64,000 bases of DNA from a virus (taxonomy: Duplodnaviria; Caudoviricetes). Below the pieces are notes generated by a model. It had not been told where the DNA came from, did no database searches, and saw only the letters and a list, made by a program, of their open reading frames with translations. The stretch lies in the IMG/VR virus record IMGVR_UViG_3300028888_000052. One strand, written 5' to 3'. Within the stretch, counting starts at the first letter, position 1, and each line of letters begins with the position of its first letter. Both the position numbers and the translations under genes were made by a program. Shown piece after piece: positions 1 through 64,000 of this stretch.

Positions 1-3000
1 TGAATCATATCTTGGTGTTGTACCAGGATGGTCATGTTTAGAATCTAAATCACCTAACAACTTATCCCATACATTAGCAAACTTAGAATAGTGATTGGTA
101 AGATTCTTAGTACTATCATATCTTGGTGTTGTACCCGGATGGTCATGTTGACTATCTAAATCACCTAACAACTTGTCCCATACATTAGCAAACTTAGAAT
201 AGTGATTAGTAAGATTCTTAGTACTATCATATCTTGGTGTTGTACCAGGATGGTCATGTTGGCTATCTAAGTCACCTAATAATTTATCCCATACATCAGC
301 GAACTTAGAATAGTGGTTAGTAAGATTCTTAGTACTATCATATCTAGGTGTAGTACCAGGATGGTCATGCTTAGAATCTAAATCACCTAACAACTTATCC
401 CATACATCAGCAAACTTAGAATAGTGATTGGTAAGATTCTTAGTACTATCATATCTTGGTGTAGTACCAGGATGGTCATGCTTAGAATCTAAATCACCTA
501 ACAACTTATCCCATACATTAGCAAACTTAGAATAGTGGTTAGTAAGATTCTTAGTGCTATCATATCTAGGTGTTGTACCAGGATGGTCATGTTGGCTATC
601 TAAGTCACCTAATAACTTATCCCATACATCAGCAAACTTAGAATAGTGATTGGTAAGATTCTTAGTACTATCATATCTTGGTGTTGTACCAGGATGGTCA
701 TGCTTAGAATCTAAATCACCTAACAACTTATCCCATACATTAGCAAACTTAGAATAGTGGTTAGTAAGATTCTTAGTACTATCATATCTAGGTGTTGTAC
801 CAGGATGGTCATGCTTAGAATCTAAATCACCTAACAATTTGTCCCATACATCGGCAAATTTAGAATAGTGGTTAGTAAGATTATTATTTGAATTATAACT
901 TTCTGTAGTTCCTTCATGTCCATGTTGACTGTTAAGATCATTAAGTAATTTATCCCAAGTATCAGAGAATTTAGAATAATGATTAGTTAAATTATCTTTC
1001 GAATTATAACTTTCTGTAGTTCCTCCATGACTATGTTCACTATTTAAATCTTTTAATGTTTTATCCCATACATCAGCAAATTGTGAATAATGAACTGTCA
1101 AATTCTCAGAAGAATTATATGATGGTGTTGTTCTTTTATGATCATGTTCACTATTTAAATCTTTTAATATTTTATCCCAAACATCTGCAAATTGTGAATA
1201 ATGAACTGTTAAATTCTCTGTTGGATCATAAACATCTGTTGTATTATTATGATCATGACCAGAAGTAAATTGTTTTTGTTTAAATATCCAATAATCAGCT
1301 AAATTCATCTTTTTATTTTCTAATGAATTATTACCAAAATTGAATTGTTCGGTCATTTCATATATAGATGAACCTTTTCTAAATGTTCTATATGGATATG
1401 GTTCTCCATTTTCTGTTTTAGGTTGTCTTGTATCTTTATGTTCAAATATAGTTGAAACATAATCTTTTAATCCTTGAACCATATCAGCTGTATATTTTGA
1501 ATAATTAACTGTTAAATTTTCATCTCCTTTATATGGTTCTGATGTATTTGTATGATCATGTTTAGAATTAAGATTATCAAATGATGTAGACCATTTATCT
1601 TTATTCTGACTATATTTATTAGTTAAATTATTTTTTGAATCATAAGGTAATGTTGTATCTTTATGTTCAAATTTGCTTGTTAATCTATTAACACTTTCTT
1701 TCCATTTATCACTATTTCCTGGTATATAATCTTCATTACCAGTTAAATATCCTAATGTTGTTAAATTACTCCAAGTATTACCAAGTAATTTACCCATTAT
1801 TTTATTAGCAAACTTAGATACATTATTAGTAGCATATTCTGCTAACATTCCACCAAAATGTTTAGCAACACCTTCAATATTTGTTAAATCATCTGGCATC
1901 ATTATTTGAATACGATTATCAATATTATAACCAAGACTACCGGCATATTGTGAATTTACTTGGTTATCATAATCATAAATAATACCATCTGAACCAAATA
2001 GCATTCTTTCAAATTCATTACTTGTATGTTGGTAACATTGGTCATATTTAATCTTAATATTTCCTTTACCTAAATTAAATGGGTTTTCATTATTAATATC
2101 ACCAGGAACTTGCGATGATATTGATTCTCTATCTATTTCACAACCAATAAATTCAAATAATTTAAATGAGAAATTATTACCAAATTGTTCTGGTGTAGAT
2201 TTTTCAGCATTCTTCTTAAATAATTTATTAACTTGGTTGTCAATTAATGATGATAATTTATCTTTACCTGCAGAAGATTTATCAGTATGTGCAAAAGGTA
2301 CAGATTGTGATAAGTTCATAACTGGCATATGTAATTCCTTAATAGGACTTGGGAATACCATTATCAACATATCAAATTTACGAAGATTTTCTGGTATAAC
2401 TTCATAATGATACATATCATCATAACATGCAAATTTATACCAATCCATCATTGTGGATAATCTCATATCTATAGAATCAACATTACATTCTATATCTATA
2501 GTTTTTTCTTTTGTAAAATCATCTATAATTGGTATACCAGCTTTATCTAATCCTTTAACTGACTTAAAAAACCAAGGTGCATTTGTACTAATATAACTTA
2601 ATGTTCTGGTAAATCTTACTAAAGCATTTATTCTTTCACCAGCCATAATAGAAGTATTCCAATTATTGTTAATTCCTTGAAGATACTTAATAGCACTATT
2701 ATGTGCATAAATCATATTATTTTCAGTAGTTGGTGCTTGTCCTTCTCCACTACTATTACCTAAAAATGAATCAAGTGCTTGTTTACCAGTATTAAGTAAT
2801 TTCTTACCTGTATCTTTTAATTTATTGAATACATTTTTAGATTTTTTATCAGTTTTAGTTGGAGTAGAACTTTGGGATTGTGAACTTATAGGAGACAACC
2901 CATTTAAAATACCACCAAATAATCCATAGTTAGTATCAAACTTAAAAAATATTTTATAATAGAAATACCCAGGTTCTCCAAAGAAATTATATAAATTTCT

Positions 3001-3366
3001 TTGCCACATATATTTTTCATTAAGCCATACATCATATCCAAAATTAGGAACAGATGTTTGATAATGCAATTCTTGAGGAGAATCTTCTAATGCTTCTTCT
3101 GGTAATGAGTCTATACCCCATTTAAAAGTAGCGGCATTAGCCCGAATCATATTATCTTGATATCTCCATATACTAGGTACCCAATCTTTAATTTTTCCAA
3201 CTTGTTTCGAATAATTATCTGTAAAAGTATTTGCTGTTCCTGAAGTAAATTGATTATAAACATTAAAAAGGTCTGTGGCAAGATTACCTGATCCGCCATT
3301 ACCCATTCCTACAAATGATTTTGCAGAACCTACAACAGATGAACCTATAGAGTTTAAAAATCCCAT
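1..3366 (-). CDS. Large virion structural protein (>1120 aa, 3' end outside the window) with C-terminal 37-aa His-x-His tandem repeats; N-terminal part possibly related to tail-tube/baseplate initiators
   Basis: Absent from the ORF track because it has no stop in the window. ATG at 3366 (MGFLNSIGSSVVGSAKSF...) is in frame with the repeat translation at positions 1-900. Segments read by hand had no stop. Lies downstream of baseplate genes. Confidence 0.8.
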   Translation of the reverse strand, partial: MGFLNSIGSSVVGSAKSFVGMGNGGSGNLATDLFNVYNQFTSGTANTFTDNYSKQVGKIKDWVPSIWRYQDNMIRANAATFKWGIDSLPEEALEDSPQELHYQTSVPNFGYDVWLNEKYMWQRNLYNFFGEPGYFYYKIFFKFDTNYGLFGGILNGLSPISSQSQSSTPTKTDKKSKNVFNKLKDTGKKLLNTGKQALDSFLGNSSGEGQAPTTENNMIYAHNSAIKYLQGINNNWNTSIMAGERINALVRFTRTLSYISTNAPWFFKSVKGLDKAGIPIIDDFTKEKTIDIECNVDSIDMRLSTMMDWYKFACYDDMYHYEVIPENLRKFDMLIMVFPSPIKELHMPVMNLSQSVPFAHTDKSSAGKDKLSSLIDNQVNKLFKKNAEKSTPEQFGNNFSFKLFEFIGCEIDRESISSQVPGDINNENPFNLGKGNIKIKYDQCYQHTSNEFERMLFGSDGIIYDYDNQVNSQYAGSLGYNIDNRIQIMMPDDLTNIEGVAKHFGGMLAEYATNNVSKFANKIMGKLLGNTWSNLTTLGYLTGNEDYIPGNSDKWKESVNRLTSKFEHKDTTLPYDSKNNLTNKYSQNKDKWSTSFDNLNSKHDHTNTSEPYKGDENLTVNYSKYTADMVQGLKDYVSTIFEHKDTRQPKTENGEPYPYRTFRKGSSIYEMTEQFNFGNNSLENKKMNLADYWIFKQKQFTSGHDHNNTTDVYDPTENLTVHYSQFADVWDKILKDLNSEHDHKRTTPSYNSSENLTVHYSQFADVWDKTLKDLNSEHSHGGTTESYNSKDNLTNHYSKFSDTWDKLLNDLNSQHGHEGTTESYNSNNNLTNHYSKFADVWDKLLGDLDSKHDHPGTTPRYDSTKNLTNHYSKFANVWDKLLGDLDSKHDHPGTTPRYDSTKNLTNHYSKFADVWDKLLGDLDSQHDHPGTTPRYDSTKNLTNHYSKFANVWDKLLGDLDSKHDHPGTTPRYDSTKNLTNHYSKFADVWDKLLGDLDSKHDHPGTTPRYDSTKNLTNHYSKFADVWDKLLGDLDSQHDHPGTTPRYDSTKNLTNHYSKFANVWDKLLGDLDSQHDHPGTTPRYDSTKNLTNHYSKFANVWDKLLGDLDSKHDHPGTTPRYDS
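5..1260 (-). repeat. 111-bp coding tandem repeat (37 aa: STKNLTNHYSKFANVWDKLLGDLDSKHDHPGTTPRYD)
   Basis: Units start at 5, 116, 227, 338, 449, 560, 671 and 782 (near-identical), followed by about 3 more diverged units to about 1260; the array continues past the window edge. Confidence 0.95.
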
Positions 3367-3372
3367 TCGTTA

Positions 3373-4107
3373 TTAAAATTTATTTGATATGAAAGAATTT
3401 TTTGATAATAAATAATTTTCACTAATTTTATTAGTTTCACCATTTAAATAATCAAAATCCAATTCATATTCTTTATCTAATGTTTCTGAATATAATTTAG
3501 CTTTACCTTTAACATAGTTTAAATCAATTATTTCAGAATCTAAAATATTTTCCTGTGACAACTTAATATTTTCTATTTCTTTTTCTTTCTTACGTGGATA
3601 ATAATTCCAATATTTACTTAAATCTACTTCCCATTTCAATGCCGGTGATTGAACAGAAATAAATTTTGTCATTATTAAACATTTTGATGGTTGCCAATAT
3701 TCTTTATTTGGTATTTCTACAATTATAGCATTACCAATAAAATCATCATAACTATTCACATTATAAATAAATTTATCTTGATTTTTATCAATATATATTT
3801 TATCATCTTTATATTTATTTATAAATGATAAATTATGCATATAATGAGCTTTTTTGTTTTGATATTCTTCATCAAACATAGATTCAAAATGCCCATTATT
3901 GTTTTCTAAATATTCTGATAATATATAATTTTCTTCTAATAATTTTTTAACTTTTAACCATTCTTTAATATACTTTGATAATGCTAAATTATATAATTGC
4001 TTATGTACAATGTTATATTTATTAGATATGAAATCACTAAACTTTACAGGTTTAGTGTCATATAACATATCATTATATTTTTTATTTACAAAACTATTAA
4101 TTATCAT
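3373..4107 (-). CDS. Hypothetical protein in baseplate operon
   Basis: 244-aa ORF tightly packed between structural genes. Confidence 0.7.
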   Translation of the reverse strand: MIINSFVNKKYNDMLYDTKPVKFSDFISNKYNIVHKQLYNLALSKYIKEWLKVKKLLEENYILSEYLENNNGHFESMFDEEYQNKKAHYMHNLSFINKYKDDKIYIDKNQDKFIYNVNSYDDFIGNAIIVEIPNKEYWQPSKCLIMTKFISVQSPALKWEVDLSKYWNYYPRKKEKEIENIKLSQENILDSEIIDLNYVKGKAKLYSETLDKEYELDFDYLNGETNKISENYLLSKNSFISNKF

Positions 4108-4110
4108 AAT

Positions 4111-6333
4111 TTAGAAATACTTATTATATAATTGTCGTGATAAACCACCAGTTTGAACTTCATGACTGAATGAAACAACAGGAATTCCTAATTCTGAAGC
4201 TGGTGTTTCGGAAGGACTTGATACAGGTGGATTGTCTAATACACCATATTCTTCAGGTTTAAGTCTTGTTGAATTATAAAGACTATTATATGAAGATTGT
4301 GGTCCTTTCTTAATTAAGAATAAATTTTGAACTAATTTTTCATGGCTAGGATCATATTCAAAAGTCATTGCATCTATATAATATAAACCAGAAAGTGCCA
4401 CATCAAGTACTTCGGCTGATTCTTCTATAGATAGATCTCTCATAGTTTCAAAATCATTTAACTTACCTTTATTTAATGTCTCATCTTGTGTAGGATTATC
4501 TTCATGTCCTGGTGCTACATTTGTACCATCAGTTAATACTTTTGCCTTTTGGGCAGGATTAGTTGTTGATTTGTGTATATTTACTAATGTTCCTCTTTGC
4601 AATCCTAAATTAAGTCTATTCAATACTAATTTATAAGATTTTGAACGTTTCAATTCAAAAAACTTTTGTCTAATTATTTTTTGGTTATTAGTATTATATG
4701 GATCAACTAATATTGTAACTTGTTGTTCAGTATTAGTATTATAATCTGATATCTTAGAACCATCTACTGAATTCTCTTGGGCTTGAATATCTTTTACCAC
4801 CATATCATTCTTTTCTGAATTAGTATCTTGTGTTCCACCTTTTGCTTGATATATTGGATTATTAACAAACATACCGAATGTATGAATATCATTATCCGAT
4901 ATTTGTGTAAAATTATCTTGGTCATATTCCATATTAGCTAAACCATCATTCTTATTTGAACATGTTAATGTTCTATGAACTAATCTAAATTTTGCTTTTG
5001 GTGTCATTTTAGCTTGGCCATCATTACCGACAACGGCATTTATAGCTAAATGGTTAACATCTATATCTTCAGTTAATACCCAAGAGACATTTACCATTGT
5101 GATATATCTATAAAAATCTATCCAAACATCAAATATTGAATCTTCATCTAATCCACTAATTTTAATTTGCCTATCAATAAATTCTTTGAAATTTTCATGT
5201 TGCATTAATCTTGGTAATCTATCTTCAATATCTTTACATTTATCTGTAGTAGCAAATCCTAAACCACTTGCTCTTGATATTTCATGTAAATACTCCCAAG
5301 TATTTGGTTTTATTTGTGGAGCAGGATTACAATTTATTTGCTCATCTGCTACTTCATCATTTGCCCCTTGTTTTTTCTTTACATTAGGACAACCAGGATA
5401 TTTAATTTGACAATTTCTTTTTTCTTCAAATGATTGTACCCATAAATGTCCTGTAAATGTATATGAATCACCACGGGTAAAATCACAATTATCTATATAA
5501 AATTCAAGAGATATATTCTTATATGTTCCTTCAACTTCAGGAACGATAATTACTCGAATATGGTTATTTATACCAGGACTATTTGAAAATTTAATAGTAC
5601 CATCTTGATCATCTCTTACCTTTAAATATAATGTAGGAAAGAAACTATCATAATATATAACTAATTTTTGAATTTGTTGTGCTTGTAATACAGTTGTATT
5701 TAATAAAACCAAAGGAAAATCACGACCTTCGATTCTATTTATTTCTACATCCTCTCTTGCACCAGCAATATCTCCTTCTTCATTACCATTTCCTTCTGCA
5801 TCAGATGGTTGATATTTAGTTACTATTGCCGGTGCTTGAATAGTTGGGTCATGATAAACAACTGGGTCAGTATAATTTAATGGTGGAACTAATGGATGAC
5901 TTTCTGAAGTATTTTCTGATGATTCTCCATCATCTTTAGTACTATCTTGAGAATCATTTTGTTGGGCATCATCAGTTTGATTATCTGTAGGAGTTTCTTC
6001 TTCATCAGATTCATCATCAAATTCTTTTGGTTCTTCTTGAGGAGTATTTTCACCTTCAATTAAACCTTGACTTTTCCATTTTTCTTGTTCTTCTGCTTCT
6101 AGTTTAGCAGCTTCTTCCGGATTTTCTTTTTTCCATTGTTGATATTCATCACTCTCCCAATATTCTTCAGTAATCTTTTTTCCTTCTAAATCATAAGCCT
6201 TTTGTGCTTCATCTTTATTATAAAATATCTCTGATTCACCATTACTGTAAGTTACTTTCCATCCTCCACCATCATATGTTCCATTACCATAGATGGAATT
6301 TATATAATGTTCTTTAGGTACCCATTGAGCCAT
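4111..6333 (-). CDS. Putative baseplate hub protein (T4 gp27/late-control-D-like) with acidic N-terminal extension
   Basis: C-terminal LGLQRGTLVNI...LSGLYYIDAMTFEY pattern typical of hub proteins; adjacent to a gp53-like gene. Confidence 0.6.
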   Translation of the reverse strand: MAQWVPKEHYINSIYGNGTYDGGGWKVTYSNGESEIFYNKDEAQKAYDLEGKKITEEYWESDEYQQWKKENPEEAAKLEAEEQEKWKSQGLIEGENTPQEEPKEFDDESDEEETPTDNQTDDAQQNDSQDSTKDDGESSENTSESHPLVPPLNYTDPVVYHDPTIQAPAIVTKYQPSDAEGNGNEEGDIAGAREDVEINRIEGRDFPLVLLNTTVLQAQQIQKLVIYYDSFFPTLYLKVRDDQDGTIKFSNSPGINNHIRVIIVPEVEGTYKNISLEFYIDNCDFTRGDSYTFTGHLWVQSFEEKRNCQIKYPGCPNVKKKQGANDEVADEQINCNPAPQIKPNTWEYLHEISRASGLGFATTDKCKDIEDRLPRLMQHENFKEFIDRQIKISGLDEDSIFDVWIDFYRYITMVNVSWVLTEDIDVNHLAINAVVGNDGQAKMTPKAKFRLVHRTLTCSNKNDGLANMEYDQDNFTQISDNDIHTFGMFVNNPIYQAKGGTQDTNSEKNDMVVKDIQAQENSVDGSKISDYNTNTEQQVTILVDPYNTNNQKIIRQKFFELKRSKSYKLVLNRLNLGLQRGTLVNIHKSTTNPAQKAKVLTDGTNVAPGHEDNPTQDETLNKGKLNDFETMRDLSIEESAEVLDVALSGLYYIDAMTFEYDPSHEKLVQNLFLIKKGPQSSYNSLYNSTRLKPEEYGVLDNPPVSSPSETPASELGIPVVSFSHEVQTGGLSRQLYNKYF

Positions 6334-6345
6334 AATATATTATCT

Positions 6346-6804
6346 TTAATAAAAAACTAATCCCATTGATTTATTTATCACGAAATTATCTTCTCCTTCA
6401 ATAAGTTCATTAGAGCCACGGATTTCGTCAAATTTCTTTTTATTATTAGTTTTTGTATTTTTCTTTATTTCATCATCTTCTGATTCTATTAATTCAGAAG
6501 TATTGCCAGTATATTTAACACAATTAGCTATATAATCAATATGTGGTAAAAACAATATATCATCTTCATTTAATTCAAATGGGTTAGATATACCATTTAC
6601 TTTACATATTATATCTGCATAAGAATCTGTTTGATATACAGCTAAAGATATCAAATCTGGTCTTGCTACATAATATTTATTCACAATTATGAAGTCACCA
6701 TTTACTCCTTTAACAGGTGTGAAATTATTACCCATTAAATCAAGAAATGTTATTCCATTCCTTTTAATAATTGGTTTATAATTGATTATTTTATAATTTA
6801 ACAT
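6346..6804 (-). CDS. Baseplate wedge protein, T4 gp53/LysM-like
   Basis: RPDLISLAVY...ADIICKVNGISNPFEL..DDILFLP motif. Confidence 0.8.
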   Translation of the reverse strand: MLNYKIINYKPIIKRNGITFLDLMGNNFTPVKGVNGDFIIVNKYYVARPDLISLAVYQTDSYADIICKVNGISNPFELNEDDILFLPHIDYIANCVKYTGNTSELIESEDDEIKKNTKTNNKKKFDEIRGSNELIEGEDNFVINKSMGLVFY

Positions 6805-6805
6805 A

Positions 6806-7249
6806 TTAATCTAAATTAGACATATTTTCGGCGGCTACATTAGCTAAATTAGCAATAGCTTCTTCTAAATCTGAAAATTCTTGTTTAACTACTGATGATC
6901 TAATTGGTAAATTAGAATCTGATAATGTTGTAGCTACTTTACCAGCATCAAGTAAAGCTTCTAATAATTCTGGTGTAGTATTAATGGTATATGTATTTCC
7001 ATTAAAAGTTAATTCTGCACCTGACCAGTTCAAGAATAAAGCTGGTGTAGTTAATTTATCTGCTAAATTTTGACTAGTAGTATTAACTTTAATAACATTA
7101 GTGGTTTTAACTTTATTAGTTGTACCATCAATTAAATTAGCATTACTATATACTTGAGTTGTACCAATACTATATCCATCTTTATTAGCTAAATTATCAA
7201 AATTAGTAAAATTAATAGATGTATTTTTTGCTTGAATTGTTTGTGCCAT
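6806..7249 (-). CDS. Small structural protein sharing an N-terminal anchor-like motif with the two upstream fibre proteins
   Basis: LNWSGA...INTTPELLEAL motif. Confidence 0.65.
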   Translation of the reverse strand: MAQTIQAKNTSINFTNFDNLANKDGYSIGTTQVYSNANLIDGTTNKVKTTNVIKVNTTSQNLADKLTTPALFLNWSGAELTFNGNTYTINTTPELLEALLDAGKVATTLSDSNLPIRSSVVKQEFSDLEEAIANLANVAAENMSNLD

Positions 7250-7279
7250 AAAGATATTATTGTTTTTTTAAAAATAAAA

Positions 7280-7310
7280 AATACCGATATTTTTCTTAAA
7301 TACCGGTATT
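7280..7310 (-). terminator. Probable intrinsic terminator
   Basis: aataccgatattt/aaataccggtatt imperfect stem with an A-run on the + strand, just after the 7330 gene end. Confidence 0.55.
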
Positions 7311-7329
7311 ATTTTATATTATTTTATTT

Positions 7330-9273
7330 TTATCTAAAATATGCGGTAATTGCAGAATCTGCCGTATTCATCTTAAATACTGTAAATGGACTGCCACCAA
7401 TAGATACATTATTAGTTATTGTATATTGGGTAGTAGGTACTGGGTTAGTATTAAGTGAATCATACATTGTAGTTACATTCCATGATTGTGGGAATGCAAA
7501 GTACCAAGTATGGTCATTTAAATCTTCATCTTCTAATATAACTTTAGTATTGGTTATTGATGTAGCTGTTGTCCATGTATCCCAAGTTGTCTTAGTTTGT
7601 CCAACAGATGTTAATGTAGCTGGGTTTGTATCACCCTTAAACCATTTATTTGTAGTTGTAGGTGTAGTTTTTGCAGGAACTGTTATTGTACCAGTTGTAT
7701 AAACAGCTGTATTAGAAGCATTAGTATTTGTTAATTGGATAGTACCAGCAGCAACGGTTGCAGCAGTTGTATTTGTATTAATAAGTGTAATTGATTGACC
7801 TGTTGTAGCACTTAATGATACTCCACTTGGAAGTGATTTACCACTTACAACACTCCATGTATATGTTCCAGCGCTTAATGGTGATGTAGATTTACTATAT
7901 GTTAATTTTACTGATTTAGGAGTAGCACCACTATAAGAAGCTGTTACTGTTGTAGCATATTCATTCTTAGCTATAGCACCTTGTGTGAAGCTACCATTTA
8001 ATACCCTAGTTCCTTGTGTAGATGTAGAATTAGTAGAACCAATACTAATACTTACAGTACCTTTATTAGCAGTAGGAGTAGTAGTATTATTAGGTGTTAC
8101 TGTTATTGATGCACCTGAAGCAGCACTCTTCTTAAATGTATTTCCAGTTGTACCTTCATTGGTTATACCCCAAGTTGTATTAGATGCTGTACCATTAGTT
8201 ACTGTTGCACTTACTGTTTTAGCATCAGTAATTGTAGTATCTGAACTTGGATTCAAACTAATAACCGGTGTTGTTACTGTTTTTGGTCCATAAATTACTT
8301 CAATAACATGTCCATATTGATCAACTTTAATAGATTCAATATATTGAGCACCATTAGCTGTAGCTGAATAAGTTTTTGTAGCAGAACCTGTAGTATGACC
8401 AGTAGCAGCAGGCATAGTCATTGTTCTATTTGTTACAGTTACTTGACCATTAGCAGCTTGAGATACTTGTGGAACAGTAAATGTACCACCATGTGTTAAA
8501 GTTGCATTAGCACTAGGACCACCAGAAGCGGCTGTCCATGTATGTGTGTGGTTACCAGCAGCAGCTGTATTAGCAGTAGTACCAATAGTAAGTATTGTTG
8601 GTCTATTAGTTAAGTCATTATAACTACCAGATGTAGCTACTGTTGCAAAATTAGGTTTACCACTAAGATTTGACCATGTTGCGGCTGCAGGGATAGTAGG
8701 CATTGTAAAGATTACAGATGAACCACCAGCAGTTAACTTATATTTACCAGCAGAAGCCAAGGTAATAGAAGATATACCAGTATCGGTAGCTAATGATGCT
8801 GTATGAGTGTGGTTACCAGCAGCGGCTGTAGTAGCAGTAGTACCAATAGATGGTGCAAATGTGGATGGTTTACCAGTAAGAGTTGACCAGGTAGGATATT
8901 CTGGTAAATATAATATACTTGTTGTACCTTCAGTTATAGCATAACCACTAACAGTATCATTATGAACAGCATCTTTTACATTAACTTTTGAAGCTCTACT
9001 TGTATTAAATGCTATAATTCTTGCACGAAGAACTGATTCTCTACTTAATGCATTAAGTAATTGACCTGTGGTTTTTAATGGATTTTGATTATCAAAACCA
9101 AAAACACCAGTCACACCATTCCAATCAATTTCGACTGCATTAATAAATGGTTCTACTCCATCAGTTGCTGCATCAGCAAAATCCACATTATTACCATTCC
9201 CATATTTATTAGGTAATTTTTGACCTGGTAATACCGATGTAAATTGTATTCCGTCTTGTTTAAAACTTGCCAT
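7330..9273 (-). CDS. Thr/Ser-rich tail or head fibre protein with Ig-like domains
   Basis: Fibre motifs TWSTLTGKP, ATSGSYNDL and duplicated IGTTAxTAAAGNHTH; beta-rich C-terminal half. Confidence 0.7.
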   Translation of the reverse strand: MASFKQDGIQFTSVLPGQKLPNKYGNGNNVDFADAATDGVEPFINAVEIDWNGVTGVFGFDNQNPLKTTGQLLNALSRESVLRARIIAFNTSRASKVNVKDAVHNDTVSGYAITEGTTSILYLPEYPTWSTLTGKPSTFAPSIGTTATTAAAGNHTHTASLATDTGISSITLASAGKYKLTAGGSSVIFTMPTIPAAATWSNLSGKPNFATVATSGSYNDLTNRPTILTIGTTANTAAAGNHTHTWTAASGGPSANATLTHGGTFTVPQVSQAANGQVTVTNRTMTMPAATGHTTGSATKTYSATANGAQYIESIKVDQYGHVIEVIYGPKTVTTPVISLNPSSDTTITDAKTVSATVTNGTASNTTWGITNEGTTGNTFKKSAASGASITVTPNNTTTPTANKGTVSISIGSTNSTSTQGTRVLNGSFTQGAIAKNEYATTVTASYSGATPKSVKLTYSKSTSPLSAGTYTWSVVSGKSLPSGVSLSATTGQSITLINTNTTAATVAAGTIQLTNTNASNTAVYTTGTITVPAKTTPTTTNKWFKGDTNPATLTSVGQTKTTWDTWTTATSITNTKVILEDEDLNDHTWYFAFPQSWNVTTMYDSLNTNPVPTTQYTITNNVSIGGSPFTVFKMNTADSAITAYFR

Positions 9274-9289
9274 AAAATATTTATTTTAT

Positions 9290-11137
9290 TTATTTAATAA
9301 TTATTGCATTAATACCTCTACTGGTTGAATTAGATGCATATATTGTATGAGTTTGATTTCCTACAGTTATATTACCTTTTGAAGTAAATGTAGATGCTAT
9401 AACATTATTATTTAATGAATCATAAATAGCATGACCTGTTGGTACTAATACATAATAAGTAGCTTTTGCATTTGCATTATATAATGTATTAGAAGTATAA
9501 TCCATTGTAGATTTACTTGTTGTCTTCTTACCGGCAGTATTATTAGTAGATGATCCAGAAACTGCAGGATATTTTTCAGCTATAATTGTATCTACATTAG
9601 TTGCTGTAGGTTGAGTCCAACCAGCATAATAATAATATGTATTAGTTACTGGTTTGGCATTAATAGTAAATTGTTTAGTTGCTGTACCAGAATTATAGTT
9701 AGTAGTTGCAGCTACTGTAGCTTGAACAATATATGTACCAGCTGTAGTAGGAACAGTTGTTGTGTATGTGCTATCATTTGCTGTACTTACTTTATATTTA
9801 TAAGTTTCAGTACCATTACCTGTATTTCCAGTAACTGTTGGTTTATTTGGTGTATTTCCTTCTGTCCAACCGGTAATATTAACACTTAAACTTAAGTTAG
9901 CTTTATTGATTGTATAATTCAACTTATTAGTTGTAGTCTTACCTTGATAAGTAGCGGTTATATTTGTATATGAACCTGCATTATTAGAACTTGTTAATGT
10001 AGTAGAATAAGTAACACCGGTTGTATTACCATTAATCTTTGAATTAGTTCCATTAGAATAATTCAATTGAATTTGTGGCCAATTAATTGCTTGTCCATAA
10101 GTAGAACTTGAAGTAAGACTTGCCCATTCAATTGAAGATAATGTAACATTAGCCGCAGGTATTGTAATTGTTATATCAGAAGTATTTTTAGTACCATTAG
10201 CACCATAAGTAACAGTACATTTAATTTTCGCAGTTTGTTGAGAATATGTACTATTTTTACCAGTTATAGTACATGTTTGTGAAGTAATATTTGATAATGT
10301 AATATATTCACCACCACTAACAACACTCCAACTATAGGCTGTAGCTTCTTGTGATTGTGTAGATGGTGCACCAAATGTGCATTGTTTTACAACAGTTGAA
10401 GTTGTAGTTGTTGAGTTATATGCTTGTACATAAATAGTTAATGCTTTACCAGCTCTAGAAGCTGTTCCAGGAGTACATTTACAAGTATTTTGACTTGTAG
10501 CAGATGTTAATGTAACATTTGATGCAGTTGGAGTAGGTAATGACCAAGAATTATATGATTGATTATTACCAACTATCTTTAATGTTTTACTAGCCCCATT
10601 TCCTGATGGAGTAAATGAAGTAATACCTGTAATAGAGTTATTTGCAAAACTGCCATTTGATGTATTCCATTTCCAAGTAGTTACATTAGCATCTCCACCT
10701 TCACCAACAGCAGCAGTTAAAGTTATTGTGCCATTATAATTTACTGAAGTAGTTCCAGTTACATCAAATGAAATATTACTTGATCCTCTATTTTTAAATA
10801 ACCAACATAAAACTTGTAATAATTCATCAGAAGTTTTAATACCTTGGTCAAATAATAATGTTTTAATTTGATTTTCTGTCATAGCTGATTTTATAAAATC
10901 ACTTTCAGATCCTTTAGCATTACCCCAATCTAATTCCATACAACTGATAAAATTACCATACCAATTATATTTTCCAGTTCCTGCCATATTACCTTCATTT
11001 CCAGAAAAAGGTTGATTTGCATTTGTCCAAAATCTTTGAGATATATAGGCATCATTACCAGTTACATTAGTAGGTTCAACCACATTAAGTGTAATCTTCG
11101 AATCTGTAAATGTATGTTTTTTTGTATTATTTGCCAT
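9290..11137 (-). CDS. Thr-rich Ig-like multi-domain virion surface protein
   Basis: Ig-like patterns (YSWSVVSG, PTTAGTYIVQATV..TNY, YTINKA); motif shared with the 7330 protein. Confidence 0.7.
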   Translation of the reverse strand: MANNTKKHTFTDSKITLNVVEPTNVTGNDAYISQRFWTNANQPFSGNEGNMAGTGKYNWYGNFISCMELDWGNAKGSESDFIKSAMTENQIKTLLFDQGIKTSDELLQVLCWLFKNRGSSNISFDVTGTTSVNYNGTITLTAAVGEGGDANVTTWKWNTSNGSFANNSITGITSFTPSGNGASKTLKIVGNNQSYNSWSLPTPTASNVTLTSATSQNTCKCTPGTASRAGKALTIYVQAYNSTTTTSTVVKQCTFGAPSTQSQEATAYSWSVVSGGEYITLSNITSQTCTITGKNSTYSQQTAKIKCTVTYGANGTKNTSDITITIPAANVTLSSIEWASLTSSSTYGQAINWPQIQLNYSNGTNSKINGNTTGVTYSTTLTSSNNAGSYTNITATYQGKTTTNKLNYTINKANLSLSVNITGWTEGNTPNKPTVTGNTGNGTETYKYKVSTANDSTYTTTVPTTAGTYIVQATVAATTNYNSGTATKQFTINAKPVTNTYYYYAGWTQPTATNVDTIIAEKYPAVSGSSTNNTAGKKTTSKSTMDYTSNTLYNANAKATYYVLVPTGHAIYDSLNNNVIASTFTSKGNITVGNQTHTIYASNSTSRGINAIIIK

Positions 11138-11157
11138 ATTATTTATATTTTATTTAA

Positions 11158-12006
11158 TTATATTCCAATAGCATTCATATTTTTACTTCCTTGACTTGCT
11201 TCATAAACTCTTATATAATCATAATTTGTATATGTTTCTGAAGTATAAATATTATATTTACATTCATCATCCAATCTTATATTAGATTTAAGTAATCTTA
11301 ATTTTGGTATGAATTTATCATCTGTAGTAATATTATTCATTTTTAATGTATTACTAATAAATATATTATTTATAAAATCTACTGGAATAATCATATATAC
11401 TACTTGATTAAAATTATTACCTATATAATAATCATTATATGAATTATTAGATAAATCTTCTACTGTATTAGATTCTCCATAAGTTTTATTTGATACAAAA
11501 TCCCAGTGAGAAGCATGATTTGTAAATAAATTTTGTATAGTAACTTTATCAATTTTTTCGTGGGCTTGATATTTATTAGTTTCACCACTAATTTCAGTTA
11601 ATAATTTACTACCATTATAATTATATGTTAAAGGATTATAAGGACCAATATAAAAATATCTTTCTTGAATTTTAACTTTAGATAATCTCAATAATCCATT
11701 GCTATCAATCCAAATAGATATATTTTCACCATTTACATTTAAAATGTTTTTTGTAGGGTGTATTCCTTGAACAATGGTATATGGAATTCCATTGAATATT
11801 ATTTGTGAACCTACAGTTGGTTGGGCTTCTACTTTATATTCTTCGTTATCTTTATAATCAGTTAATTTATAACCATTAGTAAACATCATCAAGTTAGGAT
11901 AGTCTCTTGTTAATTGTAAAGCCTTATCACGGTCAATATTCTCTAAAAAAACTATTCTATCTCTTTCTTGATTTCTATTTTGGTTTTGTAATATTTGATC
12001 TGCCAT
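11158..12006 (-). CDS. Putative structural protein; C-terminal module resembles that of the adjacent fibre proteins
   Basis: YFYIGPYNP...VYMIIP pattern; operon context. Confidence 0.55.
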   Translation of the reverse strand: MADQILQNQNRNQERDRIVFLENIDRDKALQLTRDYPNLMMFTNGYKLTDYKDNEEYKVEAQPTVGSQIIFNGIPYTIVQGIHPTKNILNVNGENISIWIDSNGLLRLSKVKIQERYFYIGPYNPLTYNYNGSKLLTEISGETNKYQAHEKIDKVTIQNLFTNHASHWDFVSNKTYGESNTVEDLSNNSYNDYYIGNNFNQVVYMIIPVDFINNIFISNTLKMNNITTDDKFIPKLRLLKSNIRLDDECKYNIYTSETYTNYDYIRVYEASQGSKNMNAIGI

Positions 12007-12056
12007 TTTATTTTAGATTCATATTATATTTAATAATAATTATAACTTAATACGTT

Positions 12057-14360
12057 TTAAATGTATAATGGTTCTAATTTTGTATGATAAATTTCAGCTA
12101 TTGAGTCCTCTTCTACAGTTGGATTGAATTTTTTCAAAAGTTGTAAGAAAATATTATCATTATAACTAATTGAATGATTAGATTCATAGTCATTATTAAA
12201 TATCAATTGAACATATTTTTCAAATACATTAATATTGAATAAATCTAATAATTTTGTATCTTTAATAGATAATATACCCATTCCTTCTCCTTCTTCATTA
12301 AGAGTAATAAATTTATTTGAAGAAATATTAGAAGTTAAAATATTCTTATTGTTTTCTTTGATAGATATTATGAGTTCATATTCTCCTGTATATAATGGTG
12401 TAAGAATCTCTACATCTTCTCCTTCTTTTGGGTTTAAGTTAGTTTGTATATGATAAGTGAATATACCAAAATAAATATTAAATTTATCAGTTATTTCAAA
12501 ATTATAATTAGTAGGATCTAAACTATAATCTTTAATATATGATATATATTTGAATAATCCAGTAATATTCTTAGAAACATTACCTCTTTTTAAGGTAATT
12601 TTATCAATATCATAAATAGTTGGTAATGCAAAGACAAATAATTTGTATTGTAATCCATTATTACCAAAATTCAAAGGTATACTTATTTCATTATCTAAAA
12701 TTATTTGATAATTATTTAATTTTAAGTTATTTTCTTTTTCTAATGAAAAATCAATATTTAACTTACTTAAATCACCTTCATTAATATCAAATGATTGCAA
12801 TTTACTAAAATATACTAAGTATTTAGGTATAACAGTAATTGGGTCAATATTATATCTATATGGCTTAATTATATTTTGTGTACTCTTTAATATATTAGAT
12901 ACTAAAGTATTTTGTAAATAAGGATAATCTTTATATTTTAAAGATGGTGTTTGACCTATATCAAAATAAACATTCTTTAATATATCAACTCTTTGGTTGT
13001 ATGTTTCTGGTACAATTCTAATTAAATTGCTCCTATCATTACTTTCAAAATTAATTCTAAAGTTTACATTTACTTCGTCAGATTCTTTTGTAGAATCATA
13101 TATAAGATCTTGAACACTTATAATATTACCATGAATATCACGACCTCTTTCCGATATACCAAGGTTATTTCCTTGATATTGTGTTTCAAAAGTACCTTCT
13201 GTAGAAACTAAAGAAGTTATTTTATTTGTGTGTAAATTTTTTATACCACCTGATTCATGAGTAATCCAATTAACAGAATAATTTACATATCTTAATGAAG
13301 AACCTATAGGAACATATATTAAATTTGGGTTATCTCTATCAATTTTGTAATAAGTATATGTTCCATTTTCAATATTGAATTTATTGTTATCTTCTAAAAT
13401 ATAATTACCTGTAGAATTCTTAGTTAATTTATAAAACATTAACTTTAAGACAAAATCGATATTAGATATTTCAATATCTTCGTAATCGGCATGACAAAAT
13501 AATTTAGGTAAGTCTTTTAATAAGAATTGTGTAGTTTCTTTATATTTATACTCATCTGAACCTTCTTCTGAAGTAGCCCACATTTGTAATATATCATGGC
13601 TAATAGTTACTTTTTCAGAAACATTATTGATAGTTATATTTCTTTCTGAATTTTCAAAATGGAATTGATCACTATCAAAATCAGCTAAAGATAAATATAA
13701 AAATCCATTTGGATTAATATGATTATCAATATTATCCCAGTTTGCACCAAGATTAGAACCTTTTTTAACATATTTTATAAATTTAGTATCTAATGCATAG
13801 TCTTGGTTTTTTCTTCTAAGTTGTTCTAAAGTAATACTATCTTGCAAATCATTACACCATTGAGGTAAATATAATAATTCTTTGATAGCCAAATCTCTTT
13901 GATTTTTATTCAAGAATCCCCAACCACCGGCAATAAGTTCATTACCTAAATATAAATAATTAGATTTATTTGTAAGGAAATCATAATAATTTATTCTTTC
14001 AAAACCATTTAATATATAATTTTCTCCATCAGTAAAAAATGGTTCTTCACTAAATTCATTACCATCATTATCAGTAATACCAGTATTAGAAAATTCCTGA
14101 GACATTTTTTGACTGTAATAATCGGCATTCTCAGTAGATCTATTATAAATTCTAAAATACTTGTTATTATCATTAATACTTTCCTCTATTGGAAAATATA
14201 TTTCATTTGATAATTCATTATTAAGATTAATATCAGAATACAAGTCATGATAAACAACTAATGAACCAGAATTTTTTACTAATCTTGGTAAATTAGGATT
14301 TGTAGTGACATAAAGTTTTACATATTCTCCATTAAGTTTTAATAAACTATATTGTTCCAT
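12057..14360 (-). CDS. Hypothetical structural protein
   Basis: 767-aa ORF in the structural operon. Confidence 0.6.
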   Translation of the reverse strand: MEQYSLLKLNGEYVKLYVTTNPNLPRLVKNSGSLVVYHDLYSDINLNNELSNEIYFPIEESINDNNKYFRIYNRSTENADYYSQKMSQEFSNTGITDNDGNEFSEEPFFTDGENYILNGFERINYYDFLTNKSNYLYLGNELIAGGWGFLNKNQRDLAIKELLYLPQWCNDLQDSITLEQLRRKNQDYALDTKFIKYVKKGSNLGANWDNIDNHINPNGFLYLSLADFDSDQFHFENSERNITINNVSEKVTISHDILQMWATSEEGSDEYKYKETTQFLLKDLPKLFCHADYEDIEISNIDFVLKLMFYKLTKNSTGNYILEDNNKFNIENGTYTYYKIDRDNPNLIYVPIGSSLRYVNYSVNWITHESGGIKNLHTNKITSLVSTEGTFETQYQGNNLGISERGRDIHGNIISVQDLIYDSTKESDEVNVNFRINFESNDRSNLIRIVPETYNQRVDILKNVYFDIGQTPSLKYKDYPYLQNTLVSNILKSTQNIIKPYRYNIDPITVIPKYLVYFSKLQSFDINEGDLSKLNIDFSLEKENNLKLNNYQIILDNEISIPLNFGNNGLQYKLFVFALPTIYDIDKITLKRGNVSKNITGLFKYISYIKDYSLDPTNYNFEITDKFNIYFGIFTYHIQTNLNPKEGEDVEILTPLYTGEYELIISIKENNKNILTSNISSNKFITLNEEGEGMGILSIKDTKLLDLFNINVFEKYVQLIFNNDYESNHSISYNDNIFLQLLKKFNPTVEEDSIAEIYHTKLEPLYI

Positions 14361-14371
14361 TATTCAATTGT

Positions 14372-17300
14372 TTAATCTATTTCTTGGTTTTCAGTATCAT
14401 TTGAAATATCTAAGTTAGATTTAGAATAAATTGTATTAGATACATCATAAGATGCTTTAATTTTTAAGATATAATTATCAGGATTTCTTAATAATGTATT
14501 TTTGATATCAAATGATAATATTTTTGTGATAGAATTAATATCATTATTAGATGAATTGCTTTTTGTAGGTGCTTCAGGTAAATAATACTCAAATAAAATA
14601 GGTATAGAGATAGATTCTCCCACATTTACAGTTATATATGAATTATTCTTTTCATTACAAAGTATTTGTGATTTATTAGATAAATTAGGAATCAAGAATC
14701 CACCTTTTAAGTTTGATGTAGTTAATTTTACATTTTCACTTCCTAAATTAAATCTATTATTTTGGTCATCAAGGAATGTTGATAAACTCTTTTGGTTATT
14801 TAATTGTAATATAATATTTGAATTAGATTGATAACCATAAAGGTGTTCATATCTTAATATAAATCTATTATTTAAATAATTATCAGTAAATTTATAATCT
14901 TCTTCAAAATTGATAGATTGATAATATTCATCAATTAAACTATAATTGACATTTTGTATTTTACTTAAATCATTTATTTTTTGTATAAGTTCGCTTTTAG
15001 CTGTTGAACTTATAGATTGACCAGCTACTGGGAGATTTGATGCAATATTGTACAATAATTGATAGATTGATGATAAATCATTATTATTGTCAATATTATG
15101 GTATTTTCTAAATCTATATGGCATCAATATTTGCTTAGATGTATTAATATATTCACCTAAGATATAATTGTTTGGTAATGATAAAGTAGCATTAGGATTT
15201 ATTTTTTTATTGTTTAAATATTCAACTAAATTTGTATAAATATTATAATTATTTTCAAAAGTATTTAAATAATATGATTCCATACTATAATTTGATACTT
15301 CTTTGAAATAAATCCATTGTCCTAATGATTGATATTTAGCAGTATCATATGAAGTTAAACCAGAAGGATTATCACCTTCTATAAGAATTGGTACTCTTTC
15401 ATATTTATCTGATTTTTGAATTTGTGCTTCATTATCAGAAAGTTGAATGAGATATTTATCAGAATTTCCTGGGAATAGACTATACAATTTTAAAGGAGTA
15501 CTACCAGTATTTTTAACAGTCAAATACATTTGTTTGACATTATATGTGTCATTAAACATATTTTCTGTATTACTGATATTGATATTATTATCTACATTTG
15601 ATAATAACTCAATTGATTTATCTTCATAATTCAAATATATTTTATATTCAGTAGAAATTTCAGATAAAATCATTTCTTTATATTTTTCAATATCATTATT
15701 TAATGATTGTAATTTATCTTTTAAAGAAATGAACTTATTTTCTGGTGTATTGAATCCTGAATAGATATTTTCAGGCATGTGATAATAGATTTGAGAGTTA
15801 TCAATAATCTTGTTAGAAATGTGTTCTGCATAACCTTCATTAATCAAAGTCTTGTTAAAACGAGCAGATATTTCATCACTATCATTTTGATTAAAGATTG
15901 TCTCTATATCATTTGCATCATAATATTCTAATGGGAATTCAATTTCAATTTCATCCGACCAAGGAGTATATAAATTGATAAAAGGTTGTCCAACTGAATA
16001 TTTAAATCTAACTCTAATTACCACATCTTCACCTTGAGTAATTGGTATATCAACTTGATTCCATTTGATAATGTTTGTATTATTGTCATAGTTTTCATAA
16101 ACTAATTCAAATGTATTATACATTGTATCAAATTCAAGTTTTCTTTCTTTCTCAATAGATGGTAATATATTCCAATCAGTAAATAAATTAGAATTGATAT
16201 TAGTAACATTAGTTGTATCTAATGTAGCTGATTTATATTTATATTGCAATTCCATTTTAATAAGATTACATTTATTAAAATGAGTATTGATATAATTTTC
16301 TAAATTAACTACATCAACATTACCTCTAATTCTAAATTTATTTTTAGAAGATTGAGAAGATGCTTTTAATGTTTTAATATTATCTACTATAGATATAATT
16401 TCTTTTTGTAATTGGATACGTTTTTGGTATAAGTCATCCAATTGTGATTTTAAAGAAATTTGAGTAATAGCTGTATTATTCAAAAAGTCTACAGTAACTA
16501 ATTGGTTATATATGGTATCAATATTTGATTGAACAGAATTTAACTCATTTGATAATTCATTTTTCTTAGAATTCAATGAAATAATCTTTTTAGAAGTATT
16601 ATCATCAATCAAATGTTCATTGATTTTTTGTACTTTCAATATATTTGTATTAATTGTATTAGAAACAAATTGTTTTATATCATCACCATTTTGCATGCTA
16701 AACAAATCGGCGTTTGTATAATTTGTTAACTGTGGATATGCTACATTAGATATACCTAAAAGCATATCACCTATATTAGTACAATATTTATTATAATATT
16801 CTATATATGAAATTTCTTTACCATTTGAAATCATCTTGTTACCATTCTCATCTAACATGACAATTTCATTCATATTTAATAACACACCATCAGAATATAC
16901 ACTACGGGTATTATTATAAACAGTACTCAAGAAGAAAGCTACATAAGGATTTTCTTCTAAAGGAACTTCTACATAATGATATTTAGAATAGTCTTGATTA
17001 TAAATATGCAAAACCATTCCAGAGTTTTCTTCAAATGTTTGTAATGATATATGACCATTGATTTCTTCCAAGATAACTTCGTGTTGTTTAATATCATTAT
17101 TAATAGTCTTTGTAGATAAGACACGATAAATACAATATTGGTCATCTAAACAAACATATTGTCCTGGTTGTAATGTAAATTCTATTGAAGAGTCTTCTTC
17201 TTTAGTATATGTTAAAGTATCTAATACCACTTTATATATTACATTTTTAGTATTAGTGTCTGTATATGGATTTTCTTCTTCACCTTGTGGGATATCCATG

Positions 17301-17929
17301 ATTTTGAAATTAGATATATATTCATCTTGGTGAATTGGTAAATCTACGATTGTATCATATTCTTCATAGTCTATTCCATTTGTCTTATTATACAATAATG
17401 CTACATAATCATCATATTTTACAGGGTTAGCACTTTTTACTTGGTCATATAAATCTCTAGTAAAGAATATAATTTTCTTTACACACATTTGTTTTATATT
17501 ATCAGGTAAATTATCAATATTAAATTTCAAGAATGTTTTTGGATTAACTAAATCTTTAAATATATAAGTATCTTTAGCTTTAGCATATAATTTATCTTCG
17601 GATATTATTGGGGTAACTGGTGCATTGTTTGATTTGACCAATTCCAATTTATACATATCTGAAGATTTTGAAAACCATGCTTCACCAGATTTAGGTAACT
17701 TAAATAAATTACTCATATTAGAGTCTAATTGCTCAACTCTACTTTCTAACCACATAAATGATGGTATTCTAACTGTTTTCTCAACATCATCTGTGTCTAG
17801 AAATTTTACTGTAACTTCTGAAGAAGATGATTGAAAACTTTGATTTATTGCAGTAAGAATATTTACTGCATTTGCATATAATTCTTGTATTTTAATATAA
17901 TGATCTTTTATAGAATTATTGTTGTTCAT
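14372..17929 (-). CDS. Large structural protein with central coiled coil
   Basis: 1185 aa; heptad segment KIISLNSKKNELSNELNSVQSNID...; beta-rich flanks. Confidence 0.65.
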   Translation of the reverse strand: MNNNNSIKDHYIKIQELYANAVNILTAINQSFQSSSSEVTVKFLDTDDVEKTVRIPSFMWLESRVEQLDSNMSNLFKLPKSGEAWFSKSSDMYKLELVKSNNAPVTPIISEDKLYAKAKDTYIFKDLVNPKTFLKFNIDNLPDNIKQMCVKKIIFFTRDLYDQVKSANPVKYDDYVALLYNKTNGIDYEEYDTIVDLPIHQDEYISNFKIMDIPQGEEENPYTDTNTKNVIYKVVLDTLTYTKEEDSSIEFTLQPGQYVCLDDQYCIYRVLSTKTINNDIKQHEVILEEINGHISLQTFEENSGMVLHIYNQDYSKYHYVEVPLEENPYVAFFLSTVYNNTRSVYSDGVLLNMNEIVMLDENGNKMISNGKEISYIEYYNKYCTNIGDMLLGISNVAYPQLTNYTNADLFSMQNGDDIKQFVSNTINTNILKVQKINEHLIDDNTSKKIISLNSKKNELSNELNSVQSNIDTIYNQLVTVDFLNNTAITQISLKSQLDDLYQKRIQLQKEIISIVDNIKTLKASSQSSKNKFRIRGNVDVVNLENYINTHFNKCNLIKMELQYKYKSATLDTTNVTNINSNLFTDWNILPSIEKERKLEFDTMYNTFELVYENYDNNTNIIKWNQVDIPITQGEDVVIRVRFKYSVGQPFINLYTPWSDEIEIEFPLEYYDANDIETIFNQNDSDEISARFNKTLINEGYAEHISNKIIDNSQIYYHMPENIYSGFNTPENKFISLKDKLQSLNNDIEKYKEMILSEISTEYKIYLNYEDKSIELLSNVDNNINISNTENMFNDTYNVKQMYLTVKNTGSTPLKLYSLFPGNSDKYLIQLSDNEAQIQKSDKYERVPILIEGDNPSGLTSYDTAKYQSLGQWIYFKEVSNYSMESYYLNTFENNYNIYTNLVEYLNNKKINPNATLSLPNNYILGEYINTSKQILMPYRFRKYHNIDNNNDLSSIYQLLYNIASNLPVAGQSISSTAKSELIQKINDLSKIQNVNYSLIDEYYQSINFEEDYKFTDNYLNNRFILRYEHLYGYQSNSNIILQLNNQKSLSTFLDDQNNRFNLGSENVKLTTSNLKGGFLIPNLSNKSQILCNEKNNSYITVNVGESISIPILFEYYLPEAPTKSNSSNNDINSITKILSFDIKNTLLRNPDNYILKIKASYDVSNTIYSKSNLDISNDTENQEID

Positions 17930-17947
17930 ATATTATCTATTCTTATT

Positions 17948-19237
17948 TTATTCAGCAGCTTTCCAAGCAAGATTCTCCATAAATTCTTTCATTTCTTGTT
18001 TCAAAGCATTGTACTTTGAAGTCATTTCATATTCAAATTGAATAAAGTCTTTTTTAATCTTATCAATATTGCTTTCTGTAGCTTTATTGTTTAATTGTCC
18101 TTGTAAAGAATTTATTTTCTCTGATAATTCTTGGTTGATTCTTGATAATTTTCTAAATTCATCTAATATTTCATTTTGTCTTGATAATACCATTGCAAAT
18201 GTAGGGAAAGCATTTGAATTAGTAGTATCATCTTGGTAATCTTTAATATTTGAATAAGGGAATGGTTTGAATTGTGAACTAATCAATAATGACCAGTTTT
18301 GTGAGAATCCAGTATTTTTATCTTTTTTCAAAATAATAGTTTCATCGGCAAACCATATACCTAATGGAACATTCTTACGATACAAATCATTTTCTTTATT
18401 AGATTTTAACAACATTTCATAATATGTATTATTAAGATTATTGTTATTTAATGATAAGTTTTCAAACAAATATGATTTTGTATGATAGTTTATATTTGTA
18501 ACATCAAATAAAGGAATAATTATATTGAATTTAACTTGGTTTAATTCGTCTGAATTATTTTGTAAACTATCGAATTGTATTGAGGATATCTTAGAATCAT
18601 AATTATAAATTGGTTGGTCTTCAATTTTTTCATCATATTTAGGTAATATTTGATGAGAAGTTTCATTTTCAGTCACCATATAATCATTGATTATAAAATC
18701 ATTTTCCCAACCATAAAGATTTTCTTCATTCATAGAAATATATTTTCTAGTTGAAGGAAAACCATTTTCTACTTTAATTTGTTTAAATTTATAATTAGAA
18801 TTAAAATCTATTATACAAATAGTGTCAGTATATGTTCCATTATAATCTTGTTCAGAAATATCACTTATATAACTTATAAGATTTTTCTTGATATTTACTG
18901 CATTACCAGGATATTTAGTATCTATGTATTTATAAATTGTCTCTATTAAATAATTCAATGGCTTAATGTGATCTTCACATTTCTCATTATTATCAATACA
19001 ATGATCTCTTAAAGTTGCTAATTTATTTTCATAATAAGCAACTAAATAATTTTTTATAAAATCTTTTTTATTACTTTCTAATTCTAAACCAGGAATATAT
19101 AAGCATAAGAACATTGATGGGTAAATTTTAGTATCAGTACTTAAAAAATTACCAGTCAATGATTCTGTATAGTTACTAAATGTTAAAAATTTGCTATTTG
19201 GACCTGATGTATAAAAAAGATTTGTTTTTCTGTGCAT
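17948..19237 (-). CDS. Structural protein with C-terminal coiled coil
   Basis: Likely start is ATG at 19237 (MHRKTNLFY); the upstream extension in the track is intergenic-like. Confidence 0.65.
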   Translation of the reverse strand: MHRKTNLFYTSGPNSKFLTFSNYTESLTGNFLSTDTKIYPSMFLCLYIPGLELESNKKDFIKNYLVAYYENKLATLRDHCIDNNEKCEDHIKPLNYLIETIYKYIDTKYPGNAVNIKKNLISYISDISEQDYNGTYTDTICIIDFNSNYKFKQIKVENGFPSTRKYISMNEENLYGWENDFIINDYMVTENETSHQILPKYDEKIEDQPIYNYDSKISSIQFDSLQNNSDELNQVKFNIIIPLFDVTNINYHTKSYLFENLSLNNNNLNNTYYEMLLKSNKENDLYRKNVPLGIWFADETIILKKDKNTGFSQNWSLLISSQFKPFPYSNIKDYQDDTTNSNAFPTFAMVLSRQNEILDEFRKLSRINQELSEKINSLQGQLNNKATESNIDKIKKDFIQFEYEMTSKYNALKQEMKEFMENLAWKAAE

Positions 19238-19365
19238 AAATACTATAAAAACATTTTTATTTATATAAAAATAAAAAAGAAACAAAAACTTAATGATATT
19301 TATTAATTTTTTTTAGTAAGCATTCTATATTAAAATATCATATAAATTTAATAAAAGAGTGTATC

Positions 19366-20103
19366 ATGAAATTAGTAGTATTTGACATAGAAACAACAGG
19401 ACTTGATAGGACTAAAGATCAAATAATTCAATTTAGTGCTATTAAAATTGATACTGAAACTAATAAGATAGTTGAAGAAATTAATGAATATATTCAACCA
19501 GTAGGTAATTATCAAATTAATTATGGTGCTTATTTCAAGCATGGTATTACACCTGAATTTTTGAAGGATAAACCACATTTTGAAGAAGTAGCACCAAAGA
19601 TTATTAAATTCTTTGATAATGATGGAATTCTAACATATAATGGTAATGGTTTTGATATTCCATTCTTATTGACAGAATTAAATAAATATGGATTTAAGCT
19701 TGATGTTATGAATAGACCTATTTATGATGCTTTCTTAGAAGAGAAACGTCGTAATGGTAATTCATTAGAAGAGACTTACAAGAGATATCGTGGAAAGTCT
19801 ATGGAAGAATCTGGTCTTAAAGCCCATGATGCTTTATCAGATGTTAAAGCAACTTATTCAGTATTTTATGCACAACAAAAACATCAAGCTTATGAACCCG
19901 AACATGTTTATGGTGAAGATGGAGTAATTACTGATCAAGAATTTAGAGGAGAAGTTAAACCTTGCTTTAATATTGGTAAGTATAAAGGATTGTCAGTGGA
20001 ATTTATAAGTCAAGTTGATCAACAATATTTAAATTGGGCAACTTCTGATAGATGTAATTTTGTAGAAAACACTAAAAAGTTTATTCAACAGTATATTAAG
20101 TAA
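19366..20103 (+). CDS. DEDDh 3'-5' exonuclease (DNA polymerase III epsilon-like)
   Basis: VFDIETTGL, YNGNGFDIPFL, AHDALSDV motifs; C-terminal FNIGKYKG domain. Confidence 0.92.
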   Translation: MKLVVFDIETTGLDRTKDQIIQFSAIKIDTETNKIVEEINEYIQPVGNYQINYGAYFKHGITPEFLKDKPHFEEVAPKIIKFFDNDGILTYNGNGFDIPFLLTELNKYGFKLDVMNRPIYDAFLEEKRRNGNSLEETYKRYRGKSMEESGLKAHDALSDVKATYSVFYAQQKHQAYEPEHVYGEDGVITDQEFRGEVKPCFNIGKYKGLSVEFISQVDQQYLNWATSDRCNFVENTKKFIQQYIK

Positions 20104-20105
20104 TT

Positions 20106-20564
20106 ATGTCAATGTATGATGAAACCCCTGATTATTTTATTAGGGAAGGAAAAATTTATGCACACCACCAAGGTTCAACTTATGTATCTTGTGGATTTAG
20201 AGAACATGAACCTTCATATAACCAATTATTAGGAGATGCTACACCTATAGCTATTAACAGATTTTTACAAAATCATAGTTATTTATATAATTATGATGAA
20301 GATAGAGAGCAAACTCCTATTGAAAGCAAATATAAAGATGCTTTTGGAAACAATATATTTGAAGGTATGATTGTATATTGTGTAAATACCTATTATGATG
20401 ATAGATTTGGTGGTTATATCAGAGGAGTAGTTGTGGGATTTACAAAAGAGTTTGTCAAGATTCAAATTATGAATTATGATAAAACAATTAGATATCATAT
20501 TTATGATAACGAGCCACCAATTAAAAGAATGCCTCATAGGATAATTTGTTTAGAACAAGTATGA
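20106..20564 (+). CDS. Hypothetical protein with YopX/KOW-like C-terminus
   Basis: KDAFGNNIFEGMIV motif. Confidence 0.55.
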   Translation: MSMYDETPDYFIREGKIYAHHQGSTYVSCGFREHEPSYNQLLGDATPIAINRFLQNHSYLYNYDEDREQTPIESKYKDAFGNNIFEGMIVYCVNTYYDDRFGGYIRGVVVGFTKEFVKIQIMNYDKTIRYHIYDNEPPIKRMPHRIICLEQV

Positions 20565-20752
20565 ATAGACATGCACAATTTTGGTTAACACTTGGTACAA
20601 TTTATACTTGTATTTTATTTTGGGTATTCTTTGCAGCATTTATAAATACTAATAATCGTGTATTTGGAATGTTAGCAATACCAGGTGGTATTTATTTTTT
20701 AGGACAATTTTTAGTTAACTATTTTACTTTAACAGATGATGAAAATAAATGA
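20561..20752 (+). CDS. Small two-helix membrane protein
   Basis: ATGA overlap with the previous gene; two hydrophobic segments. Confidence 0.6.
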   Translation: MNRHAQFWLTLGTIYTCILFWVFFAAFINTNNRVFGMLAIPGGIYFLGQFLVNYFTLTDDENK

Positions 20753-21362
20753 ATTGATTAAGGCAGTCACCAAAGATTATATGCCTATTGCTAAGCGTGT
20801 CGCTGAAGCAAAGAAGAATGGTGACAAATTAGATGAAGAGATGGGTAAGGAATATTTTGAGCTTAGCAATACTCTTGAATTCTATAAGATTATTAAGGGT
20901 ATGTTTATGGAGGAAGTTACTAAGAACAAGAAGATGACACAAGATCTTATTGTTGCAGGACTTCTTACTACACATACAGAGCAAGCTGAAAAAGATGGCA
21001 AGAAGGTTGATGTTAATGTAGTTGACCAATCAATGGATGAACGTATTGACCTTGTTCCTGAGTCAGTATATCAACCAATGTTTGAAAAGATGGTTAAGAG
21101 TCATCTTGAAAATATTGAAACATTCAAAAAGCGTAATGATACAGAAAGTCTTGCTAAGGAAGAGCTCGAGTTAAATATCTTGAATGGTTGGTTGCCTAAA
21201 GAAACAACTAAAGAAGATGTAGAACAATATCTTAATGAATATTATCCATCAGGTATTGAAAAGAAATCAATGGGTCTTGTTATTAAAGAAGTCAAGAATG
21301 CATTTGATAGAGTAGATGGTAAGATGGTATCTCAATGTGTTATGGCAAAAATTGTAGGCTAA
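20736..21362 (+). CDS. GatB/YqeY domain protein
   Basis: KMVKSHLENIETF...EELELNILNGWLPK...MGLVIKEVK...VDGKMVS motifs. Confidence 0.8.
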   Translation: MMKINELIKAVTKDYMPIAKRVAEAKKNGDKLDEEMGKEYFELSNTLEFYKIIKGMFMEEVTKNKKMTQDLIVAGLLTTHTEQAEKDGKKVDVNVVDQSMDERIDLVPESVYQPMFEKMVKSHLENIETFKKRNDTESLAKEELELNILNGWLPKETTKEDVEQYLNEYYPSGIEKKSMGLVIKEVKNAFDRVDGKMVSQCVMAKIVG

Positions 21363-21383
21363 TAACAGACAAATTTTTGAATT

Positions 21384-21734
21384 ATGAAAAGAGAAGAAAT
21401 TTTATTTAATCATAGAAATAAAGTATTTACTGTAGTTCATCCACAAAATACATTTATTATTGATTATTCAAATGGTTATCCTGTTAAAGTTACTACAAAT
21501 GTAACTAAGAATACCAAATGGTCTGATATATTTAAAGGCAATTATGATTATGCTAATCCTAATGGAACTCCTGAAAATATTTTAGTAAATGGAAAGAAGT
21601 ATACTTATATTGATATGAAATATGCTGAAAACTATTTAGGATATGAATTTAAGGCTGATCTTTCTTGTACAGTTGAAAAATATAAGTCTAAATTTGATAA
21701 TGCAGTAGAAACTTTTTGTAAGAAAGTATTATGA
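21384..21734 (+). CDS. Hypothetical protein
   Basis: 116-aa ORF in operon. Confidence 0.7.
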   Translation: MKREEILFNHRNKVFTVVHPQNTFIIDYSNGYPVKVTTNVTKNTKWSDIFKGNYDYANPNGTPENILVNGKKYTYIDMKYAENYLGYEFKADLSCTVEKYKSKFDNAVETFCKKVL

Positions 21735-21759
21735 TTAGTTCAAAAATACATATTAAAGC

Positions 21760-21790
21760 TATAGCTCAGGTACTAAGTATCTGGGCTATA
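21760..21790 (+). terminator. Stem-loop, possible terminator
   Basis: tatagctcaggtac-taa-gtatctgggctata, 14-bp stem with two G-U pairs. Confidence 0.5.
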
Positions 21791-21831
21791 CTTGGTTTAT
21801 TATATTTTGTTTTAGTTAATTTTATTTGGCA

Positions 21832-22116
21832 ATGAAAAGTCTTAAAGATATTATAGAAGATAAATCTAAAGTGATTGATATTAATACTTCAGAATATGGT
21901 GTTAAGGTTGTAGACAAATACTTTAAGGAAATAGCTGCACCAGCTATAGAAGAGTGGATGACAAGTGAATATTCAAAGGTACTTCAATCTTGGTTGGAAG
22001 AATGTGCATTCCCAGAGTTTGAAGAATTATTGAAAAAAGAATGTTTTGGTGATCCAGATTATTCAAGAATTTCAGAAGGATTAATTAAAAAGATAAAAAC
22101 TTATACTTTTAGATAA
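21832..22116 (+). CDS. Hypothetical protein with CTS-like leader variant (MKSLKDIIE)
   Basis: ATG at 21832. Confidence 0.65.
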   Translation: MKSLKDIIEDKSKVIDINTSEYGVKVVDKYFKEIAAPAIEEWMTSEYSKVLQSWLEECAFPEFEELLKKECFGDPDYSRISEGLIKKIKTYTFR

Positions 22117-22195
22117 TTGTTAAAAATAATTAAATCCATTATTTTGAATATTTCTATTATCTATTTTAAGTATAAATAACTTAATCTTAATAATT

Positions 22196-23011
22196 ATGAG
22201 TAATAAAATTTTAGATCGTGAATTAGTCCTTAGTAAAGCAGTAGAGGATTGTTATCGTGAAATGTTCGCTAAAGCCCAACCAGCGGCTGATTATGACAAT
22301 TTGATAGCTGAATATAAAGCTGGTAAAATTGATGAAGAGAAAGATGGGCCAATTTATAATAGGCATTATCTTTCTATGGAAGAATATATTTATATTTTGG
22401 ATAAATATTTAGATGCTTATTGTATTAAATCTGAATGGAATGATCATATAGATATTCTAAAAGAATATTTGATTGAAGGTGGATCAAAAGATAAATATAT
22501 CGAAGAGCATACTGATGAAAATGGTGACTATCATCCAGGATATAGAGGATATGAAAAGGTGGCACCAATGTATGATCATATAAAAGAAATTTTATTCAAT
22601 GAGTTTGGTGAAAATTGGCATGAAATATTAGATAAGAAAGCTCATCAAATAACAAACAAAATAATAGAGCTTATCAATACATGTCAAGATTTCTATCATT
22701 TTAATATGGATGAATGCAAGTTTAGGAACACTTTAGCTATGGGAGCTACACCTACATCAAATGCTGAAACTGTAAAGAAATGGTGGAAAGATCATTATAA
22801 TGTTGATATTGAAATTGAAGAAAGAAACCCATTGCTTCTTTGGGAATATGATAACTATGGTGATGAGATGGATGAAATAATGACCGATGAATATGGAGAA
22901 AACTGGGAGCAAATTTGGTGGGATAAATATCATAAAAAAGAAGCTGAAAAGAAAGCTAAATATCAAGAATTAAAAAAACAATTAGAAAAAGAAAATGATA
23001 CAAAGGAGTGA
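22196..23011 (+). CDS. Hypothetical protein
   Basis: 271-aa ORF after a promoter-like intergenic region. Confidence 0.75.
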   Translation: MSNKILDRELVLSKAVEDCYREMFAKAQPAADYDNLIAEYKAGKIDEEKDGPIYNRHYLSMEEYIYILDKYLDAYCIKSEWNDHIDILKEYLIEGGSKDKYIEEHTDENGDYHPGYRGYEKVAPMYDHIKEILFNEFGENWHEILDKKAHQITNKIIELINTCQDFYHFNMDECKFRNTLAMGATPTSNAETVKKWWKDHYNVDIEIEERNPLLLWEYDNYGDEMDEIMTDEYGENWEQIWWDKYHKKEAEKKAKYQELKKQLEKENDTKE

Positions 23012-23189
23012 TATGATATCCGTCGAAAACTGTAATTCACAAGAAGAACTATTAAAGTTTTTGAATAAATTAGATAAGGAATATAATTTAGCACAAATTA
23101 TTATTTCAGTTATTAAAGATGGATTTGGACGATATGAAGTCTATTATAAAGATTATACAAAAGAAACAGCAGCAGATAGATTAATATGA
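22995..23189 (+). CDS. Small hypothetical protein
   Basis: Overlapping start and stop junctions. Confidence 0.6.
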   Translation: MIQRSDMISVENCNSQEELLKFLNKLDKEYNLAQIIISVIKDGFGRYEVYYKDYTKETAADRLI

Positions 23190-23899
23190 AAAATGAGTAT
23201 TTTCGTTTAGTTAAAATACATAATCATAATAAAGATGATTTTGAAATATTAGCTTGTATTAAGAAATATGATGATAGAGATATTTGGTTGACAATTTGTT
23301 GTCAATTTCTTGATACAAATGAATATGCTGAAGAATCACATAAAGATCCTTATGGGGCAATATATCATCTTGATTTGAAACACATGTTAAATGATGTAGC
23401 ACCTGATATTTTAGATAATTTTAAACCATTTATTATATCACATAATATAGATTTAAATCAAGATGATATTGCTATATATTTAGCATCTAGTCACGATTAT
23501 GCAAAGTTTGATGAACAATTTGATAATGAAATGAAATTTCTTGAGTACATGAATTCAGAATATTCAGAAATGGATAAGATGAGGAATATTACTCCAGAAA
23601 TTCTTTTAGAAGCGGGATTTGAATATTTAGAAGATGAATCAAAATTAGGTATAGAAGCAAACAAAATGAGTCCAGAAGTTTGTTCACCTAATTATAAAGT
23701 ATTTAGGAAATGGACCGAAGATAAAAATCCTTCTAAAGTTATCAAATTAGATATTGACAATGGTTATAATAATAGAGGTACAGGTTGGCATCTCCATATA
23801 GATAATAATGCTTGTGAAACCATTGGTTGTGCTGATATTGATACTGTTTGGGAATTCAATACTTTAATGCAAATATTTAAAAGCAAATTTAGATTATGA
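23186..23899 (+). CDS. Hypothetical protein
   Basis: ATGA coupling on both sides. Confidence 0.75.
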   Translation: MKNEYFRLVKIHNHNKDDFEILACIKKYDDRDIWLTICCQFLDTNEYAEESHKDPYGAIYHLDLKHMLNDVAPDILDNFKPFIISHNIDLNQDDIAIYLASSHDYAKFDEQFDNEMKFLEYMNSEYSEMDKMRNITPEILLEAGFEYLEDESKLGIEANKMSPEVCSPNYKVFRKWTEDKNPSKVIKLDIDNGYNNRGTGWHLHIDNNACETIGCADIDTVWEFNTLMQIFKSKFRL

Positions 23900-24114
23900 T
23901 AAAAGTTAAAGTTATAGATATTGATGGTTCTTGTGGTTGGAAAAAACAGTATTTAAATCCAGATAAAGAACCTAAATCATGGAGTGATAGTGCTTGGTAT
24001 GAAAGTCCAGTTTTAGAGAGATTCTTAAATGATGGTTGGGTTATTAAAGATTGGAAAATGGCTAAATCTAGAAATGGTTCAGATTGGACATTTATATTAG
24101 AAAAGGAATTATGA
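23896..24114 (+). CDS. Small hypothetical protein
   Basis: ATGA coupling. Confidence 0.7.
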   Translation: MIKVKVIDIDGSCGWKKQYLNPDKEPKSWSDSAWYESPVLERFLNDGWVIKDWKMAKSRNGSDWTFILEKEL

Positions 24115-24581
24115 TAAGGGATATGACAGAAGCTAAAGAAGGATTTTGCTTTTTTGGATTGTTTTTATGGTTTATGACTTCTTTTGTCATAGCTGGTGAA
24201 ACAGGACAATGTTGGCCTTTATTAGTAGGTTTATTTCTTTGTATTTGTATGTTGTTTTATCTATTTAAAACAAGAACATCAATTACTTGGGAGTCATTTA
24301 AATTAAGTTTAAGAAAACATTATAAACTGACACCAGAAGAAAGACCATTATGGGATAGTTTAGTTCAAAAAGCTAATATAGGTTATAAAGAGTGGTTAGC
24401 CCAAACACAAGGGGATGATATATGTGGCCCTTGGATTAAAGATTATACCAAAGAAGAAAATGATTTATTGGATAAAATACATGAGTATTTTTATGGTACA
24501 GGATGGTATATTTCCATTCCTATTAGTACATCTCAAGTAAATTATGTGATGTATGAAGATATAAAAGATAGAGTAATATAA
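24111..24581 (+). CDS. Membrane protein with two N-terminal TM helices
   Basis: ATGA overlap gives start 24111; hydrophobic segments. Confidence 0.7.
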   Translation: MIRDMTEAKEGFCFFGLFLWFMTSFVIAGETGQCWPLLVGLFLCICMLFYLFKTRTSITWESFKLSLRKHYKLTPEERPLWDSLVQKANIGYKEWLAQTQGDDICGPWIKDYTKEENDLLDKIHEYFYGTGWYISIPISTSQVNYVMYEDIKDRVI

Positions 24582-24582
24582 T

Positions 24583-25146
24583 ATGGAAAGACCTAAAGTT
24601 AATTGGCCCCATCAAAATATTTATGATGAGATTAATGATAAATTATGGAATGATCAAACATTGATACATGAATATCAAAGAATGTACCAAGATACTATGG
24701 TTAATCATTATAGTAGAATCCAAAGAGATGAATTATGGGAACAATTAAAAGAGAAATTAGATAGATTCCATCTTGATTTTATTGATAGTTATGAAAAAAT
24801 AGTTAAAGCTATTGTTTCCAATTATATGTTTGAATATAAAAACAAATTTATATTAGAAAGAATAAATCAAGATTTAGAAATAAATTTAAGGAATTTTATC
24901 AATGAATGGAAACAATATTTATCTCCTCTGAAAACATTAGATGCATTATTGGATGTTTTACCACAAGAAGATTGGCTAATGTTGAAATGTTCTGATACAA
25001 TTCCATCCTTTGTAGATGATAATTATAATGATGAATTAGTAATTTATACTAGATATACTTGGAAATTCCTATTTAATGAATTAGGAGTTACCTATAAAGA
25101 TATTTGTAATAAAATTAAAGAAAAATATGGTAGAATACGGGGCTGA
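24583..25146 (+). CDS. Hypothetical protein
   Basis: 187-aa ORF in operon. Confidence 0.7.
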   Translation: MERPKVNWPHQNIYDEINDKLWNDQTLIHEYQRMYQDTMVNHYSRIQRDELWEQLKEKLDRFHLDFIDSYEKIVKAIVSNYMFEYKNKFILERINQDLEINLRNFINEWKQYLSPLKTLDALLDVLPQEDWLMLKCSDTIPSFVDDNYNDELVIYTRYTWKFLFNELGVTYKDICNKIKEKYGRIRG

Positions 25147-25678
25147 TAAATATTATAATAAATTAAATGGTGGCAAAGTTATTGCTATTGATTTTGATAA
25201 TACAGTATGTTTAGATGAATGGCCAGAAGTTGGACCATTATTTGAAGATGCAGTTAAAGTATTAAAAGAATTAACAAAAAATGGCCATCATTTAATTCTT
25301 TATACTCAAAGAAGTAGAAGATATCCTATATGTTGTAAAGAATTAGAACAATTTATTAAAGATTATCCTGAAAGGAAAATCATTGATACTGAATATGGAT
25401 TTCTTAGAAATGAAGCGGATATTTTAACTGATGCTTATAATATATTTACGGATAATTGTATTGAACTATGGGATTGTAATAGAAATTTTGAGTGGGAAAC
25501 TTTATCAGCAGATCATTCTCGTAAATTATTTGCAGACTATTTTATAGATGATCATAATGTTGGAATGCAATATAAAATAATTGTAAATAAAAATGGTGAA
25601 TCTTGTAAAGTTTGTGATTGGAATTTTATTGATGATTGGTTTGTAAAGGAAGGTCTTTATAAAAATAAAGTATTATAA
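25127..25678 (+). CDS. HAD-superfamily phosphatase/nucleotidase
   Basis: IAIDFDNT motif I, LILYTQR motif II, K..ADYFIDD motifs III/IV. Confidence 0.85.
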   Translation: MVEYGADKYYNKLNGGKVIAIDFDNTVCLDEWPEVGPLFEDAVKVLKELTKNGHHLILYTQRSRRYPICCKELEQFIKDYPERKIIDTEYGFLRNEADILTDAYNIFTDNCIELWDCNRNFEWETLSADHSRKLFADYFIDDHNVGMQYKIIVNKNGESCKVCDWNFIDDWFVKEGLYKNKVL

Positions 25679-25680
25679 TT

Positions 25681-25908
25681 ATGGAAGAGAAAAGATTTAA
25701 TATTTATCATTGGGAGTTTTTTATACAAGATGGTGAAATTTATGTATATGACATTAGAGAGGGTGATGTCATTGGTTATATTATGAATAAATGTTTGCCA
25801 CAAAGTTTACCTAAATATTTAGATGAAATACAAAAAACATTTATTGATAATAATATGAGTGAAGAAGATGTATATGATTGGATAGATAATCAAATTGAAT
25901 ATTTATAA
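25681..25908 (+). CDS. Hypothetical protein
   Basis: Operon spacing. Confidence 0.65.
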   Translation: MEEKRFNIYHWEFFIQDGEIYVYDIREGDVIGYIMNKCLPQSLPKYLDEIQKTFIDNNMSEEDVYDWIDNQIEYL

Positions 25909-25910
25909 TT

Positions 25911-26564
25911 ATGGCATATTTTGAAAATAAAGATGAAACATTATTAAATCAATTGTATGAGTGGCAAGATAAAGATTTAGATGATATACCAGTAACTGAA
26001 TTATCGAATTTACAATATATTTTAGAGCATTTACCAATAGGTGTTGGATATACTCTTAAATCTAAACTTGGTAAATTTGAATATATTGATGATTATTGCT
26101 ATCAAAGACAAGATAAATATTTTGAAGCAACTGAAGAAGACTATAAAAAGTTGATTGGTGAATGCTTTATAAATGATAGGCAAACAGTTGCTATGAAAGT
26201 TGTCGGAATTAGGGATGACTATGATAATCCTTATTATGAAAGTGATCATCATGTAGATAATTTTCTTTATGAGAAATATGAAAAATATAGAGATGGGTCA
26301 TGGCATCAACAAGATTATATTTGGCTTCAAGAAACAGTTTATGGAAAACATTCAGATGAAAAATATAAACGTTGGTGTTTAACTAAGCAAACTGATATGA
26401 ACATCAATAGTGAAAATATGTTCATGCTTGGAAAAGATGGTAATTTCTATATTGATACATCTTGTGGTGGTGATTACGAAATTTATCGACCAATGAGTAA
26501 AGCTACATTTGAGCTTATAAGAGAAGAAGCTATTAAGAATGATGGAGAATATAAAGTAGAATAA
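25911..26564 (+). CDS. Hypothetical protein
   Basis: Operon spacing. Confidence 0.72.
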   Translation: MAYFENKDETLLNQLYEWQDKDLDDIPVTELSNLQYILEHLPIGVGYTLKSKLGKFEYIDDYCYQRQDKYFEATEEDYKKLIGECFINDRQTVAMKVVGIRDDYDNPYYESDHHVDNFLYEKYEKYRDGSWHQQDYIWLQETVYGKHSDEKYKRWCLTKQTDMNINSENMFMLGKDGNFYIDTSCGGDYEIYRPMSKATFELIREEAIKNDGEYKVE

Positions 26565-26565
26565 T

Positions 26566-26820
26566 ATGAAGAATATTTATTGTATTGAAAAATGGTGGCT
26601 TGAAGACCAGAATATTCATAATAAATTTAATAATAATTGTGAATTTTGGAATTGTATTGAAGAACCTTGGAAAATAGGTTGTTGGAATTTTGTGGAAGAA
26701 TATGAGGATGAAGAAAGATTTAAAAATGATATTTTAAGTATTATCAATAGAGGTGGTATTATTGGTAAAGTTTGGATTAAAGAAGTAGATGATGATTATA
26801 AACCTTCAATAAAAATATAA
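26566..26820 (+). CDS. Hypothetical protein
   Basis: Operon spacing. Confidence 0.65.
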   Translation: MKNIYCIEKWWLEDQNIHNKFNNNCEFWNCIEEPWKIGCWNFVEEYEDEERFKNDILSIINRGGIIGKVWIKEVDDDYKPSIKI

Positions 26821-26821
26821 T

Positions 26822-27076
26822 ATGGAAAAAGAGAAAATATATTCACTAATTCAATTAGGATATAAAATAAGAGAACCAAGGGTTAAACTTGGTACGGAAT
26901 TTCATGCTTACTATCAAACACCAAAAGGTCTTAAAATGGTAGATGGTTATGTGATGAATAATAATATGATACATTTTGCTACATTAGAGCCAATGTATAC
27001 TATTATGACAGATGATGTTGACGAAATAGGTAGAAAAGTAATTTTAGATGGTGTACCAGAATCTTTATTTCTTTAA
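26822..27076 (+). CDS. Hypothetical protein
   Basis: Operon spacing. Confidence 0.65.
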   Translation: MEKEKIYSLIQLGYKIREPRVKLGTEFHAYYQTPKGLKMVDGYVMNNNMIHFATLEPMYTIMTDDVDEIGRKVILDGVPESLFL

Positions 27077-27093
27077 TTATTTTTAAAAAATAT

Positions 27094-27417
27094 ATGAAGA
27101 CTGATATGCAATCTATAGTTGATTTTATACTTAAAGAAGAATTAGTTAAACAATCTTTATATGAACAAAAGGGAGAACCTATTGATGACCAATGGATTCA
27201 AGACGAAAAACCAGTTATGACTAAAGATGGTCGTCAAGCTATTGTAACTAAAGTTGATTATAAAGAAGTACCTAATATTATATATGGTCAAGTCAAGATT
27301 AAAGATGACCTTTTTGAATATGAGTGGTTAGATGATGGTACTTGTCAAAAAGCTTTAGACCAAAGAGGTAATCCTAAAAAACCAGATGAATCTGACAATT
27401 TGGTTAAAGCTAATTAA
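27094..27417 (+). CDS. Hypothetical protein, weak CTS-like N-terminus
   Basis: MQSIVDFILKE; preceded by TTATTTTTA. Confidence 0.65.
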   Translation: MKTDMQSIVDFILKEELVKQSLYEQKGEPIDDQWIQDEKPVMTKDGRQAIVTKVDYKEVPNIIYGQVKIKDDLFEYEWLDDGTCQKALDQRGNPKKPDESDNLVKAN

Positions 27418-27562
27418 AATTTTTTATTAAAAGTTTGAATAACAGATAGTTTACCTACTATATTATTAATATAATTTAACATAATATTTAATAATTGTTA
27501 AATTTTGATATTCGTTTTATTGTTTAACCGGACTAATTTGCAGTCCACAAAACTTAAATTTA

Positions 27563-28651
27563 ATGGCAAATAATTATAAAAATAACAATCGTCTTTTAAC
27601 TGCTGCAGATATTTATGGTGATGATGATTTTCCATTGTTCAAGAATGATGCCGAGCGTCTTAAGTACATGAAGAAAGCTTATGGAAATATGTCACTTGCT
27701 AAATCATTCTCAATTTTCTATGGAATTGAAGTATCTAATGAAGTTAAGCAGAATAAGGCAATTAACACTGTAGTTAACATCTCTCTTGGTCAAATTCTTT
27801 CAGGTACAGTAAAAGAACTTACAAAGACTTATATCACATTTGATATTCCTGGGGTTAAGGAAGAAATTATTTGTAAGGAGAATTTCTCTTCATGTATTGA
27901 TGAGATTCAGGCTTATCTTTTAAGCCATGGTAATAAGTTGATTTTTGAAGTACGTGAAAAGAAAGACAATCGTTATATTGTATCAGTAATTGGTGCATAT
28001 TATAAGGCGTGGGTTGAGAATGTTAATAAAGCAATTCAACGTGAGGAAGGTATCAATGTTCATATTGATTCATTAGTACAAGGTGGTTATCTTTGCCACA
28101 CTCCAATTGTAACACTTAATAATCTTACTGGAAAGAATTATACTCATTCAGTATTTATTCCTGGATCTCATATCGTTCTTAATATTGAACGAGATTTTGA
28201 TAAGTGGATTGGTCAAGATGTAGTAATTGTTCCACAGAAGTTTGTTGAATTCCGTAAGAATTTCAAGACTGGTGAAACGGAGAATTCACTTGTAGGTTCT
28301 CGTAAGAGAGTTCTTCAAATACTTGGTACTAAGAATTTATTTGATATTTATCAGAAGTATTTGCTTGGACAAAATGAAAATGTAACATATACTCCAGAAG
28401 TTTATAATGGAACAGTTACAGGTGTAATTAATTCTCAAAAGAAGACAGGTGTCTTTATTGAGCTTGATGACAAGTATATTACTGGTCTTATGCCAATTGA
28501 TGCATCAGATTTACTTGATTATCGTCCTGGAACACCAGTACGTGTAAGAATTAAGGAATTTGAAATACAAGATGGAAAGGAAGCCTTCGTAACTAATAAA
28601 CGAGGTGCAATTGTAAAATGTAATACTCGTCCAGTTTTTGAATTGGCTTAA
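27563..28651 (+). CDS. Ribosomal protein S1-like multi-S1-domain RNA-binding protein
   Basis: About three S1/OB repeats: LGQILSGTVKEL, GGYLC..VFIPGSHI, YNGTVTGV..GVFIEL..GLMP. Confidence 0.75.
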   Translation: MANNYKNNNRLLTAADIYGDDDFPLFKNDAERLKYMKKAYGNMSLAKSFSIFYGIEVSNEVKQNKAINTVVNISLGQILSGTVKELTKTYITFDIPGVKEEIICKENFSSCIDEIQAYLLSHGNKLIFEVREKKDNRYIVSVIGAYYKAWVENVNKAIQREEGINVHIDSLVQGGYLCHTPIVTLNNLTGKNYTHSVFIPGSHIVLNIERDFDKWIGQDVVIVPQKFVEFRKNFKTGETENSLVGSRKRVLQILGTKNLFDIYQKYLLGQNENVTYTPEVYNGTVTGVINSQKKTGVFIELDDKYITGLMPIDASDLLDYRPGTPVRVRIKEFEIQDGKEAFVTNKRGAIVKCNTRPVFELA

Positions 28652-28665
28652 TAATATAAACAAAT

Positions 28666-28690
28666 GAGCTGTAACTTTTAGTTACAGCTC
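28666..28690. terminator. Bidirectional intrinsic terminator between convergent genes
   Basis: gagctgtaac-tttta-gttacagctc perfect 10-bp stem. Confidence 0.85.
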
Positions 28691-28699
28691 TTTATTTTA

Positions 28700-29078
28700 T
28701 TCTGGTATTAATTCAGGATGTTGTATTGTATTATATTACTTCAGAACAACCTTGTTAAATATATTTTGCAATATATGTAAAGCTTACTTCTTTACCACCA
28801 TATGAAGCAGTAACAGTAACTTCAGTATCTTCATAAACAATAGGAGCAGTAACTCGATTAACATTAATTGAACCAGCACTTACTGTAATAGTAGCTTCAT
28901 TAGATACATTTTCTATTGTACCATCATTATAATGTGCAAAAATTGTGCCCATATTTGTTAACCAATCAGTTTCTCCTGAATTTATTTCATTATGGCCTTG
29001 GTCAATAGAACCATCCCAAGTTAATTCTTCCAAAATTTTTTCTTCCGGTATTAATTCAGGATGTTGTACTGTATTATA
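28700..29078 (-). repeat. 36-bp direct repeat pair (28700-28735 and 29043-29078) flanking an Ig-like domain
   Basis: 34/36 identical; both read YNT(V/I)QHPELIPE on the minus strand. Confidence 0.9.
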
Positions 29079-30023
29079 ATAAATATCACCTTCAGTAACA
29101 TGTTTTAATTGAACATTTAAATGATTTTTATCAATAATATTTTGTAATACAGAATTAATTTGGCTATAGAATTTATAAGATCTATAAATAATTCTCTTAG
29201 CTTTCCATTCAGAATTAGTATAATATAAATCAGCTTTAATGATAGAACCAATAACTATTAATACATTAACTATCTTAGCTTGTACTTTACTAATCTTATC
29301 ACCTATATCAGAAATTGTTGCTCCATATTCTTCTATATATTTAATAATATTTTCTTTTTCGTCTTGTATGAATGTATAGAATGAAATAAGTAATGAAGTC
29401 AATGTTAATAAATCACCTGCTTTTTCAGGATTTTGGTCATCATATAAATCTTTACCAGTAAGATCTTTATATCTTACTAATGTCCATTTTCCTAAAATTG
29501 CTTGGAATGCATCATCGTAATATTTCACTTTACCTGTTTGATAATTGTATTCCATTAATATATCATTTTGTGTAGAGCTTACTAATTCTTGTACACCAGT
29601 AGAATTATCTAATATAGATGTATCTGCTAATATAATATGATCACCAGTATATGAATCACCTTCATCAAAACTAAAATAACTTCTAAATAATTCAGCACCA
29701 TCTACTTTAATTCCATTAGTACCGCTAATTGATGGTTTATAATTTTCAACTTTAAGATTAAAATTATTTTTTATGCAATAATAGTTTTGTATGAATAATT
29801 CAATTTCTTCTGATAAATCACTTTCTGATAAAGCTGCCATTACCGCTTCAATATCATCTAAGTAAGTAACATTATTGACATTTTTAATTCTCAATAATTC
29901 AGCTTGCATATATTCAGCATGTTCAACACTTAATTCTAATTTCTTAAGTTCTTTATTATATTCCTTATTTTTATCTTTAGCATCTTTAAGGATTTCTGCT
30001 AATTTTCCTAAGAATAGTTGCAT
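28755..30023 (-). CDS. Hypothetical protein with C-terminal Ig-like domain
   Basis: C-terminal AHYNDGT.ENVS..AT...VTVTASYGGK, Big-type Ig pattern. Confidence 0.7.
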   Translation of the reverse strand: MQLFLGKLAEILKDAKDKNKEYNKELKKLELSVEHAEYMQAELLRIKNVNNVTYLDDIEAVMAALSESDLSEEIELFIQNYYCIKNNFNLKVENYKPSISGTNGIKVDGAELFRSYFSFDEGDSYTGDHIILADTSILDNSTGVQELVSSTQNDILMEYNYQTGKVKYYDDAFQAILGKWTLVRYKDLTGKDLYDDQNPEKAGDLLTLTSLLISFYTFIQDEKENIIKYIEEYGATISDIGDKISKVQAKIVNVLIVIGSIIKADLYYTNSEWKAKRIIYRSYKFYSQINSVLQNIIDKNHLNVQLKHVTEGDIYYNTVQHPELIPEEKILEELTWDGSIDQGHNEINSGETDWLTNMGTIFAHYNDGTIENVSNEATITVSAGSINVNRVTAPIVYEDTEVTVTASYGGKEVSFTYIAKYI

Positions 30024-30038
30024 ATATTAATATAATAT

Positions 30039-30479
30039 TTATTTACTGTAAAGATATAATATTTGGTTTACTTTAGAATAAGGTAATGAAACATGAATCC
30101 AATTAGGTTCTTTCTTAGTACCATATTCCCAAATAAGTTGTCCAACTTTAATTTCTCCTTTTTGAATCATTTCTTTGATAATATTAAACAATACAGCTTT
30201 TGAAGTAGCAGTACATTTAATATCGGCAGCACAACCAGACATATGTTGAGAATTTTTTACACCACCAATAGCACTATTAAGTTTAGGACATCTATATCCT
30301 GATGTAATTGTAATTGCTCTCCCATATTTGTTTCTAATTGGTTGTAAAACTTCTTGGCAAAGTTTTTCTAAATTAGCAACAACTTCTGGTGTTGGTGTAT
30401 TGTCAATTCTTTTATCTCTGGCAGTTTTACTCGCTATTAATTCTTCTAAAGAGAAATTAGCACTTAATTTTTTTGCCAT
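30039..30479 (-). CDS. Endolysin, peptidase M15A family
   Basis: ITSGYRC..LN..IGG..NSQHM.G.AADI...WIHVS zinc-peptidase motifs. Confidence 0.9.
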   Translation of the reverse strand: MAKKLSANFSLEELIASKTARDKRIDNTPTPEVVANLEKLCQEVLQPIRNKYGRAITITSGYRCPKLNSAIGGVKNSQHMSGCAADIKCTATSKAVLFNIIKEMIQKGEIKVGQLIWEYGTKKEPNWIHVSLPYSKVNQILYLYSK

Positions 30480-30538
30480 AAAAGACTAAGATTATTTATT
30501 AAAAATAATAACCATCATTTAAAATAAATATAATAAAA

Positions 30539-30562
30539 AATGGAAGCTGAAAAGCTTCCATT
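30539..30562 (-). terminator. Intrinsic terminator
   Basis: aatggaagct-gaaa-agcttccatt preceded by an A-run on the + strand. Confidence 0.75.
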
Positions 30563-30567
30563 GTAAT

Positions 30568-31368
30568 TTACCATTCTAAAATATTCCAATTAACTGATCC
30601 ACCAATAAAGAAATATCTTTTCTTTTCGTTAAAATCTTGTTCTACATATAATTGAGGACCAATTGAGAATTTTCTAATGTTATAGTTTAGACCTAAACCT
30701 ACATCTAAATATTTGAAATTATCTGTAGGACTATAATTATAATTTCCAAATATTCCTAAAGACCAATGTTTTTGTCTTTCTTTAGGTAAAGTAAAACCTG
30801 ATATTTCGGAATATTTTACATAAGGATTTGTAGACTTTACATAAATTCTTGAGTCTTTATCCATAACAACAGTATAATCGAAATAAACAATATCTTTTGA
30901 GATATGAACTCCTAAACTATCATTATGATAAGCTACATTTCCTTCGAGAGTACGATACTTATTGTTAAATTCAAAATTCTTGTCAAAACCTTTTCCTATT
31001 GTATCTGGTTTAACAATATATGAAGTATCTTGTGAGGGATTTTCTATAGCACCACCAACTTCTATAATTTGTGTAACCACTTTAGGGTTAAGTTTCATAC
31101 TATCTATTTGGTCATATAAAGATCTATTTAACAATTTTAATGTCTTTATATCGGATTCAAATGCAAGCTTGGTAGCAACTAAATTTCCATTTTTGTCTTG
31201 ATAATACTTAATTGTATCATTCAAGGCCTCTATGTTATGTCTATATTCCTTGCTTGTATCTGAACATCTACTAACCGAAATAGATAAAGAAAACATTAAC
31301 AAACATATAATAAGAATATATATTACATGTGTTTTAAATTTTTTCCATAGTTGGTTAAGTAATTCCAT
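30568..31368 (-). CDS. Lysis-associated envelope protein, candidate spanin
   Basis: N-terminal TM, coiled coil, C-terminal amphipathic beta strands ending in Trp; next to the endolysin. Confidence 0.55.
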   Translation of the reverse strand: MELLNQLWKKFKTHVIYILIICLLMFSLSISVSRCSDTSKEYRHNIEALNDTIKYYQDKNGNLVATKLAFESDIKTLKLLNRSLYDQIDSMKLNPKVVTQIIEVGGAIENPSQDTSYIVKPDTIGKGFDKNFEFNNKYRTLEGNVAYHNDSLGVHISKDIVYFDYTVVMDKDSRIYVKSTNPYVKYSEISGFTLPKERQKHWSLGIFGNYNYSPTDNFKYLDVGLGLNYNIRKFSIGPQLYVEQDFNEKKRYFFIGGSVNWNILEW

Positions 31369-31387
31369 TCATACATTTAAATATTTT

Positions 31388-32035
31388 TTAGAACTTCTTA
31401 TATTCTTCTTGTAAATTATAAATATTAGTAGTTCTTTTAATTTGATTATATGCCGTTCTCAATTCTATTTCGTATCTAGGATTTCCTGCATAACGTCCAC
31501 CTGTACCAGTAACATATTTTGTCATAAGGTGTTGTTCTGTTCTTCCTTTTACTAAATAGTATTTTTTCAATACTTCACAGTAATGATTGATGGCTAATTC
31601 ATAATTAGAGTAATGTCTTTTTATTACACCAAACATTGAACGTCTTGCCGACTCACGACCAGCACCTGTTGTACCATAACAAGTCTCAATTTGGGTTTGA
31701 GCCATCATAAAGCATATATCAATATTGTTCTCAAGTCCGGCTTGTACTAAATACTTTGGAATGAATTCATGTGAAGATGGTGCTTGTCTTTTAATATACT
31801 TACTTACTTCTCCGATCAATTCATTTTGTATACTATCCTTTAATTGAATTGTATCTATTTTTGTTATATGTTGAGGTGATACATATTCAATAGATGGAGT
31901 AGATTTATGTTTTATTGATGTTGCTCCACATGTTATAAAGTAAAGACTACCAAATAAAAACATTAATACAATTATACTTGAGATAATTTTTGTAATTGTG
32001 ATTCTCTTGAATCTTGTGAATTTAGTTTGTTCCAT
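31388..32035 (-). CDS. Membrane-anchored glucosaminidase/lysozyme-like cell-wall hydrolase
   Basis: N-terminal TM; MAQTQIETCYG catalytic Glu motif; RYAGNPRY motif typical of GH73. Confidence 0.7.
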   Translation of the reverse strand: MEQTKFTRFKRITITKIISSIIVLMFLFGSLYFITCGATSIKHKSTPSIEYVSPQHITKIDTIQLKDSIQNELIGEVSKYIKRQAPSSHEFIPKYLVQAGLENNIDICFMMAQTQIETCYGTTGAGRESARRSMFGVIKRHYSNYELAINHYCEVLKKYYLVKGRTEQHLMTKYVTGTGGRYAGNPRYEIELRTAYNQIKRTTNIYNLQEEYKKF

Positions 32036-32200
32036 AATTATTAGTTTATTTTTAGTTTATCGCCTTACATTTATAATCTGTCACATTATAAAGCTCGACT
32101 TAGCCAAAACTTCACTTAACATTCTGTTAGCAAAGGTCACTCATTTGACTCTTGAAAATCTAGTTGCTAAATGCAAAACACTTTTTGCATATATATAATA
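32036..32200 (-). ncRNA. Candidate structured RNA leader upstream of the hydrolase gene
   Basis: Several inverted repeats in an unusually long intergenic region richer in GC than other spacers. Confidence 0.35.
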
Positions 32201-32248
32201 ATAAATTTTATTTTTATTTAAATAGTAATATATGAAGAGGAGTTCAAA

Positions 32249-32713
32249 ATGGATAAGAGATATTCAAATAATATTAAAAATATGAAGCCTAGGAGGGATT
32301 CAAAATACCACCAAGGTTATGTCCCACAACAATTTTGCAAAAAATTATTTGGATCTACTAAAAATGAACCTATAATTTATCGTTCTGGATTAGAATATCA
32401 ATTTATTCAATTTTGTGAGAATAACCCTAAAATCAAGAAATGGGCAAGTGAGCCATTACCAATAGAATATTTCTCAAGATTAGATAATAAATTGTGTAAT
32501 TATTATCCTGATTATGTATTAGAGACTGAAGATGGGTCTCATATTATTGTTGAGATAAAACCATATAACCAAACTGTCAAACCTAAAGATAGTGATTCAA
32601 GATGGTTAAAAGAACAATGGGTGAAAAATACAGATAAATGGAAATATGCTAATGAATTTGCCCATAAACATAATGCTAAATTCATTATAATTACTGAAAA
32701 ATTTTTTAAATAA
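32249..32713 (+). CDS. Head completion nuclease (T4 gp4-like, TnsA-type PD-(D/E)xK)
   Basis: IIYRSGLE, WASEP..I.Y, YYPDY, VEIKP, N.DKW..A..F...IITE motifs. Confidence 0.88.
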   Translation: MDKRYSNNIKNMKPRRDSKYHQGYVPQQFCKKLFGSTKNEPIIYRSGLEYQFIQFCENNPKIKKWASEPLPIEYFSRLDNKLCNYYPDYVLETEDGSHIIVEIKPYNQTVKPKDSDSRWLKEQWVKNTDKWKYANEFAHKHNAKFIIITEKFFK

Positions 32714-32720
32714 ATATATT

Positions 32721-33404
32721 ATGAAAGTAGATATATCAATTTTAATTATTTTATTGAATGATACTGAATTGAATATTTACAAAAATAAAATATTCATTAA
32801 TTATTTTTGTAATTATTTAAAAGCAAATAGTATATTTGAAAATTGTGTATTTATATATAGTGGTGAAGAAAATGAAGCTTTGTTAAATGATTTAAAAATA
32901 GAAAATAAATATCATGTTTATAATATAGATAAAATATCTCATACAACAGAATATCAAGCTGTTGGTGAATATTTAGAAGAAACTAAAAATAAATGTGATT
33001 GGTTTATTAATTTAGATTTAAGTAATTATAATCCAAATACAATCTATTTATCAATATTAAACATAAATGACCATTATGATTTTATTTTCTTTAAGCATGA
33101 AATAATAGATTTATCTAAATATGAATTAAATTCTGATAATAAGAGAAAATATGAATTCTTATATGAAGATAAAAATAAAATGACTATCAATACTTCTTTA
33201 TTTATTACTAAATCTTCATTTTTCAAAGAATGTTATTATAAAGCAAAAAATGATCCTTTTTTATTCAGTGCCTATTTTTGGAAAGGGAAATATAAAGTAT
33301 TAGAAGATAATGGGTCATTTAGTATTCATCTTGCTAATAAACAACAAGTTGATAACTTCTTTCAATTTTTAGTGCAAATACAAAATCAACAATATAATTT
33401 ATGA
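32721..33404 (+). CDS. Possible degenerate nucleotidyltransferase/GT-A fold protein (NeuA-like)
   Basis: Spacing of CDWFINLD and INTSLFI resembles cytidylyltransferases, but the N-terminal PARxxSK motif is missing. Confidence 0.35.
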   Translation: MKVDISILIILLNDTELNIYKNKIFINYFCNYLKANSIFENCVFIYSGEENEALLNDLKIENKYHVYNIDKISHTTEYQAVGEYLEETKNKCDWFINLDLSNYNPNTIYLSILNINDHYDFIFFKHEIIDLSKYELNSDNKRKYEFLYEDKNKMTINTSLFITKSSFFKECYYKAKNDPFLFSAYFWKGKYKVLEDNGSFSIHLANKQQVDNFFQFLVQIQNQQYNL

Positions 33405-33739
33405 AATCAATACAAGAAATAGTTAATGAAGGAAAATCTGGTTCGTTAAAGAAACTTGATATGTTAACAATTATGGTTGCGTATCAAATGTGGAAAGAAT
33501 ATAAGTTGTATGATGAATTCTTTGGAAAATTAGATGAAGAAGAACTTCAAGACTATGATGATCTAAATAAAAGATTAGAACAACTTGATAATGATAATTC
33601 AAGAGTACGTTGGTCTTTACTTAAAGAATATTTTGAAATAATAAATAAGACAGCAGATTATGTATTAAGTTGTCCCGATGATGAATTTTCAAAATCGGAT
33701 AAACGAATTTGGAAAGAGATTAAACAATATGTATCTTAA
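33401..33739 (+). CDS. Putative internal head protein (CTS-like leader MKSIQEIVNE)
   Basis: Leader motif. Confidence 0.65.
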   Translation: MKSIQEIVNEGKSGSLKKLDMLTIMVAYQMWKEYKLYDEFFGKLDEEELQDYDDLNKRLEQLDNDNSRVRWSLLKEYFEIINKTADYVLSCPDDEFSKSDKRIWKEIKQYVS

Positions 33740-33779
33740 TGAATTTTTAGAATTCATAAATATATGTATCTTAAATAAT

Positions 33780-34268
33780 ATGAAAGGCGAGAAAACAATT
33801 TCAATTATAACTCCTGAAGTAGTACAGGAAGGTCCAATGAAAGCTTCAAAAAATATTAAATCAGTATTTTTAGCTGGTACAATAGATAATGGGGATTCAT
33901 TAAATTGGCAAGATAAAGTAATTATTGAATTGATTAACTTAGGCAAATCTTGTAAAATATATAATCCACGTAGAGAACATTGGAATCCTAATCCATCAAA
34001 AGAAGAAATGGAAGCACAAATAAAATGGGAACAAGAAAGTCTTGATAAAGCTAATATTGTTGCAATGGTTTTATTAGATGATTCAAAATCACCAATTAGT
34101 CTTCTTGAAATGGGACTTTATGCTAAATCAGGTAAATTAGTAGTATTTTGTACTCCTAATTTCTATAGATGGGATAATGTAAGATTAACTTGTGAAAAAT
34201 ATAATATAGAGTTAGTTCAAGATATTAATCCATTAGTAATTGCTAATAAAATCATATCAAAACTATAA
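33780..34268 (+). CDS. Nucleoside 2-deoxyribosyltransferase-like protein
   Basis: VFLAGTI, YNPRR, QIKWE, SPISLLEMGL motifs; start re-assigned to ATG 33780. Confidence 0.85.
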   Translation: MKGEKTISIITPEVVQEGPMKASKNIKSVFLAGTIDNGDSLNWQDKVIIELINLGKSCKIYNPRREHWNPNPSKEEMEAQIKWEQESLDKANIVAMVLLDDSKSPISLLEMGLYAKSGKLVVFCTPNFYRWDNVRLTCEKYNIELVQDINPLVIANKIISKL

Positions 34269-34978
34269 TGAAAACTTTAAAAGATACTTTATTTGAAACT
34301 TGTCAATTTTCTCAAATAGGAATTGATGAATCTATGGCTGAACCTAAATCTATATGGGCCGGTAAAGCTGAAGCTAAAATTATTCAAGATAAATTACGAA
34401 ATTTCTTGAAAGGTCAAAAAACTAAAGTTAGTTTGACCAATAAATTAGAATTAGGTAAATTTTTCAAAGCTTTTGTAGCTACTTTAACTTTTGGTAATAC
34501 AGTTAAAAATTTACAAGTTCTTAAAGAATATGGTATGGCTTCAGAACAAGGATTTGCGTCAGTAGTTCTTGGTAATAAAAAAGAATTTGAAGAAAAGAAA
34601 TGGGATACTTCATGTATTAAAAACTTTGATTTATCTGAAATGGAGAAAGAACACCAAAAATGGCAAAAATCAGATGATTATGTAAAAGGTACAGAAGTTG
34701 AAGATGCATCAGATCAAGGGGATTTAGATGATAGAATTCTTATTGTTTATGATAGATGGAATCCTGAAACTGCAGAAGAATTTGATATCGTTGGAAAACG
34801 AGGTAAATCAACAGAACATCATGTTAATATGTGCCGTGTTGAATTTGGTAAAGATTGTGATGTAAAATATTATGATTGTTATCCAATTTTAGCTAAAAAT
34901 TATTTTGGACATCTCGAAGAAATAAAGAAACGTGCTGAACTTGGTATAATGGATATGGCTGCTTATCAACAAATTTAA
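34268..34978 (+). CDS. Putative internal head protein (MKTLKDTLFE)
   Basis: Leader motif. Confidence 0.65.
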   Translation: MKTLKDTLFETCQFSQIGIDESMAEPKSIWAGKAEAKIIQDKLRNFLKGQKTKVSLTNKLELGKFFKAFVATLTFGNTVKNLQVLKEYGMASEQGFASVVLGNKKEFEEKKWDTSCIKNFDLSEMEKEHQKWQKSDDYVKGTEVEDASDQGDLDDRILIVYDRWNPETAEEFDIVGKRGKSTEHHVNMCRVEFGKDCDVKYYDCYPILAKNYFGHLEEIKKRAELGIMDMAAYQQI

Positions 34979-34988
34979 TATATATAAT

Positions 34989-35804
34989 ATGAAAAATCTA
35001 GAAGCTTATATGAAAAACCTCTATATCTCATTAGAAGGTATAGATGAAGAACTTAAAGATAAGATTAAAAATCTTGAAGGATATGAAATAAATGAATGTT
35101 GTGGTTGTGGATGTTGTTGTGAAGACCCATGCCCATGTGAACCTGAATGTAATAAAACTTGTGCAACTGGTTTATCTGGAAGTACAATAACACCACCAAT
35201 TAATCAATTTGGTAGATTTAATTCAGAACAAGAAATAATTAGTTTATTAGATACAGCACCAAAAGTACTTGATCTTGTTGATATACATAGTCAATTTGCA
35301 AGATTCTTACATGTTGAAGATGTCAATAAAGGATATGTTGAACCTCTTTATTTTGGTAACAAAGAAAATGCTTTGATGGGCACTGGTGATTTAGGAGTAG
35401 TTCGTCAAAATGGTGATATGCCAGCACAAGAAGCTAATCCTGAATCTATTGAACAACTTTATGATGTTGCTACTTACCAAAATAAGAAAATATATAAAGC
35501 TGTTAATGATATTGTAAGTACATTTGAATTGAAATGTCCTGTTGTTGAAACAAAAATAAATGGTGAAGTCCAAGTTTATGCTATTAAACATACAGGTTCA
35601 AATGGTAAAGAAGGTAACATTAAAACATCATTAGAAGAAATAGCTAAAGTTCTTGGTAAATTAGAATCTAGAGCTGATGTTAAATGGGCACAAGTATTAG
35701 ATGTTTCTATTGATAATATTGACGACCTTTATGCATTTGTAATTACTTTTACATTCAATATTGATAAAGTAAGAGAACAAATAAAAGCAAATGAAATTAA
35801 ATAA
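34989..35804 (+). CDS. Hypothetical protein with Cys-rich segment and CTS-like leader variant
   Basis: MKNLYISLE; CCGCGCCCEDPCPCEPECNKTC. Confidence 0.7.
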   Translation: MKNLEAYMKNLYISLEGIDEELKDKIKNLEGYEINECCGCGCCCEDPCPCEPECNKTCATGLSGSTITPPINQFGRFNSEQEIISLLDTAPKVLDLVDIHSQFARFLHVEDVNKGYVEPLYFGNKENALMGTGDLGVVRQNGDMPAQEANPESIEQLYDVATYQNKKIYKAVNDIVSTFELKCPVVETKINGEVQVYAIKHTGSNGKEGNIKTSLEEIAKVLGKLESRADVKWAQVLDVSIDNIDDLYAFVITFTFNIDKVREQIKANEIK

Positions 35805-35830
35805 TATATAAAAATTACTATATTATAAAT

Positions 35831-36154
35831 ATGAAAAGCATTTTAAGTAAAATTAATGAAGGTAAATATTGCCGACTTTTTTCTGAAATCCAAAATGAAG
35901 TAGATAATAAAAAAGGTGAATATCATTCATATGATTTTTCAGATGGTCAGAAAAAATATAAGAAAGGATTCTTGACATTTAATGAACAAGATGGATTCTT
36001 TGGTATTGTTGGATTTAATAATGCTAAAGAGTTTGCTGAAATGATGAATGCTGATGAAGATGCATATAAACAATATGATAATATAAAAGTTGGTGGTTGC
36101 ATTGATTGGGGTGAGCAAAATGGAACTACTTCACAAATATTAAGAATTTGGTAA
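35831..36154 (+). CDS. Putative internal head protein (MKSILSKINE)
   Basis: Leader motif. Confidence 0.65.
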   Translation: MKSILSKINEGKYCRLFSEIQNEVDNKKGEYHSYDFSDGQKKYKKGFLTFNEQDGFFGIVGFNNAKEFAEMMNADEDAYKQYDNIKVGGCIDWGEQNGTTSQILRIW

Positions 36155-36157
36155 TAT

Positions 36158-36592
36158 ATGAAAAATTTAAAAGAAAAAATATTTGAATCGTCATTTTCGT
36201 TTTCAGAGACTGAATTTGATAAATCTATAAAAGCTCCTGAAAAGAAAAAGGTTCAGAATGCTATATATAAACAATTAGAGAAGACAAATACAACAGGTCA
36301 TTATTATCATGATGAATCTTGGGAAGGCGTCAAATTAGTCAGAAAAGATATTGAAGATGCATTCAAGACTATAAAGAATCCTGAGCACGAATATGAAGTA
36401 TCTATCGCTCCTGATGAAGGTGGATATCGCACATCAAAAGATGGTATGTCTCAATGGAAACAATATAAAGTTGAGATATTTGTTAAAGGAACTGAGCAAC
36501 CATTTATGGGAGGTACTTTGAACTGTCATGCTGCAGGTACGGTTGATGACCCATTTGATACATATGATATGAGTTGTTGCATAGGTTATTAA
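36158..36592 (+). CDS. Putative internal head protein (MKNLKEKIFE)
   Basis: Leader motif. Confidence 0.65.
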   Translation: MKNLKEKIFESSFSFSETEFDKSIKAPEKKKVQNAIYKQLEKTNTTGHYYHDESWEGVKLVRKDIEDAFKTIKNPEHEYEVSIAPDEGGYRTSKDGMSQWKQYKVEIFVKGTEQPFMGGTLNCHAAGTVDDPFDTYDMSCCIGY

Positions 36593-36610
36593 AATTATAT
36601 AAATAAAGTA

Positions 36611-37387
36611 ATGAAAACTTTAAAAGATCAAATAGTTGAATCTTCATTGATTGAAGAATGTTTAAAAGCTATTAATGAAGGAAAAGACCCTATTAAGCTT
36701 CCATATACATTTGATATTTATAATGAAGGTCCTAAAAACAAAGACTATAAAATAACTAAGTCAAATATTTATAAGATTTTCTTTAGTATAGGTAAATCAG
36801 AAGAATTCAATAAAGAAGATGGTACAAAAGTAGTTAAGTTTGCTGAAAGTCATTCACAAATGATTAGACTTCCTTTACCAGCTGATAGAATTACTTATAA
36901 AGAAGTACCTAACAAAGAAAATACTAAGAATTGGACTGTAGTTCCTGAAATCCGTGAATATACTTGGGCTGGTGCTTGGTATTCTGATAAATTTGTAGAA
37001 TATAACTATAATAAATATAATAATGACTGGAATGAGTGGTTTAAAATGATTAAACCATTTATGAAAGGAAAATTATCGGTTACATTATCAGAAACAGGTG
37101 AAAAGGATCATATTGATTGGAAAATATTAGGTATTACTGTTAATAATGAACAATTCAATAAAGAGCGTGAAGAAAAAATAAAAGAATTGAAAGATCCTAA
37201 ACATCTCGAAGAATGGGCACAAGAAGCGGATGCTAAAGAAAAAGCCGAAATCAAGAAACGTGAAGAAGAGGAAGCAAAAAAGAAGAAAGCTGCCGAAGAA
37301 TGGAAAAAATGGTGGGATTCTTTATCAGATGATGAAAAACTTTCTTGGTCTATGGGATATGGTCAAGGTAAATATCAAGGAGATTAA
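36611..37387 (+). CDS. Putative internal head protein (MKTLKDQIVE)
   Basis: Leader motif plus further LIEE/AINE sites. Confidence 0.65.
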   Translation: MKTLKDQIVESSLIEECLKAINEGKDPIKLPYTFDIYNEGPKNKDYKITKSNIYKIFFSIGKSEEFNKEDGTKVVKFAESHSQMIRLPLPADRITYKEVPNKENTKNWTVVPEIREYTWAGAWYSDKFVEYNYNKYNNDWNEWFKMIKPFMKGKLSVTLSETGEKDHIDWKILGITVNNEQFNKEREEKIKELKDPKHLEEWAQEADAKEKAEIKKREEEEAKKKKAAEEWKKWWDSLSDDEKLSWSMGYGQGKYQGD

Positions 37388-37404
37388 ATATATAATTATT
37401 TATT

Positions 37405-37656
37405 ATGAAAAATATAAAAGAAGTAATTAATGAAACTCTTGAAGGAAATTATGATTATGAAAAAGACTTAAAAACTCCTGAAGGAAAATTAGGAACTGCC
37501 AGAAATAATATTGAACATGAATTAGGTGGTCAAAGATTTTTATTTGAAATATGGGAATGGGTTGATAAAAATGGAAGTAAAGAACTCCAAAAAGAACTTA
37601 TTCAATGTATTAAAGATATTGCAAAAGCAGAAAAAATTAAAATACCTAAAATATGA
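37405..37656 (+). CDS. Putative internal head protein (MKNIKEVINE)
   Basis: Leader motif. Confidence 0.65.
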   Translation: MKNIKEVINETLEGNYDYEKDLKTPEGKLGTARNNIEHELGGQRFLFEIWEWVDKNGSKELQKELIQCIKDIAKAEKIKIPKI

Positions 37657-38123
37657 AAGATATAACATCTTTTATAAATGAGAATAAAGAAATAAAACAC
37701 TATGTTGATGGTATATTAGTCAACAAAGATACTGATGAAATCCTATTACTTCAAAGGGCTGGTTATATCAAGCCCTTTGGAGGTAAATGGGGGTTTGTAG
37801 GTGGGTCAATTGATAAAAATGATAAATCATCAAAAGATGCTTTAATTAGAGAAATTAAAGAAGAGACGGGAATAAAACTATCTTTTAATGAAGAACGTTC
37901 TATGAAGCCTTTTGGAAAACAAGAGCATATGGGAGGTTCAAATGACGAAGAAGTAGTTTCAGATACTGAATATTTTATCATTGAAATGGAAACTAAACCA
38001 GAAGTTAAATTATCAAGAGAGCATTCAAGATATAAATGGTTTGATGAGGAATCTATTAAAGAAAAACAAGGTAAATGTGTTCCTGATGTTTTCCATTATA
38101 TACAAAAATATTATGATAAATAA
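37653..38123 (+). CDS. NUDIX hydrolase with CTS-like leader (MKDITSFINE)
   Basis: WGFVGG...ALIREIKEETGI Nudix box; LSREHSRYKW. Confidence 0.9.
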   Translation: MKDITSFINENKEIKHYVDGILVNKDTDEILLLQRAGYIKPFGGKWGFVGGSIDKNDKSSKDALIREIKEETGIKLSFNEERSMKPFGKQEHMGGSNDEEVVSDTEYFIIEMETKPEVKLSREHSRYKWFDEESIKEKQGKCVPDVFHYIQKYYDK

Positions 38124-38788
38124 TGCCTTTAATTCATAAACCAGAACAAACAACATTAGGACATGTATTTACTCTTAAAGATTTAGATAGAAAGATATAC
38201 TCAGAAGATGAGATAAAATATTTTAAAATATTAAATGCTATTAATGAACATCCTTTAGCAAAAAGACCTACATCTATTCGTTCAAAATTAGCATATAAAG
38301 AATTATTGTCTCTTACAAAACCAACTAAAAAATATCTTCTTCCAGGACAAATAGTATTATTCCATTATTCAGAACCTAAGTTTAAAGAAGAATTAGCATA
38401 TTATGATGCTTCACCATTAACATTATTTTGTGGCATTACAAGAACAGATGATGGTAATATTCGTGAAGTAGGTGTTAATCTTCATTATTATCCACCTTTT
38501 ACTCGTACAAGAATTATTACAGAAATATATCAACATTTCAAACCTTATTTTGATAAAAACTTTAATGAAGTATCAGGTAAACCTAACACTTGGATTTCAT
38601 ATAAAGCTATAAAGCATCTTACAAAAGCTAATCAAAAATTAGGATTTGGAATTAAGATGTATATTCCTGTATTACGTGGGGCATCTTATGTATTACCAAC
38701 TAGATTAGTTCCAACAGCTTGTTTTACTGAAGGTCACTTCTCTAAAGCAACATTACAACAAATATTCCATTTCTGGAGACAATTCTAG
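38123..38788 (+). CDS. DNA end protector protein (T4 gp2-like)
   Basis: PGQIVLFHY.P.FKEELAYYDASPL, GVNLHYYPP..R motifs. Confidence 0.8.
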   Translation: MPLIHKPEQTTLGHVFTLKDLDRKIYSEDEIKYFKILNAINEHPLAKRPTSIRSKLAYKELLSLTKPTKKYLLPGQIVLFHYSEPKFKEELAYYDASPLTLFCGITRTDDGNIREVGVNLHYYPPFTRTRIITEIYQHFKPYFDKNFNEVSGKPNTWISYKAIKHLTKANQKLGFGIKMYIPVLRGASYVLPTRLVPTACFTEGHFSKATLQQIFHFWRQF

Positions 38789-38830
38789 TAAAAGAATTAT
38801 TTTTATATATAAATTGAAATAAATAAAGAT

Positions 38831-39847
38831 ATGAGAAATTTTACACAATTATTTGAATCAGCTAAGACAACTGATAAACAACCAGGAAATGATTTGCAAA
38901 ATACTGGTGTAACTAACCATTATACACCAATAGAAAATGTATTAACAAATATTAAAAATCTTTTCTGTAGTAGATTAGGAGTAGTTGCTTCAATTGGTGA
39001 AGATAATGTTTCAATTAAATTACAAAGTACAAAATTTGTAGATGAACAATCAATTAATGCTGTATTATATGAACAATTAGATAGATTTACTAATTTGGCA
39101 AATTATATAATGCAACAAGGTTTAGATAAGATGACTAAAATAAATCTTGGTATGTATTATGTTGTATATTTTTCACCAAGTGATGTAAAAACTGCTAAAG
39201 ACCCTCAAACTATGGAGCCAAATGCTATTTTAGTTCCTAAAGAAGTTAAAGAATCTATATTAGATGAATTTGAATTCACCACAATAATTAAAGAAGATGA
39301 TGCAGAAGAAGAAATAAAGGATGTTACTTTAGAAAAAGTTCTTGAACTTGTTGATTCAAAAGATAAAGTTAAAGCCGCTAAACAATTAGAATTATTAGTT
39401 GCTCAAGAAATTGAATTACCAAGAGAATTTTATTTTGCCGGCATTAAATTCAAGAATGGTGAAGAAGCTATAGCACTTCGTTGGAAATATACTAAGAAGC
39501 TTCCAACCGGACAATCAACTGAATCTGTACGTTCTATTATGCACATATTTGGTAAAGGAGATAAAGCTATTTGGGTACAAGATTTTGATAAAGAATCTAT
39601 TGTTCAATTACCAGAAGAAGTTAAGAAACTTATTGAATCAATACTTGATATGTTAGAAGCAGACAAGACTGATGATCCAGCTATCTTCAAACTTACAGGT
39701 GAACGTAAAGAACGTGAAGATAATAAGGATAAAAATGAGGAAGATAAAGATAAAGACTCCAAAGATGAAGATTCAAAAGATAAAAACTCAAACAACGATG
39801 ATGATGAGGATGATGATTCAAGAGGAGACAATTCAGATGATGTATAA
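38831..39847 (+). CDS. Putative internal head/scaffold-like protein (MRNFTQLFE) with acidic tail
   Basis: Leader variant, internal VKE/IKE sites, D/K-rich C-terminus. Confidence 0.6.
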   Translation: MRNFTQLFESAKTTDKQPGNDLQNTGVTNHYTPIENVLTNIKNLFCSRLGVVASIGEDNVSIKLQSTKFVDEQSINAVLYEQLDRFTNLANYIMQQGLDKMTKINLGMYYVVYFSPSDVKTAKDPQTMEPNAILVPKEVKESILDEFEFTTIIKEDDAEEEIKDVTLEKVLELVDSKDKVKAAKQLELLVAQEIELPREFYFAGIKFKNGEEAIALRWKYTKKLPTGQSTESVRSIMHIFGKGDKAIWVQDFDKESIVQLPEEVKKLIESILDMLEADKTDDPAIFKLTGERKEREDNKDKNEEDKDKDSKDEDSKDKNSNNDDDEDDDSRGDNSDDV

Positions 39848-39852
39848 ATAAT

Positions 39853-40212
39853 ATGAAAAATATAAAAGATTATATCATTGAAGGTAGAACAATTGATACT
39901 GTTAAAATAAAGACTAAGAAAGGTAAAGAATTAGAACCAGTATGGTATGCTTATGATGAAGAATCATTAGATAATTTATTGAAAAAAGTAAAGTATACAA
40001 GTCAATATTGGATAGATAAAGGTATTTATCTTTCAACATTAAAGAATAAATCTTCTTGGGAAGTTGATACGGATGAAGAATATAAATTCCATATTTATCA
40101 ACCAGGAGCAGATTTCTTCTATTGTGATGATAATGGAGAATCATATACAAGACAAGAGATTTTAGATTTGTTTAATAAAGAAGAAACAATGATAGTTGTA
40201 TTAAATAAATAA
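39853..40212 (+). CDS. Putative internal head protein (MKNIKDYIIE)
   Basis: Leader motif. Confidence 0.65.
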   Translation: MKNIKDYIIEGRTIDTVKIKTKKGKELEPVWYAYDEESLDNLLKKVKYTSQYWIDKGIYLSTLKNKSSWEVDTDEEYKFHIYQPGADFFYCDDNGESYTRQEILDLFNKEETMIVVLNK

Positions 40213-40224
40213 ATTAAATATATA

Positions 40225-40431
40225 ATGAGAAGTTTAACACAAATTATTCAAGAAGCTGCTGAAGGTAGAGAAACATTTGAAGTAGTTTTACCTGATGGAT
40301 TAATGGATAGTTTTTATTATTCTGAAGAAGAAGCACAAAAACGAATTGATGAATTAGTAAAAGCAAATTCTGATGAACATTTCAAACCTACTATCAAAAA
40401 AGGAAACGATAAAGATTATGTTAAAAAATAA
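40225..40431 (+). CDS. Putative internal head protein (MRSLTQIIQE)
   Basis: Leader motif. Confidence 0.6.
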   Translation: MRSLTQIIQEAAEGRETFEVVLPDGLMDSFYYSEEEAQKRIDELVKANSDEHFKPTIKKGNDKDYVKK

Positions 40432-40432
40432 A

Positions 40433-40460
40433 AATTAGAGCTGTTAATTCAGCTCTAATT
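40433..40460. terminator. Bidirectional terminator
   Basis: aattagagctg-ttaatt-cagctctaatt between convergent genes. Confidence 0.8.
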
Positions 40461-41427
40461 CTTTTTTAAAATATTCTATTGTTTTTAATAATCCTTCTTT
40501 TAATTGAATTTTCGGTTTATAACCAAACATACAAAATGCTTTAGCAATATCAGCTTTACGTTGAATAGGATCATCTTTAGGTAATTCTTTATAGATGATT
40601 TTTGATTTATTAGGAATTAATTCTAATACTAATTGAGCTAATTCATTTATAGTAAACTCATTTGGATTACCAATATTTACAGGTCCCATTTCATTATCAA
40701 TTTCCATAAAATCAATTATTCCTTCTATTAAATCATCTATATATTGAAATGACCTTGTTTGATGACCATCACCATAAATAGTTATATCTTTATTTTGTAA
40801 AGCTTGACATATAAAATTTGAAATAACTCTTCCATCATTAGGATCCATGTAAGGACCATAAGTATTGAATATTCTTATAATTTTTGTTTGGACTCCTAAT
40901 TTATTCCATTCATATAAAATAGTTTCGGCAATACGTTTTCCTTCATCATAACATGATCTCGGCCCTAATATATTAACATTACCATTATAATGTTCATTTT
41001 GTGGGTGATGTAATAAATCTGGATTACCGTATACTTCTGATGTTGAAGCATGTAATATTTTACATTGATATCTTTGAGCCACTTTACAAATATTATCTAC
41101 AGCTAATGATACTTTAATTGTGTGTAAAGGATTTTGCATATATTTAGGTGGAGATGCCGGACAAGCTAGATTATAAATTTCATCAACCTTATTATCTAAC
41201 ATTTCGTCTACTAATTCATATATTGTCTTTTCAAAAAAAGATTGGTTTGTAATATCAACAATATAAAAATGATAATTTGGTAATTTTATAAAATTATATA
41301 TATTAGTATTTCTACCAGTTGAAAAATCATCTATACATAATATTTTACAATTACCAATTTCTAATAGTTTCTTAGTTAAGTTTGTACCTATAAACCCCGC
41401 GCCACCAAATATTATTATTGATTTCAT
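40444..41427 (-). CDS. uxs: UDP-glucuronate decarboxylase (UDP-xylose synthase), extended SDR
   Basis: GGAGFIG, YNLACPASP, ASTSEVYG, GPRSCYDEGKR, RIFNTYGP, DGRVISNFI, QTRSFQYIDD, DDPIQRK. Confidence 0.92.
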   Translation of the reverse strand: MKSIIIFGGAGFIGTNLTKKLLEIGNCKILCIDDFSTGRNTNIYNFIKLPNYHFYIVDITNQSFFEKTIYELVDEMLDNKVDEIYNLACPASPPKYMQNPLHTIKVSLAVDNICKVAQRYQCKILHASTSEVYGNPDLLHHPQNEHYNGNVNILGPRSCYDEGKRIAETILYEWNKLGVQTKIIRIFNTYGPYMDPNDGRVISNFICQALQNKDITIYGDGHQTRSFQYIDDLIEGIIDFMEIDNEMGPVNIGNPNEFTINELAQLVLELIPNKSKIIYKELPKDDPIQRKADIAKAFCMFGYKPKIQLKEGLLKTIEYFKKELELN

Positions 41428-41633
41428 TTAATTAAAATATGTTAAATACTATTTTAATAAAAATAATTTATTATTGGTAAATTTTCTGCATATATACCAA
41501 TATTTAGTGTTTAACTTAGAAGAATTACTTATATAAAATATAATAATGCAGATTTGGTTATAGTTTATATAAGATTAGTTCACGAATAACAGTAGTTGTT
41601 CATTTTAAATATACCTAATTTAAACATATAAAA

Positions 41634-42065
41634 ATGAAGAATTTTGATTATTTAACAAAAGAGTTGATTGATACTCTTAGTTTTACTACTATGAATCAGG
41701 ATCGTGAAGCATATTCTGATGTAAATATTAATGGTCGTAATTATGCAATGTTTGGAACTTTGCAAGCTATTACTTTTGTTGGTTTAGTATATGAAGATGC
41801 ATTTGGTAATAAAATAATGCATGTTGGTATTTCAAAACAACACCCAAATGACTCTAAATGTAATAAGCAAATAGCTTATGAAAAAGCCACATTAAAGGCT
41901 ATGGATAACCCAGACATGGTATTTAATACCGTACCAGATAATGTTACAATGTTTAATTTCCGCCACATGATGATGGCTTATTATGATGCTATGGAAGTAC
42001 AATTTATTCGTACTAAGAAGGAAATTGAACTTATGGGAGATGATCCTAAAAAATATAATCGTTAA
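41634..42065 (+). CDS. Conserved phage-type hypothetical protein
   Basis: GISKQHPND..NKQIAY..A pattern. Confidence 0.65.
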   Translation: MKNFDYLTKELIDTLSFTTMNQDREAYSDVNINGRNYAMFGTLQAITFVGLVYEDAFGNKIMHVGISKQHPNDSKCNKQIAYEKATLKAMDNPDMVFNTVPDNVTMFNFRHMMMAYYDAMEVQFIRTKKEIELMGDDPKKYNR

Positions 42066-42071
42066 AAAATA

Positions 42072-42659
42072 ATGGATGAAAATTTAATACATAAATTCGG
42101 TTATGCCGAAATGTATGAATGGGCTAATCCAGAAATGCCTTATGTAGGTAGATTTGTACAATTTAATGGTACTGACAAAATTGAATTATGTAATGATCCA
42201 TATCAAGTTATAGGAGTTACTACAGTTAATAGAGTAGCTCTTTCTGATAACCCAGATGAATGGCCTCATAAATTTATGGGTAATGAGTTTGGAGATACAT
42301 ATGTTCAAAATAAACATGTTGCTAGGGCTGAAAAATTTAAAGATGAACAAGATAATTTTGAGTTTATAAGAACTTTTGAATCATTTGAAAGTAATCCATT
42401 ATTAAGCGAAAATTATAATCAATCTTTAAGTCCTTATGTATCAAGACTTTATAGACAAGAATGGCAACCAGTAACTATTTTAGGAAAATGTATTGTTGAA
42501 GATGATGGAACATTACAACCGGGTATGTATTGTACAGTATATGATGGAGAAGACCAATCCAAGTTTGGTATAGCTATTAAAGCACATAGAGATAGTCAAA
42601 TAAAATATTATGTCATCTCTCGTTATTCTGAAAAAACATGTTTAATCTTATTTAAATGA
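42072..42659 (+). CDS. Stand-alone peptidase G2 / intramolecular-chaperone-like domain
   Basis: YAEMYEW, IGV, EWQPV..LGK..V.DDGT..PG.YC motifs. Confidence 0.75.
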   Translation: MDENLIHKFGYAEMYEWANPEMPYVGRFVQFNGTDKIELCNDPYQVIGVTTVNRVALSDNPDEWPHKFMGNEFGDTYVQNKHVARAEKFKDEQDNFEFIRTFESFESNPLLSENYNQSLSPYVSRLYRQEWQPVTILGKCIVEDDGTLQPGMYCTVYDGEDQSKFGIAIKAHRDSQIKYYVISRYSEKTCLILFK

Positions 42660-43615
42660 AACATAAGTTAAGTATAATTACAACATATTATAATGCTCAA
42701 GACTACATTATAGATAGTATTAGTAGCGTTAATAATCAACAATTTGACCCGGAATTTGTTGAAGTAGAATATGTGTTGGTAAATGACCATACACCAGATC
42801 ATACTGAAGATATAATTAGAGATTATCTTTATCATCAATCTAATCCAAATATCAATTTTAATATGGTAACTACTCCACAAAATTTAGGTTGTGGTGGTGC
42901 AAGAAAATTTGGTATTGATAATGCTTCAGGTGATTATTTGATGTTCTTAGATGCGGATGATTTTTATATTAATGATGATTTTATAAATAGAGCTATTCAT
43001 GATATTGTAGAAAATGATTGTGATTTAGTCGAATATGGATTATTGATGAATTATAAAAATCGTGGTCCTCGAGAAATGAAAGTTTCTGAAAAAATTGTAG
43101 CTGAAAATGACGGAGAAAATTTTGAAGTAATGCTTTTTAAAGAAAACAAGATTAAATTCTTTGTTTGGACTAAGATATTGAAAAAGTCATTATCACAAAC
43201 ATATCCTTATTCAACTAAAAGAACATATGAAGATGTAGAAACTATTCCAGTTTGGTTATCACATGCCAAGAAAATAGTTATTATGCCTTCTATGGAAATT
43301 AATTATAGAGCTACGGAAAATTCTATCATTCGTAATAATATTCTAACAACTAGATTAGATACTATTGGAACTATGATAGAACATTTTGAAAGATTTAAGG
43401 ATAATAGAAATATCTTAAAAGCCATTTATATTAGAGCTTCATTAGATCTTAAAGCTGTTTTATTAAATGGCCATACAAGTGAAGATCCTGGATTTAATCA
43501 AATGTCTAAATATAATACTTATATGTTAAGTTATATTTATCCTGAAAAATATAAAGACTATACATATAATATTGATGTAGAGGAACAAATCCAAAAACAA
43601 TTGATAGAGGAGTAA
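42656..43615 (+). CDS. Glycosyltransferase family 2
   Basis: SIITTYYN, VNDHTPD, N.G.GGAR..GI..ASGDYLMFLDADD, WTKI, YED. Confidence 0.92.
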   Translation: MKHKLSIITTYYNAQDYIIDSISSVNNQQFDPEFVEVEYVLVNDHTPDHTEDIIRDYLYHQSNPNINFNMVTTPQNLGCGGARKFGIDNASGDYLMFLDADDFYINDDFINRAIHDIVENDCDLVEYGLLMNYKNRGPREMKVSEKIVAENDGENFEVMLFKENKIKFFVWTKILKKSLSQTYPYSTKRTYEDVETIPVWLSHAKKIVIMPSMEINYRATENSIIRNNILTTRLDTIGTMIEHFERFKDNRNILKAIYIRASLDLKAVLLNGHTSEDPGFNQMSKYNTYMLSYIYPEKYKDYTYNIDVEEQIQKQLIEE

Positions 43616-43630
43616 TTAAATTACTCCTTT
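43608..43630 (+). terminator. Probable terminator
   Basis: ggagtaat-taa-attactcc followed by T residues. Confidence 0.6.
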
Positions 43631-43672
43631 ATTTGTCTATTTTAGAATATAAATATATGTTAATAAATATTA

Positions 43673-44446
43673 ATGAAGTGTTATAATGCATTTGGCATAA
43701 AGCCTACAAACTCATTTACATCAGCAGGTTCTGATTATTATATTCCAAATTTAACAACACCAACTCAAATACAAAGAGCTTATAAAGCATTTGAAAAATC
43801 TTATAACAAAACTGGTGAAGAAATTAATAGATTAATAAAGAAATTCGAAGCAGTTATTGATGATCAACATCATGCTAATTTACAACATCAAATTCCAAAC
43901 TTGATTCATTTGTATTTGGCATTATATGATCCAAATCTTGAGGAAATAAAGCAACAATCAACTATTCTTGCAATTCATGCATTCATAGATGAATTTGTTA
44001 TTTATGATGAAGAGCAAGATAAGGTTGGTCTTAAGATGTTACTTAATGATACTTTATTTATAAATTCAGGTATTAAAGTTGCATTAGATACAGTTTTATC
44101 AGATAAAAATGACCAAGATGTAGTATCTTTTTTAAGAAAACTTGGTATTGGAGTAGCTGGTTTATATGTTAATAAGTCAGGTAAAGGTAATGCAGGATGG
44201 GATGTTCGTGCATGTCTTGTAGACGAAGATTATGCAGGATTTGTACATCTTTCACAGGCATATACAAAAGAACTTATTGATGAAGGACAAAATATTGTTT
44301 ATTGTGGAGATAAGTTAACACAAATGATGCTTATTCCTGTTTTCCATGATGAATATGTTGATACCGATGAGGATAATTATAATAAAATAATGGCGAATTC
44401 AAAACGAGGAGATAAGGGTTTTGGAAGTCAGGATATTAAACATTAA
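43673..44446 (+). CDS. dut: Trimeric dUTPase with large insertion
   Basis: SAGSD, KSG, LVDEDYAG, GDKLTQ, KRGDKGFGS (motifs I-V). Confidence 0.85.
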   Translation: MKCYNAFGIKPTNSFTSAGSDYYIPNLTTPTQIQRAYKAFEKSYNKTGEEINRLIKKFEAVIDDQHHANLQHQIPNLIHLYLALYDPNLEEIKQQSTILAIHAFIDEFVIYDEEQDKVGLKMLLNDTLFINSGIKVALDTVLSDKNDQDVVSFLRKLGIGVAGLYVNKSGKGNAGWDVRACLVDEDYAGFVHLSQAYTKELIDEGQNIVYCGDKLTQMMLIPVFHDEYVDTDEDNYNKIMANSKRGDKGFGSQDIKH

Positions 44447-44448
44447 TT

Positions 44449-44778
44449 ATGGCCAAAAAGAAAATTTATATATCTTTACCAATTGCATTTCAAGAAGATA
44501 CCGTTTATAAACGTAATGAATGTGCAAAGACGTATTTAGAGATGAAATATCCAAAATATGATTATGTTTCTCCAATAGATGCTAATCATATTGATGATGA
44601 AGCTTTAGGTAATCATTTGGCTATTGAACGTACAGCATATTACATGGGTAAAGATATTGAACAAGTTATTTTATGTGACGCTATACTTATGTGTCCTGGA
44701 TGGGAAAATTCAAAGGGATGTAAAGTAGAAAAGTTTACAGCAGAAACTTATGGAAAAGAAGTTTTATATCTTAAATAA
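44449..44778 (+). CDS. DUF4406 / nucleoside deoxyribosyltransferase-like protein
   Basis: IYISLPI, YMGKDI, CDAILMCPGWENSKGCKVE. Confidence 0.85.
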   Translation: MAKKKIYISLPIAFQEDTVYKRNECAKTYLEMKYPKYDYVSPIDANHIDDEALGNHLAIERTAYYMGKDIEQVILCDAILMCPGWENSKGCKVEKFTAETYGKEVLYLK

Positions 44779-44806
44779 AAAGGAAGTAGCTTAAGCTACT
44801 TCCTTT
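44779..44806. terminator. Bidirectional terminator
   Basis: aaaggaagtagc-ttaa-gctacttccttt. Confidence 0.85.
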
Positions 44807-44808
44807 AT

Positions 44809-45210
44809 TTATTTTCCTACATAAATCATTTCATCAGTAGTTGAATTATCATGTAAAATCTTATCTGTTGCACTAAGTATAAAACCATATTCATCACTTG
44901 AATCAATAAGAACTTTAGCTTTCTTTATTTCATCTTCATAACTATTATACTTGTCATCATCAACAATAGCATAATTCTTGATAATTCTCTTGTTATAATC
45001 ACCATTAATAAGATCATGTTCACCAGCCCTAGTCATGATAATATCAACATCTGTATAATTATGGTCTTTCATCCATTTCTCTATAGCTTCAAAAAAACCA
45101 TCCATATCATTTTCTTGATAATAATTAGGGTCATTAAAATGTAACTTACAAATTTTCTTAAGACCAGTTAATTTTGAACCTTCGAATATAAAATTAGTAA
45201 TGTCTTTCAT
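44809..45210 (-). CDS. Putative internal head protein (MKDITNFIFE)
   Basis: Leader motif. Confidence 0.65.
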   Translation of the reverse strand: MKDITNFIFEGSKLTGLKKICKLHFNDPNYYQENDMDGFFEAIEKWMKDHNYTDVDIIMTRAGEHDLINGDYNKRIIKNYAIVDDDKYNSYEDEIKKAKVLIDSSDEYGFILSATDKILHDNSTTDEMIYVGK

Positions 45211-45226
45211 TGTTTTTATTTATTAT

Positions 45227-46864
45227 TTATTTATCTATTTCGTTATCTGCTATAATATAATCATCCAATGAGATGCTTTCGAGAACTATATCACGTTTCT
45301 TAGCTTCATCTTCAATTTTTTTCATTTCAGCTTCATAACCAAGTTCTTTACAAACTTTATAGTTCATCTTAAGTTTTGCATCAGAACAATTAGAAAGATT
45401 TTGTTTACGAGTACCTTCATGCCATGCTTTCATTTTATCATAAGCAGCTGCATTAGCACCTTTACTCATTTTTGTATCTTTACCACGTTCTTTCTTTTCT
45501 TTTGGTTCTGGGTTTTCAAGTGGTTTTTCAATTGGTTCTGCATCAGGTTCCATGTCACCTTCAACATATGTTTGTACTAATGAAAGAGAATATGTAAACA
45601 GATTTTTCTTTTCATATCCTTCATAGTTGAAATCCATGTCTTTGACTAATTTTTCAAAATTTTTCTTTGCTTCTTCTTTAGCTTGTCCTTTTGTCTTTGA
45701 ATGATTTCCCCAATAACCAGCTGAATCATCATAGATTTTTTCCCAATGATTTTTTACATATTCACTTTGTTTTCTTGCATTTGCTTTATGCCAAGCTTCA
45801 GAAACTTTCTTAAATAATTCAATCATTTTTTCAGATGCTTTATCCTTATAAATTGAAATTGCATCATCAAGTTGCATATCAATATTACCATCAAGAACTT
45901 TTCTATCACCTGTATGTATGATAACAAATTGTTTTTTCTTTGTATCTATAGCTAATGCCCTATATCCATAATCTTTCTTTCCACGCATATACTGTTTATC
46001 ATAAACAAATGCGCCAGATAATCCAGAAAGTGATTTCAAATCTTTAGTCTTGAATACTTCTTGTAATTTATTAAAAAGAACTGGTTCAAGAACGCTCATT
46101 ATTAAAGATCTAAATTCCTTATATCCATTAGAAACAGCATCATTTAATTTCTGGTATTCAGGATTGTTCTTAGTTTCTTCATCCCAAGATTTTAAGTTAT
46201 TTTGCTTAAGCCATGCAGAACGTTTGTCTTCAAGTTCTTTAATTGATGCATTAGTAAGATTCCAATAGCGAACTGTAAATTTGCCATCAATTATATCCCA
46301 TGACAAATGATCAGGTACAGCAACATAACGGGCATCAAACTCATCTTTCTTATTTTGTATCTTTTCAGCCTTTTGGTCATCATAAGCTTTAGCATCCTTA
46401 TCTCCTTTTTCCGCTAATTCTTTGAACTTACCATCTTTGTCATCATATTTACTCCAATATTTAGCAATATAATCTTCAAGATAATAACCTGCTTTGATAT
46501 CAGCAATACAACCAGTATTACTTCCATTAGACATAATAGCTATCCAACCATGAACATGGAAGTCATCTTTACCATTAGCTTTCTTAATAGTTACATAATA
46601 ATCATGTGAGCCACCAGCAATAGCACCAGCATCACCAGCTCTGTCAGAAGTAATAACATCATATACATGACCTTGCTTGTCTTTTATATAGCCATTACCT
46701 GAACCATCAAAATATGAGAACTCATCATCATATCCAGGATCTTTAGTGTCAAACATATCACCACCCCTGAAATGAACAGTCTCTTTACGTTCAGTTCTTT
46801 TATACTTTTTAAGATCAGATGGCTTACCCGATGCTTCAAATATTTTTAATAAAATATCTTTCAT
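45227..46864 (-). CDS. Putative large internal head protein (MKDILLKIFE), Lys-rich
   Basis: Leader motif; further VLE site near the C-terminus. Confidence 0.65.
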   Translation of the reverse strand: MKDILLKIFEASGKPSDLKKYKRTERKETVHFRGGDMFDTKDPGYDDEFSYFDGSGNGYIKDKQGHVYDVITSDRAGDAGAIAGGSHDYYVTIKKANGKDDFHVHGWIAIMSNGSNTGCIADIKAGYYLEDYIAKYWSKYDDKDGKFKELAEKGDKDAKAYDDQKAEKIQNKKDEFDARYVAVPDHLSWDIIDGKFTVRYWNLTNASIKELEDKRSAWLKQNNLKSWDEETKNNPEYQKLNDAVSNGYKEFRSLIMSVLEPVLFNKLQEVFKTKDLKSLSGLSGAFVYDKQYMRGKKDYGYRALAIDTKKKQFVIIHTGDRKVLDGNIDMQLDDAISIYKDKASEKMIELFKKVSEAWHKANARKQSEYVKNHWEKIYDDSAGYWGNHSKTKGQAKEEAKKNFEKLVKDMDFNYEGYEKKNLFTYSLSLVQTYVEGDMEPDAEPIEKPLENPEPKEKKERGKDTKMSKGANAAAYDKMKAWHEGTRKQNLSNCSDAKLKMNYKVCKELGYEAEMKKIEDEAKKRDIVLESISLDDYIIADNEIDK

Positions 46865-46941
46865 AAATTTATAAATTATATATTATCATTTAATAAAAAT
46901 AATTAATTATGATAATTATATATAGAAATTTAATATTAAAA

Positions 46942-47013
46942 TTTATATATTATTTGAATTTTTTATTTTCTTTACTATATTATATTTGTAATTAAAATCA
47001 TAAATATATGAAA
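46942..47013 (+). promoter_or_regulatory. Early promoter/leader cassette, copy 1
   Basis: TTGAAT-N16-TATATT overlapping TATATTTG (Bacteroidota -7 element); 71/72 identical to copy 2. Confidence 0.8.
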
Positions 47014-47415
47014 CATCATTCACCAGCTAGTTATGTTAATAATCATTTTGACCATTATATTAAATGGGCAATATTGAAAATAGCACAGGATAAGAATTTA
47101 ATTAATAATCCAATAAATGTTGATGATTATGTTAAATTTAATAAAGCTTCATTAGAGGACATACAGAAAATGTTTCCTGATATTTACAATGATATTGTTG
47201 AAAATGATAAACCAGTATTTACATTGAAACAAATGATTCGTACTTTTGAGGAAGGTTTTCAGTTAAGTGGATATATGTGTAGAACAAATCAAATGAATCG
47301 ATATGTATTCATGGATGAAGAAGACTATAAAGATTCAAAATACGAAAAAGATTGGGAAAATAAATATAATGACTGTGTAGACAAAGATACAGTAAACAAA
47401 TATAATTGGTTGTAA
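47008..47415 (+). CDS. Hypothetical early protein
   Basis: Directly behind the promoter cassette. Confidence 0.75.
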   Translation: MKHHSPASYVNNHFDHYIKWAILKIAQDKNLINNPINVDDYVKFNKASLEDIQKMFPDIYNDIVENDKPVFTLKQMIRTFEEGFQLSGYMCRTNQMNRYVFMDEEDYKDSKYEKDWENKYNDCVDKDTVNKYNWL

Positions 47416-47417
47416 TT

Positions 47418-47489
47418 TTTATATATTATTTGAATTTTTTATTTTCTTTACTATATTATATTTGTAATTAAAATAATAAATATATGAAA
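47418..47489 (+). promoter_or_regulatory. Early promoter/leader cassette, copy 2
   Basis: Direct repeat of 46942-47013. Confidence 0.8.
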
Positions 47490-47834
47490 AGACCATTCAA
47501 TACTTACACAAACCGAAAAGGACAAACACTTCCAAAATCAGCTACTATTCAAACTAGTCCTGAAATTTTGACATGGCTCAAGGAGAATTTTCATTTTGCT
47601 TGGGCTAATGCAGGAAAGCTTATTGATGAGACTAAACCATATATTCTAATAGGTATAAGTGCTTCACATCAAGGATATGTATATATTTACATTTCCACTT
47701 GTGATGAACACGAAATTTCTATGTATGACCCAAATATGGTGAAAGACTTTACCGATGAGGAAGCATTCAAGAAGTATCTCAATTGGGCCCGTAAATTTCC
47801 AAAGAATCTTGTATATAAAGAATATCAAAAGTAA
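47484..47834 (+). CDS. Hypothetical early protein
   Basis: Directly behind the promoter cassette. Confidence 0.75.
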   Translation: MKRPFNTYTNRKGQTLPKSATIQTSPEILTWLKENFHFAWANAGKLIDETKPYILIGISASHQGYVYIYISTCDEHEISMYDPNMVKDFTDEEAFKKYLNWARKFPKNLVYKEYQK

Positions 47835-47839
47835 ATAAT

Positions 47840-48382
47840 ATGAAAGGAAAAATAATAAGTACAGGAAAAATCATTAATGTAGTTAAGAATGAGGATCCTG
47901 ACGCACATTATTGGGTGAATTCAAAGACTGGTGAAAAATATTATAAAGCTGAGATTGAAATCATAAATAATAAGGAGCATTATAGGATTGTAGAAACAGG
48001 AGAAGGATTTAAAATTCAGAAAAGATTCCTTTGGGTATTTTGGTTGGATTGTGCTGAACCATCAATAGAATTTGACCATGACCTTTGTTATCTTTCTGAT
48101 GATTATTTTACATATTATAATACCTTTGAAGAAGCTATGATGGCTGTTGAAAGGTTAAAGAATATATTTGTTCATTATAAAGGTCATGAACTGATGTATG
48201 CTCTTTATAATAATATTATTTATTGGATTGATACAGATTCTTATAGAAATGGTTTTGATATAACATATTATGATAAATTCTCTACAAACATTGAAGATGT
48301 AAAAAAAGAAATTGATAATATGTATCAAGGAATAGAGGATGAAAAAGTCAAAAAGAAGATTAAAAATATATACTATATTTGA
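47840..48382 (+). CDS. Hypothetical protein
   Basis: Operon spacing. Confidence 0.7.
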   Translation: MKGKIISTGKIINVVKNEDPDAHYWVNSKTGEKYYKAEIEIINNKEHYRIVETGEGFKIQKRFLWVFWLDCAEPSIEFDHDLCYLSDDYFTYYNTFEEAMMAVERLKNIFVHYKGHELMYALYNNIIYWIDTDSYRNGFDITYYDKFSTNIEDVKKEIDNMYQGIEDEKVKKKIKNIYYI

Positions 48383-48416
48383 ATTTTTTATATTTGTTTC
48401 TATATTATATTTGTAA
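48376..48416 (+). promoter_or_regulatory. Early promoter, diverged copy 3
   Basis: TTGAAT-N16-TATATTATATTTGTA. Confidence 0.75.
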
Positions 48417-48430
48417 AACAAATAATAGAT

Positions 48431-48727
48431 ATGGAAAATAAGAAAATGACACTTGATGAAGAGATGAAGCTTTGGGAAGAACGGGCAAATGATGAGTTTG
48501 GTCAGATTCTTACTAAGATCAAGAAAGCTACTAAAGATTATCTATATTCATGGAATGAGATGGGAATCGAATATAATGAACTTTCTGAGCCTATCACTGC
48601 TTATGCTCTTGACGGAAATCGTTTTTATACAGCAACCCGAGTCAAAAACATTCTTTCAGAAATCGATCTCCTTGGCAATCATCGTAATATCAAAAAGTTA
48701 GTTGATGAACTTTTCAAACTTTGCTAA
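48431..48727 (+). CDS. Hypothetical early protein
   Basis: Behind promoter copy 3. Confidence 0.75.
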   Translation: MENKKMTLDEEMKLWEERANDEFGQILTKIKKATKDYLYSWNEMGIEYNELSEPITAYALDGNRFYTATRVKNILSEIDLLGNHRNIKKLVDELFKLC

Positions 48728-48750
48728 TATAATCAAATAAAATATAAATT

Positions 48751-48918
48751 ATGACTGGCAAAAATCTTATTACAAAGGCAACTGGTAACAAATTCTGGGC
48801 AGTAGATATGAAGATGAAAAATTCTCGTGGTAAGAAGACTGCATGGACTAAGGCTGAAGCAAAAAATGCTTCTCGTAAGATTCGTCATAATAATTCTTAT
48901 CTTAAGGAAGTTGCCTAA
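48751..48918 (+). CDS. Small basic protein, 55 aa (not in the ORF track)
   Basis: MTGKNLITKATGNKFWAVDMKMKNSRGKKTAWTKAEAKNASRKIRHNNSYLKEVA; fills the gap exactly. Confidence 0.7.
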   Translation: MTGKNLITKATGNKFWAVDMKMKNSRGKKTAWTKAEAKNASRKIRHNNSYLKEVA

Positions 48919-48919
48919 T

Positions 48920-49171
48920 ATGAAAAAGATTCGTAAGCAAATACTTCGAGATGCTTGTTGGTATTTTGTTGAGAAAGTTGACAAGAAGCCAGAGTTTTTC
49001 AATGATATTACAAATACACTTAATAATGCTGTTGAAATTGACGGAATTATTGAAGTAGACGAAAAGCTTATTAAAGATATTTGTGATTATTGCGAAAAGC
49101 AAGCAATTTGGGACAAGCTTAATAGATATGGAGATTTTTATTATAAACTCACAAGATATTTTTGGGTATGA
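48920..49171 (+). CDS. Hypothetical protein
   Basis: Start re-assigned to ATG 48920. Confidence 0.65.
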   Translation: MKKIRKQILRDACWYFVEKVDKKPEFFNDITNTLNNAVEIDGIIEVDEKLIKDICDYCEKQAIWDKLNRYGDFYYKLTRYFWV

Positions 49172-49437
49172 AATTTGTTTTTACAGAAACTAAAGAAATA
49201 GAATTTGATATTGACTTTCAAAAAGTTTATGATTATGTAAAGAAAGACCTTGAAAGTGACCCAGATTATCACCCAACCCAATGGGATATTCATGTTAATT
49301 TTGGTGATAATATGGATTATTATCTTAAGAAAATTTATGATTATGTTATAGAAGATAATGAATCTAATATGCTTACCATGGATTATATTTTCAAGGAGTG
49401 GGGAAATTGGATTCAAACAAATAAAATAGATAAATAA
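49168..49437 (+). CDS. Hypothetical protein
   Basis: ATGA overlap. Confidence 0.65.
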   Translation: MKFVFTETKEIEFDIDFQKVYDYVKKDLESDPDYHPTQWDIHVNFGDNMDYYLKKIYDYVIEDNESNMLTMDYIFKEWGNWIQTNKIDK

Positions 49438-49781
49438 TGAGTCTACTTTGGAAGAAATATAGAATAACATTTGAATTGCCAACTAAAGACAATAAATGGT
49501 TTAGATATGCAACAGTTGAGTTTGAACAAAAACGAAATTGGTATTGGTTTGTATCTGAAAATATGGCACTTCATCGATGTGTATTAAATTGTATTAGAGA
49601 ATTTTTTAAAATTTGTGTTAACCTTAATTGGATTTACGAAGGCGAAGATCCCAATAGATTAATTGATGAAAAGAAGTTAGAATTGGTTAATAAGCATATT
49701 CGTACTAATTGGATTATGGATTGGCAACCAACAATCCCAGGAAAAATTAGAAATATTGAATTAACATATTTGATAAGATAA
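49437..49781 (+). CDS. Hypothetical protein
   Basis: TAATG coupling. Confidence 0.65.
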   Translation: MSLLWKKYRITFELPTKDNKWFRYATVEFEQKRNWYWFVSENMALHRCVLNCIREFFKICVNLNWIYEGEDPNRLIDEKKLELVNKHIRTNWIMDWQPTIPGKIRNIELTYLIR

Positions 49782-49783
49782 TT

Positions 49784-50194
49784 ATGAATGATGTAGCAAA
49801 ATATAAACTTGAGCTTATTTCAAAAGATAATGAATATACAAGATGCCGCATAGGTGGTCTTGATATGGTTTATCATAAATGTAGTTATAATAATGAACTA
49901 CAATCATTTGGTGGTATATGTGGATTAATTCGTTGTAAAGAATATCCTGGCTATTGTTTCTTATGTATGACTTACCATAAACATAAAAGCGGAGAATTTG
50001 ATATGCCTAATTATATTATTGATTTTTCTCCACTTTATAATAGTGAAGGTCAAATGATTCTTATTGAATATTCACATGATGATATATGTACTTCAATTGA
50101 TAGAGGTTATAAAGACTATATGACAAATAAGTGGGTTGATTGTCAACTTACATTTTGGAATAATGGATGTTTTGATGAATGGATAAATAAATAA
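49784..50194 (+). CDS. Hypothetical protein
   Basis: Operon spacing. Confidence 0.65.
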   Translation: MNDVAKYKLELISKDNEYTRCRIGGLDMVYHKCSYNNELQSFGGICGLIRCKEYPGYCFLCMTYHKHKSGEFDMPNYIIDFSPLYNSEGQMILIEYSHDDICTSIDRGYKDYMTNKWVDCQLTFWNNGCFDEWINK

Positions 50195-50195
50195 T

Positions 50196-50912
50196 ATGGC
50201 AGCAATAGATAAAACTTATACAGATAAAAATGGACTTATTGAGGTAATTGATTGGTGCCTCAAAGTAGGAAAATGCAAACTTGAGAATGGATATACATTT
50301 CGTCCATTAAATTTCATTTATGGGTATAATGAGCTTGATGATAATTATCGTCCTGTTCATGAGCAAGATACATATGTAGTTTGGAACACACCGGTTTGGT
50401 TTGATCGTTGGCTTTGGCTAAATTGCCCGGTTCAACTAATCAAAGATAGAATTTTAGATCAATATGGTGAAGATGGTGTAAAAGAGTTTGAGGACTTTGT
50501 TTATGCTGATCCAAATAATGACATTAGGCTTGGTAGGCAACATTATACTTTCTTGAAAGAGCCAAAATGGAAGGCATGGAAATGGTTTGCTAATAATGCT
50601 CGTAGAGATTGGAGGTGGCCAGGAAATTGCAAGCAAGCTACTCTTGAAATGTCAGTTACTCTTCCTGGTGATAAGAAAGATTGGTTTAAAAATGAATTAA
50701 AATATTGTTCTGTAGTAGATAGATGGTACCCAGATTTTGGTTACATGCCAGTTGATCATAACCAGGGATATGTATGGCAAATCTATCATAAAAATATTCC
50801 TTCAAAAAAGACTATTATAAGAGAGTTGCGTAAATGGTATTTTCCAACTGGAACTATTGTTAAGATTAAAGGAATTAGATTAAAAATTGATTGGGAGATT
50901 TTGGTAAAATGA
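50196..50912 (+). CDS. Hypothetical Trp-rich protein
   Basis: 238-aa ORF. Confidence 0.72.
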   Translation: MAAIDKTYTDKNGLIEVIDWCLKVGKCKLENGYTFRPLNFIYGYNELDDNYRPVHEQDTYVVWNTPVWFDRWLWLNCPVQLIKDRILDQYGEDGVKEFEDFVYADPNNDIRLGRQHYTFLKEPKWKAWKWFANNARRDWRWPGNCKQATLEMSVTLPGDKKDWFKNELKYCSVVDRWYPDFGYMPVDHNQGYVWQIYHKNIPSKKTIIRELRKWYFPTGTIVKIKGIRLKIDWEILVK

Positions 50913-51169
50913 ATATAGCTTGTCAAATAAAATTTTTAGATACTTCAACAGCTTCTTTTAGAATTGTTGATCAGTATGATTATACTGGTGATGTAGGAAA
51001 ATTTCCTATACCGAGAAAAGATGAACATGTAAATCTTTTAGATAAAAATAAACGTGCATGTATTGATTATGTTGTACAAGATATTAAATATACTTATAAG
51101 CATGATGTAGGTTTATTTTCTAATAATGTCATTGTAGACATATCAATTCATGTAAGACGCGTATACTAA
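50909..51169 (+). CDS. Hypothetical protein
   Basis: ATGA overlap. Confidence 0.6.
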   Translation: MNIACQIKFLDTSTASFRIVDQYDYTGDVGKFPIPRKDEHVNLLDKNKRACIDYVVQDIKYTYKHDVGLFSNNVIVDISIHVRRVY

Positions 51170-51768
51170 TGATATTTGAAGGTAAAGATAAACAACAAGT
51201 AGATGTACTTAGAAAATATATTGAATCATTAGGAGGTTCGTTAATAAGGGAATGTACAGGTGGTTCAATATATTATTCTTTAGGGCATATTGAATGTCTT
51301 AGAATTTCTGACCATATTGGGTTAAAATTTGATGCATTTAAGATTGATATAATATTAAAAGATAATAAATTTGTTTGTATCTATAATAGAGATTTTCTTA
51401 CATTTGATAAGATAGCTGAAGTTAAGCAATGGATTTATGATATGAAATTTGCATTGAATTTATTTTATATGCATATTGAAAATTCATATGATAATGAAAT
51501 GTCTAATCTTAGAAAAGCATTAAATAGAAAGCAAAATGATATTGAGCATCTTGAAAAAATCAATAAAGATTTGACAAGGCAATTAAAAGAATCTTCAGAT
51601 CAAATCGCTAAACGTGATAGACAACTTGAAGATAAGACTAATAAACTAATTAGAGCTTCAGAATATCATAATAAGTGTCAAGAATTAGAATCACAATTAA
51701 AGAAACAACAAGAACAATTAAAAGAATTATATATTTGGAAAAGTCATTTTAATGATGGATGGGTTTAA
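51169..51768 (+). CDS. Hypothetical protein with C-terminal coiled coil
   Basis: LRISDH motif; heptad tail. Confidence 0.7.
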   Translation: MIFEGKDKQQVDVLRKYIESLGGSLIRECTGGSIYYSLGHIECLRISDHIGLKFDAFKIDIILKDNKFVCIYNRDFLTFDKIAEVKQWIYDMKFALNLFYMHIENSYDNEMSNLRKALNRKQNDIEHLEKINKDLTRQLKESSDQIAKRDRQLEDKTNKLIRASEYHNKCQELESQLKKQQEQLKELYIWKSHFNDGWV

Positions 51769-52009
51769 TTTACAAGATAGGATATTTAGAGGATATTTAT
51801 TAGATGAATGGGGAACTAATAAAATTGATGGTGCATACCAATTAGGATGTCACCCTTGTGATTTATGTGAATTAACAGAAGAATGTGATAGACTTGCAGA
51901 TGATTTAAATAATATTGAATATTGTATGTGTCTATCTAAAGGTATTATAAAAGATACAGAATTTAAGAAAAATCATCCTAATGCATTCTTTAAGTATTAT
52001 AAAAAATAA
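51752..52009 (+). CDS. Small Cys-containing protein
   Basis: CHPCDLC...C...CMC, possible metal binding. Confidence 0.6.
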   Translation: MMDGFNLQDRIFRGYLLDEWGTNKIDGAYQLGCHPCDLCELTEECDRLADDLNNIEYCMCLSKGIIKDTEFKKNHPNAFFKYYKK

Positions 52010-52106
52010 ATTTATGAAATTTTTATAACAAAAATAACTATTTTTTAAAGGTGATGGAATAATCCATTACTCTAAATATATTTTTAACATTTAAATTTAA
52101 CAAAAA

Positions 52107-53249
52107 ATGAAAAAGTTTATTTTGACATTGTTCATCGCTTTGGCGATGGTATTTACAGCTAATGCTCAGATAGCTACTGAGAATTCAAAGGTTTTGGACA
52201 ATACTTATGTAGGTGTTGAGGCAGGTGTTTCTACTCCTCTCAATTTCAATTCTGTATTTCCAGTAAATCCTATTGTAGGTATTAAGCTCGGTAAAGAGTT
52301 GACACCAGTATTTGGTTTTGAAGTAGAAGGTCTTGTTACTTCAGGCGATAATTTCTATCGTTATGGATATAATTCTTCTATACTCCCTTGGGATGAAGGT
52401 GCATTTAATGTTCATAAGGATGGTTCAATGAATACATTTGTTAAGGCTACAAATGTTGGCTTGAATGGTGTAATTAATTGGTCAAATCTTTTATTTGGAT
52501 ATCAAGGAACACCTCATTTCTTTGAAGTAAAGACTAATACCGGTTTGGGATGGTTGCATTATTTTGGTGATTTTACTACTAATAAAGTAGGTGGTTATAA
52601 ACCTGGTGGCCAACGTAATGTATTGACTGCTAAGACCGCTATTGATTTTGCATTTAATCTTGGTAATACTAAGGCTCATACCATAACTGTATCTCCTGGT
52701 ATTTATTGGGGATTGAATGATGAAAGCAACATTAAGTTCAATAAGAACTATGCTCAATTTGGTATTATGGTAGGTTATGCTTATCATTTCAAGACTTCTA
52801 ATGGTACTCGTCATTTCAAAACTTATGATGTAGGTGCTATGGTTGGTGAAATTGATCGTTTGAATCAAGAACTTGCTAAGAAGCCTACTGAAGTTATTAA
52901 GTACGTAGAAGTTCCTGCTAAGAATGTAGAGCAACCTGTTACAAATGCAGTTCAACACGCTACAGGTTTTGGAGTAAATGAAACAGTTTACTTTGGTTAC
53001 GATAGCGCTGAACTTGATGCCCGTGCTAAGGAAACACTTGATAAGCTTGGTGAAAATGGCATTTATGTAGTTAAAGCTTATGCTTCAAGTGAAGGTTCAA
53101 CAGAATATAACAAAGCTCTTTCACAACGTCGTGCTGATGCTGTAAAAGCATACCTTGAGGAACGTGGTTGTAGAGTTGAATCTGCTACTGGTTATGGAGT
53201 ACTTTTTGGTACAACTACTGGTCGTGTAGCTGTTGTTACAAACAAGTAA
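52107..53249 (+). CDS. OmpA-family outer membrane protein (Prevotella/Bacteroides type)
   Basis: Signal peptide ending ANA-Q, beta-barrel strands, C-terminal VYFGYDSAEL..AYASSEG..YNKALSQRRADAVK. Confidence 0.9.
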   Translation: MKKFILTLFIALAMVFTANAQIATENSKVLDNTYVGVEAGVSTPLNFNSVFPVNPIVGIKLGKELTPVFGFEVEGLVTSGDNFYRYGYNSSILPWDEGAFNVHKDGSMNTFVKATNVGLNGVINWSNLLFGYQGTPHFFEVKTNTGLGWLHYFGDFTTNKVGGYKPGGQRNVLTAKTAIDFAFNLGNTKAHTITVSPGIYWGLNDESNIKFNKNYAQFGIMVGYAYHFKTSNGTRHFKTYDVGAMVGEIDRLNQELAKKPTEVIKYVEVPAKNVEQPVTNAVQHATGFGVNETVYFGYDSAELDARAKETLDKLGENGIYVVKAYASSEGSTEYNKALSQRRADAVKAYLEERGCRVESATGYGVLFGTTTGRVAVVTNK

Positions 53250-53277
53250 GTTAATTATTATTTATTTTATTTATATT

Positions 53278-53305
53278 AAGGAGCAACGAAAGTTGCTCCT
53301 TTTTT
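53278..53305 (+). terminator. Intrinsic terminator
   Basis: aaggagcaac-gaaa-gttgctcctt plus T-run. Confidence 0.9.
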
Positions 53306-53374
53306 GTTATATATTATCTAAAATAAAGACTATTTATTTTATTTTTATATAAGAAATTAACATTTGTATGTTGA

Positions 53375-56300
53375 ATGGCTGATGATAAAATTTTAAGTAG
53401 TCTTACTAATATTGGAAAAGATGTTAAAGGTATACATGGTCAAGTAAAGAAATTCGGTCCAAAATTACCAAGTGGTAATTCTGAAGAAGATGAATTAATT
53501 GATGAAGCCCAATTAAATACTTTTACTGCTCTTGCCGGTTTATTAGGTGTATTGTTTGGTAAGAAAGTTACTAAATTAGGTGATGTTACACAAATCATAA
53601 ATAAAAGTACAACAAAGGATAATTTATTTGTTGTACTTAAAAACTTTGTAGATGCACAAATCAATCCTAAAGATTTATATCGTAAAGATTCTATACTTGA
53701 TAAATTTATTAAACAAAGTATAGGAGCTTGGACTACTGAATTTAAAAAATCAATTAAACCTTTATTACAAGATATTTACGGACAAGATTTTACTTATTTA
53801 AGTGATATTTTTGATACAATTGATAATTTAGACTTAGATGGAAAATTTCAAGAATTAGTTTCAGCTATTGAGGAATTACAAGATATAATCAAAAATAATA
53901 AACCACTTAAAGAAGAAAAATCTGAATTAGCATTAGGTTCAACAGATATTTTAGATAATTATGTAGGAGAAATTAAAGCACTTTTAACAGCTGTTAATGA
54001 AAGTGTTTTAAAAATTGATGGTAAATTACCAAAAGACCTTTCAGAATTAATTAAGCAAAAAGAAGAAGAAATAGCTAAAGGTAAAATAGATATTGAGTTA
54101 ATATCTAATACACAAGACTTAAATACATTGATAGAAACTATTAAGTCATTCTCTGAAAATTCTGAAAATATAGATGCTAATTTTGAAAATATTATTAAAT
54201 CAATTAATAGCTTAGTTAATCTTATAGATAATTTAAATTCTGAATTAGAAAAAATAGATGCTAATAAGATTGCTCGAAATATATCGAATATTATAGAAGT
54301 TTTAGGAAAAAGAGGTGATAATAAGGAAACTAATGGAAAGAATTTACATACATTAATTACTAATTTAATGGGAATTATACCAGATGCATCTGAATCTGCT
54401 ACTAAAAAACAAGATGTACAAGCTGCTATAGATTTGATTGGTACATTAACTAAGATTCAATCTATGAAAATTGGTGTTTCTGATATTTCAACAATTCTTG
54501 ATAGTTATATTAAAATAACTGAAAAGGGTGGACAAATGTCGAAGTTATTTGATAATATTAGAGAACTTGGTGATGTAGCTATTAATCCTGATACCGAAAA
54601 ATCATTGAAGGCAATAGAAAAATTATTTGATTTATTGCAAAAAGATTTATACATTAGTCCATTTAAAGCTATTAGAATAAAATTTGGTTTAATGAATTTT
54701 AGAGTTATTCTTTCTAAAGAATTTGTAAAGTTAACAAAATCTTTAGAAGGATTAGCTAAATTATCAGAAGAACAAAATAATTCTATCGTAATTATCAATA
54801 ATCTTATTGAAGCAATATCTAAAATAGGAGATTTAGGAATATTTAGACAAATTAAAATGATGTTAAATATTAAATTCTTAAAATCTTTCCTTATTAAAGA
54901 TATTAAAGATTTATTAGATGAAGTTAGAGATAGTTTATCGAATTCTGATGCAGATGCAATAGCTACTGTATTAGAAAATATTGATACAATATTTAATTCA
55001 TTAGTTAATATTGGTAATATTGATATTAAAGAATATGGAGAATTAAAACAAAGAATAAATTATTTGATGGGTATTCTTAAAGATGATTTACCTGAAATAA
55101 TTAAACAAATATCTTCATATAAAGTAGAATTAGAAAGTATAGAAAATATTTCTAAGTATTTAGATAATGTTAAGCATATGCTTGGTGCATTACCAGGTAT
55201 GTTCTTATTGTTAGGCTCTATTCTTAAGTTAGATTTATTGAATTCAAATGTTATACCACAATTGAATCAATCAACTATTCTTTTAAGTAATTTAAGAATG
55301 AGATCTGATATGGAAGCCCTTGAATTTTGGGATGTATTAAAATATGAATTATCAGAATTAGAAAATATAAACACCATTATTTCAGATAATAAAACATATA
55401 AGCAAACAATAAAGACTATTAAATCTGAAATGATACCAGAATTAGTGTCTATTGAAAATTTCTTAATGGAATTAAATAAACTTTTAGAAATTTCAATAGA
55501 TAAAGATTCTATTAAAAACCTTAATGAAGTCATAACTAAGTTTAATGAATTACCATTTGATAATTTACCACAAACTTCAGTTATGAATACAGTTGATGAA
55601 ATTGTATTAGTTATCAAGAAAATATTTGAAGATTTACCTAAAGAGAAAATCGATCAAAACTTATTATCTTCTGTAATAGAAGATTATACTCTCTTAATTA
55701 TGTCTTTTGATAAAGATACTGATTTAGGTAAAGCTATAACTAATATTGCAGTAATCAAGAAAAGTGATTTTGAGAATTTAAAGAATTTAGCTAAATATCT
55801 TAATGAATTAAATAAAATAGGAAAAATTCTTGTAGCTGTTGATAGTGCAGAAAAGATATTGACTGGTATTGAGACCTTAGTAAAAATGGTAATTAATATC
55901 AATGAAAAATTAAATAATGCTATAAAGAATGTTTCTATAGATCAAGACCAAATTAAAGAATTATCTAATGGTATTAAAGAATTAATGAAAGTAGTAGTAA
56001 TGAGTGCTGCTTTATTAATTATTGCTGGTATGGCTCTTATGGTTGTTCCAATTGCAAATATATTTATGTTTACTGTAACATTAACAATGTTTGTAGGAAC
56101 AATATTAGGAGTATTTGGTTATGCTTCTAAATATGCTAATCCAGCTATGGAAACTTTAGATGATTTAACTAAATTAGTTGTTGGTTCAGCATTAGTATTA
56201 ATATTTGGTGGCTTAGTTGCTAAACTTGGTATTTTAGGTGATGCATTTATATTTGCTATGGAATTAGCTGTATTTGTTGGTGCCATTACATTCTTGTTTG

Positions 56301-59300
56301 CCAAAGCATCAAGTCAAACACAAAAAGCTATTGAAGGTCTTGAAGATTTTACAATGTTAGTTGTAGCTTCAGGTTTAGTATTAATACTTGGTTCTGTTAT
56401 ATATCATTTCATCAAATGGGAAGATTTATTTGGTTTTACCATTGCTGTTGGTGCATTTATATTTGCTATGACATTTACTGTAGCAATGTTTGCTGATCAA
56501 CTTAAAGAATCATTAGAAGGTGTTAAAGATTTAGCAATACTTGTTGTTGCCACTGGTTTAACTATTGCTTTAGGTTCATTTATGTTTAAATGGGTTGATT
56601 GGGCATCAGCTTTCTTATTTGTAGGAGCTACATTATTATTTACTGTTGCTATAGTAACTATATTTGGACTTTTAGATTCTAAATTAGGTATATTAGATCC
56701 ATTTAGACAAGCTTTAGAAGGTGTTAAAGATTTAGCAATACTTGTTATAGCTGCTGGTTTAACTTTAGCTTTAGGTTCATTTGTATATAAATATGTTGAT
56801 ATCGCTTCTGCTTTCTTATTTACAGCTGTATTAGCAGGATTTATAATTGCGGTTATGATGCCATTTATTTTAGCTAAGTCTTCTGGTATGATTGGATTAG
56901 CTGAAAAGTCTGGTAAAGAATTCGGTATACTTTTATTATTCTCAACATTAGTTTTGATGATAGGTGGATTATTATTCACTTTATATCCTCAAATCATACC
57001 TGGTACTGCTTTATTTGCATTAGTATTGGGTGGATTTGTTTGGGGTGTATGTACTGCATTTAGTAAAGTAGATGCTGAAAAGATTTGGCCTAAAGCTGTT
57101 GCAATATTGTTAATAACTGTTATATCTGGTGCAGTATTATTGTATGCTGGTAAACTTATTGCTGATAACCCAAATATGGCTTGGGCTGTTCCATTATTTG
57201 CAGTTACTTTATTTGGTTATTTAATGGGTATGACACTTGTATTGAAAGTATTAAATAACATTAAAGGTGATTTAATTAAAGGTGTTATAGCTATTGGGTT
57301 ATTATGTGTAGTAACAATGTTAGCTGCTAAAGCTATTGAAATGGCTGCTGAAATGGTTCATAAATATTCATGGGCTGAAATTGGTGGAGGTATATTAGCT
57401 CTTATTACTGGTATAGGTCTTATTGGATTAGCTTATTGGGCATTTGGTTATGCCGCTTTCTTAGATGGTGGTTTAGGTTTAGGATTAGCTGCATTAGCAT
57501 TAACAGCAATTAGTGGTTTATCATTCTTGACAGTAAATGCTTTAATGTATGTTACAAAACACCAAAAAGATATCAAGGTAACAGAAGTTAAGAAATTTAG
57601 GAATGCTATTAAAGCAATGGGTGGTCTTGCAGAAGAATTAGTAGATCAATTTGGTAGTCTTAAGATGATATTTGTATTGCCAACCGTTAGTGCTTCTGTA
57701 ACAACACTTGGTTTTGCTTTATCTCAAATAGCTAAAGCAGTAGCTGATTATTCTTCTTTAGTAGTTCCTGAATATGAAGGAAAGAAAATAATTAGATATA
57801 GAAAACTTACTTCAAAAGACTTTAATCAAGCAGCTCGTAATGTAAAACAAATTATTACTGTTTTAGGTGGAGCTGTTATAGATACTTATGATAGAAAACC
57901 TGAAATATTTGAAACTAATTTCTTTGGTAGATCTAAGTTTGCCACTGTAACTAAGTCACTTAAGACTTTAGGTCCTATGCTTTCTACAATAGCAAAAGCT
58001 GTTAAGAATTATGCATCATTAACAATACCAGAATATAAAGGTGGTAAAGAAGTTGTAAGTTATAGAAAATTAGGAGATGAAGATTTTAAAGCAGCAGCAC
58101 GTAATGTTTCAGTAATTATCACAACATTAGGTGGAGCTGTTATAGATACTTATGACAAAAAACCAGAGATATTTGAAACTAATTTCTGGGGAACATCTAA
58201 GTTCTCTAAAGTAACTAAATCATTAAAGACTTTAGCACCACTTATTTCAAGTATTGCTAAATCAGTTCAAACTTATGCAAATCTCAAAGTAGCTGATTAT
58301 GGTGATGTAGTTGAATATGATAAGAATGGTAATCCAAAGATTAAAAAATATTTACCATTAACTGATCAAGATTTTGTATCGGCTGCTACTAATGTACAAA
58401 CAATTATCTCTACTTTAGGTGGCGCTATAATTGCTTGTTATGATGCTAAACCAGAAATGTATGATTCTGGTTTATTTAGAAAATCTAAATTTGCTAAAGT
58501 GGTAGATGCCAACATTACATTAGCTAAGCTTATTTCTCGTATTGGTAAAGCAGTTGCTGATATGAGTAATCTTAAAGTAGCTACTGATTGGTATACTGAA
58601 GGTGACAATATTGGTAAGCCAAAGAAATATGAACAATTAGATAATAAGCATTTTAAAAATGCATCAGATAATATTTTAACAATTATTACAACATTAGGTA
58701 AACCAATTGAAAAAATAGCCGGTGATCCTAAATTATTTGAACTTTATAATTCTACATCAGGATTTATAGGAATAGGTGGTAATAAATCTAAATTCATTAA
58801 AGTTATTGATGGTAATATTAAATTAGCTACACTTATATCAAGAATTGGTAAAGCTGTTGCAGATATGGCTAATTTAAAAGTAGCTACTGAGTGGTATACT
58901 GAAGGTGAACATATTGGTAAACCAAAGAAATATGAACAATTAGATAATAAGCATTTTTCTAAAGCATCACAAAATATTTTAACAGTTATTACAACATTGG
59001 GTAAACCAATTCAAAAGATTGCTGCTGATCAAAAACAAATGGAATTATTTGAAAGTTCATCAGGATTCTTAGGAATAGGTAAGAAAAAATCTAAGTTTGT
59101 AACAGTAATTGATGGTAATCTTAAATTAGCTGGATTAATTTCTAAAATTGGTTCTGCTATTAAAGATGTGTCTCAATTAAAATTAGTTACCGGTTATGAT
59201 AAAGAAGGTAAGCCAACTGGTTATAAAGTAATGGGACAAAAAGAATTTACTCAAGCCGCAGATAATATAAATAAGATTATCACCACTTTAAGTAATTCAA

Positions 59301-62300
59301 TTATCCAAACATACAAAAAGAACCCAAAACTTTTTGAAGATGGAGAAGATTCTGATTTTGCTAAAGCAAATACTGCTATTGGTTCTATGGGTCAAATGAT
59401 TAGCTCTATAGCTGGTGGTATTTCAGCTTATGCCCAATTAAGAATTCCTGATTGGACTGCTGGTACTAATTCAGATGGTACCCCAAAGAAATATTTAGAA
59501 TTAAATAACAAGACATTTAAAGCTGCTTCTGAATCAATTAGTGCTATTATATCTAATATAGGTAAAACAGTTATAGACGAATATAAGAAACATGATAAAT
59601 GGTTTGATGATGGTGAAGATTCTGATTTTGCTAAAGCTTGTACAGCTATAAGTTCAATGGGAACTATGCTTGGTTCTATATCTGAAGGTATTAAAGCATA
59701 TGCTGAATTACGTATACCTACAGAATATGATAAACAAGGTAATCCAATTAAATTTAGAGATTTGACCAATAAAGATTTTGAAAATGCTTCACAAAATATT
59801 GGTTATGTAGTTAGCACAATTGGTAAAGCGGTAATGGAAATGTATACTGGTAAAATAAATGGCGTTCAAGTTATAGATGCTAAATTAGCTAAAGAAATGT
59901 TTGATTATGATCCAGAAAAATCAACAGACTCTATATTTGCTAAAGTAGTTCAAGCATGTACTAATATTGGTGATATGATTGGTTCTATAGCTGAAGGTGT
60001 ACAAATGTATGCTGAAATGAAGATGCCTACCGGATTTGATAAAGAAGGTAAACCAATTGGATATACAAAATTAGATGAAACAACATTCACTAAAGCAGCT
60101 AATACAATTGGTAATATTATTAGTGTAATTGGTGGAGCAATTGACAAGACTTTCTATGAACATAGAAATTGGTTTGAATTACCACCATTAAAGAAGAAAG
60201 GTGGATTCTTAGGTCTTGGTACTGTTGAAGAGCCTAATCCATCTGACCCACCATTTACTAAAGCAGTTAAAGGTTTAAGTCTTATGGGTAATATGATTGG
60301 ATCAATTGCCCAAGGTGTACAAACATTTGCTGCCATGAAGATGCCTGTAGAATTTGCTCCTGATGGTACTCCTACAAAGTATATCCAAATGGATGATGCT
60401 ATGTATGAGAGAGCTGCTGTGGCAATTGGTAAAGTTGTAACTTCTTTAGGTTCATCTATTGATAGAGCATATTGGGATAATATGACTTTATTCAATAATC
60501 CTAATATAAACAAGATAATGTATGCATTTACCCAAATGGGTCAAATTATAAGCTCTATGTCAAGAGGTGTACAAGAATATGCTAAATTAAGTATACCAGA
60601 TGAGATAGACCCAGTAACAGGTAAAGGAAAGAATTATAGAAAGGTTGAAGATAGTGATTTTGTAACTGCCGGTGCACAAGTTGCTAAAGTACTTACTTGT
60701 ATTGGTCAAGCAATAGAAGATGTAGCTGAAGGTAAAACTTTCCAAAGATGGAATTCAAGCAAAACATTAGAGACAGTTACTAATATGTATGCAAAAATAG
60801 TTCCAACTATTAGTAATTTAGCTAATGTTATCAAGCAATTTGCTTCATTATCTATGCCTACTGGATTTGATAAAAATGGTAAAGCTTTAGGATTTGAAAA
60901 GATGAAAGATACTGATATTACTGCTGCTGGTGATGCAATTGGTAAAGTATTAACAGCTATTGGTCAAGGTATCGTAAATGCTATAGGTGATCACCCAGAA
61001 TTATTTGGACAAAATGGTTTGGAAGCAATATTTAATAAAAAATCAGTTGATGAATTACCAGTAATGGTAGCAGCTAAAGCTATTAGTACAATGGCTACAC
61101 CTATTGTACAAATTGCTGGTGTGTTAAAATCATATTCTGGTTCACAATTCTTTGATCCATCAGATAAAGAACATAAAAATCCACTTACTTTAAGTCAAGA
61201 TCAAATTAATAAAGCAAAAGATAATATGTCTGCTGTAATTAGTTCATTAGGTGAAGTAATGTGGCAAGAATTAACTCAAAGTTCACATAAAGATATTTAT
61301 ACAAAGCAATCTAATATTGAATCCGCTAAAGGTGTAATGGATTTAACTATAAGTATTGTTTCTGAAATAATTAGTGGATTTATGCCTATATTTACTCAAT
61401 TAGGTCAACAAATTACATTAGGCAAGAAACAAACAACTGTATTGAATGCATTTACTGATATGGTAGGTGATAAGCCAGAAATTCAAGATAATTTAATCAA
61501 AGTTATCAATGTAGTTGGTTCATTAGGTCAAGCTATTGCTGCCAAGAAGATTAAAGATATTGCTGGACAAGATGAGCAATATAAAACAGCTTTAGATACA
61601 ACAACTAATATCCTTACAGATGCTTATGTAATGGCTTCTATAGCTGAAAAACTTAAAGTTAATGATAAAGATATTTTAACAATTTTCCAAGAAGCCGGAT
61701 ATTCAAAATATTGTAATGGTATTACTCATATAGTTGATGTATTTGGTTCAATAGCTTTCTATATCAAAAACAATAGAATTAAAGATGTAGAAGACTATGA
61801 TGAAAGATATAAATATTTAAAAGATGTAGTAGTTAATATATCTAAATATGCAAGAGTTATTTCGGTTTGGTCTGATGCTAAAATAAATGGAGTTTTATTA
61901 TCTTCTTATTTCTCAGAAAAGGATAATAATGGTGAATATTATGTAAAGATTAAATTAGAGAACATAATAAACACTATGAAAGCATTAAGCTATTTAATTA
62001 AAGAAAATGATATAAAGAATGTTGAAGGTAAAGAGAAAAATTATCAAAGATTATCTGTAGTTGTATTAAGTATTATTTCAACTATGGCTAAGATGACTTC
62101 TAGCCTCAATACTAATTTATCAAATATTGAAAAGTTTATTGCTTATTTCCCTGAATATAATGATATTGATACAAAAGATCCAAATATTATCAAGAAATTC
62201 ATAAAGATTATAGATAATATTTCTGATGTATTGACAAATAGTTTTAATGATGATTTATTAGAATCTATTACTAATTCACATTCAATATTAACTGATGTTA

Positions 62301-63355
62301 ATGATATGTTTGATGATGAATATGTCATGATTAAAACATTAGTTGATAATGTAATTGAATTGGAAGAACTTATAAAAAGTGTAAATACTGAAACATTTGA
62401 TACTAAATTATCAGCAATTATAGAATCATTTAATAGTGCAATCACCAAACTTTCAACCATTAGTAATTCAAAATCTAATGTAACTGATGGTGGTGGATTC
62501 TTTGCTGATTTAGGAGATAAATTATTAGGAAAAGGTGTTACAATCACTGATGACATTAATTTATTCTGTGATGTAATAGAAAGAATAATTGAATTATCTA
62601 AACAAGCAGCAGAAGCTAAAGAAGATGGTTATGAATATATTGGTGATGGTATTGATTATATCAATGAAGCAGTAAATAATATTCAAGACCAACAAACATT
62701 CGAACAACATCAAAAGATTATGGACAAGTATGTTAATACTGTCAATAAGATTGATGTGATGAAAGCTAACAAACTTATAAATCTTGTTAATGCTATGAAT
62801 GTTTTAGCTTCACGTATGGGTAACTTGGATAATCTTACAGCCGCTATTTCAGATGGTTTAACACTTGTATTAGATAAATTAGTAAGAGAATTGACTACAG
62901 CTAAAGAAACAATCGAAAAAGCAGAGAAGTTGCAAAAATCTAGATATGATTTAATTAAGTCACAAGTTAATGATGTTAAGACTATTATGTCACAAACTCT
63001 TACTATAGAAATATCTAAAGTTGAAGATAATCAATCATTAAATGATAATTCAACTTCAGTCACAACTACTAATGATCAATCTAATACAAACAACAATAAT
63101 AATAATGGAGGTGGTAACCCAGTAAGTAATCAAGATAATACAACAAATCAAGCTGGCCCAGATAACATAAATTCAAATGGAGGTCCTACAAAGAGAACTA
63201 AGAGCCAACCAGATATAGCTACAGCTAATGCTCAACGTAGACAAACAACAAACCAAGGTATGTCATTCGAACAACTTGAAGCATTACTTGAAAACAAGAT
63301 TCCAAATAGATTTAAATTAGACCCAAGAACTAATGTTATTACTCCAATAGGATAA
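53375..63355 (+). CDS. Tape-measure-like protein, 3326 aa, with multi-TM block and long repeats
   Basis: Mostly helical; about 500 aa of hydrophobic helices; about a dozen 85-100-aa repeats; followed by a tail-type gene. Confidence 0.65.
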   Translation: MADDKILSSLTNIGKDVKGIHGQVKKFGPKLPSGNSEEDELIDEAQLNTFTALAGLLGVLFGKKVTKLGDVTQIINKSTTKDNLFVVLKNFVDAQINPKDLYRKDSILDKFIKQSIGAWTTEFKKSIKPLLQDIYGQDFTYLSDIFDTIDNLDLDGKFQELVSAIEELQDIIKNNKPLKEEKSELALGSTDILDNYVGEIKALLTAVNESVLKIDGKLPKDLSELIKQKEEEIAKGKIDIELISNTQDLNTLIETIKSFSENSENIDANFENIIKSINSLVNLIDNLNSELEKIDANKIARNISNIIEVLGKRGDNKETNGKNLHTLITNLMGIIPDASESATKKQDVQAAIDLIGTLTKIQSMKIGVSDISTILDSYIKITEKGGQMSKLFDNIRELGDVAINPDTEKSLKAIEKLFDLLQKDLYISPFKAIRIKFGLMNFRVILSKEFVKLTKSLEGLAKLSEEQNNSIVIINNLIEAISKIGDLGIFRQIKMMLNIKFLKSFLIKDIKDLLDEVRDSLSNSDADAIATVLENIDTIFNSLVNIGNIDIKEYGELKQRINYLMGILKDDLPEIIKQISSYKVELESIENISKYLDNVKHMLGALPGMFLLLGSILKLDLLNSNVIPQLNQSTILLSNLRMRSDMEALEFWDVLKYELSELENINTIISDNKTYKQTIKTIKSEMIPELVSIENFLMELNKLLEISIDKDSIKNLNEVITKFNELPFDNLPQTSVMNTVDEIVLVIKKIFEDLPKEKIDQNLLSSVIEDYTLLIMSFDKDTDLGKAITNIAVIKKSDFENLKNLAKYLNELNKIGKILVAVDSAEKILTGIETLVKMVININEKLNNAIKNVSIDQDQIKELSNGIKELMKVVVMSAALLIIAGMALMVVPIANIFMFTVTLTMFVGTILGVFGYASKYANPAMETLDDLTKLVVGSALVLIFGGLVAKLGILGDAFIFAMELAVFVGAITFLFAKASSQTQKAIEGLEDFTMLVVASGLVLILGSVIYHFIKWEDLFGFTIAVGAFIFAMTFTVAMFADQLKESLEGVKDLAILVVATGLTIALGSFMFKWVDWASAFLFVGATLLFTVAIVTIFGLLDSKLGILDPFRQALEGVKDLAILVIAAGLTLALGSFVYKYVDIASAFLFTAVLAGFIIAVMMPFILAKSSGMIGLAEKSGKEFGILLLFSTLVLMIGGLLFTLYPQIIPGTALFALVLGGFVWGVCTAFSKVDAEKIWPKAVAILLITVISGAVLLYAGKLIADNPNMAWAVPLFAVTLFGYLMGMTLVLKVLNNIKGDLIKGVIAIGLLCVVTMLAAKAIEMAAEMVHKYSWAEIGGGILALITGIGLIGLAYWAFGYAAFLDGGLGLGLAALALTAISGLSFLTVNALMYVTKHQKDIKVTEVKKFRNAIKAMGGLAEELVDQFGSLKMIFVLPTVSASVTTLGFALSQIAKAVADYSSLVVPEYEGKKIIRYRKLTSKDFNQAARNVKQIITVLGGAVIDTYDRKPEIFETNFFGRSKFATVTKSLKTLGPMLSTIAKAVKNYASLTIPEYKGGKEVVSYRKLGDEDFKAAARNVSVIITTLGGAVIDTYDKKPEIFETNFWGTSKFSKVTKSLKTLAPLISSIAKSVQTYANLKVADYGDVVEYDKNGNPKIKKYLPLTDQDFVSAATNVQTIISTLGGAIIACYDAKPEMYDSGLFRKSKFAKVVDANITLAKLISRIGKAVADMSNLKVATDWYTEGDNIGKPKKYEQLDNKHFKNASDNILTIITTLGKPIEKIAGDPKLFELYNSTSGFIGIGGNKSKFIKVIDGNIKLATLISRIGKAVADMANLKVATEWYTEGEHIGKPKKYEQLDNKHFSKASQNILTVITTLGKPIQKIAADQKQMELFESSSGFLGIGKKKSKFVTVIDGNLKLAGLISKIGSAIKDVSQLKLVTGYDKEGKPTGYKVMGQKEFTQAADNINKIITTLSNSIIQTYKKNPKLFEDGEDSDFAKANTAIGSMGQMISSIAGGISAYAQLRIPDWTAGTNSDGTPKKYLELNNKTFKAASESISAIISNIGKTVIDEYKKHDKWFDDGEDSDFAKACTAISSMGTMLGSISEGIKAYAELRIPTEYDKQGNPIKFRDLTNKDFENASQNIGYVVSTIGKAVMEMYTGKINGVQVIDAKLAKEMFDYDPEKSTDSIFAKVVQACTNIGDMIGSIAEGVQMYAEMKMPTGFDKEGKPIGYTKLDETTFTKAANTIGNIISVIGGAIDKTFYEHRNWFELPPLKKKGGFLGLGTVEEPNPSDPPFTKAVKGLSLMGNMIGSIAQGVQTFAAMKMPVEFAPDGTPTKYIQMDDAMYERAAVAIGKVVTSLGSSIDRAYWDNMTLFNNPNINKIMYAFTQMGQIISSMSRGVQEYAKLSIPDEIDPVTGKGKNYRKVEDSDFVTAGAQVAKVLTCIGQAIEDVAEGKTFQRWNSSKTLETVTNMYAKIVPTISNLANVIKQFASLSMPTGFDKNGKALGFEKMKDTDITAAGDAIGKVLTAIGQGIVNAIGDHPELFGQNGLEAIFNKKSVDELPVMVAAKAISTMATPIVQIAGVLKSYSGSQFFDPSDKEHKNPLTLSQDQINKAKDNMSAVISSLGEVMWQELTQSSHKDIYTKQSNIESAKGVMDLTISIVSEIISGFMPIFTQLGQQITLGKKQTTVLNAFTDMVGDKPEIQDNLIKVINVVGSLGQAIAAKKIKDIAGQDEQYKTALDTTTNILTDAYVMASIAEKLKVNDKDILTIFQEAGYSKYCNGITHIVDVFGSIAFYIKNNRIKDVEDYDERYKYLKDVVVNISKYARVISVWSDAKINGVLLSSYFSEKDNNGEYYVKIKLENIINTMKALSYLIKENDIKNVEGKEKNYQRLSVVVLSIISTMAKMTSSLNTNLSNIEKFIAYFPEYNDIDTKDPNIIKKFIKIIDNISDVLTNSFNDDLLESITNSHSILTDVNDMFDDEYVMIKTLVDNVIELEELIKSVNTETFDTKLSAIIESFNSAITKLSTISNSKSNVTDGGGFFADLGDKLLGKGVTITDDINLFCDVIERIIELSKQAAEAKEDGYEYIGDGIDYINEAVNNIQDQQTFEQHQKIMDKYVNTVNKIDVMKANKLINLVNAMNVLASRMGNLDNLTAAISDGLTLVLDKLVRELTTAKETIEKAEKLQKSRYDLIKSQVNDVKTIMSQTLTIEISKVEDNQSLNDNSTSVTTTNDQSNTNNNNNNGGGNPVSNQDNTTNQAGPDNINSNGGPTKRTKSQPDIATANAQRRQTTNQGMSFEQLEALLENKIPNRFKLDPRTNVITPIG

Positions 63356-63373
63356 AATAATTAAATATAATAT

Positions 63374-63553
63374 ATGAAGGCGTATAATTTGTATTATAAA
63401 TCAAGAAAAATCAATAGAGTGCCAATGGATATTGATACATTAAAAATGGTATTACAAGAAAAATTCATTTATAAGCAAACATCAATTCCTGGACAAGTTG
63501 AAAAAATTCCTACAAATGAAATTGTTGCAAAACAATGTACTCTTTTAATATAA
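63374..63553 (+). CDS. Small hypothetical protein, 59 aa (not in the ORF track)
   Basis: MKAYNLYYKSRKINRVPMDID...QCTLLI. Confidence 0.6.
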   Translation: MKAYNLYYKSRKINRVPMDIDTLKMVLQEKFIYKQTSIPGQVEKIPTNEIVAKQCTLLI

Positions 63554-63571
63554 AAAAATCTATGAAATAAA

Positions 63572-64000
63572 ATGTTTACATTAAAAGGAAGACAAGATGG
63601 TTTTAGATTAATATTACCTAAAGAATTTATTGTACCAGAAATTGAAGAGAAATATACTAAGATAATTAGAAGCAAATTATCTTTCTATAATACTCCTATT
63701 GATTTTATAAATGAAACTATCAAAAGTGTAGAAGTATTAGGTTTTAATAATGCAACTTTTCAAGGTAATCAAGTTAGTACTGGTGAACCTATGATTAATC
63801 CAGAAAGAAAAGATCAAAATGCATTTAGTTTCCCTGAATCTGAATATCATTATAGATCAGCTTCTTCTCCTATTGCTTTAATTGATAGAACTATCAATAT
63901 CAAATTTAGACATACTTTAGGATATTTGAATTATTTCTTATTGTTTGAGAATTTCTGGTATCAATATACAAGAGATAGAAAATCACAATTTTTCAATAAC
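63572..64000 (+). CDS. Partial gene, possibly tail-tube-like
   Basis: MFTLKGRQDGFRLILPKEF...INETIKSVEVLG...RTINIKFRH..GYLNY; open to the window end. Confidence 0.55.
   Translation, partial: MFTLKGRQDGFRLILPKEFIVPEIEEKYTKIIRSKLSFYNTPIDFINETIKSVEVLGFNNATFQGNQVSTGEPMINPERKDQNAFSFPESEYHYRSASSPIALIDRTINIKFRHTLGYLNYFLLFENFWYQYTRDRKSQFFNN

Follow-up and report, generated by a model that had tools for sequence, protein, structure and literature searches.

The window, a 64-kb stretch of DNA, comes from an uncultured rumen jumbo phage. Eleven of its open reading frames (ORFs), between positions 33401 and 46864, open with M-[KR]-x-[IL]-x-x-x-h-x-E, and length variants of this tag stand on three or four further ORFs, which gives 11–15 tagged ORFs in the 64 kb. 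A preliminary description had reported the eleven N-termini; all were found at the same coordinates and on the same strands, and the JGI gene calls on the identical contig concur in ORF starts and lengths. The Glu9 variants that it had listed at 38831, 21832 and 34989 (from the second Met) were likewise recovered, together with an extra, extended variant at 27094 (..FILKE). The head genes inside the window itself are gp4-like and gp2-like, placed as had been described, the former before the cluster and the latter within it. In the following list, the slash stands after the Glu of the tag, and strict pattern denotes ^M[KR].[ILVM]...[ILVMF].E.

21832..22116, plus strand: outlying Glu9 variant, 94 aa, MKSLKDIIE
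27094..27417, plus strand: outlying extended variant, 107 aa, ..IVDFILKE/E (Glu15)
32249..32713, plus strand: gp4-like head completion (head closure) gene, untagged, start of the locus (phrog_218, E 1.5e-34)
33401..33739, plus strand: tagged ORF, 112 aa, MKSIQEIVNE/G, orphan cargo (strict pattern)
34268..34978, plus strand: tagged ORF, 236 aa, MKTLKDTLFE/T, orphan cargo (strict pattern)
34989..35804, plus strand: framework gene, 271 aa, longer tag variant ..YISLE/G (Glu16; Glu9 from Met8), Cys-rich stretch
35831..36154, plus strand: tagged ORF, 107 aa, MKSILSKINE/G, orphan cargo (strict pattern)
36158..36592, plus strand: tagged ORF, 144 aa, MKNLKEKIFE/S (strict pattern)
36611..37387, plus strand: tagged ORF, 258 aa, MKTLKDQIVE/S, Lys/Glu-rich C-terminus (strict pattern)
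37405..37656, plus strand: tagged ORF, 83 aa, MKNIKEVINE/T (strict pattern)
37653..38123, plus strand: tagged NUDIX hydrolase, 156 aa, MKDITSFINE/N (strict pattern; PF00293, E 5.8e-17)
38123..38788, plus strand: gp2-like DNA end protector, untagged framework gene (phrog_429, E 1.7e-16; PF26869 Phage_T4_gp2)
38831..39847, plus strand: tagged ORF, 338 aa, Glu9 variant MRNFTQLFE/S, acidic C-terminal tail
39853..40212, plus strand: tagged ORF, 119 aa, MKNIKDYIIE/G (strict pattern)
40225..40431, plus strand: tagged ORF, 68 aa, MRSLTQIIQE/A (strict pattern)
44809..45210, minus strand: tagged ORF, 133 aa, MKDITNFIFE/G (strict pattern)
45227..46864, minus strand: tagged ORF, 545 aa, MKDILLKIFE/A, largest cargo protein (strict pattern)

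We compared the window with four contigs of related phages from rumen or gut (G001, G002, G003 and the 410-kb G004) and also with L095 and L091. Protease-scaffold and capsid genes were obtained from G004, L095 and L091 only; the other four sequences (window, G001, G002 and G003) are fragments in which these genes are missing. At the locus the framework genes are conserved and the tagged cassettes differ from phage to phage. The gp4-like gene is 73–81% identical in G001 and G002, and the orthologues of 34989..35804 in G001 (77%) and G002 (57%) retain ..ISLEG or ..VSLNG. As for the cassettes, the product of 33401..33739 has no Pfam or PHROG match above threshold and a tagged homologue at another site of G001 (21760), while neither G001 nor G002 has a homologue of 34268..34978 at the locus. 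The tag is retained in the G002 orthologue of 36158..36592 (81%) and in the G001 homologue of 39853..40212 (40%), and the G001 and G002 orthologues of the outlying 27094..27417 have the canonical ten-residue form. The NUDIX gene overlaps the preceding gene by 4 nt at its start and the gp2 gene by 1 nt at its end. Judging from these comparisons, the stretch between the gp4-like and gp2-like genes is most likely a hot spot at which tagged cassettes are exchanged among related phages.

With internal Met positions as the control, the strict pattern occurs in 11 of 74 window ORFs against 1 of 355 such positions, and its matches all lie inside 21 consecutive genes (permutation P ~1e-5). A pattern-free count by position in the window puts the Glu frequency at 0.23 at residue 10 versus 0.01–0.15 elsewhere, and in all five sequences (window and four relatives) the spike is at residue 10 only. 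The consensus decapeptide is M-K-x-[L/I]-x-x-[Y/I/F]-[I/L]-x-E. Where ORFs are chosen by Glu10 alone, positions 4, 7 and 8 are hydrophobic at frequencies of 0.86, 0.79 and 0.83 against a background of ~0.45; position 7 lies outside the strict pattern. The small early genes at 47–52 kb had been described as untagged, and no ORF in that interval carries the tag. Portal, sheath, tube, capsid and terminase genes are also without it, and the tag is therefore not general to late genes. Nor is there an excess of the T4 late-promoter box TATAAATA, which occurs 35 times against an expectation of 31.7.

The shared N-terminus could in principle be a nucleotide-level feature rather than a functional peptide, either an AT-rich start aiding translation in a host that does not rely on Shine-Dalgarno sequences or a cassette recombination sequence. 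The tag codons are indeed very AT-rich, MK starts are common genome-wide and the cassettes do turn over; however, Leu4 is written as TTA, CTT, CTA or TTG, or replaced by Ile, Glu10 is GAA or GAG, Ile and Lys also use several codons, and the residues between vary freely. Since several codons are in use for Leu, Ile, Lys and Glu, conservation of the tag is at the peptide level. Highly expressed structural genes moreover do without the tag, and in orthologues the Glu falls anywhere from position 9 to 11 with h-x-E intact. We therefore regard a purely nucleotide-level origin as very improbable, although a recombination role could coexist with that of the peptide.

Enrichment extends beyond the window: in the window and its four relatives taken together, 184 of 1,328 ORFs match the strict pattern, compared with 11 of 5,906 internal Met positions. 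The related contigs carry 25–80 tagged ORFs each, at several sites and on both strands; the tagged share is 8–16% of all ORFs, and ~45 DUF285 paralogues are among the tagged ORFs of G004. The tag is a clade-wide feature. It was not seen in PTm1, a more distant phage with the same fused protease-scaffold, or in the sampled parts of the likewise more distant LR756500 and Lak-B4, so this head type does not require it. No known packaged repertoire comes anywhere near a tagged share of this size, so some of the tagged proteins may have another fate.

The head genes of the clade are of T4 type. A gp20-type portal is present in G001 and G002 (PF07230, E 6.6e-86), PF07068 is recorded on the gp23-type capsid proteins, and in G004, L095 and L091 a gp21-family (S77) protease (PF03420, E 1.6e-11) is fused to the scaffold in proteins of 525–566 aa; the sole S77 match in G001, a fragment without the head module, is a 143-aa paralogue amid early-looking genes. 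The scaffold part of the fusions carries 8–10 tandem W-[VI]-x-E-E-F-A-P-E units, and the fusions hold 25, 36 and 29 [IL]-x-E or [ILV]-x-E motifs versus 9.9, 16.9 and 13.6 expected (~2.1–2.5-fold). The capsid N-terminus of the relatives carries ..LLTE.. and ..AIHEIHE/S, conserved in 83 distinct N-termini; the linker that comes next is hypervariable. In G004, at least 20 tagged ORFs (63.5–82.1 kb) lie directly upstream of the S77 protease-scaffold gene, which is followed by the gp23-type capsid gene.

This arrangement bears on whether the decapeptide instead serves a purpose unrelated to the capsid interior (a chaperone docking helix, a degron, targeting to another virion part or a host structure), its T4 likeness being convergent. 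Three observations favour such a role: the tag reaches as many as 16% of ORFs, for which no packaging signal offers a precedent, its clusters stand at several sites in the relatives and on both strands, and the untagged PTm1 has a similar head module. In the T4 IPIII signal MKTYQEFIAE, however, mutagenesis assigned targeting to residues 4 and 7 and processing to residues 8 and 10 (PMC9026906; the string also appears in 10.1101/2021.01.19.427310), and these four functional positions are precisely the conserved ones here, which upholds the likeness to IPIII that had been proposed. The P3/P1 motif is furthermore common to the scaffold repeats and capsid propeptide of the clade, the G004 tagged genes adjoin the protease-scaffold and capsid genes, and the tag contains no hydrophobic stretch suited to secretion, so that we consider a destination outside the capsid distinctly unlikely.

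The proteins behind the tag are diverse. By BLASTP, the 79 tagged proteins of three phages form 46 unrelated cargo clusters; the tag is, by sequence comparison, portable, with the same leader on proteins that have no other similarity, as the preliminary description had held. Recognisable domains include NUDIX, HAD, AAA+ (AAA_5) and DUF285 repeats, all of which begin after the tag, and orthologous tagged proteins generally retain it. In the NUDIX protein, PF00293 spans residues 20–138, so the tag falls outside the domain; the catalytic R-E-x-x-E-E-x-G motif is present as REIKEETGI, the orthologues in G001–G004 all have the tag or a variant of it, and the best matches among solved structures, at E 1e-7, are MutT/NUDIX proteins too generic to assign a substrate. 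The 338-aa cargo has 544 homologues, its gene being conserved beside gp2 throughout the clade, and in the 120 homologue N-termini listed the Glu is at 9, 10 or 11, always as h-x-E followed by a small residue. For the 545-aa cargo (304 homologues), the 120 homologues listed also retain h-x-E with Glu at 9, 10 or 11 (Glu10 in 102, a shorter form with Glu9 in 14). Structure prediction had been proposed earlier as a check; for these two proteins, the AF2 models (pLDDT 66 and 71) place the tag on a disordered N-terminus, residues 1–30 and 1–57 respectively, and no significant fold match was obtained for the 338-aa model or for the 545-aa model (Foldseek E > 0.1, VIA Z <= 6.2).

The nature of the cargo also bears on the possibility that the tag is a true prohead-targeting and cleavage propeptide, with most tagged proteins being not effectors but assembly-phase core, degraded or expelled, or inert DNA-packing proteins. 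There is precedent in T4 gp22, gp67 and gp68, which are cut to peptides that leave the head (PMC9026906); several cargo proteins (338 aa, 258 aa) have highly charged, low-complexity tails, and the body of the 94-aa ORF at 21832 has two units resembling the scaffold W-x-x-E-E repeat, with a match to the scaffold portion of the fusion protein in G004 (tblastn E 8e-5). We nevertheless judge a mainly structural cargo unlikely, given that intact NUDIX, HAD and AAA+ enzymes as well as folded repeat proteins occur among the cargo and that fast cassette turnover suits host-interaction genes more than structural genes. Nor is [IL]-x-E enriched in the mature non-DUF285 cargo, where it is mildly depleted (observed/expected 0.98, versus 1.19 in untagged proteins and >2 in the scaffold); for [IL]-x-D and [IL]-x-K the same proteins give 1.22–1.27.

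We interpret the decapeptide as a putative signal for capsid targeting and processing, of the kind found on T4 internal proteins, with a probability of roughly 0.7. Because the same tag, close to the T4 signal, stands on a dozen unrelated proteins, the phage probably packs these dozen proteins into its head and delivers them together with the DNA, on a scale far above that of T4. Wherever sequence can speak to it, the packaged-cargo reading of the preliminary description was borne out: by the portability of the tag, its match to the functional T4 positions, the T4-type head genes, the tagged run of G004 beside the protease-scaffold gene and the ip-like cassette locus. We infer packaging, cleavage at Glu10, scaffold binding, virion retention, whatever early or anti-defence role the cargo may have and, by analogy with T4 (PMC12373910, PMC9026906), ejection into the host with the DNA. 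Late in infection, tagged proteins would bind the prohead scaffolding core via a short amphipathic N-terminal helix; the gp21-family (S77) prohead protease, scaffold-fused in this clade, would cut after Glu10 with the same [I/L/V]-x-E specificity as on the scaffold repeats and the capsid propeptide; and the mature cargo would remain with the DNA inside the head and reach the host cell upon infection. More tentatively, we envision that the clade, jumbo phages of ~160 to 410 kb from rumen and gut, may have made a T4-style tag a general delivery system by which tens of different proteins in each genome, up to ~80 (8–16% of ORFs), are packed and injected, a possibility that we hold as somewhat doubtful. 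If true, the load would range from NUDIX, HAD and AAA+ enzymes to extensive arrays of DUF285 leucine-rich-repeat paralogues, and no phage would be known to deliver a larger set of effectors from its virion; the genes would lie in cassette hot spots that evolve fast.

Among known systems, the giant phages phiKZ, 201phi2-1 and SPN3US have large heads with tens of proteins that a diverged gp21-type protease cleaves on the C-terminal side of Glu, and many of their processed head proteins are thought to be ejected (PMC9026906, PMC5694885, PMC10052503). The propeptides of those phages differ from one another, are long and carry an S/A-x-E motif, unlike the uniform portable decapeptide of the present clade, and their portal and capsid sequences are unrelated to those of the clade. 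The tag system is probably a greatly expanded version of the T4 internal-protein system. In T4, according to reviews of the work of Mullaney and Black (PMC9026906, PMC3012670), the capsid-targeting sequence (CTS) is carried by IPI, IPII, IPIII and Alt and removed by the prohead protease gp21, which cleaves after L/I-x-E (PMC9026906). Like the T4 CTS, the tag is a ten-residue MK leader on unrelated proteins, hydrophobic at positions 4 and 7, with [I/L] at 8, Glu10 and a small residue next, and the clade has gp20-, gp23-, gp21-, gp2- and gp4-type genes. Whereas T4 has three internal proteins and Alt, the clade has 11–15 tagged ORFs in the 64-kb window and 25–80 per related contig; its cargo has recognisable enzymes and large DUF285 arrays, its protease is fused to the scaffold, and it is known from sequence alone. 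The T-even ip loci are polymorphic, with at least 10 Ips over all T-evens (Repoila et al. 1994, as cited in PMC12373910), and Ip1–3 are inhibitors of three distinct GmrSD type IV restriction enzymes, one apiece (PMC12373910). As at those loci (PMC3012670; PMC12373910), leader-sharing but otherwise unrelated genes swap between conserved flanking genes in the clade, which, however, has at least ten tagged genes at one locus, as against that many across all T-evens.

Reading the window ORFs confirmed that eleven of them, between 33401 and 46864, begin with a ten-residue motif, M-[KR]-x-[IL]-x-x-x-h-x-E (h, hydrophobic; here the tag), with the coordinates and strands of the preliminary description, and their start codons and lengths are identical in an independent JGI gene call on a 137-kb contig with identical genes. 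In this AT-rich sequence (GC ~28%), 11 of 74 ORFs fit the strict pattern ^M[KR].[ILVM]...[ILVMF].E, versus 1 of 355 internal methionines, and the eleven are confined to 21 consecutive genes (permutation P ~1e-5). The Glu9 variants described earlier at 38831, 21832 and 34989 (counted from the second Met) are real, a longer variant occurs at 27094, and, as had been claimed, the tag is missing from the small genes at 47-52 kb. The proposed neighbours also hold: a gp4-like gene flanks the cluster (phrog_218, E 1.5e-34) and a gp2-like gene lies inside it (phrog_429, E 1.7e-16; PF26869). ORF 41634 (MKNFDYLTKE) was excluded as tagged, having Thr at position 8 and a G002 orthologue that lacks Glu10. 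A megablast search with the locus returned zero matches among 50,697 phage records. The tag is a confirmed, highly non-random observation.

Window features referred to below
21832-22116 (+), 94-aa ORF with the Glu9 variant, among early-looking genes
33729-34268 (+) and 44449-44778 (+), untagged nucleoside 2-deoxyribosyltransferase-like genes (PF15891; DUF4406) within the tagged cluster
34989-35804 (+), 271-aa framework gene
38831-39847 (+), 338-aa framework gene
40444-43615, epimerase, glycosyltransferase and Peptidase_G2-like gene, also within the tagged cluster
45227-46864 (-), 545-aa tagged gene
53375-63355 (+), single ORF of 3,326 aa; its G004 counterpart (3,234 aa) directly follows sheath and tube genes

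Relatives were reached through the gp2-like and portal proteins, as IMG/VR contigs from ruminant and gut samples, and four were taken whole.

Strict-tag ORFs in the four related contigs
G001, 163 kb: 35 of 233 ORFs
G002, 158 kb: 33 of 207 ORFs
G003, 236 kb: 25 of 303 ORFs
G004, 410 kb, CheckV 97% complete: 80 of 511 ORFs

The expected enrichment was borne out when the window and these contigs were pooled, the strict tag standing at 184 of 1,328 ORF starts versus 11 of 5,906 internal methionines. A pattern-free test gives the same picture: position by position, Glu frequency has a single peak in every one of the five sequences, at residue 10 (0.14-0.25), against at most 0.11 at other positions in the relatives and at most 0.15 in the window. 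ORFs chosen by Glu10 only are hydrophobic at positions 4, 7 and 8 in 86%, 79% and 83% of cases (background ~45%), position 7 (Y/I/F) being outside the strict search pattern, and are depleted in hydrophobics at positions 2, 3, 5 and 6. The tag is conserved at the peptide level, since the codons for its Leu, Ile, Lys and Glu residues vary. Of 28 more portal-linked clade loci, 23 have at least one tagged ORF. The sampled parts of Tenacibaculum phage PTm1 (84 ORFs, head module included), huge phage LR756500 (38 ORFs) and Prevotella phage Lak-B4 (45 ORFs), the nearest relatives that are cultured or named, lack the tag, and we found no description of it in the literature on rumen, PAU-like, PTm1-like and Lak phages.

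A shared leader could mark a single paralogous family. The cargo, that is, the protein behind the tag, had been called otherwise dissimilar, and it is: BLASTP of the 79 tagged proteins from the window, G001 and G002, run without their first ten residues, gives 46 clusters, which include known, unrelated folds, and the single-family explanation is rejected on these grounds. Recognised cargo domains all start beyond the tag, at residues 20-138 for the NUDIX domain of window ORF 37653, from about residue 113 in a tagged DUF285 (BspA-like repeat) protein, from residue 71 in an AAA_5 protein and from residue 22 in a HAD hydrolase; NUDIX is the sole domain that Pfam and PHROGs scans found in window cargo, the remaining tagged ORFs being orphans. 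Orthologues keep the tag while its variable positions drift. Among the 120 listed homologues of the 545-aa protein, the start is MK.I...IFEAS or a form one residue shorter; in homologues of the 338-aa protein Glu stands at 9, 10 or 11, invariably within h-x-E and with a small residue next; and nearly all homologues outside the strict pattern carry tag variants, such as MKKFGEFILES on the G004 NUDIX protein. A further possibility, that the tag is a general trait of late or highly expressed genes, is rejected because the structural genes (portal, sheath, tube, capsid and terminase) do not have it.

In AlphaFold2 models the tag lies on a disordered N-terminus, comprising residues 1-57 of the 545-aa protein (pLDDT 71) and 1-30 of the 338-aa protein (pLDDT 66). 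Neither model gave significant structure matches, and none was used to assign function: the 545-aa model had zero Foldseek matches at E <= 0.1, a best VIA Z of 6.2 over short helical segments only, and no usable ESM Atlas match, and the 338-aa model gave weak PC4/Pur-alpha-like rows only (E ~0.1, probability 0.3-0.44) besides generic alpha/beta rows (Z <= 6.3). In mature non-DUF285 cargo, [IL]-x-E occurs at 0.98 of expectation versus 1.19 in untagged proteins, and [IL]-x-D and [IL]-x-K at 1.27 and 1.22 in the same cargo. This deficit of ~50 sites (~3 SD by a rough Poisson estimate, not tool-computed) suggests that such cargo mildly avoids internal cleavage sites.

The window locus shares a framework with G001 and G002 (gp4, the 271-aa gene, the tagged NUDIX gene, gp2, the 338-aa gene, the epimerase and others), between which the tagged genes differ: six window cassettes, as we call such exchanged tagged genes, have no homologue at the locus in G001 or G002, which hold cassettes of their own. 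The T4 late-promoter box TATAAATA is present 35 times in the window against 31.7 expected, which is no enrichment, and k-mer enrichment upstream of tagged genes is dominated by tandem DUF285 paralogues and uninformative. Separately, the framework gene at 34989 carries, beyond a coiled N-terminal part, a Cys-rich stretch (CCGCGCCCEDPCPCEPEC) that its orthologues retain.

DUF285 (BspA-like leucine-rich repeat) paralogues form large tandem arrays in G001 (L004-L012), G002 (L013-L020) and G004 (L056-L076) but not in the window; they number 20 clustered copies in G001 and G002 together and ~45 in G004. All array paralogues are tagged, a conserved linker follows (EKLQIGSKTK, EKFRLSKDN or EGLRINKNT), and in some the tag is doubled (MKKLNHYISEAERIPRLHGYITEK..). 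The tag or a variant also occurs on an AAA_5 (MoxR/dynein-type) ATPase of 411-465 aa, which in G004 lies within the neck and head module.

AAA_5 ATPases with the tag or a variant
L059:3965-5266 (G004)
L018:3333-4730 (G002)
G003 2718-3953

The head genes of the clade are of T4 type, with a T4-type portal (PF07230, E 6.6e-86) and a gp23-family capsid protein (PF07068). In G004 and two further relatives, L095 and L091, a protein of 525-566 aa joins an N-terminal Peptidase S77 of the family of T4 prohead protease gp21 (PF03420, E 1.6e-11) to a C-terminal acidic scaffold, and the same fusion is found in PTm1.

S77 protease-scaffold proteins and the short S77 paralogue
L060:2910-4607 (G004 82910-84607), protease-scaffold
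L095:8179-9879, protease-scaffold
L091:8334-9911, protease-scaffold
L006:18644-19075 (G001 58644-59075) (-), short S77 paralogue

The scaffolds are rich in [I/L/V]-x-E (25 observed versus 9.9 expected, 36 versus 16.9 and 29 versus 13.6) and contain 8-10 tandem 12-residue units, W-[VI]-x-E-[EQN]-[FY]-[AS]-P-E-V-Q-[NK], or in simpler notation W-[V/I]-x-E-E-F-A-P-E-V-Q-N, each with a candidate cleavage site. By sequence, the tag ends in a putative site of this kind too, its last four residues being [Y/F/I]-I-x-E. Across 83 distinct capsid sequences, ..LLTE.. and ..AIHEIHE|S are conserved at the N-terminus and followed by a hypervariable linker, as would be expected if a propeptide were removed. 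The protease-scaffold gene of G004 is immediately preceded by at least 20 tagged ORFs on its own strand (63.5-82.1 kb), and is followed by the capsid gene (84744-86540) and then the sheath and tube genes. Neither searches with the gp23 and S77 families nor tblastn with the head proteins of PTm1 and G004 turned up a capsid gene or a true protease gene in the window or in G001-G003; because these are fragments without the head module, the protease link rests on relatives whose portal is ~70% identical. The only S77 of G001 is a short gp21-family paralogue of 143 aa whose GELNHP motif is intact; its neighbours are small early-looking genes, and all head genes are far away.

Two side observations concern the repeats. 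The PTm1 scaffold has a degenerate version of them, and the 94-aa ORF at 21832 has two units (..EEWMTSEYS..SWLEECAFPEFEE..) resembling W-[VI]-x-E-E-F-A-P-E and matches the G004 protease-scaffold (tblastn E 8e-5). It could be a mini-scaffold or competitor; its G001 orthologue is untagged.

Taken together, we consider the best explanation, with a probability of roughly 0.7, to be that the tag is a capsid-targeting and processing signal of T4 type, by which diverse proteins are loaded into the prohead. Ejection and an anti-defence role of the tagged proteins would follow by analogy only. The tag stands on 8-16% of ORFs, including the ~45 DUF285 paralogues of G004, more than any known packaged repertoire, and some tagged proteins may end up outside the virion. 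If the tag works as in T4, a ten-residue motif would reveal the pre-loaded arsenal of an uncultured rumen and gut phage group. Each genome would then offer dozens of candidates for an anti-defence or host-takeover role, almost none with a known fold, and with them a ready list for screening against Bacteroidota defence systems. Phages of gut anaerobes could also be engineered with the tag as a portable handle for packaging.

In T4, such an address tag delivers ready-made proteins that are active before any phage gene is read. The principle itself is established, in T4 and in the ip loci of T-even phages; what is new is the scale, the cargo of enzymes and repeat proteins, the host group, and the fused protease-scaffold with tandem candidate cleavage-site repeats, and the scale, enzyme cargo and tagged repeat-protein arrays are without described precedent. 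The literature agrees with the IPIII leader given earlier, MKTYQEFIAE (10.1101/2021.01.19.427310), and with gp21 cleavage after L/I-x-E; these ten residues alone suffice for packaging, with residues 4 and 7 governing targeting and 8 and 10 processing (PMC9026906), and the clade consensus agrees with the leader at each of these four. Each of the three internal proteins of T4 is known to disable particular restriction enzymes directed against modified DNA (PMC12373910). The T-even ip loci encode unrelated proteins with only the leader in common (PMC3012670; PMC12373910), and the window locus is like them in its turnover of cassettes between conserved genes.
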